A DNA stretch of 64,000 nt from contig CM041465.1 of NCBI GenBank assembly GCA_023213395.1, positions 205,227,741 through 205,291,740 on the forward strand. The letters run 5' to 3'. Origin of the DNA: Cycas panzhihuaensis (taxonomy: Eukaryota > Plantae > Cycadophyta). Of this stretch, positions 1-64,000 are shown piece by piece. Below the pieces are notes generated by a model, which was not told the DNA's origin, did not search any database, and saw nothing but the letters and a program-made list of their open reading frames with translations. Position 1 is the first letter of the stretch. Every line of letters starts with the position of its first letter. Position numbers and translations under genes: made by a program.

Positions 1-1354
1 GTAACTCTACTCTACTAACTTCTATCTCTGCTAATGGGCTTTGAATGACAAACCACTTTCATGATGTTATCTTTACATGTGTCTTGTATATGGGGATTCA
101 TTTCATAACATGTGGCATATAATATTTATTTTTTTATTTAATTATACATATATATTTTTAAATACCCTTTCATTATTTTCATCCTACTAAATAAGTTACA
201 AAAGAGAGTTCTTTCAATATTAGATTTGAAGGGTTAATACAATCATAATAAACTTTTCTAGCTGTCCAAATTTTTTTCTTTCATGTTTTATAAATGTAAA
301 TATTTTTTTCAAACCCTTCAAGGATTGTACAGGTAGAAGCAATTAAAAAAAGTGATATTTTTCTTTAGTAAGCTTCATCATTTTTACTTCTCTTCTTTGT
401 TACTTACTTTTCTCTTCACTTGTAAATAGATTTTTCATCAACATGGAGTCATTTTTTAACCCTGTGGATGGTAAAAAATGCTTCTTCAATTATTGTACAT
501 GACTCCTCTATAATTTACCCAGTACCATGTAAAGGGTATACTATACATCAACTAAATGTGCTTAAATCTTTAGCTTCAAACACATATTTATAACCTTTAA
601 CAACAAAACTTGCATGCTAAAAATTGGGTTGGCATGTACTAATAATTAGATCATAAGTAAAAAAAAAACTCTTATTTTTGCCATTAATTTATCTTACATA
701 TAGCCTCAAAAATTAGGAATAAATCAACCTCAAATATATCAAAATATGACAGTCAATTAGCCCCTAAATACTCAATAAGCTTGTAATAAAATAACCCTTT
801 AGAAAATTATCTTTGTGCTTATGGAAATGATCCCAAGTATCTTTAAAAGTAGTATTATGATAGGTCAAAATAGGCATTAATAATGGTTCCAATAATATGA
901 CAAATCTATAATAAAAATAGCTTTGAAAATAACAAATAATAGGCTTAAAATTTATTCTCCCAAGGATCTCTCCATTAGTTATGATACCATATATTAGAAA
1001 TAAATTTGTGGATAAATAAGAGATCAAAGAAGGATAGGAATGAAATCAACAAAGATGAAATATAAACATAAGAAAGAACATAAAATTGGTAGAAGAATGA
1101 TTACCCTTCAAAAAATTAAGTTGAATGTATATACATATTTATAAGACCACTTGACCTCTTGTCCAACCAATAGAGTGCATAACCCCTATGTCCACCAATG
1201 GGATAATACATGGATATTTAAGCATAGACATGCATCTTAAAATACTCATAATATTATATTGAGAGAGTGGGGGGACTCAACTTGGCTCATACATAGCTAT
1301 AATATATAATTAGACATTACACCCAATAAGTAAGACATACCTTATTCTATATTT

Positions 1355-2349
<995 letters not shown>

Positions 2350-3722
2350 CTTGCTACAATCCTAGGCAATAAGTTAATTTATAGTCTATAGTTTTACAAT
2401 TAGATTATGGTTCTATTAGGTTGATTTTATTCATACTACAATGGCAAAATTGAACACTTTGACACTTTGTATAAGGACATAGGTAAGTATAATATAGAAT
2501 GATCTCTGTACTAGTGATTTAAGTGATGATTTGGTAGTGTAATATGTAGTATGCTTTGTATCTTTATTAATTAAATTAAAGCCTTTAGAGACCAAGAGTT
2601 TTCTAATGGAAACCCACTTCCCTTTTTTTTTCCTTTATCATATGAGCCATTAATCAAATGGGTGAAAGAAGATCAAATGAAAGACTTTTGGTAGATGGCC
2701 CTTATTGTCCATGCATGACATGAATCCCATAGTGATAAGAACATTTAATATGGCCTTTAAAGGGAAAGTATTAACTATAGTATAGGGAAAGGTGCTATTG
2801 GAAAATAGAAAAATGAAGAAAGATAGAAGAGATAGATAATAATGGGACTAAAATCGGAATAAAATATCGATATGAATATAATAGTGTATATATGAATAGA
2901 ATACAACCAAGAATGAATACAAACAAAATTTAAAATTCAATATACAATATGTAGTAAAAATCAATAATGGATGATCAACTAAGTAACCTAATTGGTGTTC
3001 TAATACTAGTTCTAATGATCTGAAGAAGATTGGATAAGCCTAAGTGTTAAAAAGAGATCCAAAGAAACTCAAAAGGAAAATTAATTTGAAAAAGTAAAGC
3101 ACAATCCCCATGCTCTGCCTTTTTATAGGTTTCCATTAGTCAATTCAACTAAGTTGGCTAACTAATTAATTCAAAGTATGTTACAAGCTCATTTACTCAC
3201 TAATTTTAGTGAAACCCTAGAATTTTATATTATTTTAATTCATAAAAATGTTGAATGGTTGTGCACCTATTTTATAATAATGAATATAAGATTTTTTAAT
3301 AGGAAATAGAGGGGAGTTTTTTATGTCTATATGTTTCTAGCAATCACACTAGGGACATGAATTGTAGTATAGTCATTTGCCACTTTTTAAGCATTTTTAT
3401 CCACAGAAATATTATATTGGTGTTCTAAGCTTCCCCTAACCCTAGTAGATTTTTTATAATGAATTAAGGGCATATCATTCCTTCCTTCTTGAATACTTAA
3501 AGAGGTTATTTCCCTCTAAAATTTCTAGAATTATAACTTTACCTCTTTAAACTATTAACTATTCTAATTATTTCTATAATTATTTACTTATTTTTTATAA
3601 TCTTCCATTATTAATCAAATCTATTAGTAATCATAGCCACTCCCCTATCCAAATTTTGATGTCTCAATAATGTTGGGACTTCATTATTAATCATTCTAGT
3701 TGTCACACTAGAAATACTTTCT

Positions 3723-4100
3723 ATTCCCCCTAGTTTACCTAAATTTTATAGAAAGTATAATGAGGACCCTATAAAGCATGTTGATGTTTTTCTTAACATT
3801 GCATAGATTTGTGATAATGACATATAGATGTATCTTTTCCTAGATATTATTTTAGGTAATGTTAGCATATATTAATATTCCAAATTTTATTCAAAATTCA
3901 TTTCTACTACCAAACAACTATTAGGATGTTATTAATTTAAAAACAAACTCCTCATTAAATAATTAGTCAATGCATTGGAAAATTTTAAGAACTCATAAAT
4001 CATTCCACCATTCTCCTTAGGGATGCTACCCTTAAATAATAATTTCTTAATAGTCTTAGTGGCATCATGTATTTTTAACTCTTACATCAGAATATTCACA
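3723..4100 (+). pseudogene. gag: Degenerate Ty3/gypsy gag (retrotransposon Gag domain) of the basal element
   Basis: Frame from 3723 reads IPPSLPKFYRKYNEDPIKHVDVFLNIA*, matching the LPKF.G...EDP..H...F motif of gypsy Gag; many stops; 3' end approximate. Confidence 0.65.
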
Positions 4101-5401
4101 CTTATATTAAAATTGAATATAAGGAGCAGTAATATAAACATACCCTCATTTAGTCGAGTCTTGTATTTCTTTCTAAAGCTACTCCAATTCAAGCTCTTAC
4201 ACTTAGTAACTCACATAATAATTATTTCATAGCTAGTAATCTACCTCAGTTATTACATTATCAACTTATTCCACCCAATTAAATTACTTTATTCTGTTTA
4301 CTTATAGAGTTTAATATTTTAATCATCCAACTCAACTAACTCATCTAGGATTTGATGAATAAAAACAAGTTTCACAAAGCACCTTATTAAGGATGTTCCT
4401 CACTATCTTTCCCTTCAAAATCATCCTAATTATAACATGGTGTAGAGGAGCCTACCTCACCAAAATCAATGTAATAATTCTCCTCTTACACCTCAAATTA
4501 ATCAATCTTAATATTATAATACTTATTTGTGGTATAGGAAAACAAACCATTGAAAATATATTTATAGAGAGTGACTTTGGTATCCACATTATTAAATTGA
4601 AAATAATGATATGAACAAGAATTGTTACACCTTAGCCTAGATTCCACAAAATCAAAATCACAACCCTAATTAGGACTCAGAGATTTATGAACATCTATTT
4701 CTTGAGAATGACAAGTATCTTGTTCATTTAACTCATTTATCATCTCCTAATTCATTTATTTATAAGATGAAAATTATGACTCAAATATATGTCCTTTAAA
4801 ACTAACTAAGTTCTCTACAAGTTAGCCATCGACCTTCATACAATCCAATGTAAGTTATTGGTTCTCAATTTTCTATGCTTTCTTTAAATATATACAAGCC
4901 ACTTTTTATTCCACCTTAGATTACCTATTTTCTTGTTACATCTTTAATCCCTAACCTTTAAATAATATTCAAAATTTTGAACTAAGTGAATCTAGTAGGG
5001 TCACTAGGAAGAAGCCTACGATGGAGGTCTAGTTAGTTAAATCAACATCCTTGAACCTTTCTTATACATTTGGAGTTTAGCTATAAATACATAAGAAGAA
5101 AACTAATTCTTTTGAAGAATCAAAATATAGTAAACCATCACTTTTAGTCTCTAGCCCCTATATTTCTAGGGTTTTTAAATCCTTAACCTTGTAATTAGTT
5201 AGCGAACTTCATTTTCATATTGAGGATTTGAAGAGTACTTTTTTAGGTATGTTTATTTATAACATGTTAGAGCATTTCCATTTATAGAGGTTACATTATG
5301 TCTGATCACTTTGGATCTTATTATCTAGTCCTTACTCTTACACTATGGCTTTTAATCCTTTACTTTTGCTAGCAAATGTTATTTCATTATTTGACCTTTG
5401 A

Positions 5402-5760
5402 TTATTAGTTATCCAATTGATCATAAATAAAACCTTTGTCCACTAAGCCATTATTGATAATTGTTCATCACTAAATGTTATTCCTATTTTTCTCATGCAT
5501 GCTCTTTAACTTACAATTTCGATAAAAGTGTAACTATGATTAAAGCTTTTGATACTATTTAAAGACCCTTCATGGGTTGAATTATTAATCTTCCCATTAC
5601 ATTTTGGAGGTAAAACTATTGAAATCAATGGAAAATTTATCATTATGGTGCTTGATTATAATGCCCTACTTAGTCATAACTAGATTCAAGCCATGCTTGA
5701 TTTCCCATCCTCTCTTTTCAAAGAGGTTTAATTCTTAAAAGATAATAAGATTAATGTTGT
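5402..5760 (+). pseudogene. Degenerate aspartic protease of the basal Tat/Ogre-like gypsy element
   Basis: Translates LLVIQLIINKTFVH*AIIDNCSSLNVIP ... MIKAFD ... DYNALLSHN*IQAM.FPSSLF, the ID.GSS.NV and YN.LLGR.WI..M..PS.L motifs of Tat/Ogre proteases. Confidence 0.8.
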
Positions 5761-6542
5761 TAAAATTTTTAATTTTCAGTATAAGAGGACTATTAATGCT
5801 TTTGACTCACCTATAATTTCATTTGTTAGTATTTATCATGATTGATAGGATGAAACAAAAATTAGCATTTATGGTAAGATTCCCCCTTTCAAAGTAAAAA
5901 AATATACTTCTCATTATAAGGTGCTTACTTTTGATATGTATGCATATCCATCACCTCCTCAAACTTATCATTTGATGTTGGTTGACTTATAAGATTCAAA
6001 TACATTTGATATTATTTCACTATTTTATAATAATTTTTCTTATTAGATCTCTCCTTATCCCAACCTATAGTCTTTCTTTGTTAATTATTAAACCACCCTA
6101 TCTAGTTTAGGCTTAAACTCTAAATTGTCAACTTAATCCTTCAAAATTAATGAGTCTACATAGTTTGAGCCTACTCAATATTTTTAGAGATACTTCTAAT
6201 TCTCTTTAATCATAATGAAGAGGCACTTAGTCTACCTATTACTCTTATTCTATTTGATGACACCTCTTTTGAGGTTATTGAGCAAGTTATAACTTCATTA
6301 GATAATCCTTTAAATGATTCATTTAATTTTTCCTTTAGTTCTAATTCATTTTATAATGAATCAAATATCATGAATAGTTTATATTTTATTGAGTCTTTTA
6401 ATTCAATCTCACTGAATTGATATATGACTATTTCTACATATGAAATTCCCATATATTCTATTTTCATTTATTTACTTAAGCCAAATGTGGGATTAAATTT
6501 CATTATTGAGTTGTAAGATAACTCATCTTATTTGGGTCAATT

Positions 6543-7198
6543 TTTAATTAGCTTTCATGACTTATGTTAGTTGGTAAAAGCTAAAGACATTCGTCTCCTT
6601 CCTTATAATGGAACTCCTTATTCGAGTAGAGTTATGGTTAGGTTATCTTCCCAAACTAGATGCCCCTTTATGCTAAGTCACACCTTTATAGATGGCATTA
6701 TCTATGATAATTAAATTTGATAATTTCACACCTAGGTTTCCTTTAATTGATATTAAATGTTTAAAACCAAAAAAAGAAAAGCATGATAGAAAAAATTAAA
6801 ATATCCAACTCATGAAACTTAATACATTTCAAGTTGGTTGAGTCAAACTAATCTTGATTTATTTTTAAATGAGTTCTTTTAATATTAATAGTGCAAGTTT
6901 TATTTTCAATCATTTTATTTTTTAACAAATAGAGCTATGTACTTTGTTGCCAAAATTTACCACTTTAGAAGGTGATTTTATGTTATTTATAATAAAAATT
7001 ATAATAAAACATTACTTTTATTGAATTATTATTACTTTTATTGGAAATAGAGATTTGATAATTCATATAAATTTACCTATAACCTTTATTAATATATGTA
7101 TCATTTTCATTATTATAGGAGACCTCTTCAATGAAATTATGTATCCTTGACTTATTATATATCTATTTTATACCTTGTTGTAGGATTTTATCTCATTT
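6543..7198. repeat. Direct repeat copy 1 (~656 bp) flanking element A
   Basis: Colinear with 22253-22907 (tttaattagctttcatgacttatgttagttgg ... ttttatctcattt), differing mostly by transitions. Confidence 0.95.
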
Positions 7199-7203
7199 AA
7201 TCA

Positions 7204-7504
7204 TCAAATTTGATAATTTCACACCTAGGTTTCCTTTAATTTATATTAAATATTTAAAACCAAAAAAAAAAAAAAAAAACATGATAGAAAAAATCAAAAT
7301 ATCCAACTCATAAAACCTAATACATTTCAAGTTGGTTGAGTCAAACTAATCTTGATTTATTTTTAAATGAGTTCTTTTAATATTAATAGTGCAAGTTTTA
7401 TTTTCAATTATTTTATTTTTTAACAAATAGAGTTGTGTACTTTGTTGCCAAAATTTTGCCACTTTAGAAGGTGATTTTATGTCATTCAATAATAGAACTT
7501 ATAA
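7204..7504. repeat. Partial third copy (~300 bp) of the same repeat, abutting the left LTR of A
   Basis: tcaaatttgataatttcacacctagg ... gtcattcaataatagaacttataa matches 6711-~7003 and 22421-~22714. Confidence 0.92.
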
Positions 7505-7863
7505 ATCATATACAAATGTTCCCAATCACAAAATCTTTTACCATACATAACAATCAAATAAATATACACACAAAAAATAGATGCATAGTACACGAGATTT
7601 ATGTGGGAAAATCTTTTCAAGAAAAAACCCACCACAAAAGGATCCTTGATGGATCTCTTAGATTATTTCATAATGGATTAATACAATGATCTTAGATGTT
7701 GAATACATAAGGCCTTAAGGCATTTATATTCTCCCAAGACGTGTCACCTAATTAGAGTTATGACCGTCCAAATAAGTCGTATCTTTTGGCTTCACACCTT
7801 TTCACTTAATTAAACCACATTAATATTAACTAAGTGAATTAATAATTAACTGCCATATTAACA
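7494..7863 (-). repeat. 3' LTR of A (outer terminus eroded)
   Basis: Aligns to 21876-22250 from agaac.. onward; ends ..attaaca next to the PPT; terminal bases replaced by the duplicated flank. Confidence 0.9.
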
Positions 7864-7929
7864 TCCCCCCTTAATGTGAATGTGGGAAGCCTGCCAACTG
7901 CAATAGTTATGTATCATAAAGGTTGGGAC

Positions 7930-10556
7930 TATCTTACAACTTCTTTATCCTTATCGATACATCTCTCATTAAAGATAACATTGGTGAGTCCAAGTTTACT
8001 ACATATCTTCATGAATTAATCTTTAGTGAGAGGTTTGATGAACATGTTTGCAAGCTAAAATTCACTCAGATAATAGTCAACTTGTAGCTTCCTTAATTTC
8101 ATCTATTCATGAATATAATAGTGTTGAATCTCTATGTGCTTTGTACATGCATGAAACTCTAGATTCTTTGATAGACAAATGGTACTTTAGTTATCAACAA
8201 AGATAACTGGGTGTCCATTTGAGACTTTTAGAAACTCTAGGAGACATTACAACTATACGTCTTCCTTTGCACCTACACTGAGTTCTTGATAGTCAGCCTC
8301 TGTAGAAGAGAGCACCACTATCTACTACTTCTTCGATTACCATGAAATAAATCCATTACCAACTCCAAACATGTATCTAATAGTGGACTTCTGATTGTCA
8401 AAATCTCCTCTCCAATCAGTATCCATGTAGCCATGTAATTATATCTCTTCACCTTGATGGTATTCGAGACCAAGATTGATAGTCCTCTTCAAATACTTTA
8501 GAATTTGCTTCACTACATCCAAATGAGGTTCCTAAGGGTTCTACATGTAGTGGGAAACCAACCTAATAGTGTATGTAATATCAGGCCTGGTATGAGTTAA
8601 ATAGATTAGGCTCCCTACCAACTAGCGATACTTTATGCCATCTATAGAGGGCTTGGCCATATCCTTCTACAACTTAACGTCTTTTACATATGGTGTTGCA
8701 ACTAGTTTGCAATTCTACATTCCAAATTTCTCTAGAAAGTTCTTCACATATTAAGACTATAACAACACAATCCTATCATCCATCTACCTGACCTGAATGC
8801 CCAAGAAGTAATGAAGTCTTCCAAGGTTTGTCATGTCAAACAAAGCTCCCATATTAGATTTGACTTTAGTAATAACCTTGCCACAATTACCGCTGATGAC
8901 CAAATCATCCACATACACCACACAAGCTACTATTAAAGTCCCTTTTCTCTTCATATATAGATTTGGGTCAAGTTTAGAAATATCAAAACCTTCAGCTTTC
9001 AACTTCGTATCTATATTTTCATACTAAGCATGGGGTGCTTATTTCAAGCCATAGATTGACTTCTTCAAACAGCATACAAGATGATCCTGGACATCTATAA
9101 CGAATCCTAAAGGCTACGACATATAAATCTCCTCCTTTAGATCTCTATTAAGGAATGCAAACTTTACATCCATCTAATGTAACTCCCAACTATAAGCTAC
9201 TGCTAAGGAAATTAATAAATAGATCATTATCATTCTTGAGACTAGTGTAAATGACTCCTCATAGTCAATTCCTTCTTTTTACTTGAATCCTTGTATAACA
9301 AGTTTAGCCTTAAACTTGTCCACCTCTTCATCAGAGGAGAACTTTGACTTGTAGACCTGCTTGCATCCTACAAGATTCTTTGTTGGAGGTAGTGGGACTG
9401 AATCCTACATATCATTCTTTAGCAGAGAACTATACTCCTCCTCCATTGTAGCTCTCTATCTTGGATCTCCTTTTGCTTCATCGAACGAATTAGGATCACT
9501 GGAGTTATTGGTACTTACTAGTAGAGTTTGATTAGCATGCTGACTTTGTGTTCTTTGATCATCAGTTAAGGTTTACATTGCCACACATGAATTTTCTATA
9601 GTCTTTCTTGCTTATAAAGATATTGAAGGACTTGTTACTAGAGGTACTTCAACTCATAGTAGCTCCTCACTATTACATGTCCCACCTGATCCTACTTCCT
9701 CAGGTGTTTTAGTGACTAGCTCATTGTCCTCTTTGCTTGATGAATATGGGAATGGAAGAAGGGGGGGAGGGGCTAAAACAACTCCTTTGATGATTTATCA
9801 ACATGATATGTTGATGTCTTATCAAATTTGACATCTTGACTAACCACATTATTTTCCCCCTGTGGATCCCATAGTTTATAGGCTTTGTTATCTATGCAAT
9901 ACCCCATGAATATGCACTTTAGACTTTTTTCATCTAGTTTCTTTTGGGTATCATCTAGGATGTGGGCATACGTAATACACCCAAACATTCTTAAATGGCT
10001 AATGACAGGTTTATGACCAGTCCATTTCTCTTCAAGGGTCATGTTGTGAACTGCTTAAGTGGGTACCCGATTCAAAATATAAACAATAGTTTCCATAACT
10101 TCTGCTGAAAATTTTGGTGACAGGTTTTGAGTATGCACCCTACACCTCGCCATCTCTATTATGGTATGATTCTTTCTTTTAGTAACTATGTTCTGTTGTG
10201 GGGTATACAGGACCATAAATTCCCACTTTATACTATAATTATAGTAAAACTGATTGAATGCATTGTTGTCGTATTCCTTACCGTTATCACTTCTTAACAA
10301 CTTTATTTTCTTATCACATTCATTTTCAACCATCGCTTTCTAGTCATGAAAGTGATCAAACACATCTGACTTATTCTTGAGAAAGTAAACCTAGGCCTTC
10401 TTGGTATAGTCATCCATAAATACTAGGGCATAATGAGCTCTAAATATCGAAGAGTTAGGAATAGGGCCCATTAGGTCTGAATGTACAAGCTCCAACTTCT
10501 CCTTGGCTCTCTAAGCATTATCCCAAGCAAAAGAATAGTGGTGGTACTTGACATAC
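7930..10556 (-). pseudogene. pol: pol of A, 3' part (integrase core, RT, RNase H)
   Basis: ORF fragments 10055-10333 (INT), 9773-10042 (KCIFMGY), 8784-9002 (YVDD RT); frequent stops. Confidence 0.92.
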
Positions 10557-10561
10557 ATACA

Positions 10562-10929
10562 TGTTGGGAATAATCCCAATGTTCGTGCACCAGAGCGCTT
10601 AGGGCCCCTCAAAGCCGCTTTTGAGGGCCCCTAGGGCACCTTGAGCCATTCAACAGCCACCCTTAGGGCACCTTGAGCCGTTCAGCAGCCACCGAGACTG
10701 ACCACTCACATGAGGTACGTATCACCGTTATTTATTTTTAATATTTTTTCAAACTAACCTTAATTGTTGTGCAGCTAGGGTGATGGCGCCCGACGCCTCC
10801 CCGAATTCTCTATTTAAGGGTTGGGAATACCTCCATGGTGTTTATTAACATCGCCACTCTATTAGAAATTACCGTTGTACTCAAGATGAGAACGTCGTGA
10901 TGTCCTGCTCTGCTCCTCCGGCTCCATCA
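10562..10929 (+). repeat. 5' LTR of B (368 bp)
   Basis: By manual alignment about 16 substitutions (mostly transitions) and one 9-bp indel versus the 3' LTR; contains a ~32-bp internal tandem repeat (tagggcaccttgagccrttcarcagccac). Confidence 0.98.
10811..10817 (+). promoter_or_regulatory. Putative TATA box in LTR of B
   Basis: cTATTTAAggg in the 3' half of both LTRs, typical position for an LTR promoter; not otherwise validated. Confidence 0.5.
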
Positions 10930-10931
10930 TT

Positions 10932-10945
10932 TGGTATCAGAGCCA
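10932..10945 (+). promoter_or_regulatory. Primer binding site (initiator tRNA-Met) of B
   Basis: TGGTATCAGAGCCA two bases after LTR end, the canonical plant tRNAiMet PBS. Confidence 0.97.
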
Positions 10946-13735
10946 CGGTGATGCTATTGTCTATTTTCTGGTTTTAGTTGCTCAAATATCTTACGAAACA
11001 TATCTATATGACTGCTCATTGAGATTCTGGCGAGCTCACCTATCTGCTGGAGAAGACGGATCTGGATTCCATCCACTGTGAAGAAAGATCTCCCGCTCGG
11101 AAGTTTGCACTCAAACTAGGTTCTTCGTTTCCTTTTATTTTTCAAACATATAAATAAATAAATGTTTTGATATATGCATTTTACTCTATACTTTGATCTT
11201 CTGTACTGGATTATTAGCTATCTTCAGATCCATTGTTCAGTTTTCATATATTGACTCTGTCGTTATATTATTCATTATTTATATTTGTCATTATATATTC
11301 CTTGTTCTTCTTTGTTTGCCATCATTACTGCATTATTATTGGCCTGTGTTTCATACCTACTCCGTCTATCCATTCTCTGTGCCGTGCATACCTGTTTCCG
11401 TTTCCATATTTACATCTACTGACTTCGCTCCGTGTCAATCCTCTCTCCGTCTTGCCTATACGCCTCTACATAGCACTCTATACTGCTGCGTTTTCGGCGC
11501 TAAGCCTCGGGTTCATTATTGTGCCTCCGTTGATTTCATTGTTCGCCCTATTCAATCCTCCCACCTTGTGCATTTCAGCGCTAAGCCTCAGGTTCAGTAT
11601 TGTGTCCCCTGTTGATATCATTGGTATTTTGTGTTCGCCGCCTCGGGTTCTCCCGTTTGTCTCTGCGTCACCCTTTCGGCGCGCAGCCTCGGGCCAGACG
11701 CCCTTTCATTTCCGTTGTTTTTGAATCGCCGTTGCGTGTTCAAACAGTCCGTTCCGTTCTATTATTCATTGTGTTGATATCTCTACGTTCACCGTTCTTC
11801 GGTATTGTGCGTTGATCTCACAGTCCGTTCCATTGATTGTATTTGCCTCGGGGCTGCTATCGTTTCGCGTCTATATGCGATCGTATTTCATGTTGTATAT
11901 TCGCGTTTTACGTTGTGATACATTGGCATATTTGCGTTGTCGTTCATTCTTGATATTATATATATTTGCGTTGCTATTTATTATATGTTTGTGATTATAT
12001 TAATCATGTTATATTTCCGTTTATATACTTACTATTGCATTGTTATTATTTAGTTTTATTTATTATATGTTTTAAAATTCGGTTTTAAAAGGTTTACGTT
12101 CTGGTTTTTACTCGACGAGGGAGTTCACCTTCCTGGTATCGGAGGTTTTACATTGCTCGGGTTTTGGGTTCAATCCCGATTCACCCATCTTCAGACACTT
12201 TTTTAATAAGTGTTTTTCAATTTTAAACTTTATTTTTTTAAAATTTTATTTTTCTATAGAGTTATTGGCACTTTTATGGCCATAACTTCCCTCTGGCTCA
12301 TCGGTTTCAGATGAAACCTACGTCAATAGATCAAAATTTTTTCGTACACCGATTTCAACTGGTCATAAGACCAATTTGGTGCCCATTTGACTTTGTTTTG
12401 ACCATTTTAACATTCACTTTCAAAATTTCAGCAGTTTTTACATTTTTAACAAAATCAGTTTTAGAACTGGCTATCATTTATTTCTGGTAAATTATTTTGT
12501 GTCCAAATTTTCTCCATAGCGATCTACGTCATATAGACTTTAATACCCATATTTTACTTCAATTTTTTGAGTTCATATTCACTAATTTTTTAATCGTTGA
12601 AATAAGAAATTTAGTGGTTTTTGCCTATTTTTTAACATTCTTCATAAACACACTTGTTACATTTTTCACTATAACTTTTGCAATTTTTATCAGATTTCAA
12701 TTCCGTCAGCTTTGTTGGGAAGCCGACTCATTTCTCTTCATTGTGACATATTTTTCTATATATTTTGACACATTTTTCTTATATTTCAAATCAGTCAAAT
12801 TTGAGGTATCCTATTTGCTATAAATCTGCTGTTTTGTTACACCTTTTAATATGTTTTTCAAAATTTTTACTTGAAAGAACATTGAGTACTTCATAAACAA
12901 TATTTGATCCTTTGTTCAACTTTTTCTAAAAGTTAAATAGTACTTTTATGCAATTTTTGCCTACCCTACTCCTGTTAGGCTCCATAAGGAGGTCCATATC
13001 TTTGCATTATTTAAATTATGATTTATTGGTATCCATTTTCAAAACCGTTTATTTTATTGGATTCATATCTCATCAATCTACATATTGATAAAATTTTAAG
13101 CTATTTTGACATTATTCAATATAGTTTTCAATCTGTTAAAGTTGAGCATATACATATATCCTAACAAGGTTGTCTTCTTTCAAAATTTTTAAAGAAAACT
13201 CTAGTTCATATTTCATTGTTTACTTAAAGTTTCTGCTTGATATTTCTACAAGTATTTTACATTGTTTTGAACTAGCATTTATCTATAAGGTAATATATAT
13301 TTTTTTCTCAAAGAAAAGTTATTCTTACATAAAAAGGTTCTTTTACATTGAAGATTTATATTACTCATTTAAGAAATTGGCATCTTTTGAAAACTATTTA
13401 TTCTCAAAAGTTTATTTCAAGTCTTGCATAAGTGAAAAGTTTTAAGCATCATTACTTTCTTATTGATCATTATACTTTTGTATCAAAGTTGTTGAAAAAT
13501 ATCATCTTTCTTGCACTTATAAAACGAAAATTGCATTTCTTTTCAAAGGCATATTACATTTGTTTAAAGGACATTATTTAAAAAAAAAAAAAAAAAAAAA
13601 AGAGAGTTTTTTGTAAAAGTTTTCATTTCATCTTGCTTAGAGCATTTTTTTTATCAAAGGAATTTTTCTTTTTCTAAGCAAGACCACATTGCTAAATAGT
13701 TTAAGTTTCACATTAAATAAGATAATTCTGAATTG

Positions 13736-14125
13736 AACCACACATTTTTACCAGCCTTGCAAGGGGAACGGTTAGGACCCCTGAAGTTACCACCCTGCAC
13801 ACGCTAATCAGCCTACTCATATTGGATGAGGACAGCCATTAGCTATCAGGTGTATACGGTGGCAGGCTGAGGTGCAGAACCTTTTCATCTTATGGTGTTT
13901 GGAGACTAAGGCTAGACCTGGAGAGGGTGAGCGCCTTTGGTTCGAGAACCTTCACCGCTAGATCTGTCGTTAAGCATAAATCTGGCGCAGGTGGACCAAC
14001 AATTCAGGGGGGTGTCAAAGCCTTCTTAGCAGCCCACGTACTGAGGTATATAGAGCCTAGCGCTCCGTACTGATATAAAGGGTCCCTGTTTTGCCATCTG
14101 TGGGTAGGCGCCATTGACAGAATAG
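13736..14125 (+). other. Conserved GC-rich structured leader domain upstream of gag in B
   Basis: Nested complementary segments (see findings); homologous to 28955-29340 (-) in element C while the surrounding leader is poorly alignable. Confidence 0.75.
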
Positions 14126-14324
14126 CAACCGAAGGTTACCCCAGGAGAAACATAAACTTAGAGCCTAGTAGCATTTCTAGGTCCTAGTTCATTTGCTCAA
14201 AACTTTGAAAACCTTGGGATATATATTTGGAAATCATTTCTTTCATTTAAAGTTCTTTCAAATTTTCTACATTTAAATAGTTTTGCTATTGCATTTATCA
14301 CATTTCATACAACTTTAATTTAAA

Positions 14325-17300
14325 ATGACGTCTAGTTTTGGGAATATGATTATTCCTAAATTTGATGGAAATAATTTTCTTAACTGGAGTAGGAGGATGA
14401 GGCCCATCCTCATAGCAAATGAAATGTGGGATATAGTAAGAACTGGTTACAATGACTTAGGATCTAATCCAACTGATACTGAAAAAGCTACATACAAAGA
14501 AAATGTCAAAAAGGATAATGAAGCCTTAGCCCTTATTTTTTGCGCTTCGGAAGATCATGTTTTCCCACGAGTTAATGAATCCATTAAGTCCAAAGAGGCT
14601 TGGGATACTTTACAGCTTATATACGAAGGGGCTGCGTCATCTAAACTATAAAACTTAAGAAGTAAGTTCGAAAATTTACATATGATGCCTCATGAATCAA
14701 TAACTGAATTTATGACCAAGATTCAAGATATAGTTAACCAAATGAGGTCCCTTGGGGATACCTTAACTGAACAAAGAGTAGTTGAATGGATCCTTCGATG
14801 TATAGGAGCCGTTAGACGCTTTGAAATGGTAGCTACTAGTATTAGTGTATCTAAAGACCTAAGTACCCACAAAATAGAATAACTTACTGCTATGCTCATG
14901 TCCATAGAAGAGCAACAAGCTGCCAATTAAACTTTAGAACATGCCTTTGCTACAAAGGCCAACATTCAATCTAACCCTCAAGATGGCACCTCAAAACAAA
15001 ACGAATCTCCTCTTAGGCGAAAAGATGAAAACCCTAGAAATGAACCTAGACAAAATCCTCCACGATACCAAGCTCCTCATACTAGACAAGGAGGACCCCC
15101 ACGACATGAAAACTCTCCAAGACATTCGAACACTCAAAGAAACCTTAACCAACGAAGACAAGTTGAAAATCATTCTTGTTGTCCACATTATCATGGGAAC
15201 CCACAACCTTCTAGAACACCTCAAAACTATCGTGACCAACTAAGAAATAATCATACTCAATTCTATGAGGAAAGGGGGAGACCTCTCAAGTTTGATCGCT
15301 CTCCACCAAGGAATCAAAATCTTAGTTATAGAAAAAGAGATCAACTATATTGCACTTATTGTCGTAGAAATGGTCACAATGAAGATAAGTATTTTTCAAA
15401 ACATGGACCACCCTCTAGAGGACATGTGTCAAATACATCAGAATCTAAAATCAACAATCGGTTATTTCTATCTAGTTTTTCAGCCATAGAAGAAGAAGAC
15501 GATAGTTGGTACATTGATTCCGGTTGTTCCACCCACATGACCTATAAAGAACAATTATTTCAAACTTTGGATGTAAATAAGAAAGGGTCTATTATGTTTG
15601 GAGACAACACCTCTCACGAATCGATTGGAAAATGTAACATTGCCTTATTGATTGATAATGGTGAATATAAATATTTAAATGATGTTCTATACGTCCCTGC
15701 TTTAAAGAAAAACTTACTATCGGTAGGACAGATGATGGGACAATATTATAAAATAATCTTTGACAACGGCGAATGTGTCATTAAAGACAAATGACAAAAT
15801 GAAGCTATTGTTGCTAGGGGTATCATGACTAAAGATCGTTTATTTAAACTTACTATCACCCCCTCAGATACATATGCCCTTAGAACCACAACTACTATGG
15901 ATAGTGACCTATGGCATCGACGTTTGGCCACCTTAATTATACCGATTTAGCCCTCATGAAAAGCTTAAATATTGTTAATGGCTTGCCCCCTATTGATATT
16001 AATAAAGAGTTGTGTGAGGGATGCCTTCTTGGAAAACACCATAGAGAAAGTTTTCCAGTTTTAGCCATCGGGCATCGCCCCTCTTCAACTCGTATACAGA
16101 TATTTGTGGCCCAATGGCCCTCCTCATAGCGGTGCCAAATATTTCCTTACATTTATTGATGACTTTACAAGAAAGACTTGGGTGTTCTTTCTCAAATACA
16201 AATCGATGCTTTCGACCACTTTGTTGACTTCAAAACCTTCGTTGAGCGACAAAGTGGATATCATATCCTCTCCTTAAGATCAGATAATGGGGGAGAATTT
16301 ACCTCTAATATCTTCAAGGATTACTGTATCCAACATGGGATTAGGCGACAACATACCAACCCCTACACCCCACAACAAAATGGTGTAGCTGAAAGGAAAA
16401 ACAGAACTATCGTAGAAATGGCACGTTGTATGCTTAAAGATAAAAACTTAGGCCATGAATTTTGGGCTGAAGCAGTCCATACTGCAGTCTATTTACTTAA
16501 TCGATGTTCCACAAAAGCAGTTAGGGGGAAGACACCAGAAGAAGCATGGACAGGTTATAAACCTAGTATCCGTCACCTTAAGGTATTTGGCTGTTTAGCC
16601 TATGCCCACATTCCTGACCAAAGAAGAACCAAATTAGATGATCATAGTGTAAAATGTATCTTTATTGGATATAGTGAATCGTCAAAATCTTACAAAGTTT
16701 ATGATCCCAAATCCTGAAAAGTTATACTGAGTAGGGATGTCAAATTTCAAGAAGACACCTACTATCAAAATAACCACGAACAACAAAAGGACATTACCAT
16801 TAAGTTTAATGCATCAAATACAACCAAATATGTGCCTCCTATGTGGAGAAACTCTCTGGAAACTACTAGGGAAACAACATCACCTCAACCACCATCACAA
16901 CCCCTACCCAAATGGGTTCAACGCAATCATGACTTAGGAAATATATTAGATAACAATCGAAGATCTACACGTTCACACAAAGTTAACTTTGCTCTAATGA
17001 GTAAGTTACTTGAAAGTCATGAGCCTCAAACTTTTGTTGAGGCTAATCAACATGAGTGCTGGCAAAAAGCCATGCAAGAGGAATATAAATCTATCGTTAA
17101 AAATGACACTTGGGAACTTGTAAACTTACCACCAAGAAAGAAAGCCATTGGAACCAAATGGGTTTATAAGACTAAGTTCCACTCTGATAGATCAATTGAT
17201 AAATATAAAGCTCATTTAGTTGCAAAAGGATATGCCTAAAGAGAAGGTATAGACTATACTGAAACATTTGCCCAAGTTGCTAGAATGGAATCAGTTCGCA

Positions 17301-18664
17301 TGATAATAAGCTTAGCCGCCCAAATGGGTTGGCCTATTTATCAAATGGATGTAAAAAGTGCTTTCTTAAATGGTTATATCCAAGAAGATATCTATGTCTC
17401 TCAACCCCTTGGTTTTGAAGTCAGGGGGGAAGAAAACAAAGTGTACAAGTTAAAGAAAGCATTATATGGTCTAAAACAAGCACCTAGGGCTTGGTATTCC
17501 TGTATCGACACATATCTTAAAGATCAAGGGTTTGAAAGATCTCAAGCAGATCCAAATCTATACACCAAAATTAAAGGAAATTCGATATTGATCGTAGGAC
17601 TTTACGTAGATGACTTAATTTATACCAGAAATGACTCCCAACTTTTAAGTCAATTTAAAGAAGCTATGTGTAAGGAATTTGAAATGACAGACTTAGGTCT
17701 TATGCACTACTTCCTAGGATTGGAAGTGTGGCAAGATAAATAAGGAATATTTATCTCTCAACGTAAATATATATTAGACCTTCTACAAAGATTTAATATG
17801 ACAAACTGTAAACCATTATCAATACCAGCAGAAATTAGAATTAAACTGTCTAAGACAGATGACTTAACTTCAGTTGATCCCACTCACTATAGACAACTGA
17901 TTGGTAGCCTACTTTATTTAACCTCTACTCGACCTGATATAACATATTCCGTAAGTGTTGTATCTAGATTTATGTAGGATCCAAAGACATCTCACTGGCA
18001 AGCTGCTAAAAGAATCCTCAGATACCTTAAAGGGACTTCAGACTTTGGATTATACTACAAACCTACATCGAGTTTCGATTAAGCGGTTATACTGATTCGA
18101 TTGATTGGTGATATTGATGATAGAAAATCTACCTCCGGTTATGCATTTAGTATGGGATCAACAGTAGTAGATTGGAGTACAAAGAGACAAAATACCGTTT
18201 CCTTATCCACAGCTGAAGCAGAATATAAAGCTGCAGTGTTAGGAGCCTGTGAATCAATCTGGTTAAGAAGACTCTTACAGGATTTTCAAATTAAACAATA
18301 AGGTCCCACTAAAATTTGGTGTGACAATCAGAGTGCCATTCAAATGACAAAAAATCCAGTATTCCATGGCAGAACAAAGCACATTGAAACTCAATACCAC
18401 TTCATTCGGGAACTTGTACAAGCAGAAGAGATAGAGTTGACTTATTGTAGCACCGAAGATCAAACAGCGGATATTTTTACAAAGGCCTTGGGAAAAATCA
18501 AGTTTGAAAAATTCAGAGATGATTTAGGAGTCATACACATTGGGCTTATGGGGGAGAATGTTGGGAATAATCCCAATGTTCGTGCACCAGAGCGCTTAGG
18601 GCCCCTCAAAGCCGCCTTTGAGGGCACCTTGAGCCGTTCAACAGCTGCCCTTAGGGCACCTTGA
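14325..18664 (+). pseudogene. gag-pol: gag-pol polyprotein of B, interrupted by point stops and small frameshifts
   Basis: Gag (PKFDGNNFLNWS), CCHC knuckle (CTYCRRNGH), protease (WYIDSGCSTHMT), INT (LRSDNGGEF, YTPQQNGVAERKNRT), RT (QMDVKSAFLNG, LYVDDLIY), RNase H (TADIFTKAL). Confidence 0.97.
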
Positions 18665-18917
18665 GCCGTTCAACAGCCACCCAGACCGACCACTCATATA
18701 AGGTACGTATCACCGTTATTTATTTTTAATATTTTTTCAAACTAACCTTAATTGTTGTGCAGCTAGGGTGATGGCACCTGATGCCTCCCCGAATTCTCTA
18801 TTTAAGGGTTGGGAATACCTCCCTGGTGTTTATTAACACCGCCACTCTATTGGAAATTGCCGTTGTACTCAAGATGAGAACGTCGTGATGTCCTGCTCTG
18901 CTCCTCCGGCTCCATCA
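18559..18917 (+). repeat. 3' LTR of B (359 bp)
   Basis: TGTTGGGAATAA...CTCCATCA directly after the PPT, followed by TSD ATACA. Confidence 0.98.
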
Positions 18918-18922
18918 ATACA

Positions 18923-20290
18923 CCCTTTGTATACATCATCTAAGTAAGTAACCAACAATAATCCTTCTACCATCTTTAACCTCTTCAACAGTGTAATACT
19001 CCTATAATTAAGGTGATTGAGGTAATTGTTCTACAACTTAGTCACATCATCCGTGTTGGAAATAAAGGTGTAGGACTTCTTCTGAGACTGAAACGTTTCA
19101 AATACCTAGAAGTTGTCCTTGACTTTCCCAGTAGCTATGACAACAAAGTTTTGTTTTAGATCCTTAATTATGCATTTATCATCATAGAGCTCTACCTTCA
19201 TACCTTGTTTGTAGATCTCCTAGGCTAAAAGAATGTTCAATTGCATCTTCAGTACATAATACACTCTAGTAAATTTACCTCTTATAATGGAAACTTTGTC
19301 GATACCTTCTACTGACAAGATGCAAGCATCACCAAGGATAATATGAGCACCACTCTGATTTGAAGTCATCGTATCAAAGTTTTACCTCTGATAAGAAATA
19401 TGCTTATGTGCTCCAGAGTCAAGCACCTAATAATCTCTCTTATTAGATTAAACTTATAAGGCTTTTTCTTGGATGCAATGAGTAGTAATGTTCTTTCCTT
19501 TATCAGCCTAGTTGACTTTGCGCTTATCATGATGCTTGAACCAATAGTTCTTCTCACAGTGAACATCCTTCTTGAAGTAATTACATTTCTCGTTGAACTT
19601 CATTTTATATTGAGAACTTTCTCCTAACCTCTGTGTAATCTTCTCCTCCTTAGAGGCCTCCTTCCTCTAAGTTTTCATGGCTAGGGCCTGACTTGAACTA
19701 GAACCTCCAAGCATATCATGATGTTTGAGCTTGGCATCCTCCATTAGAATTAGATTTTTAAGCCTATCAAATATCTTTGCTTCCATCACTTCATCTCTAC
19801 CATAAATGTTTTAGAATGTGGCAAAGGTAGCTAGAAGTTTTGACATGATTATTATGAAAAGTAATGCATTATCAATCGAGTTCGACTTCAATTCCTCTAG
19901 CTTATTCTTCAAGTCCGTAATCTTGTTAAGGTAGGAGCTAATGTTATTATCATCCTCCACATGTGAGTTGAGTAATTCCAACATTAGTGCTAGACATCTA
20001 TTTGTCTACTTCTTTTGAAATATATCACATAGTTTTCTCTATATCTCTATTAATTCATCAAGATTATGAACCAATGCTCTCTGGTTCAGCACTAGTGATA
20101 GTTTTAATAGTCCCATGGCCATAAATTACTTCTCTTCAAGATGAATATGCTCCTTATGATCTAATGGAATCGCATCCACTTTCACATTAGTGATTCCCTA
20201 GAGTTGATTCACCATTAGAATAAGTTCCATATTAGCCTTCCACTCACTAAAATTGTTACCATTGAAGATAACTTTGTGCATAATACACTC
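18923..20290 (-). pseudogene. gag-pol: gag, protease and INT zinc-binding part of A
   Basis: Minus strand reads GNNFSEWKANMELIL near 20260, a decayed CCHC knuckle near 19570-19595 and LDSGAHKH protease motif near 19405-19425. Confidence 0.85.
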
Positions 20291-21875
20291 AATCTTGAGA
20301 AATGAGCTTTAATATGGGTTAAAGAACACCAAAACAAATGTTTGTAGGATATAATACACCCTTGCATCTTATTTTGCCTCATGAGCACACTTCCAAAGGC
20401 ACCTAACACTGATTATACCCACGTTAAGTGAGCCACCAATTGTTTATGCCTCCTTAACTATTAACAAATGACCTTAAATAGTCATTTAATGTCATAATAG
20501 ACACTAATAAAGGTTAAAAAACATGTGCTCCAAACTAAAGGATGGCTCCACATGGCTAAAGTGCATGGTCTCCAAGTCAAAATCACAAAAACTCTCCTAA
20601 ACTCATGCTCAAAATAAACGAAAAATACTCCAAATAGCTTCACAATAGATACATATCTAATATTAATGGTAAGGGTTCTTTTTATAATGTTGAATTATAA
20701 GAAGAATATGCTAAAAGGTATATTCTAAAAGTCACAACTTTAAAATATCACCCACACCTTTTCACTTAATGCACATGGTAAAAGACATAAGTCACATGTG
20801 AAAAATACCAAATGATGGTGTCAAAGGTTAATTTTTATAACAAATTAACCTTCCAAATCTCCCAAAGTGAAAAGAAAGAAAGCAACTGAAGCGATATTAA
20901 TGGATAAGTCCGCTCAGACTAGCCTACATCAAACTAGATCTACGCCTTAACACACAGGTCAACGAGCCTGTAAACTTGATCTGCGGCTGACCTCTGACTG
21001 GTAAGGATGTTAATACTCTACTTAGCTAGTACTATAACTACCAAATCAGCCCAAAAAATATGCCTAGTAGCCTCCCAATCACATCTAGTCAGCACTGCCA
21101 ATACTAAAAAAAGCCATCTGGAGCATACATCACCTGTAACTTCCTTCAAACACAAACAACCTACATACCATACATAGATATGGCTGCATATAGTACCCTA
21201 CTAGCTTGAAAAACCACCCAGCCACATGGAAAATAGCCACAAATGGGCACAAATAGCCACAAACAACCAGTAATATCTAGATGTAGGCTTATACAAGTAG
21301 TATATGAGGTTTTAACTCATGCAAGGATCAAAATTGCTTAATGAATAATGGATTCTAATGCTATGTACTTCAACCTAGCACTAAAAAAAGGATAGAAAAA
21401 CATCAAAATATGGCTCTAATCATGTCCACTAGTGCAAAGAAGAGGATTTGATAGTAACTCAGGCTTGTTTCATTAATAAACTTTGAGAGTTTCGACGAGA
21501 AATAAATTGACTTATATGTATATAGGGTTGGCTATCCTTGTAATCTCTGAATCACCATCAACGTATACTTGCTAGCTTGAATTAATGCTATAATTCTTCA
21601 ACTAGCTTCGGATGACTCCCAACGAGCCAAGTCCAATCACAATTGTGGTCTTCATGGCTGAATATTGACTCCAATAACCTTTATACTTTATTGAATAGTG
21701 GTTTTCACTACTTCAACTACCGTTGATACACTGTGATAGCTTTTGCATGTTGTTGGGGTTAATGGACCCTCGAGACTCGTCTTAGGTCAGATGATGTTAC
21801 CTAGCAACCAATGATCACACTGCTCCACTTTAACGTTAGGCCTTAGCTATGTAGGACCCTATGGCTTTGATACCA

Positions 21876-22250
21876 TATTCGAGAACATGAAATCATACAA
21901 AAATATTCCCAACTGTAGAATTTTTTACCATACATAACAAGCAAATAAATATACACATAGAAAATAGATGCACAATATACAGGATTTACGTGGGAAAACC
22001 CTTTTGGGAAAAAACCCACCAAAAAAGGATTCTTAATAGATCTCTTAGATTATTGCATAATGGATTGATACAATGATCTTAGATGTTAAATGCATAAGGC
22101 CTCAAGGCATTTATATTCTCCCAAGAGGTGTCACCCAATTAGGGTTGTGACCCTCCAAATAAGTCACACCTTTTGGCTTCTCACATTTTCACTTAATTAA
22201 ACCACATTAACATTAACTAAGTGGATTAATAATTAACTACCACATTAACA
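21876..22250 (-). repeat. 5' LTR of A
   Basis: Adjacent to PBS complement; ends ..cacattaaca; aligns to 7494-7863. Confidence 0.93.
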
Positions 22251-22252
22251 TG

Positions 22253-22907
22253 TTTAATTAGCTTTCATGACTTATGTTAGTTGGTAAAAGCTAAAGACAT
22301 TCATCTCCTTCCTTATAATGGAACTCCTTATTCGAGTAGAGTTATGGTTAGGTTATCTTCCTAAACTAGATGCCCCTTTATGCTGAGTGACACCTTTATA
22401 GATGGAATTATCTATGATAATCAAATATGATAATTTCATGCCTAGGTTTCCTTTCATTGATATTAAATATTTAAAACCAAAAAAAAAAACATGATAGAAA
22501 AAATCAAAATATCCAACTCATAAAACCTAATACATTTCAAGTTGGTTGAGTCAAACTAATCTTGATTTATTTTTAAATGAGTTCTTTTAATATTAATAGT
22601 GTAAGTTTTATTTTCAATCATTTTATTTTTTAACAAATAGAGTTATGTACTTTATTGCCAAAATGTTACCACTTTAGAAGGTGATTTTGTGTCATTTAAT
22701 AATAAAACTTATAATAAAACATTACTTTTCTTGAGTTATTATTACTTTATTGGAAATAGAGATTTGATAATTCATATAAATTTACTCATAACCTTTATTA
22801 ATATATGTACCAGTTTCATTATTATAGGAGACCTCATCAATGAAATTATGTATCCTTAACTTATTATATATCTATTTTGTACCTTGTTATAGGGTTTTAT
22901 CTCATTT
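22253..22907. repeat. Direct repeat copy 2 flanking element A
   Basis: Colinear with 6543-7198. Confidence 0.95.
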
Positions 22908-24619
22908 TACAATGTTTGAGCCATTGAATACTACCCTAATTTATCTTCTTAGAACTCTTGCACTTAAATAAAGTGTTATAATCTTAATACAATGAACTTG
23001 TGGTATAAGGCCTTTCCTTATATATTAGAATGTTCACATTCTCATACTTTTTAAGTTTTAAGATTCCACTATACCTTTCATACTTATAACCTAGTAGCTT
23101 TTGTATTTACATGTCATTCTTAAGTTCAATCACATTATTATATATCTTGGAATACTTCAACATTGGCCTTTACAATCCTATGCTTAATTGTTTAGCCTTA
23201 GAATTACTAACGATATGTATTCACCTCATTTAAATCATTCCCTTTGTACTTATTTTGTGATTTTTATACAACTCTTACTTCTGCATCTTACACATTTTGC
23301 TTGGCCTGCTTACTTTAATATGTGTTATTGCATGATAACTTCCTATTTATTTTGGTAGCCTTTGTTGCTACTTCCTACATTTGTAGTCATTAAAGACTAT
23401 CGATATATCAAGTTAAAAATTGTTATAAGTATGAAGTCAAGCCAGAATGTTGATATTTTTCATTCACTTCAAAATTAGTATCTATAGAAGTCATTTTAAT
23501 TTTTTCTTATTATTGATCTATTTGATTTTTCCCTTTGTTGGATGAGTGATTCACTTTTATAGATTCCTAGACTTTAGCCTCTCTCCAATTCTATCTTCTT
23601 CTATTTAAGTGTCAAAAGAGCCTTAGGAACTAGAAATAAAATCCCTCTCATGGGCCATATTTTGAGAATGAGAATTTGTCTCTTTTAATGTTAGTCATTT
23701 GTTTATTTCACAATGATAGCTATAAGTTGACCTTATTCCACCTTCCTAGAGTTCACCATACCTTTCTAGCATTTGAGGCTATAGGAACTATGCATTAAGT
23801 ATCATAATGGCCTTATTAATCACTAATGTGAAGGGCTTCTTCCTTTGAAGGAGAGGGAATAACACCATCTAGTATTATCTCATGAGTGAACTATGAGGTT
23901 ACAGGTCAAAGACCACTTTTGTTGAATAATATTAAAGACAATTAGCTATTATCATTTCTTTATCAACAAATTGAGTATTTTTCCTTTAACTAATGAAGAA
24001 TTAGATCTTCTCTATTTACTCCATTATGGATTTGTTATGTTTATGCTTCATCTATTTATTTGTAATTAGAATGAGTATTTTGTACCGAAATCCTTAGCCA
24101 CAATAGCATTATTTTATCTAATATTAATATTATTTTAGTCTAGTTCTCTTAAATAAGGTTGCATATAAACCTATACCCTTGTAATCTCTAGACTCCCTCC
24201 CCTAAGCTTCAAGTAAGATATCATTATGGAGTCTAATTGGCAATATTAAACCTACTATTTTATAAGATCTTACTTTACTTTCCTTACATATACAAATATC
24301 TTTCTCTCTTCTTATTTCTTAGGTTGTGAAGGAAGTGGGAGTTAGAGGGAACAACAACTACAAAGCCATAATCTAAATAACACATTTATATCAAAATATT
24401 GGTGGTGTTAAGAATAACTAGGGCCCTATAACTTAATATAAATAGATGGGATATTGTGCAAGAGCCCAATATCTATTGTCTTTGGTGTTTAAAAACACCA
24501 CTAAAAACTAATTAGAATTTCAGCTGGGGTTGGCCAAAGTTAGCTCCACTTATCTCAATGCTAACACACCTTTTAATAACTCAAATGAATATTAATCTAA
24601 TATTTTCATCCTATAATGT

Positions 24620-27600
24620 TCATTTAGGAATACTTTGAGCTTGTCTTTAAATTTGTAAAACTTGATCTTTCTGAGAGTTTTAGTAAAGATATCTGCTACA
24701 TATTCCTCTATGTTGTAGTAGACTAGCTCAACCTCATCAACTTATACCAATTCTATGATGAAATAACATTAAGTTTTGATATGCTTTATTCTTCTATAAA
24801 ACTCTGGATTTCTAGTCATTTAAATCATACTTTGGTTTTCACACAACATCTATATAGGACCATCCTATTTTACTTGTAGGTCTTGGAGTAGTCGTCATAA
24901 TCAAATTGTCTCACAAGCTCCTACTATTATTGCTTTCTACTCTACTTCCATAGTAGACAAGGATATCATATTTTGTTTCTTAGTACTCAAAGTTATAGAT
25001 GTTGATCCCAAATTGAAAGTATAACCCAATATAGATTTTCTATTATCAACATAGCTTGCCCAATTAGAATCTGTATAACCAATCAATTTGAAATATGTAG
25101 AAGACTTGTGATGTAGTCCATACCCAATTATACTTTTTAGGTATTAAAGGATTCTTTTTGCTACCTAATAATGTGATGCCTGAGGTTCTTACATAAATCT
25201 AGATACCACACTTACTGAATGCATGATATTTGGGTAAGTCAAGGTCAAGTAGATCAAACTACTAATCAGTTGCCTATAGAGTGTAGGGTCAACTAATGTA
25301 GAGTCTTCATACTTAGATAGTTTTATTTTGACTTTAGCTAGTATAGTCAATGCTTTATAATCACTCATGTTAAACTTTTGAAGTAGGTCTAATGTGTATT
25401 TTATTTAGGATATAAATATCCCATTTTCATCTTGCTAGACTCAAACCTAAGAAGTAGTATATGAGACCCAAGTTAGTCATTTTGAATTCTTTATACATAT
25501 CTTCTTTGAATTTCTATGAAAATTAAGAATTATTACTTGCGTAGACTAGGTCATCAACATATAATCCCACAATGAGTATTGAATCTCCTTTAATCTTGAT
25601 GTATAGGTTAGGATCTGATTGACTCCTTTCGAATCCTTTATCTCTAAAGTATTTATTAATCATAGAGTACCAAGCTCTAGGTGCTTATTTTAGCTTGTAT
25701 AAGGCCTTTTTAAGGTTGTAAACCTTGTTTTCCTCCCCCTTGACTTCAAAGCCTTTGGGTTGCTATATATAAATCTTCTCCTCTATGTAGTCATTTAAGA
25801 AAGTACTTTTAACATTTATCTGTTTGACAATCTAACCCTTTTGTGTAATTAGTCTGAGCATTAGATGTATAGTTTCTATTCTAGCCACTAGAGCAAATAT
25901 TTTATTTTAATATATCCTCTCTATTTGAGCATAACCTTTGGCTACTAGTCTTGCTTTATACTTGTCAATAGATGCATTTAACTTGAATTTGGTCTTGTAG
26001 ACCTATTTTGTGTTAATTATTGACTTGTTTGGAGGTAGGTCAACCAATTTCCAAGTATTATTTTTGACTAAAACATTGTATTCTTCTTACATTACATCAT
26101 TCCATTCCTCTTTAGTATTAACCTCTTTAAATGTATGAGGCTCATGTGATTCCTTAACTTATCTTATTAGAGCAAAGTATTATCTAGTATGTTTATTAGA
26201 TCATGATAGCTTTGGAGCCATTTTAGAACAGGTTGACTAAGTATGGAGGGTCTAACTTCATTGATACTTGATTCATATATATTTAGCACATTTGTTAACT
26301 TAGGGCATGAATCAATTTCCACTATGATATTCTTTCCCTTCTCTTTTTTAATTTCTACTTGATAACAATCATCTTCCTTGAAAATGGCATCCTTACTCAT
26401 GATTATTTTATTTTCCTTTGGATCAAATAGTTTATAGGATTTGGAGAAATTATAGTATCCTATAAATATATATTTGGTACTTTTATCATCTAATCATGTT
26501 CTCTTTTGCTTTGGTATATGAGTAAATGGTAAACTCCAAAAAAATTTCAAGTGATATATGCTTAGCTTATGTCCTATCTAAGCTTCTTCTAGTGTGACAC
26601 ACCTAAGAGCCTTAGTAGTACAACTATTTAGTAAGTATAATATAATAGACATGGCTTTTACCTAAAGTTCATGTCTAAGCTACTTGTCTTTGAGTATACA
26701 TCTTGTAATTTCGATAATGGTCTGATTTTTCCTCTCTACTACTCCATTTTATTATGGAGTATAGGGATTGGTGGTTATATCCTAATACCATGATAGGTGT
26801 AAAATGCTTTGAATTCATTTTAGATTAATTCTCTTCCATTATCCAATCTAAGGGTGAGAATCTTATGGCCACTTTGTTTTTCCACAAAGGCTTTGAAGTC
26901 AACAAAGTGCTAGAAAGTATCTGATTTAAACTTTAAGAAATATACTCAAGTATTTCTAGTAAAATTATCAATAAATATCATGAACTATCACCTCCTAGTG
27001 ACAGTATATTTATAGGTCCACACAAATCTATATAGATTAGTTGAAGAGGACCTTAGAGTCTATAACTAGTATCTAAAAGGCTTTCTCTATGTTGTTTTCT
27101 AAGTAGGTATCCTTTATAAATTTCTTTATCTACTTTTATAGTAGGCAATCCATTAACCATTTATATCCTCTTCATTAAGTTCAAGCTATTATAGTTTAAG
27201 TGACCAAATTCCTTGTTCCATGTGTCACTGTCAACTTTGGTGAAGGCTTTTAAGGTATAAGTGTTTGATGGAGGAATGACTATCTTGAATAATTTGATAC
27301 TAGTCATTTGTCCTTTAGCTACAATTACTTTATTCAATCTCTTATCTTTAATTGTACACTTTCCATTATAAAAAATAACCCTGTAATATTATTTCATCAT
27401 CTAAACCACCAAAAGTAGGTTCTTCTTTAAGGTTGGTATATATAACACATCATAAATGTATCTTTTTTTACTTGATTATGTGGTTATAATAATATTACCT
27501 TTACCATTAGATTCATGGGTAGTATTATCTCCAAATATAATCTTTCCTCTTTTAGTCTTATCAATGGTCTTGAAGATTTCTTCCTTATGGGTCATATTGA

Positions 27601-28834
27601 TTGAATACACTAAATCTATGTATTAGTTATCCTCCTCTTCACTTGCTACAAGACTTGAGAGAAAAAGTCTATCATTGTCTCTATTTTTAATTGTAGTATT
27701 TATAGTTTCTTTTTGTTAATTGGCATTCTTGGCAAAGTAATATTCTTCTATATGTCCCAACTTATGGCAAAAAGAGCATTTGATAGGGTCTCTACATATT
27801 TGACTATGACTTCTACTCCTATAGTTTCCTCTTCCTCTAGAGGTTGCTCTTCCTCTTTCAAAGAATGGGCCTTAACCTTGGCCCTGATAGATCATTTGAT
27901 TTTATCCCTTAAAATATTGGCTTAGTCCTTGATAGTTTCTTTGTCCTTGGTAGTTATTATATCCATGGTAGTATTGATTTTGTTCTTGAGATCTTCCTTG
28001 ATTTTGGAAGTTGTTCTAACCTTGATACCTTTGATTTAGCCCTTGATATTTTTGATGCAGTCCTTGATATTTTTTATTAGATTCTTGATGCCTTGGGTTT
28101 GGTTCTTGATAATTTCCTTATCCTTGATTTCTTTCTCTTCCTCTAGGGGATTGCTTCCTTCTCCTAGAACTTTGTCCTTGATTATTTTGTTTGATCCCTA
28201 TCTTTATGGAAAAAGTATATTCTAATGTCCCATGCTCCTCTTTCTTTTCTTCAACCATAAGAAGCATGGCATTTAATTTTTTAATTTAAAGGGCAGATAG
28301 ATCCTTAGATATTTCAATACCAATGGTAACCATCTCAAATCTTTTGACCTCTCTAACACACCTTAAGATCCTTTTAATAACTCTTTGTTCACTTAGCACT
28401 CCTCCTAGGAATCTTATCTGATTAACCAAGTCTTGGACCTTGGTGATAAACTCATTGATACTTTTCCTACATGGCATTCAAAAAATCTCAAATTTACTTC
28501 CAAGTGTTTGAAGTTTAGAGGATGTTGATCCTTTATAAATCAATATTAGAGTATCCCAAGCTTCTTTAGATGTAATCATTTCACTTACTTTAGGGAATAT
28601 GTGGTCATGTAAAGCACAAAATATGAGGGCCAAAGCCTCATTATCCTTTTTGTCATATTCCTTATAAACTTGTAGTTAATCTTTCATGGCATTATCATCA
28701 ATATCTTCATATCATTTAGTGATGATTTTTCCTATGTCCTTTGTTATGAATATTTACCTTATTCTTCTACTCCAATTAAGAAAGTTAACTCCATCAAATT
28801 TAAGTATAACTATGTTTCCAAAGTTTATTACTAT
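24620..28834 (-). pseudogene. gag-pol: gag-pol of C, heavily decayed
   Basis: ORF fragments 28286-28477 (SINEFITKVQDLVNQIR) and 26167-26400; RT/RH motifs readable through many TAG/TAA stops. Confidence 0.9.
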
Positions 28835-28954
28835 TGTAAACTCAAATTAATTTAAGTATACCCCAAAAAATATAAGTGTCTTTATGTATTATCTACCTAG
28901 GGGGTTTTTAATCTAGAATTCTAAGTCTTAGGGTCTCCAAATAAAGCTCTCAAT

Positions 28955-29340
28955 TATTATCCCGTCTAATGGCATTTGCCCATAAGTGGTAAACTAGGTA
29001 CCTAATATACTAGTATGTGAGTTTAAGTCTCTATATACCTTAGTACATAGACTAATAAGAAGGTCAAAGACTCCCTAACTTATTGGTCTACTTGCACTAA
29101 ACTTATGCTTTATGACATATTTAGCAGTGGGAACTTGACCAACTAAGGTACTCACCCCCTCTAAGTCTATCCTGGTCTCCAAACTCTAATGGTAAGGTTT
29201 TCCACCTAAGCCTACTACTTATTACACCTTATAGCCAATGGTTTCTTCAATAAATTAGAGTACACCAAGGGTGTGTATGGGGTGGTAACTTTAGGGGTCT
29301 TAACTATTCCCCTTATAAGGTTAGAAAAATGTGTGGTTAA
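28955..29340 (-). other. Homologue of the structured leader domain in C
   Basis: Reverse complement reads aaccacacattttt..aaggggaatagttaagacccctaaagttaccacccc..gtttggagac..gtactaaggtatatagag..gccatt, colinear with 13736-14125. Confidence 0.8.
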
Positions 29341-30331
29341 TTGGGAAATTATCTTATTAATATATCAAATTAATAATAATTTTGTGGTCTTTCTTACAAA
29401 TAAAGTTCCTTTTAACAAATATAAAACTAAAAACATTAAAAATAAATGAAGGAAACTAAAATAAGAGAAGGTTTATAGAGTTTTTATTGAGAAACTTTGA
29501 TCTAAGAGTGATTTCTTTAACCTTGAAAATAAATCCTACACAAGATCAACCACCAAACACTTATAAGTTTAAATAATTAATTAAAAACTACTAATAACTG
29601 TTAGTACTATAGTGTAATGATAATAACCTTAAAGAAAATAAAAATATAGGCTTAAAAATAATTAAAAAACACTCAATTATAGATTAAATAAGCAAGTTAA
29701 TTTTAATAGCTTATAACCCCTATAAAATAGATCCACATTAGTCTTAAAGTAGTTCTAAACTATAGTTCTCTTAATCAACTTTCTAATGGTTTAAACTATT
29801 TGAAAAATGGACTCTTGGATAAAAAGTCATTACGAAAATAGTGAAGAGACTTCTTTATGGTAAAAAAATCAAAGGAGGGTTTCCCTTAAGCCCCCTTAAT
29901 GATGCAGGCCTTGATTGTCAATTCTTTGTATATGATTACCTACTAGTGGGAAAGGAGTTGCATGGATTCTAAATATTATAGATTAAATATTATAAAATTA
30001 AAAAAATAAAAAACTATCTAAAAGAGTTTATGAGGATTTCAAACCTGCTCCCTTTTTTTAAAAATTGATGTCACATGGAGCAAAAAATGATCACTTGGTA
30101 AGGTAATGAGGGAGGCTACGAACTCCAAATAAGATTTTAATTTAATTAAAGTTTTGAAAACCTTTGTAAAAAAAATATATCAATGTTTAATAAAATAAAA
30201 AAGTGTGGACAATAATAGGTGATGAGACAGTAAATAGAGAGATTTAAAAAGTTAATTTAATTGATTTATTCAATTGATCAAATTTGAAAACTTCAAATCT
30301 ATCTCAAATCTATGAAATTAAAAAGTAATAC

Positions 30332-30373
<42 letters not shown>

Positions 30374-30639
30374 GATACATATACATACATATATATATGT
30401 ATGTATGTATACATATATACATATATATGTATACATATATATATGTATGTATACATATATCTATATATATATATAGATATATGTATACATATATCTATAT
30501 ATATATAGATATGTGTATACATATATCTATATATATATAGATATAGATATATGTATACATACACACACACACATACATATATATATATGTATGTATATAT
30601 ATATATATATATATATACATTTATATATGTATGTATATA

Positions 30640-30672
<33 letters not shown>

Positions 30673-30713
30673 GTATGTATATATATATATACATATATAT
30701 ATATACATATATG

Positions 30714-30794
<81 letters not shown>

Positions 30795-30864
30795 ACATAT
30801 ATACATATATATATATATACAGATATATATGTATACATATATACATATACATATATATATATAT

Positions 30865-30959
<95 letters not shown>

Positions 30960-30960
30960 T

Positions 30961-31007
<47 letters not shown>

Positions 31008-31041
31008 TAGATATGTATATATGTATATATATGTACGTATA

Positions 31042-31082
<41 letters not shown>

Positions 31083-31117
31083 CTATCTATCTATCTATCT
31101 ATCTATATATATATATC

Positions 31118-31148
<31 letters not shown>

Positions 31149-31152
31149 ATAT
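30332..31152. repeat. ~820 bp compound (AC)n/(AT)n/(GATA)n/(GT)n microsatellite inside the leader of C
   Basis: Directly visible; source of the second cluster of IYIY ORFs. Confidence 0.98.
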
Positions 31153-34100
31153 AAACCATATATAAAAATATAAAACTATCTAAGAACTAAGTGGCCATCA
31201 AATGTTATCTACTAAGTGCAAATATCTTTTCCTTTCTTAAATCCATAAATCTATCATTTGAGTCTTAGATCCATGAGTCCAGAATTCATATCTCAAATCC
31301 ATAACTCAGGAAAGGGTTTTGGGGATTGATTCTAGTCCATAATATTATATGGACTTGGTGTTATATAGCCAACCATCATGATGTAGAGAAGGAGTCAAAA
31401 GTCCTTCACAGGAATCACCCATCCAGAGACCAAGTCAAGTGACATAGAGTAATGTTGCCAAGGCCATGTAGGGCAACATAGACAAAACCATGTAGAGCAT
31501 ATGTGACATAGGTCATGGAGGAAAATCACTTTATAAATATATTGAAATATTAAACAAGTGTTAATATAATATCAACTTTGATTATTGGCAATGTACAAGC
31601 ACATAAGTATATATGTATGTGAGAAGGCAAATGAAAAGCCTATGGAGGATAAGAAATCATGCAGCAAATGACTAGAGCTAAGTATTACAAAATTTAGCAA
31701 CCTTATAATATTATGTTGAAATAATAGTCATCTATTCACTAGCCAAAGAGATCTTTTTATAATAAGTTTTTATACATAGAGATGGGATCTTTATGAGAGC
31801 AACTAATAGATAGTACAATAAGGCTATGAAGCATAAATATATCCAACAAATGGAGTTCTACTTCCTTTGATTTAATTATCCTGCAACAGGCAAGAGTATA
31901 TTGCCAAAAAATACTTTCAATCAAATAAAACTATATCAAATATGAATAAAACATATAAAGATATGTATAATATTTTTAGCTAAGATATTTAGCCACTATA
32001 TGTAATATGCTCTGTAAAGCTCTACCAATTGCTTTGATAGTAAATGAAAGCAGTGGGAGTTAGAGGGAATAACAACTACAAAGCCATAATCTAAATAATA
32101 AATTTTTGTAATAATATTGATAGTGTTAAAGAATACTTGGGGGACTTATAGCTTGGTATAAATAGATAAGATGTTGGGTAAGATCCTAACATCCATCATC
32201 TTTGGTATTTAAAAACACCATTAAAAATAATTAGAATTTTGGCTAAGGTTATCCATAGTCAACTCCACCAACCCCAATTCTGACACACCCTTTAATAATT
32301 CAAATGAACATGAATCCAACAGGTAGTTCTAAAGGATTATAAGTTTTATGTTCATTTGGACAATCCCTTACCTAAATGCCCCTTTGAAAATTTTAAGATT
32401 TTGTTATCTAAGTAGATTAATGAATGCCTCATGCTTGAGTTTATTTACTATTTATATTAACCTATTTTTATAAAAGTTTCTTAGGACCACATGAAACTCT
32501 TTATATTATCTTCTAACCCACCCTTACCCATCTTGCTTAGGTCACGTCATGTCTAGTTATTTAAGTTAAATAAGCCATAACAAGTCACACTGAGTGATTA
32601 TTTGGTCACTAAAAGAATACAATAGTTTAGAACCAACTCTCTTCCTTTATCTCCTCCTTAAAATATATCAAGTCAAGAAGTGTATTATTAATGGGTATAG
32701 GATGCCATTAAGCCTACTTTAAGGGACTATACTTATCTACCTAATTATTAAGTCAACATCACTCTAATTTCGGTTAGTAGATTTCTTTTATCTCTTAGCC
32801 ATTCCCTATGAAGTATCTCATCCTCATCATCAATGCTTTATTCTCATGAGAACTGGTCATCATCATCTTCATTAGTAATAATGAAATATTTTTTAAGTTA
32901 GACATATTTTTAATTCTAGTTTAAGTATTTTATTTTTTCTTTTTGAGTGTTAACACCATATCTTTTAAAGTATCTTATGTATTTCAACTATTAGTAGATA
33001 AAATTTCTACTATAGTTTTGATAATAAATTCCTTATCTATTCTAATTGTAATGGCATGCTTGTATACTAAAATTAGTTATATTTATTTGTAGTTTATGCC
33101 TCATTCATTCTAGTTCTAGTATATCTTTACTATACTTTAATTATAGTGATATATATTTTCAATAATAAATATCTTTGGTGAAATTTTTAGTGGATTGAAT
33201 AAAACCAATATAAAATTTTGATATAAGATTTAGGTAGAATTAGTCTACCTTCAAAATAAAAATTTCATTCATTAAGAACGACTCTCTAATATGTTAACAT
33301 ATGAACCTATATACTTATAAGTATAAATAAGATTAATAAAGATCTAAATATGACTCATAGCTACCTTGACATATGTCACAAGTCTATTAAGGACCTTTTA
33401 TAACTCTTAGATAAGTGTCACTAGATCCTACAATGTATTAACCCATTTTTTCCCCTAGGTAATCATTAATTATAACACTTACTCTTAAAGTTTATGTCAT
33501 TAGCTTTAATGCTAATATAAGATCTAAAATTTTTAAACTTTTTTTGAATTAATAGTTTGGTGAAGATATCTGTTAACTGCACTTTTGTTAGTTTATACAC
33601 AAACTTAACCTCTCTATTCTATATTTGCTCTAATATAAAATGATAATACACTTTGATGTATTTGATATGAGCATGGAATAATAGATTCTTAGAAATCTTC
33701 AAAATTCTTTAATTATCAATGTACAATATAGTTGTCTCATCTTGATAGAGTCCTAAATCACTAAATATCTGTCTCAACTAGATGGCCTCACAAATTGGTA
33801 TAACAATAGCTTTATATTCTACTTCAATAGATGATAAGGCAATATTATGGTACTTCTTACTATTCCATATAATAATAACAAAAGTTAAACTACAACAATA
33901 TATTAAAGTAGACCTTTTATTATCTGTACATCTAAAAACGTCAAAATTTGAATATCCTTCTAACTGGAAAATATCATTCTAACTAAAATCTAATTTAAAA
34001 TATAATATCATATGAAAATATCTCAAGATACTCTTTGTAGCTTTCTAATGGCTTTACTTCATTTTTTCCATGAACCTCGATACCATACCAATTACAAGGA

Positions 34101-34197
34101 TATACCTAGCCTAATTGTAGTTAAATAGATCAAACCACCAACTAATTACCTTTACATCATGCAAACTATACAATCTTCATCATCTAGAGATATCAAT

Positions 34198-37100
34198 TGT
34201 TAGCAATAATGTTTACTATTTTATTAAAGATGTGGATAAGTTACCTTAGGACTTCACAAGCTGTCAATAGTTTCCAACAGCCTCTAATAGCGATTAGGTA
34301 TATATTTTATATTATTATTTTAAATTTTAAAAGTGTTGGTTAATGCTGAGTTCCCTCCCAACCTCTCAACCATAAAGTAAGTGGCATTTTGCCCAAAGGT
34401 GCTTATCAACACTACCATTATATCAAAATTTTGTTACAATGGATACGTAATATTGATCTTTATGTTCTTTATATTATATTTTTTTGTAAATATGGATTAA
34501 GTCCTATTCATCTTTGTTACCCTATTTTCTTCATTTAGTATCAAGGCTTCTTGGGTTGACTTCATTTGGCTACATTTGGTATAAAAACAAAAATTTATTA
34601 ATTTTGGAGCAAATATTTATCAAAAATGGCTCACAAAAAGTATTATATTAAATTTTTATTCACTTTTATAAAGTTTATTAATAATTTTTGGCATTATTTT
34701 ATTAAATATTTGACTATTTTGATTCATATGCTCAATATAATCTATATTTTCTTAGATCTATATAGTAATAGTTAGCATAATCAACCTAACATTTGTTTGA
34801 AGTTATTACATTAAGGTTTCATTTAATATTTTATAAGATTTTAATAGTTTTCTCACTATTTTTTGAGGTTTTTTCTATAAATTTAGACTTCTATAGGCTA
34901 GTGCACTCTCCATGGAAATCTAAACTATATCAAGTAACCATTCATTTGAAAGCTTTCAGAGTCAAATTTGCACTAGATATGATAATTTCAAATTTTGTTG
35001 TCTCTTGGTGGAGATATTACTTCTAGAAGCTCACCCTCTTTGGCTGCATACTAAAACCTTAATGTACCATTTCAAAATCATTAGTTTGTGCTTTGATTTC
35101 TTTCTAATCTCTCTAGAGTAGGGTTGTAAGTCCATTAGTGACTACATAAAGGTATTTTATATGTTATTTTACCCTTTGTTTGGATCGTACAAACTCTAGT
35201 TAGTTATTCAACCTCTAAACTTTCTATCACTTTATTATGGCTCTCTACTTCATAGAATTTAATGAAACTTGAGGTGTGTCTCTGGGTTTGGCATCTCTTA
35301 TTTTTTGTAAAATTTTATCTCATTCGTAGTTGTGTACAAAGAGAATGGGTTCTCTGTTTATTTTCATGGGCACACAAATGTCTAAATTTTATTTATTTAC
35401 AAATTTTAAATTTTGATTTATTTCTTCTAAAATTTTATAAAGTTTAGCTAAATTTAATTTTGTTTTATAAATTTTGAGTTATATCCCTATTTAGCCCCCA
35501 ACCTTAGTCATTTGACCTCTTATACAACCTTATTTTTGTTTTAAAGTGGCCCACATTTTAAATTTGTTAGGTTATTTTTGATAAATTTGGATTTTAAAAT
35601 ATTCAACTCTATTTTATAATTTTTAGGGTCCACTAACCTCTTTTATTGACTAGTGACTAGTTTCTTGTATCCTTTAAGTGACCAAGGGCTTTGTTAAAGG
35701 GGACTTAACCACCCACCCCCCCCCCCCCGCCCATATTTAGTTTTTCATCATAAGAAGGTGTCTTCACTATTTTCCTTATAACTTTTGATCTAGTAGTCCA
35801 TTTTTCTAATAGTTGGATCTGTTGAAAATTTGGCACACCAATCTACGTACTAAAATTATTTTCATTATGATTTGAAATTATTTTATAATAGTTTGAGGTT
35901 GCTAAAGTTAACCCTTTAGATTGACCTAAGTTTGAGCTCTTTTCAGGATGTTTGAGCTATTTAATGATTATATTCAAGCATATTTATATTTTATTGAGAC
36001 CCTAATCTTATTTTAGCTAATTTCACTTGGTTTTTTTAGGCTTACATGTGATTTTTAATAGAATATAGTGAAAATTTTCCTCTTGAAGGAGAAGACAATA
36101 CTTGGACATTATTTAATCTATAAAGAGCCTTTTAAACCCTAAATCATTTTTTTTTTAATATTCTATTTCATTTTTTAGCTCATTTATTTTTATTTTAAAG
36201 CTCATATCAAGCTTGTTTACCTTATTTAAAGGATAATTTATCTCTTTTAAAGGTTATTTTCAAAAATCATTTAAGGCTATCTTGTTGCACCTTAAAGACT
36301 TATATAGAGTTCATTTATTATATCTTAAAAGCTCATTTGCACTTAGTTTTTTCAACTTATTAATCTTCATTTTGAAGCTCATATTAGGCTCATTTATCTT
36401 ATTTAAAGGTAACTTATGCTTCATTATTAAAGCATATTTCAAAGTTTAATTAAGGTTCCTTTATTGCACTTAAAAGTTCAACTAGAGTGCATCTTAAAAG
36501 CTTATTTAAAAGGCTCTCTTATTTCTTTACATTTTATATTACTTTAGAGTTTATTTATAAAACTTTGAAAGCTTATTTATTCAATATATATTTCATTCAA
36601 ATATATTTATTTCATTTCATTGTCAAGTTACTTTTATTTATTGATTAATAAGGAACCTTATTGGTATCAACTTGAAAGTTTATTTCTTCCATATTTATTT
36701 CATTTAAAAAGAGGTGTATTTCATTTTGATTTTTAAGTTATTTTTTATTTGATATTAAAAGGAATTTTATTTGATTAATAAGACCACATATAAAATTTAT
36801 TTTTACATATAAATGTGTATTTTATTTGGATTACGTATTAAAGTTTTCTTCATAATAGCAATAAATCTTGATGTTATGCTTATACCTACATTTGATGGAA
36901 CTAATTTTTCACTTTAGAGTAAATTTATGAAATCATTTTTTATTGCTAAAAATCTTTAGAATTTTATGAAGGATGGTTATAATGACTTAAGTGACAATGC
37001 TATATTAGAAGAGAAATAAATCTTTAAAGAAAATATGAAGAAAGACAATAAAGCATTAGCGTTAATATTTTGTGCATTGGATGACTACATATTCTCAAGC

Positions 37101-37926
37101 ATAAGTGAAATAACTACATCAAAGAATTTATGGAACACTTTAGAATTGATTCATAAGGGAGCCACAACTATTAAATTAAGGGAAATTAGATATGTTGATG
37201 ATGTATTATCTGTGGAACAAATGTTAGAATAAGATCACAATGTTATATTTAATAATATTATGTGTACCATTAACCTAAATAATTCCAACAAAGTAGATGA
37301 TCACTACAAGATAAAAGCTAAGGAAGATAAATACCCTAATAAATCCAAATCCTCCAGATCTACTTATTCAAATCAAGTCAACTTTATCCTACTAAGAAAT
37401 ACTTGGGAACTACATGAGCCTCATACTCTTGAAGAGGTCTATGTTACAATAACATCAATACAAGATGGTGACATAGAATTAGTTTATTATAAAATAAAGG
37501 AACAAGAAGAAGATCTCTTCCCTAAGGTATTTCTAAAGTTCAAGTTCCATAAATTCAAAGAGAATCTTAGTGTTATAAATAACGAATAATATGGGAGAGA
37601 ATGTTAGTAAGAATGTTTATTATTTTATTAAAGGTGTGCATAAGTTACCTTAGGACTTCACAAGCCATCAATAGTTGTTAATAGCTATTAGGTACGTGTT
37701 TTATATTATTATTTTAAATTTTATAAGTGTTGGTTGATGATGGATTCTCTTCCAACCTTCCAACCATAAATAAGTGATATTTTTCTGAAAGGTATTTATA
37801 AACATTGTCATTATGCCAAAATTTTGTTACAATAGATACCTAATATTGATCTTTATATTCTTTATGTTACTTTCTTTTGAAAATATGGATTACATCCTAT
37901 TCCACTCTATTTCCCTATTTTCTTCA
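34198..37926 (+). mobile_element. Non-autonomous copia derivative E (B/C family) with truncated Gag
   Basis: LTRs 34198-34533 and 37602-37926; TSD TCAAT/TCAAC; decayed PBS tagtatcaaggct from 34536; PPT atgggagagaa 37591-37601; no PR, INT or RT core. Confidence 0.93.
36855..37589 (+). pseudogene. Mosaic of Gag N-terminal domain, pre-RT linker and RNase H C-terminus in E
   Basis: (M)AINLDVMLIPTFDGTNF..KKDNKALALIFCA..LWNTLELIHKG, then RSTYSNQVNF..HEPHTLEE fused to IQDGDIELVYY..EQEEDLFPK..KFHKFKENLSVI. Confidence 0.85.
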
Positions 37927-38371
37927 TCAACTTCAAACCTTATAGGGGTTGGGATAAGTTTATAATCCTCTATTTTAAATTTCTTCATAATATCCTATGC
38001 ATACTTAACTTGTGAAATGAAAATATTTCTAGCCTTCTACTATACTTCCACTCCTAAAAAGTAGCAGAGATATCCAAGATTTATCATTGTGAATGTCTTA
38101 TATAGATTATTCTTTAGGTATTCAACCTTTAAGATATTATTTCTTATGATCACAAAATCATTCACATATATTACTATAAAGAAGACTGAATTTTCTTTAA
38201 TCTTGATACATAGGTTTGAATCAGATGACAACCTTTAAAACTTGTTATCTAAAAAGTACTAATCAATCTTAGAATACCGAGCTCTTGGAACCTATTTTAG
38301 GTATATAAATCCTTCTTCAAGTGATATACTAGATGCTCTTTTCCCTTTGTAATATATTTAGATGTCTACTT

Positions 38372-41300
38372 TGTTGAAAAAACTAGGTCCCAATAACGAT
38401 AAAATGCCACTAAGATCTAAACTATTTTGTAACTAGTTATAAGAATTGAAGCTAAAATTTAACATAGAAGTTCTTAAACTATAGATAATATAATAAATAA
38501 ATCAGAAAGTCAAAATATCACATACACATGAGATATAATATAGTAAAACTCTAGTAGTATATTAGGAAAACATATGCATAAGAAAGGTATCGATCTTTAT
38601 TATCTAAGAATGGAAAAATATATATAATCTATAGTAGAATGCTCACAACAACAACAACTAACTGACTTTTATTAATATAGTACATGCAATATATTAAATA
38701 TAATTAAGATAATAAAAAAACACCCTAAATTGGGCTATATGAGAGAGCCATACAAGGCACAAATCTTGACCATTAAATCTGGGATATTTTGAATGAATGA
38801 CCTTGATTCTCTTTTTAATTTAGTATGTTTTATAACAATAGCTTTTGGGGTTGGGGGCTATCACTCCTGAACCCCCTTTTTGTGAGGTGGGAAGGTGGGG
38901 GAAGGGGTGGGGTTTTGGCTCTCCCTACACATCCTGAATAAGGGGGGTTTCTATCCCCTATGGACGCCCTTACAAAACTTTGGAGGGAAAACTATGCTAC
39001 CAACTTGTCAAAAATTTTGCCTCCAATATATTATTGTTATATTATCTAACAATCTTCACCTTGATAATAATTTACCTGATATCTTTCTTAGACCATTCAT
39101 CATCTTTTCTATAAATTAAGAAGTCAAGCACCATTTAAACTTCTCCAATAGTACTAATTTTATGAATATGTTAGCATAATTTTATTTTGTGTTAACATTT
39201 TCAAGTGCCACTCTAGCTGCTTGCATAACATAGTTAATAAAATGGTACTTAAGAGTAATATACTTTGTCTTACTATGATAAGCTAGATTCTTTATTAAGT
39301 AAATAACACTTTGACTATCATAGAATATCTTTATCTTTTCTTGTTTCCTTTTAAGCTCAACTAATAGACCTTGCAACCATATTGCTTCCTTACAAGCATA
39401 TGCTGTAGTAATATATTCTACTTTTGTAGTCTATGATAAAATTGTACTCTACAATTTTGATATCCAACTAATCAAACCATTTTAAAGAGTAAATACATGA
39501 CTTGAAGTAGACCTTTTCTTATCTAAATCTCTTGTAAAGTTTAAATCAATATATCTACAAACTTGATTACTTGTACCACCAAAGATAATATGATAGTCAC
39601 TTGTACCTCTTAAATACTAAATCATCTATTTCACTGCTACCTAATGTACTTTTATTAGATTTTCCATAAACCTACTAATTATACTAATTGCATGTGAAAT
39701 GTCAAGTCTTATATATACCATGGCATATATCAAACTTCCTACTGAACTAACATAAGGTATACGAGATATATAATCCTTTTCTTCTTTACTACTATGACTC
39801 ATACTTGAAGAAATCTTGAAATAGGAAGCCAATGAGATACTAGTTGGTTTTACATTTGCTATACCAAATCTAGTTAGCACTTTCTCTACATATTTTTATT
39901 GTGATAATTATAACTTACTATTTGTCTTATCTCCATGTATCTTTATACCTAAGATTTATTTTACAGATCCTAGATCCTTTATATCAAAAGTCCTAGATAA
40001 TTGAGCCTTTAACTTGTTGATTTTTGCCATACTCTTACTTTCAACTAACATGTCATCAACATACAATACCAAGATAATGAATAAGTCATTGTCCAATAAT
40101 TTAAAGTAAATACAATGATCATACTCACTTCTTTTAAAATTTTGGCTCTCCATGAAGGTATCAAACTTCTTGTACCATTACCTGGGTGATTATTTTAGGC
40201 TATACAATGATTTCCTAAGCCTACACATAAGTCTTTTCTTGCCATCCTATATAAACCCTTCTAGCTAATCCATATAGATCTCCTCATCTAAATCTCCATT
40301 TAGAAAAGATGTTTTTACATCTATCTACTCTAACTCTAAATCAAGAGAAGTTACCGATGCTAACATAACCTAACTTGAAATAAGTTTAATAACTAGTGAA
40401 AAGATGTCATGAAAATCAATACCTATATTCTATACAAAGCCTTTAGCCATCAGTCTTGCCTTATATTTGTCAACCTTTCTATCAACATCTATTTTCCTTT
40501 TGAAAACCTACTTATAACTAATAATCTTCTTACTATGTATAAGTTTTACCAAGTCCCATGAATTATGTTTCTTTACAGCATTTTTTTCTTCCTACATAGG
40601 CCTCCTCCACCTCTCACTATGGATATTATCTACTACTTCCTGATAATATGTAGGCTCACCATTATTAGAAACTAAAGCAATAGAAATAGAAGGGTTGTAC
40701 CTATCAGGTGGATGACTGACTCATGTAGATCTTCTAATAGTTGGTGGAGGAGTATCCACATACTCTTATAAATCTGCTATAGATCTATCTTCAGAAAGTT
40801 CTTCCCACTTTTCTATTTCTAAAGATGGTTAGGTCTCAAGTTTGACCTATTGATATTTAACTTTTTGCTCATATTTTACTTCAACTTCTGTACTATCTAA
40901 TTTTAGAAAGGGAGATTCATCAAATACAATATCTTTGTTAATAGTAATTTTGTAGTTAGTAGGATCCCACAACCTATATCCCTTCACACCATCTTTATCA
41001 CCATAACCAATAAAGATACATCTCTTAGTTTTCAAGTCTAACTTTGAATGTTGGCTTTTATTAATCAAGGCATAAGCATCACAATAAAAAACTTTCAAAT
41101 TTGAATAGTCACATGGATGTCTAGTCCATAACTCTTTAGGAATCTTATAGTCTATTATAAGTGTTGGTGACCTATTTACCAAATAATAAGATATTTTAAT
41201 AAGTTCTACCCATAAGCCCTGTTCTACTTCTATATTACTTAGCATGCTACTTGCTCTTTCTAAGAGTGTCTTATTCATATGCTTAGCTATGTCATTCTAT

Positions 41301-43721
41301 TATGGAATATAGTTAGTGGTCTTATGCCTTTCAATTCTAACTTCTTTGTAATAGTTCTAAAACTCCAAGGAGTTAAAATCACCTCTATGTTAGTTCTTAA
41401 ACATTTGATTAACTTGCCAGTGCTTTTCTTAACTAGAGCATTAAATTGCTTAAATACACTAAAAACTTTAGATTTATTTTTTAAAAGATAGACCCATATC
41501 TTTATAGAGTAATCATCTATTCTATATAAGATATTGTAGAGGCTAGTCCCCATACATCCAAATGTACATAATCCATAATACCTTTCCTAGTATGACTCCC
41601 TATTTTAAACTTGAGTCTACACTACTTTCTAAAAATATAATATTTATAAAAGGTCAAATATGAAAGCTACAAGTTAGGAAGTAATTTATAGTTCATCAAC
41701 ATATTAAGTCCTCTCTCACTCATGTGCCCAAGTCTCTGATGCTATAACTAAGCTAGATCTTCTATAATATTTAATGTTATAGCTGCATGGCTAGCATCTA
41801 TACTTCCTACTAAAATATGAAGGTTTTGTTTTTAAGGCTTTCATATCAATCAAGAAACCTTTGATATCTTCAAGACTCTTTCATAACCTATGTACTTATA
41901 ACTACCATAATCTAGTTCACCCAAGGAAATTAGATTCCTTTTTATATTAGGTACATATCTAACTTTAGTTAATATTCTCACTATACTATCAAACATTTTA
42001 ATTTTAATGCTACCAATGGCCATTGTCTTATAGGAAACTTTATTTCCCATAAGTACATCACCACCATCAAGAGGTTGGTATGATAAAAACCAACTCTTAT
42101 ATAGACATATGTGGTGTGAAGCACCTGAATCTAATAACCAATCATTATGATAATAAGAAACATTACAAGTAACTAAGACATCATCATCTGTACCTTGATT
42201 TGACTCTACCTGATTAGCCTCCTTGGCATGATCTTTCTTTTTTTGGAACTCCTTCCTTTTGTAGCAATCCTTCTTGAGGTGACCTATCTTATTATAGTGC
42301 TAACATCTAAGCTTGCCCTTCTTTCCTTTTAACTTTGACCTCGATGTGTTCTTGGAGCTTTATCCACTCTTAATCATTTTTCCCTTTACTGTCATAGCTT
42401 TTAGTATAGAGGTTTTAAGATTGGACTTCCTCCTTACATCTTCTATCAACAAAGTACTTAATCATAGTCTAATTCATCTGTAATGCTAAAACTAATTGAG
42501 ATGATAATATTATCCCAAGATTCTAGTAATGAATATTACAAGGTAATAGCCTTATCCTCATCCTTAATTATGATATCAATACTAGCCAACTAATAAATAA
42601 GAGTATTGAAAATATTTAAATGATTAAGAATTTTTATACCTTCCTTCTTTTATAATGAGTACAACTACCTCTTTAAGTAGATTTGATTCATCACCAATTT
42701 GGTCATGTACAAGTCTTCTAACCAGGTCCATAATCCTGTGGCTCTTTTCTTCCCTATGATGTTAAATAGCTCTTCATCTACTAAGTATAATTATATTGTG
42801 CTAAGAGACCTTTTGTCCAAATCATCCCATTCATCACCGTCCATCCCTACAGGTTTCTTTGATTTGCCTTATTGAGTTTTATACAATCCATATTATACTA
42901 GAACATCATATACTTTCAACTTCCACAACTCAAAGTTATTCCTACCATTGAATTTCTCAACCTCAAACTTTGTATTCATTAGTTTCTCTATTTGGTATAG
43001 AAAAGGCCAACACAAAGACCTTCATAAACTCACTGCAAAAATAAAAGTAGCTCTGATACCACTTATTAAGAAAACTAGGTCCCAATAACTAGAAATTGCC
43101 ACCAAGATCTAAACTATTTTGTAACTACTTATAGGAATTAAAACTAAAATTTAATATGCAAGTTTTTAAACTAGAGATAATATAATAAATAAATTAAAAA
43201 GTTAAAGCATCACATATACATTAGATATAACATAGTAAAACCCTATCAGTATGCTAGAAAAACATCCACATAGGAAAGGTATCGATCTTTATTATCTAAA
43301 AATGGAGAAATGTATATAATCTGCAATAGAATGCTCACAACAACAATAACCAATTACCTCTTCTTAATATAATACATCTAATATATTAAATATAATCAAC
43401 ATAATAAAAAACACCCTAAATTAGACTATATGAGAGAGTCACACAAGGCATAAATCATGACCATCAAATTAGGAGTATTTTAAATGAACAATCCCAATTC
43501 TCTTTTCAATTTAGTATGTTTTATAACACTAACTTTTTGGGTTAGGGGCTACTATCCCTGAACCCCTCTTTGTGAGGAAGGGTTCCAGTTGCCCCCACAC
43601 CCTGCGATTAAGGGGGGCTCCTGCCTCCCTTAGATCCCTCCATGAAAGTTTGGGGGGGAAACCACATTGCCAATCTATCAAAATTTTTGCCTCCAAAATA
43701 TTATTGTCACATTATCTAAAA
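38372..43721 (-). mobile_element. Ty1/copia element G, Tork/Tnt1-like
   Basis: LTRs 38372-39051 and 43064-43721; perfect TSD TACTT; PBS complement GCTCTGATACCA 43050-43061; Gag start KFEVEKFNGRNNFELWKLK and motifs KGYRLWDP, LYVDDML, IPYVSSVGSLIYAMV typical of the Tnt1/Tork lineage. Confidence 0.96.
39110..42991 (-). pseudogene. gag-pol: gag-pol of G
   Basis: ORF fragments 41850-42050, 41287-41553, 40847-41278, 39956-40153, 39641-39880, 39182-39376 in copia order. Confidence 0.95.
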
Positions 43722-43904
43722 TACTTCATATAGACCTCCTCTTCAATATCTCCATTAAGGAAGGAACTTTTGATATCAAGCTAGTGTATCTTCCATTTGA
43801 ATTAAGTAGATAATAAATTTAATCATTACCATATTAGCTACTAGAGCAAATATATCTTGGTAATATATTTCTTCTATTTAAGATAATCTGGCCTTGTATT
43901 TGTT

Positions 43905-46900
43905 AGTCAATCTATCTCAATAAGAGTAAATTACTTATAAGAAGAGGTTAAATAACTTAAATAACTCTTCTAGGAGTTCAAGTCAAATTTTGCTTTGGAC
44001 TATAGTGACATGCAAGGTGTCCACCCTAATGTCATGGTCCACAATATCACCATGCTCCTAGGGGCTAAACCTAAGAGGCAAAAGTAAAGACTTATCTATC
44101 CTCATATTTCCATGGCTATTAAATAAGTGGTTGAGGAACTATTAAAAGTAGGCTTCATCGAAAGCATAAACTATTAGGAATGGGTATCTAACATTGTTCT
44201 TGTTGCTAAGAAAAATGGATCAATTTGCATATGTATTAACTTTCATAATATTAATGATGCTTGTCCAAAGGATAGCTTCTCCCTCCTATTTCTTAATTAG
44301 ATTTAAGACCAAATGACTAATTTCAAGGTCATGTCTCTCATGGATAGTTTCTTAGGTTATACTTAAATCCTTATCTCTCATGAGGACCATTATAGAATGG
44401 CTTTCATAACTCTATGGGGAATATTTTTCTATAAGGCCATGTCCTTCAACTTGAAGAATACTAGAGTTTGTTATTAATGGGCAATGATCTTTATATTTCA
44501 TGACTTGATTAGGGTCATAATAGTCATCTACCTTGACAATATGCTCAGCCTATCTTATTATAGAAAAGACCACATTAATAATAATCTTTAAGTAATGTCA
44601 TAAGTATTACTTATACCTCAATTTAAGCAAGTGCATCTTCACCATCACTTCTGGTAAGATGTTAGGGAACATAGTTTCTCATAATGGCATAGGGTTGATC
44701 TTAAAACGATAAGGGCTATCATTAAAATACCACCTTTAGGAAGTAAAAAATAAGTAAAATCTTTCCTTGGAAAGCTAGTCTTTCTACAATGATTTATTGT
44801 CACTTTTTCATTAAGCGTTAAACCCCTTATTAATCTTCTTAAGAAGGGGGATTCTTTAAAATAGACTATACCTATTCAGGAGTCTTTTGATATGATGAAG
44901 CAAGCCCTAGTTTCGACTCTCATTCTTATTCCTTCCATGTTTATCAAGTCTTTTAACTTATACACATCTTCTATCAGGGAGTCCCTTAAGGGCATGCTCG
45001 CCTAAGAGGATGAGTTTAAAAAATACGGGGCCAACTATTTAATAAGCAGAACCCTTATTGTTATTGAGCTCAACTACTCCTCTTTAGATAAAGAATATTT
45101 ATCCTTAGTCTTCATGACCAAGAAGTTACATCATTATCTCCTTGATAATACTACTTTCGTATGCATGTAGTCAGACCCCATTTGACTATTGCTCACTAAG
45201 AATGATCTTATAAATATTGAGAAAACTAGGTCCTAATAACTAGAAACTACCACCAAGATCTAAAATATTTTACAACTAGTTATAGGAATTGAAATTACAA
45301 TTTAACATAAAATTTCTTAAATTAGAAATAATACAATAAATAAATTAGAAAGCTAAAGCATCACATATACACCAGATATAACATGGTAAAACCCTAGTAG
45401 TATGCTAAGGAAATATCCACATAGGAAAAGTATTGATCTTTATTATCTAATAATGGAGAAATGTGCATAATCTGTAGGAGAATATTTATAATAATAACAA
45501 CTAGCTACTTGTACTCCTGACAGTACATCTAATACATCGAATACCATCAACATAATGAAAAGATACCCTAAATTGGGCTATATGAGAGAGTCATACAAGG
45601 CACAAATATCAACCATCAAATCTAAGGTATTTTAAATGAATGACCTTGATTCTCTTTACAATTTAGTATGTTTTACAATATTAGCTTTTTGAGTTAGGGG
45701 CTACTTCCCCTGAACCCTAGACAAGGGGGGCTCTCACCCCCTTTAGATCCCCTCGCAAAAGTTTGGGGGGGAAACCACACTGCCAACCTATCAAAATATT
45801 TGCCTCTAAAACATTGTTATTACATTATCTAATAACAAGGTGAGCTAATACATGGGCACTCTTCCTAAAAGAGTTTGACTTATAAATTATCAATTGTAAA
45901 TATAAAAAGGGCATGGTAGTTATTAAGATAATGGTTAAGGCACCTTTATCTAACCCTACTAATTCAATTATCAATGATAATCTCCTTGACAAGGAAATCT
46001 TTCAAGTAGATACCATGCCTTTAGGAGAGGGATGGTATAAAGAGATTAAATCTTATCTCAATGACTAGACCTATCCTCATAAATATCCTCTAAAAAGAGG
46101 AAATAAGTTAGAGTAACTACTCACTAATATTATCTCCTTAAAGATATCCTTTATAAATGATCCTTTGATGGGGTTCTATTAAGATATCTTTCACCTTCTA
46201 AGGCTCAAATTTATTTGATAGAGTACTATGATAGTATATGTGGAGGCCACTTCAATGGTTAATGTATGGTTTAGCATATCCTTCAAATGGGATATCATTA
46301 GCCAACCCTATTTAAGGATTCACATGCATATATTCAAAAATGTAAAAAGTACCATGCACATGCCACACTGATATACCAACTTATCATATCACTCAAGCCC
46401 ATTATGTATCCATAGCCCTTTTCTCAATAGAGGCTTAACCTCATAGGATAGATCCACTGTCCATTCTCAAGTAGTCATAAATTTATTTTGACCACTATAA
46501 AGTACTTTACCAAGTGGAATGAAGCCATACAACTTATTATCACAACCAGGAACATAATTATAACATTCATCTTTTAGTATATCATCTATGGATTTAGAGT
46601 CCCTAACATCATCATCATAGATAATGGAACCCCCTTATATACCTCATAGGTGGATGAACTATATGAGAAATTCCATATCACTTATCACTTGTCTATGCTC
46701 CACCACTCCTTTAATAAAACATTGGCTAAGATCTTGGCTAAGTTTAGGACATTCAACTCTTTCTCATATTATGGCCTATTTAACCTCCATAAAAAATAAA
46801 TCTAGAATAACACCATTCTATATAATTTATGGCTCTAAGGTCATTCTCCCCCCCCCCCCCCCCCCTTTGAGGTATAAATCATGTCTTTGTATATCTCCCT

Positions 46901-47243
46901 GAAGCAATTCATTGATGAAGAATGATAAAGGGAAGCATGGTTACTCAAGTTAGAGAAAATAGATGAAACACACCTAACCATCCTTTAGAATCATCTAGCC
47001 TCTAAAACTAGGGCTCATGTAGCCTATGATAGGTACTTAATATTTGAAAAGAAATGTATGGGTGATAATGTACTCAAGCTATAATACCTTCATGACAAGT
47101 AGTGAAAATTTACCCCTAAGTAGATAGGACCTTATCTAGTTATTGAAGACCTTACGAATGGGGTATTCTATATTTTTACCCTTAATGACCTTGAATTATA
47201 AAAGCCTATTAATTTATAATTATTATAAAAGATTTATTCCTAA
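43905..47243 (+). pseudogene. pol: RT, RNase H and integrase of the basal Tat-like Ty3/gypsy element (interrupted by a solo LTR)
   Basis: FALDYSDMQG, EWVSNIVLVAKKNG, NDACPKDSF, MDSFLGY, IYLDNML (RT); ISRTL..ELNYSSLDKE (RH); ICGGHF..ILQMGY, YFTKWNEA, IIIDNGTP (INT), in gypsy order. Confidence 0.93.
45215..45834 (-). mobile_element. Solo LTR of the G family
   Basis: Aligns end to end with both G LTRs (t.ttgagaaaactaggtcc...attatctaa.a); flanks ATAAA/ACAAG are compatible with a decayed TSD; the host RH frame (KNDL..ANTWALFLKEFD) resumes across it. Confidence 0.93.
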
Positions 47244-49764
47244 GAGGGTAGTATGCATCCCCTCTATAATAAGGATAAAACTATGGCTTTGAAAACTTCA
47301 CCTTCTAATGAGACTAAACTATGGTTAGCTAGTTTATCCCTTCTTCCCTAAGACCTATACTTGGGGGGTATCACTTTAAGATGAGTATAAACTCCCCTTT
47401 TACCACTTCATCTCCTTATTAAGCCTCAAACCCTCTTCCAAATATCGATGACTCATAACAGCTATGTAAGATTATTGTCGGGTAATAGGGCATAGACATT
47501 ATTTATTAAGCATGTATGTATGGCTCTTAATGGGCTTAATTGAAGTAGTTTTGTCTTATTCATGACTTTTGTCTTTTATTCTTACCTTTTAAGTTCTATA
47601 CTTAGGAGGATGGGATCCTTATTTTCCTTTTGGAGTTAAGAGCTTCAAAAGGTTTAGAAATTAAAAAATAAACATGGTGGCAATTTAAAACCTAATAAAC
47701 TTAAGAATGGGGAATAATACTTAGAAAGATATGACCCCATAAGAATATGGGACCAAGGAGGGACTTAGTAGGGTAGTAGTTTTATGGGAATCTCTACCTA
47801 AAAATAGCTAAGGGAGAATCTAAAATGCTTTGGAAATTTATCACTCACCAAATATGTTTTTGGATTCATTTGCTAGATGATTGGTTTTCTTTGAGAGGTG
47901 TCATATGAATATTTATTAGTTAGGTCTTCCCCAATCTTGATAGGTATTCCTATGATCCCTCTTAGGTATACCTTACTAAGTTTTATTTGACTTCTCATAA
48001 CCAAGGGTTATATATAACTTAGTTTCTATTTCTAAAGGATTAATGTTAGTTACTTTCTCAAACAACTTTGGTTACACCATTAACCAATTAACTATAGCCC
48101 ATTATAGATGATACTTATGCAATCTTTCATGGATGCTTTTTCCTGAACTTAAGAATACCATCTTCACCATGTCTATTTATTCTTTCTGGAGGTTTCCTCA
48201 ACTGTAGAACTTAGCATAAATTTTAATAAAACTAAAAATTCATAAAATAACAAAAACATGTATCTTTTCTTTTTGTTAAAAGTTCCCTTAGTTGGTGCAA
48301 ATTGCTTTAGGACCCATTTCCTTAAGTCTTATACTTAGAAAACTTGGTCCCCAACTTTGTCTACTAGCATGGTAACTAGATATAGGTCTATATGGTTAGC
48401 TTATCCATCTATGTATGACACTCAAATTTCTACTCTTTTGCCAACAACCTTTATTTTCAAGTTATCTCTCTACGATCTCACACTTTTTCAAAAGCTTTCT
48501 TTGTGAACATACCAATAGTCTCAATTCTCTTATAGTTAGCCTTGCTTCACTCTTACTTATTTAGTCACTTATTTTCTTATGTTATGATGGTTTCCTCTCA
48601 CCTCTCTCACCCTTCCTCTTGAAGCTTGTTGCTCACCCTACTACTTTCCCATGACAGTTGGAGACATTTTAATTTAGAGACCTTTCCATCTCTTATGGTT
48701 TAACCTTTGGGGATTTGGTTCTAGGCTTTTTCTCTCTTTGGTCTTGTTCAAAAGGTCATCCTTACTATAGTTTGAGAAGTTTTGATGTTCTATAGGCAAG
48801 TCAATCATTAGGTACCTTCTAGACATAGTCACTCCTCATATTCATCATACCTTGGCAAAAATTTCATGACGATCATAGTCAAAATGGTGATTATTTATCA
48901 TATAGAAAGTGGGTTTAATGATGCCTAGTTCACCATGACCATCATCTAAACCATTGTATGGTATGATGTTAAAAAAAAAAAAATTATACATATGTTTGCA
49001 CCCTCTTAGCATCTAGAGTAATTCATGTGACAACTTCATCTCCATCTATAATAGTATAGTTAGAGTCCATTAGTGTACATCATTTAGAACCTTTAAATCC
49101 AATTACTTAGCCTATTGTGGCCTTAATTATGACCAAAACCTATTATACACCTAGTAACTTTTATGTTGACTATGTCTAGGAGATGTTCTTACAATGAGGA
49201 AACCAAACCATGGTCTCATCTCCTTATTATGTTATAGTTGAAACCAAGTCTCTTATTTAGAACCATATCCTCATAAGTTGATTCCTATACCATCCCTACA
49301 TATATCATTTTGTCTCTAAGATTAATCCCTCTTTATTATGGAATTAAGCATATATATTGATGGAGGCAACTAAGGCAACTTAAGGTTATTTATTGCTACA
49401 TGGATTGTTTATGACTAAATGAGCAGTATGCTAACTTCTTTGGCATAATCCTACCCTAGGCAACTAACAATAAATTTGAATATACTATTGTCATAGGAGC
49501 CCTAAGTGGTATCTTACAATTTCGTGGCAGGTTTATTGATCTTTTATTTGATTCCCAAGTTATAGTCTTTTAATTTATTAGTATCTATCATCTTAATTCA
49601 GTTCACTTACACTTCCTTCATACTTGTATTATATCTTTATTATCTTGCTTTTTAGTTGTCATAATCTAGGATGTTCTGCATTATCAAGATACTAAAGTTA
49701 ACACTTTGGTATCTCATATTTTCAAATGCCATCACTTTTAGACCTATCACCCTAAGCTGGGGAT

Positions 49765-49905
49765 AACACTCTATAATAAGTATAGACTAACTAACACTCT
49801 ATAATGAGTATAAACTAACTAAACACTCTGTAGTGAGTATAAACTAATTAAACACTCTATAATAAGTACAAACTAATTGAATGCTCCATCATGAGTATAA
49901 ACTAA
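49765..49905. repeat. Tandem repeat, 5 x 28-29 bp
   Basis: Units aacactctataatgagtataaactaact(a) with transition variants; probably in the 3' region of the gypsy element. Confidence 0.9.
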
Positions 49906-51560
49906 AATGTAAATAATATCATAAAAAGATAAAAAAATGATAAAATATTCAAAACACAAAAATATATAAATATTTAGGTTCATGCATACCTATTACACTA
50001 ATCATCATAAGGGATAATAAGGAGGGAAAGGATTAGAGATAATATTACTTTCCACATATACAACCTCTAAAGATAAAAAGTGATATAACAAATGTACAAC
50101 TTTCAAAACTCATATAATACATGTGTCATGAGTATAATAGTATGGCCCTATAGCTTCCTTGGGCATGTATAAATACTCATAGGTGAGCTCTCATAGCCAC
50201 CTCCATACAACTATGGAGTGGACCCACATTGCCCCTTCTAACCCATCTCCTCAAAGCTACAAGCCATGTTTAACATGACCACTAAGGACTACTCTATTCT
50301 TCCTCTATATGGTAAGAATGGATATGGGACCTCTTCCTCCTATGAGAGGTGGTTTATACTTGATAAATACTCTAGCTAGTTAATGGAATAGCTTACCTTC
50401 TTGACTAAAGGATGGACATCCACTAAAGGTGTCATTTCTCATCATTTGTGGCCTTAAATTATACATTAAAGCCTATTAACTCTTATATTGCCATTTACAC
50501 CTATAGCTCTCTATGCATGTCTCAAGCCCTAATAGCTAGTGTAAAATGTTGAGTATGGGGACTAAGGAACTTAAGATTATTGTCTTACCAAACTAAAGGT
50601 GCTCCAAGCCTATATATATAAGATAGGAAGTAGTCAAGGGTCCTCCCTCCTATCCCTCTCTAATATGATTTTCACTACTTTTATATACTAGAGACTCATC
50701 ATATAATCTCCCTTTTGCTTACAACTTAGAAAATAGATCCAGACTACCCAAGTTTGATTGAATTTGGTCGTAAGTATAGAGTTGTCATCATTCACCATCT
50801 CGCTCTCTACCATTTGCAAGAGCTTCTGATGCTAAGGGGGTAAATATTTCACCATGACTAATATCTCTTGGCATGGACACGTTCTCCTCTAACTCTACTT
50901 ACCTAAGTTGATTTCTAGTTAGAATTACATTTAATAAATCATTATGATTGAATTAGTTTCTTAATCATTAGTTTATTTTTGAATAATCATTTAGTGAGAA
51001 AGATTCTTATTAGGTTTGTTATTGTTTATCATTTTACTTTATTTACTTAATTTAAATGATTATTAATTGGATGGTTGCCTCTTGTTTATGATTATAATTC
51101 CATCATCAACTAATAATTGATCCAAAAATCCAATTTTATAATCCTATTTAATATGGTCTGAGAAGTTACTCTAAGTTTGGTCCATCTGCCTCTAGTTAGA
51201 ATGTTGCTAAGTTTATGCCTTATTCTTTCTTGTTTCTTACCCTTGTTCACCATATTTTTACCTTCGTTTAATCTATGTCTAGGTCATCATATCTTAATTA
51301 AGGCCTAGCAAGCTAACTTTATTTAATTCTATTTATGTTTTCTACATTTTTTACCCTTTCTAATTTGTCACATTTTTCATGTTTCTAAAAATGTAATAGT
51401 ACAAATAACATATGACAATATCTCATATTTTTGTAATTTACTTGTACTCTTATTTTTTATTTATACTTCTATATTTTTCATTTACTCTTGTATTTTTTAT
51501 TGTTGCACATATAAAATTAGTAATAACATATAAAAGTCTCTATAATTTTGGCCCAACTCT

Positions 51561-54478
51561 TATTAGAATTTATAACTACACTATAATACTATATTAGAAA
51601 TATAGAGTAATATAATAAAATTATAATATGCAAATATATTAGTAGAATAATCTCATGAGTATATATACATGTAAAAGAATCAACATGAACATAAAAATAA
51701 TAATATCACAAGTATTCACCACAAGAGAGATAATAGATTTATACATAGAAAACCTAATGGGAAAAAACCATGGGAGAAGGTGGAGTTGGGAGTTCCTCTT
51801 AATGATTAGAATAAGTACATCTCCTTTCTCTTAAGTTCTCAAGTGGGGTGTATACATATTTATATTAATATCCACCTCATGAGTAGCCTATTATATTTCT
51901 TGGGTCTTTATATCATACAATAGTATAATTGCATGGATATATATGCATCTCATATATATCAATGTGTATGAATGGTAAAATTATATATGTATCTATCAAC
52001 TAATATTAAACATTATATATGTGATTAAGTTATATATTCCAACATTCTCCCTTAATATTTAATGTCTTCCAATCTTCATCTTTATTTCCTCAAGCGTTCA
52101 TCCCTTAGTCTTCAACTTGTATATTAGATCTTATAACTTATATATATATTTGTATATATATATCAAGATGCCATTAGTAACCTATCTATTTGTCATATCA
52201 TTCATATTCTTGTTCCCTATAAGTATTAACCTATATACTTACATTAGCTTATATGTAGTAAACTTGTATATCTATAATTAATAACCTATATCAACTTATA
52301 TATAATCATCTATATATATTAATGACTAACTATATGTATCCAACCTATAAATATCAACTATCATTCATTCACCAATATTAATATCAATAATATATGAACT
52401 ATTTTCTTAAACATCTTTATATCTTCACCTATATAGCTAATTTTATCAACTATTAACTCAATCATCAAATCAATAAATAAATAAATTATTTTTTGAGTCC
52501 ATATAAAATAAGATACCAATCAATAGTTGAAAATTTTATGAAGTGGGATATATTTAATGGGTTTATGATATAAAATTTTATTGATATATTGGACATGAAA
52601 AATTCCCCTTAGAAATCACATTTGGCTTAGTGGTATATAACACTAATCAAATGGTAAAGATCACTTAGTTGATTGAACAATTTATTAAATGAATGAATGA
52701 TGACTGAACCTATTTGATAATGATGATACCACTTAGTATTTTAAAAAAGGGCCTAGTTTATTTGTTTATATAATAGAGAGATAAAGAGATTAATTAGAGA
52801 TTCTACCTATTTAATGAGATAAAAAGAAAAGACTCATGATTTTTTATTGGCATACCAAATTAGTTATTAATGCGATCCAACTAATAATCAACAATTATGT
52901 TTGTCTAACTAAAGGATGAAAGTATTTGTTAGTAAGAAATCTAACTAGCCATATATAACAAGAGGTAAGGAAATACGTAGTTAATGCTACCTTTTACATC
53001 TAACTTGTCTTAGCCAAGTAATTCAACTTATTCCTAGAGTTAGTTATTTTTTAGATAATGATTTAATGATATTTATTTAATGGATACTAAAAAAAAGCTA
53101 CTAAAGTATGCAAGTAAGGAAGCACACAAAAAATAATCTTATTTGTAAGAGGCAAGTATAGCTTTTATAAATTAACAACATTAAACCACCTCAAATTTTC
53201 TCATGGAAAACTAGAAATATAATGTTTCTATCTAGTTTCTTTATATTATTTTATGCCACTATAATATTATACCATAATTAAACCCTATATAATGTTCTCA
53301 TGTTCTCATTTTATATCATCATTCTTTTTTGTATCTCAAGTGCCATGTACCCTTTATAACTTATGAAACATGTTGCCTTTCATACCTGGTACACATCTTC
53401 CTTTATCATTCAACATCCTTGACATGCTTGTTACATGTTTCTTATTCTACTGATGGGATACCAACTTCTTTCTAGTAGTGAATCTCTATTTGAGATGCTC
53501 ATAAAACCCTTCAGAATGGTTCATTAGTTGTAGCAAATCCTTAGACACTTGTAAAAACCTTCACTATGAACTGATAAACTTCACCAATGTATTTCCTTCA
53601 TAAAATGATCAATCCTACTTAAGCAATCTATTTATGGATAAACTTCAAATACACTTATATGTTTTGAACATATGGCTCCAACATGTATAAATAAATTGTC
53701 CATATAATTAAATAAGCATACCATCAGTTTGTTGTAATTCATGCACTTTCATCTACTTCCTGTATGTGGATTTATTCAACATCTTCACCTTTCATCTTCA
53801 TTTGGCCCCTAGATCTTAGTCACATATCACTAGTATTACTTTGTTATATTTAGATCTTTGGTTTATCATTCATATCTCATATCTAGCTCCTATACTAGAT
53901 TTATCTCTAGCTTGTATTAGCTTATCAAACAACTTATATAGGCTTCTTCTTACTGCATAAGATCTTTCAATTAACCATGGCTTTGATACCAAATTAGAAT
54001 TTATAATTGCATTCTAATACCATATTAGAAATATAGAGTAATATAATAGAATTATAATATATAAATATAATAGTAGAATAATCTTATAAGATATGTACAC
54101 ATATAAAGGAATCGACATGAATATAAAATAAATAATAATCATAAGAATTCACCATAAGAAAGATAATAGACTTATATGTGAAAACTTTAGTATGAAAAAG
54201 ACCATACGACAAGGCGGAATTGGGAGTTCCTTTAAATGATCAGAATAGGTACATCTCCTTTCTCTCAAGTTCTCAAATGGTATATGTGCATATTTATGTT
54301 AATATTCATCCCATGAGTAGAATATCATGTTTCTTGAGCCTTTACATCATCAAATAGTATAGTTACATGGATATGTATGCATCTCATATATCTTAATGTG
54401 TGTGAATGGTGGGATTATGTATGTGTCCATCAACTAATATTAAATATTACATATATGATTAAATCACATATTTTAATA
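51561..54478 (-). mobile_element. Non-autonomous LTR element H (no recognisable intact coding domain)
   Basis: LTRs 51561-52044 and 53992-54478; TSD ACTCT/ACTTT; PBS complement TGGCTTTGATACCA 53978-53991; PPT complement TTCTCCCTTAA 52045-52055; ~1.95 kb internal region. Confidence 0.92.
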
Positions 54479-57400
54479 ACTTTGACCCTAATTTATAGGG
54501 TGGCATTACCCCATCATCCCTGGTGTATTCCCACTATGTTTACCTATCTTCATGTAAGATGTTTAGAGGGAAATGGCCAAAACCATGTCCAAAAACCATG
54601 GTTTTGACCTCACTCCTCTCTCTCTCTTTTTCTATAAATACCCATCCATTTTTAGAATAAAAGAGGAGCTTTTATATAATGAAATGCTACCAAATTTTGC
54701 TAAATCCCTTCTTAGTAGTTTTCCTTATATCTTAAGTGGTTTTAGAGCTTTTTTCTTAGTGATTTGTGATGCTTGATTATGGAATTTAGAATCCATATTT
54801 AGGCCTTTTCCTTTCTTACCTTTAGATTTACTTCTCCATATATCCATTGTTCCCTCTTATCTTAGTGTTCTACTAGTTATTAACACACTTTCTCTTCCAC
54901 AATACCTTTTGTTGTGCCTTCTCTTATTTTCAAAGCATTAGGAGAAACTTTAAGGCATGTTGGATATAGATGTTGCATTAATCTAAGGCTCATTCCATCT
55001 CTATCTTATTAGGTTTAAAATATACTTTGTATTTATGCTTACTAATTGGTTAAAATTATTTTTTTATTAAAATATAATAAAATAAAATAAAAGAGTTTTA
55101 TTTTAATTTCATATCATTTTTCTTAAGTTATTGTGGTATCTGTTGTGTGAACTAATTTGGAAGATCAAATTAGTTTTGATTTCCAAATTATTTTTCATTA
55201 TTTAAGTATTCAAAGTTAATTTTTAGGATAGAATTAATTTCAATCCACAAATTGATTATCATTAGATTGAGTTCTTCCTTCTCATTCCTCACTCATATTT
55301 ACAATCCATTGAAAGATTGGTAAAACATAGTTGTAAAACCATGGCAACTATAAGTAGAGAGGTGAATGAAAAGGAAGATATCCATATAAAGTGGCCATAC
55401 TCTTCCTCATAGAGTTCTATTCATCTTTGACATTCTTTTCTCATTAAAATTTTCTAGTTGTAGCAAAAATACTACTAGAATTTTGATAGATCCTCCAAAA
55501 TTGAATTTAAGCTTTCAATTTAATGGTTTAAATCATACGTGTTATATTTTATTTAATTTGTTGATCTTAATCTAAAATGGTTTTAATAAAGTAAAAGGAA
55601 AAAGTATTGCTTCTTAGCATCACTGAAAGATACCTACTTTATTCTTTTCTTTTTTTTCATTATTACATCATCTTTAAGCTATATGAAAAGAGAAAAAGAA
55701 TGAGTACATGTGTTTATTATTGGTTGAAGTTGATTAAATGATTTATTAGATCATTTATTAGAGATTTATTCTTATTTGCTTGGAGAAAGAAAATAGTTTC
55801 ATTTTATCAAGTTGCATTAGATCTCTTAGACTTCTTACTTTCTTTCATTTCTAGTAACTAGATCACAAAAAGATTAAAATGAAAGTGAAAGAATTGTAAT
55901 TAGGATAAATGTAAGAGCAACTAAAGAATTCATATTTTCTTTTATTTTCTTGTCTCAATTAGGGCATATCCTTTATTTTTTCACTTAATCTCATAAAAAG
56001 AAAAGAGAAAAAAAAAATCTGATTTTACTTTGCAGAGATGTATTAGTATATATTTTACATTTATTTGCATAGTTAGGTTATTTACATGCAATCATAAATG
56101 CCATTTGTAGTTGCAATTTAATGAATTATTTGACCTTCCAAACCTAGGAAAAATTAAGGCCCTATCATAGGAATAATTCTTATTAAGATTATCACTTTTA
56201 CACATGTTAATGGGTATCTTAAACGTTGTTACCTAACTATCAATCTATAGAGTGAGGGACCCAAGGTAATTGAGACCTTGTGGACATAAGGAGAACCTAA
56301 GTACAATTAGAGAGGGTGAGTTCAATGGTTGTTCTGAAGAAAAACTCCTTAGTTAAAAGCTATTATTTTTGGCCTAACATGCTCAAAGTTCACCTAGTGT
56401 CCCAATGGAGATGCATAATTGCATATAGTACTTAAGCCTCAAACAACATCATCTCAACACTAAGGACTATAGTTATATTAGAGATTTCTTATTTCATTAA
56501 GCCCCATTTCTTGAAATAATATTAACACACATCTCTAGCTTATCATATCCATTTAAATCAGATAATCTCTTTCTCACTTGGGAAGGAGGGCATTGAGTTA
56601 CATTTGAGATATCCCATTCTATCATCTTAGGGTAAAGGCTATGTACCTTTCTCTTGAGACATAATGCATACACCCCATCCCCACCATGAAACCAATCAAA
56701 TTATAATCTTGAAATATATGGATTGATCTTGTGACAAATGAATTTTAGTAGAGATATTATTATTAGTTTTAAAATAAGTGGTTATAAGCCCCAAACAAAC
56801 ATTGTATGAGGAAGTTATACCAATTTGAAGTACACTATATTAAATACAAATTTTAGGAGGTTAAATTTATTTTAAATTATTAGTTTTTATTAAGGCCAAC
56901 TCTATCTTAAAATAATATGATATTTCAGAAAGAATTTGATATGTAACTATATAAAAGGAGTGGTTGGGTAATTTGGAAGGTTAAGCATTTGGAGTTTATA
57001 TGTTCTCTTCACTCCTTCTAGAGGAGGTGTTATTTTAAAGGGTTCCTTTATATCAAAGAGGGATAATTTATTATAGAAGATATTATATTATCTTTATAAC
57101 TATTTAATAAATATAAGTTATATTGTTAGATGCTATTTTATTTTATTGTGAAGTTATCATATCTATTATTATTTTATTTCTTTGTGCATTACCATATTTT
57201 CTGTTATTTTAAGTTAATGTATATCAAAGTTGTTATTGGTAATATTTATCTTTCATTTTTAAATAAATATTATTTCTTAAATTTTTGTTACTATTTACTA
57301 TTGGAATCAATGAGTAAACTTGTAAGGTCCACCATTAACAACATGAGAGTGTGATCTTAATTAATTAGGGTTTAAAATAAAATAACTATAATTTGGGCAA

Positions 57401-59924
57401 TGAAAAGTATAGAATTTCAAAAATATAACTATAGGGTTGAGATAGCTAAACTTGCATCACTAAGTGATTATACTACATACTTTGAAGTAGAATTATAGAT
57501 ATTTTAATGATTTTAATTAAGGCTTATATATAGTAATCATTTTTAAGGCCAAAAATTAAATACTATAAATTATAATAACTATAGGTATCCTATTATCCTT
57601 AATTTTTTTATAATTAGGTGTGTATCCATAAAAAATGATTTTTATTAAATTAGATATTAGGATAAAAAGTTACCAATTTATTTTTAAAGGTACTACCACT
57701 ATCCACAAGACCATCATTTTATTATCAACTTTAAGAGGTAACCAAAATATATAGGTCTCTAAATTGCCTTAAAATAGATTTATTGGAACTATTTCCTTTA
57801 CTCCCTTTCTATCATTGGGGATAATATTTAGTATTTTTAAGAAGAATATAATATATTTTAATTTTAGTGGTAAAAATCTATTTTTTCCTTAAATTTCTAT
57901 TAATATTTTTAAAAATTTTCCAAATTCCTTTTTGATATTCATGAAAATTCAATAAAATGCAAGTATCATTTTTTTAATACAAATATGAAGAGCCATTTTA
58001 ATATTCTACTTTTCATTGGGGTCAATACAATTTGACCCATAGAATAGATGGATAATATAGAGGAAATTTATAATTTATGGCATATTTAAATAAAATTTAG
58101 TTTTAGGCCAATTCAATCACATTTGGAAGGAGAGGTTGCTGATTAGTGCACTAGCTAGTATAAGAAGATCCTTGTATTTTATATTTAGAGGCTCTTTTTA
58201 ATAGACCCCCTTAAGAAAATTGATATATAATATTGGGAAGAATGGAGCCAACAATGGCATGATTATCCTCTCTTAAGTGTTAAGGATGAATGTCAAAATA
58301 GGCAAAAAGGAAAAACACTTTATTAAATTTATGAGATGGGTTACAGGAAATAGCAACCATCCTATAACACTATTTAGACAAAACCAATATCAAGTTTGAA
58401 GAAGCATATAAACTAGAATCCAAAAGTCTAAAGGATATACACAATAAATACATCATAGAGGAAAATCCTATTTATAATGAATCTAAAGAGAAATAAAGTA
58501 GTATGCATAAATCGAGTAAGGAAGTATATACATTGAAGCAGTATGAAAATGAATCAGCTACAAAATTTGAGTAGAATATCAACTTAAATTAGGTAACTAT
58601 TATGAGTTCAAATCCTACTTTATATACATCCATTTAGTTTAGTTATCTTATAATTATACTTGAATTCCCATGTCACATAACTTTATAGAATCCCATCCTC
58701 CCTATACTAGGGATCCACTGTTGATGCCAAACCTAAACTCTTCAGATCTAACCTTTTTATAGGGAAAATCATGATCTTCCTTAAGGTCACATGATGTGAT
58801 GCTTATACATGAGGGGTAAGGAGGAGGGTGGGGTTGGGTAAGTTATTTTCTATGAATAAAATAGGCACACACTTAATAAAAATCCATTGAGCATTATCAC
58901 CAAGATCTTTCAAAGGGATATGACTTTAACATTCATAAAGATAACAACCCAAAAGTATATAAGAAGGTGTAAGAACATTTACATTACACAAAGAGGATTA
59001 TAAACATACATGAGCCCTTTAGTCATACATTATAATTTGGACTTCTTTATATACCCTCTCAATAAATATATGACAACTTACTAATAGACTATGATACCTC
59101 TATTAATAATTCTACATATTACACATCTACTATGCTTCCATTTGCATGTGTATTATCTCCATCAATACTTTTGTATACTTCTTTCTACAGATCTCCTTTT
59201 ACAACTCTCCTTCTCCCTCTTTCTTCTGCTCTCTTCAAACTTTTTCCTTAAGTCATACTTTTTTAAATTTGCAATAGTTCAACTTCTAACATTTTTGTAT
59301 TCTCATGAGTATTAATAATTCATAACCCTAATATATTACCACTTTACACACTCACAAATTCATTATTTCATGAACACTCAGTTTTATGACCCCTACATTT
59401 TTGTAGATTCTCACAACCTTAAAAACTTACCATTACATAAACTATTACTCATATACCTCTAGTTTACATCTTATAACTTTCTCCTTTCTTAAAGCTTCCT
59501 AATTCATGGAAACTTTATGAACTATTTGCCTCATGTGATCCTAGTAACTCTATGTCTTTGATGAATTTCATACTTCACAACTTCATAGACTTACCATCCC
59601 ATAACTTATCTCTTTGCTAAACCAAGGGATGGTATTAAGACCTCATTTAGGACATTTCATATCAAAGCAATTATGTTAAAAATAGAATTAGGAATGTGAA
59701 AGTTTATAAAATAAAGAGAAAAGATGAAGATATTATGTAGGACTACATGGAAATAAGAATTAGTACTAACATTGAAGGAACTTGAAATATTATAATTTAT
59801 AGTTGAAGAATTAGAGAAAGATAAAACCATGAGATACAAAGTCTTAAAAATGATTAATAAAGACTTATTGATAAGTTATAATCATCAATATAGTAGTAGG
59901 AAGTATTTAGTAGTAAAATATATT

Positions 59925-60142
59925 ATTATGGAATTTGATGGAAGCCATGTAAGATGCAAGATTTGTTGGAGAAGTTAGAGTACTAGTCCCTGAGGGATGC
60001 TAAGAAGGTAGATTTTATTATATAGAGATTGACAAGATATGTTATAATATGGTGGAAGCATATGCAAGATAAGAGAAAAAAGAAGGGTAAATGGAAGACC
60101 GAGGCATAGAATAAGATGATAGATAGAGTTATGAATAAGTTT
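59925..60142 (+). pseudogene. gag: Chromovirus (CRM-like) gypsy gag remnant
   Basis: IMEFDG then KKVDFII*RLTRYVIIWWKHMQDKRKKKGKWKTEA*NKMIDRVMNKF, resembling the KV..V...L..YA..WW......R...GK....W.KM......KF Gag motif; PBS-like tggtattaaga at 59630-59640. Confidence 0.65.
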
Positions 60143-60745
60143 TAAAATGATGAGGAGGAGGAGGATGTATTTATTTATATAGGAAGAGGTATGTAGGAGG
60201 TCACATGAGGTAACATTACACTAAGGTGAGCTAAGTATCCATTGGTGTTATAAACTTTTGTTCCATTGGCAAAGGAAGCATATGTAAATGAGATCAAAGT
60301 GATTCATTATGGACCAATCTTAATGGAGATCAAGATCCCTTGATGATGAAGAGGATGAAGAGAATTAAAGGAAGTTCATAACTCAGGTTAAGACTTGCAT
60401 GATGTGAGTAGTTCATATAATTAGAATCCATAAGAATGAGGAAGTTTCAAGAAAGGAAGAAGTCACATAATGCAAAGCTAAGGTGTACAAGTAGTAGTTC
60501 ATAAAATGATAAGTTTAATAATTTATCCCCTTATACGAGCCTCATAACTTTGTGTCATTTGTTAATTCTACACTTTGTAACTTCATGGACTTACCATACT
60601 ACAACTTGTCTCTTTGATACTTCTCTTTTTTTTATAGACTTTTACTATGTGAGCTTACCATCCCATGCCCCTCACTTTGTAAACATATACCATTGTTATC
60701 ATATCACTTTACAAGCTTGTCCTCATGAACTTCTACCACACTACT

Positions 60746-63700
60746 TGAAGGAAAAATATGTATGGAGAATAAGGCAGAATATAAAAGAGATAATCTTAAA
60801 TAAATACATCATTGTTGCACAAATATGAGAGCCATTGTATTCAATCCATTGTAGTAAAGAGAGTTACAAATATCTAATATTATAAGTGGTGTCTAAAGGC
60901 ACCAGGGTTACACACCCCTCAAATTATATAGTTTAGAGGAAGAGGAAAACTCTTTAACACTTAAAATTTAAATAATAATAAAATAATATAAACTTAACTC
61001 AAAATAAACTTAACTTAAATTAACCAAACTTATCTTATACTTACCTACACATGTTGAACACCCATATGTGTAAATTGATGAAGATGAGCTATGCATTCCT
61101 AGTTAGAAGGTGAGAGAGGGGTGATGAGCATTAACCTCAATATTCTCCCCCTTAATGGTCATCACGAACAATGTCTTCTCTTTAAACTTATAGAATTTAT
61201 ACTTGAAAAAACTTTAAAATTCTATCTCTTAACTTGATCTTTATTAACTTGCTCTAACCTTGTATTAACATGTGTCCTTCTATCATGAAGTGGTGCAAAA
61301 AATCTATAAGTAAATGTAGCTGCAAAAAGTTGTAAATAAATGAAGCTTGATTCAAACATATATATGTAGCTATAGCTTTGACTTTGTCAACTGGAATATT
61401 AAGAAAACTTTGAACTTCAACTTTATCTTTTGAAAACTTTGTATTATGAATAACTATCATATCATTATATCTCTTCTCTATCATATCATAAGACTCATTC
61501 TCCCCCTCAAATAGAGGATCAGGTTCTTGTGCAACAAGTTGATCATGCATTTTATGTGAATCTTCCTTGATTTTGTTATTATAAAATACCTGTTCTCGTA
61601 CCTGTCTCACATGCTCAACAAAAGTAATATGAAATAAATTAAGGGTATCTCCCCCATAAGTAGAAATCAAAACATCCCATATGGATTTAGAAGTAGTTAA
61701 TTCATAAACTTTAGAAAAAAATATCATCATTCATAGTGCAAAATATTAAAGCTAATGCTTCACTATCTTTTTTAATATTTTCCTTAATATTAACATCATA
61801 GTCATCTTGTACATATTTCAAAAGATCATGTGTAATAAAATAATCTTATATTGTCCTATGCCATTATGAAAATTTATAGCCATCAAATGTAGGAAATTAC
61901 ACTTGATCATGATTGATTGCCATTTTACAAAAAACTTTAGTGCATAAAAGGAAATATATTTTTACTAAGTAAAAAAGATCAATAAACTAATAAACATATA
62001 TGATTTCAAATAAACTTTTTGAAAGAAATGTAATTCCCTTTGGATAGTAAATGTAAATAAGGAAATGACCTTTTAAATAAGGATGAATAAAAAATACCTT
62101 TTAAATAAACGACAAACATATAAGATCTAATTTTAGATAGAATTTTGAAATATGATAAATGTATAAGTAAATATTTAATATAACTAAGATCATCTTAATT
62201 ATGCCTGAATTGAAACTTTAAAGATAAAAATGTAACAGTTCTTAAGATAATCCTATTAGGATATACTTGAATGCTTAAGTTTAATAGCTTCAAAGCTATA
62301 CTAAATGATATCAGAATAAAGTAAAACTTTACCAGTATGAAGATTAATGAAATTCCTATTCAATAGAACTAACCGTTTCGAAAATGGGTTCCTATAAGTT
62401 AGGATTTGAATGAACCAAAGGTATAGGCCTCTTTTTTAGGCTTGACAGGAGCCTAGGGCTCAAAATAGTATATAAATGTTAATACAAAGTGCATAGAATA
62501 CTATAAAATAATCAATTATAGTTTAGAAAACTGCTTAATATATTTTTAACTAAAAAATTTTGAGAAATAATATATAAAAAGTGTGTAATAATGGCGAGTT
62601 AAAGGCTATTAAGTACCTCTATTTTAATACTTTTGAAAACTAGTAAAAACACTTCAAAACTTATAAAAAATAATGTTAGTTTGAAGAGGAGTGAGTTAGC
62701 TTCCCAAAAAAATTGATAGAACTAAATTATAATGTCAAACAAAAAAGTTATAATAAAATTAGCGACAAGTACTTTTATGGTAAAAAGTTTAAAAAGTGCT
62801 AAAAAACATTAAAGTGTCACTTTAGTCAATTTAAATAATGATTAAAATAATTCTTAAAAAATAAAGTAAATGGATGATAATAAATTTTTTTGATAGTAGT
62901 CAACTACAAAATAGATCTGGGTGGAAAGTAATCTTCTGGTGATAAGATATAATCTATTAAAAAAGTGATTTTGTAAAAAGGTTTAAAATGGCTTTAAAAT
63001 TAAATGATCGACTTTAAACTGAATGAAACAGGGTCAAATCAACTCCAAATAGGTCATATAACCAGTCAAAATCAAATTTCAGAAAATTTTAGATGTAATG
63101 GGACTAGTTTTGTTAGAACCCGATGACCTAGTAAAACGTTATGGCAAAAAAATGCCAATTACCCTATGTAAAATGAAAAATTTTTTAAATAAAAAGGAAA
63201 AAAAAATTATAAACTTTTGTTGGCCTCTTTAATGATAAGTTAAGGTCATGTGAGGGCTTTAGGTGATTGGGGGCTAGAGTGTAAAGGGGCTAATATTTTT
63301 AAAATATAGATTTAAAAATTTATATATTATAATTCAAAATTTTAAAAAATTTATAAAAAAGAAATAAAATATTTTTGTCGCCAACTTGCTGTCACCAAGT
63401 TGTGTATGCATAGACGTCTATCAGGTGGTCATGCCTATGATGCAGTTGCACCTATTCCACTCCCAAGCCACCCTTCGTCGCCCTCCTACACTACTACTGG
63501 ACCAGATGTGAAGGATTTCTCAAGTAGATCAATAACGATGATGCCAAAGGGGAGATGCCAATAAGGATCTCTCCAAATCTCAGATATGGGCAGGTTTGAG
63601 TTGGTTTTTGTAAATAAAATATGGACTTTAATAGTAGGGGATTTAGGATTTGATTTGCTATGTGTGCCATCACTTGAATTAGTATATGCAAAGTACTTGA

Positions 63701-64000
63701 AATTGGTGGATAGATGGTTGTAGAGAGTAAGCAATCAAAGAACTAATATGGTGAATTTAGGTCATCCAGATTAGAAGAGGAATGGTCAGAAGCTTTCATC
63801 ATTAGATTTGAAGTAGGATATTGAATTTCATCTTGGTGAATTCCTTTAAGATAGGGGGCTTCAGAAATCACCCACTATTTTATCAGACAATGATAGGTAA
63901 AACTTTTGCAAGATGGATTTAGTTAAAGAAAATAATATTGATAGGCAACCCACTTCAAGTGGTAAGAAGAGGAATGATTCTTTGTTAGGTATATTGGATT
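60746..64000 (-). mobile_element. Non-autonomous copia derivative F (B family), 5' end outside window
   Basis: PPT complement TTCTCCCCCTTAA 61143-61155; probable 3' LTR ~60746-61142 (left end tentative); truncated Gag from ATG 61923; leader 62250-63150 aligns in patches with B 12280-13200. Confidence 0.82.
61254..61923 (-). pseudogene. gag: Gag N-terminal domain fused to an unrecognised tail in F
   Basis: MAINHDQV*FPTFDGYKFS*W...KENIKKDSEALALIFCT..TTSKSIWDVLISTYGG matches B Gag; the remainder of ORF 61254-61730 is not recognisable as PR/INT/RT. Confidence 0.8.

Follow-up and report, generated by a model that had tools for sequence, protein, structure and literature searches.

The untranslated leader of element B, a Ty1/copia retrotransposon of the cycad Cycas panzhihuaensis, contains a conserved non-coding module (13736..14140, + strand of the 64,000-nt stretch of contig CM041465.1 that was analysed, here called the window) that has been under selection as strong as that acting on the proteins of the element. 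The module is predicted to form a multi-domain RNA upstream of the gag start codon, and comparison with an older element, C, supports conservation of this structure on the sense strand, with two full copies only to compare. We tentatively favour a role for the module in initiating translation of gag-pol, a reading that we hold at a little short of an even chance.

Element B is complete but decayed, and has an LTR pair with TG...CA ends, a target duplication, a primer site and the gene order gag-PR-IN-RT-RH. The 5' LTR (10562..10929, +) is followed by an untranslated leader of 3395 nt (10930..14324, +) that is about 40% U and depleted of AUG on the sense strand only; near its 5' end is the primer binding site (10932-10943, +), which we take to be of the Met type. 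The coding region (14325..18558, +) carries several stops and frame breaks, and it matched Pfam entries PF13961, PF14223, PF22936, PF00665 (below cut-off), PF25597 and PF07727. The 3' LTR occupies 18559..18917 (+), and the 5-nt target duplication lies at 10557-10561 and 18918-18922. The best integrase match, 69% identical, clusters together with three proteins from Ginkgo. The stretch was present, whole or in part, in 20 of the 24 listed sequencing runs (11 studies), and about 19,500 contigs mapped to 1 kb of B in each of two DNA runs, which indicates that the B family is abundant.

Several other features of B and its surroundings were observed. The RH frame runs on past the LTR boundary and is free of stops over the first 35 codons or so of the 3' LTR. 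A U-rich stretch of 60 nt in the 5' LTR (10715-10774, +), repeated in the 3' LTR, precedes a TATA-like box at about 10810 and contains what we take to be donor, branch and acceptor motifs resembling the plant-intron consensus. On the opposite strand (-), the window contains the terminal repeats of a second copia element (6540-7864 and 21890-22907), which are long and 87-94% identical, together with pieces of its pol gene (7977-10366 and 19160-19585), and B appears to be nested inside that pol gene. Kilobase-scale (TA)n arrays lie at 1355-2347 and 30335-31150, the second of which breaks up the leader of C.

The second copy of the module (28942..29338, -) lies in element C, whose LTRs are at 32045-32319 and 24327-24600. 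The LTR pair of C differs at 52 of 273 sites and that of B at 16 of 358, in agreement with the view of the initial annotation that C is much the older element. That annotation had also described a block shared colinearly with C within a leader and LTR that are otherwise hard to align. Consistent with this description, B 13644-14124 and C 29422-28958 were colinear and 70% identical over 489 nt, while the rest of the B leader and its LTR gave no alignment to C at E<1e-4. The block is indeed GC-rich within an AT-rich leader, although it is not the sole GC-richer stretch, as 11350-11950 has 47% GC. The module ends about 185 nt upstream of the gag AUG.

Where B and C differ within the block, the change is mainly from a C of B to T or from a G to A (54, versus 12 in the reverse direction), an excess expected from the decay of methylated DNA, so that transversions are the fairer measure of constraint. 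Transversions were found at 33 of 376 sites in the module (8.8%), at about 20-27% of sites in its flanks and at 44 of 126 four-fold degenerate sites of gag and pol (35%; P=7e-11 versus the module). The rate in the module was similar to that at codon positions 1 and 2 (124/1504, or 8.2%; P=0.75). Comparing its divergence with that of the flanking leader and of synonymous sites, as had been proposed at the outset, separates the module from both; constraint on the module persisted even though B and C are now only 42% identical at four-fold sites.

The predicted fold of the module, given here on the + strand of B, begins with an invariant unpaired 14-mer (13736-13749). This is followed by Domain I (13752..13869), a three-way junction with a short G/C hairpin and a long irregular arm, on which the MFE and centroid predictions agree. 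All six pairings that had been named for this 5' region were recovered at their positions; they are the helices of both the MFE and the centroid fold of 13752-13869, with mean pair probabilities of 0.74-0.98 for five of them and helix probabilities of 0.69-0.98 for Domain I. Domain II (13870..13936) is predicted to be an irregular stem-loop and is the least certain of the domains, with alternative registers possible and a second prediction that folds differently. Domain III (13937..13999) is a predicted long stem-loop, in which all 8 pairs of the helix 13956-63/13980-87 are canonical in C, 5 of them changed. Domain IV (14000..14093) is a second predicted three-way junction, with a short 5' hairpin and a long arm, and small hairpins are predicted 3' of it to about 14182. 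The further hairpins that had been suggested (ggtga/tcacc and ggtt-cgag-aacc) can be drawn, but the B ensemble favours other pairings, and the second does not persist in C. No conserved pseudoknot was found between the unpaired regions of B and C, where two weak U-run pairings of 5 bp are kept.

Conservation of the fold was assessed by predicting pairs from B alone (103 at P>0.5) and scoring them in C, with a null in which the substitutions of C fall at random on like bases. Of the 100 ungapped pairs, 79 were canonical in C, compared with 69.5 +/- 3.6 under the null (P=0.006). Where a G of B had become A in C, its partner had changed from C to T in 8 of 13 pairs, versus 6 of 32 where the G had stayed (P=0.008). 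Antisense folds used as controls gave P=0.20 and 0.31, and all nine coding-window controls gave P values of at least 0.068, none below 0.05. Sliding the sequences reduced paired cells from 89.7% to 31-48%, a drop that is partly built into the control. Sixteen of the 103 predicted pairs were broken in C by changes other than decay, some through alignment slip, and only two double changes included a step other than decay. Transversions were not significantly rarer at paired than at unpaired sites (15/203 versus 18/177; P=0.22).

Folding energy alone did not single out the module from shuffled sequences: the z score of the whole block was 0.07 in B and -0.42 in C, and that of the 5' junction was -1.6. 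Among the 40 population variants listed, of 159, 20 fell in 13736-14190, and 8 of the variants in the module were A>G or T>C changes. On visual inspection, 7 of these 8 turn a mismatch or a G-U pair into G-C, with the helices partly chosen afterwards, and an energy test on the 8 variants was not significant (P=0.094). The initial annotation had proposed a selected, cis-acting structured RNA, and this proposal is supported by the constraint on the module (33/376 versus 44/126) taken together with the pair-keeping on its sense strand (79/100).

The module was also compared with other kinds of sequence. It lacks the codon pattern of the coding region, with identity by position of 0.79/0.70/0.72 versus about 0.7/0.8/0.5 in gag and pol; its indels, of 1, 2 and 4 nt, break the frame, and the open reading frame at 13843-14070 has no Pfam match. 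These features argue against a protein-coding remnant. A covariance search with Rfam 15 gave no match at gathering score in the whole window, and the 8 weak matches found at E<=10 in 13500-14400 all lay outside 13736-14125; nor did the module match the IRES or CITE families of Rfam, in line with the earlier remark that it is not a named RNA family. ARAGORN found no tRNA, and a string at 13939-13950 that we take to resemble the Pol III B-box motif is lost in C. A tRNA-derived SINE or a captured known non-coding RNA was therefore rejected. Cores of group I or II introns and of hammerhead ribozymes were found neither by eye, from their motifs, nor with Rfam. A match to a captured coding or known RNA sequence, which the annotation had itself raised as an objection, was thus absent from Pfam, Rfam and ARAGORN results alike.

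Splicing of the leader had been suggested as a further check, and the evidence, which covers 13680-14700 only, points away from it. Of the 15 joints listed, out of 20, none had GT..AG ends. The AG at 14279-80 was not the majority letter pair in either of two DNA runs, and one contig, from a run whose RNA label is guessed, spans 14042-14613 from the module into gag with no large skip, a weak indication. Summed contig depth was greater over the module and gag than over the spacer, but this measure does not allow parts of the sequence to be ranked and was given no weight. The purging of AUG from the leader likewise argues against the leader being an intron.

Searches outside the window detected the module in no other family among metagenome, viral and bacterial collections, which are poor in gymnosperm DNA. 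A scan of metagenomes with a DNA motif of the module gave no match, and the matches in viral contigs (9 and 2) and bacterial genomes (1), all 12 of which cover about the motif alone, were taken as chance. Scans with the gag of B gave 0 loci in viral contigs and none among longer proteins, and a scan with its integrase gave none in bacterial and viral contigs. In metagenomes, gag was confirmed in at least 111 stretches; the best 80 were 27-41% identical, and blastn, nhmmer and two covariance models all failed to place the module in any of these 80 loci. The models were built on two sequences, which makes these negatives weak. Within the window, the same models gave only B and C below E=0.3. The literature consulted, which held few subscription papers and no supplements, described no such module in gymnosperm copia elements, and repeat libraries in supplements could hold the family.

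Two relatives of B and C within the window were found to be internally deleted, and the module is absent from both. Element E (34198..37927, +) has two LTRs, a long leader and the 5' end of gag, with only scraps of pol. C 29450-29356 corresponds to E 36720-36814 (75%) and C 28872 then corresponds to E 36818, so that about 480 nt over the module are missing. The LTRs of E differ at 50 of 326 sites and its target duplication has one mismatch. With its LTRs and near-perfect target duplication, E probably moved as a deleted unit, for which packaging would have been needed but translation would not. Element D (61690..63203, -), for which no LTR pair was found, shares 1.3 kb of the middle leader of B (63%) and runs into a 5' fragment of gag.

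The leader of E is closer to that of C than the leader of B is, which makes loss of the module more parsimonious than gain. D and E have LTR and gag-to-3' sequence in common, so that their lack of the module possibly reflects one loss, or descent from families that never had it. Imperfect short direct repeats surround the module in B (13686-13723 and 14268-14287) and could be the mark of an insertion, or microhomology used by elements of the D and E type in losing the module. Leaders in the window also look mosaic: the middle leader of D is B-like (63% over 1311 nt), whereas that of E resembles C (60% over 867 nt), although D and E have LTR and 3' sequence in common, a pattern that suggests recombination between co-packaged RNAs.

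The initial annotation had assumed that many upstream ATGs make the leader unsuited to scanning. This assumption was overturned. The leader (10930-14324) has 16 ATGs versus 49.3 expected (P=3e-8), a strong depletion that fits long-range scanning. ATG is the most depleted of the 64 trinucleotides there, with an observed/expected ratio of 0.32, whereas the lowest value among 192 overlapping control windows was 0.75, and the antisense strand showed no depletion (102 versus 81.6 expected). A pyrimidine occupies position -3 in 12 of the 16 leader ATGs, while the gag AUG has an A there. Upstream of the module, the nearest ATG is at 13018 and opens a frame of 48 codons that stops about 570 nt short of the module; 13895 to 14324 is free of ATG. 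The leader thus looks shaped for scanning ribosomes, or for avoidance of upstream open reading frames. Between the module and gag lies a U-rich spacer (14141..14324, +) with one hairpin (14163-14182) and a length that is not conserved in C. The segment 14190-14330 was the least structured of the leader segments measured, at -0.076 kcal/mol per nt versus -0.307 in the module.

Older leaders in the window are AUG-poor too, with observed and expected counts of 9/14.4 in C (28834-30330), 8/12.4 in D (61923-63400) and 17/27.3 in E (34545-36854), and the 5' part of the C leader is not (23/23.5). Other copia families, from metagenome loci, are likewise AUG-poor upstream of gag (L033, 10/19.7, and L039, 13/29.1, over 1.5 kb; L047, 2/11.1). 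L033 and L039 have two gag-proximal blocks in common (about 72%) that are unrelated in sequence to the module and less conserved than their own gag. In the B leader, the lowest sense folding z scores (-2.0 to -3.0, in three of 59 windows of 130 nt) were found at 12135-12394 (+), at the start of the part common to B and D; this segment is a candidate for a packaging signal retained by a non-autonomous relative.

Under the translation reading, ribosomes would scan about 2.8 kb of the U-rich leader of capped LTR transcripts, and 40S complexes would be recruited or re-captured by the module, acting as an IRES-like element or as a scanning enhancer. It would then pass them to the AUG-free, unstructured spacer, from which scanning would continue to the gag AUG. 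The module would work beside cap-dependent scanning, as a back-up over 3.4 kb rather than as a replacement. Such dual use has precedents: cap-mediated and IRES-mediated routes both contribute to the synthesis of retroviral Gag (PMC12789967), and Idefix uses both routes (PMC3735527). Against an IRES, the translated RNA of BARE1 is capped, and in RTBV the absence of internal AUGs helps scanning over 900 nt (PMC5902531). The constraint, the sense-strand structure, the position before an AUG-free spacer and the loss in D and E all count for a role in translation. This role is favoured because E, which probably needed packaging but not translation, shed the module, and because the module adjoins the unstructured, AUG-free run-up to gag. 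Because AUG is depleted along the entire leader, cap-dependent scanning must either work or have been selected for, and an IRES becomes less necessary. We regard it as doubtful, if conceivable, that the module is a genuine, discrete IRES in a plant LTR retrotransposon, about 430-480 nt long, gained or kept by autonomous members of one gymnosperm copia lineage and shed by its non-coding parasites. Such an IRES would be a new structural class, with a predicted architecture of two three-way junctions flanking two stem-loops, and would be usable for bicistronic expression in plants.

A packaging and dimerisation signal (psi/DIS) just before gag is the strongest rival, although we consider it rather improbable. 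Such a signal might also act as a switch, melted by ribosomes and stabilised by Gag binding or dimerisation, so that the RNA is diverted to particles. The position of the module matches that of retroviral psi, and AUG depletion counts for this role by making an IRES unnecessary. Palindromes are typical dimer contacts according to the accessible text of PMC516450 and, for PAL1/PAL2 of Ty1, of PMC6844567. A candidate contact of this kind is a 10-nt palindrome at 13755..13764 (+), which is perfect at the same place in C with both central letters changed (joint P about 0.018, post hoc). It overlaps two helices of the monomer, so that dimerising would need refolding. However, the palindrome lies outside any apical loop, and the gain predicted by dimer cofolding was ordinary, being equalled by 92% and 38% of shuffles. 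E and D, for which packaging was needed, also lack the module, and the Ty1 signals lie within the first ~380 nt (PMC6844567), whereas the module is 2.8 kb further in than the primer site. The argument from loss is itself weakened by TR-GAG, a non-autonomous family described, in the part of PMC4350172 available, as without significant leader structure. The initial annotation had left translation and packaging side by side; absence from D and E tilts the balance to translation, and the conserved palindrome tilts it back.

Other roles for the RNA, in exporting the 8-kb genomic RNA from the nucleus, in stabilising or localising it, or as an aid to reverse transcription, are unlikely. Structured transport elements are known in simple retroviruses and mouse LTR elements. 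The size and multi-domain fold of the module and its sense-strand-specific constraint fit such a role, and short derivatives might do without it, but there is no Rfam match, and the fixed place before an AUG-free spacer and gag would be unexplained. Least likely is a DNA-level element (an internal promoter or enhancer) or a captured host or viral RNA fragment with relic pairing, which would suit the sharp boundaries of the module relative to E and the whole-block folding z of about 0, but sits badly with constraint that outlasted the four-fold sites, with strand-specific pair-keeping, with the lack of a tRNA, Rfam or Pfam match and, for an internal start site, with the purging of AUG from the upstream 2.8 kb (14 versus about 41 expected).

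Translation, and the sorting of RNA between ribosomes and particles, have been worked out for few plant LTR retrotransposons with multi-kb leaders. The family of B offers a sharply bounded, strongly constrained module, naturally deleted relatives without it and very many genomic copies for covariation analysis, which makes the question directly testable. That AUG has been purged from 3.4 kb of leader is in its own right evidence that scanning over very long distances was under selection. If the translation reading is true, a plant-element RNA with internal ribosome recruitment would be useful in plant expression work.

Among known systems, picornavirus IRESs of types I and II are about 400 nt long, comprise several domains that include junctions, and are separated from the start codon by a U-rich spacer free of AUG; at their 3' edge is a pyrimidine tract, with an AUG about 20 nt further on. 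The module resembles them in size, in its domains with junctions and in its spacer. It differs in having no Rfam match and no cryptic AUG, and in an upstream leader that is AUG-purged like a scanned, capped RNA. Type IV and intergenic-region IRESs have a conserved pseudoknot beside the start site; this class was set aside, as the gag AUG lies about 185 nt from a module that has only the two weak U-run pairings. Retroviral 5' leaders with psi and IRES activity (MLV and HIV-1; available parts of PMC12789967 and PMC516450) are alike in placing a multi-hairpin RNA with a palindrome just before gag, with a possible dual role in translation and packaging. In contrast, the module closes a leader of 3.4 kb, at a distance of 2.8 kb from the primer site, has no sequence or Rfam match to them, is absent from non-autonomous relatives and belongs to a plant host.

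The 5' cis region of Ty1 and the leader signals of BARE (PMC6844567 and PMC3735527, in the parts available) are likewise structured cis-acting RNAs with palindromes in the genomic RNA of Ty1/copia elements. The Ty1 region, however, is the first ~380 nt (PMC6844567), and non-autonomous BARE2 retains its dimerisation and packaging signals (PMC3735527), whereas D and E lack the module. Caulimovirus shunt leaders (CaMV and RTBV; accessible text of PMC5902531) similarly place a large structure before a UA-rich, unstructured landing stretch and the first long open reading frame. Unlike these uORF-rich leaders with one long stem-loop, the B leader is AUG-poor, has a row of domains and lacks a short uORF that terminates close to the 5' base of the structure; a pararetroviral shunt was rejected for want of this take-off uORF. 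Lacking the Rfam match, cryptic AUG or pseudoknot of the named IRES classes, and the retention in non-autonomous relatives that marks psi, the module is filed under neither. Structured cis-acting leaders are already known in LTR retroelements, and the module is unusual in its distance of 2.8 kb from the primer site and in its detachable behaviour.
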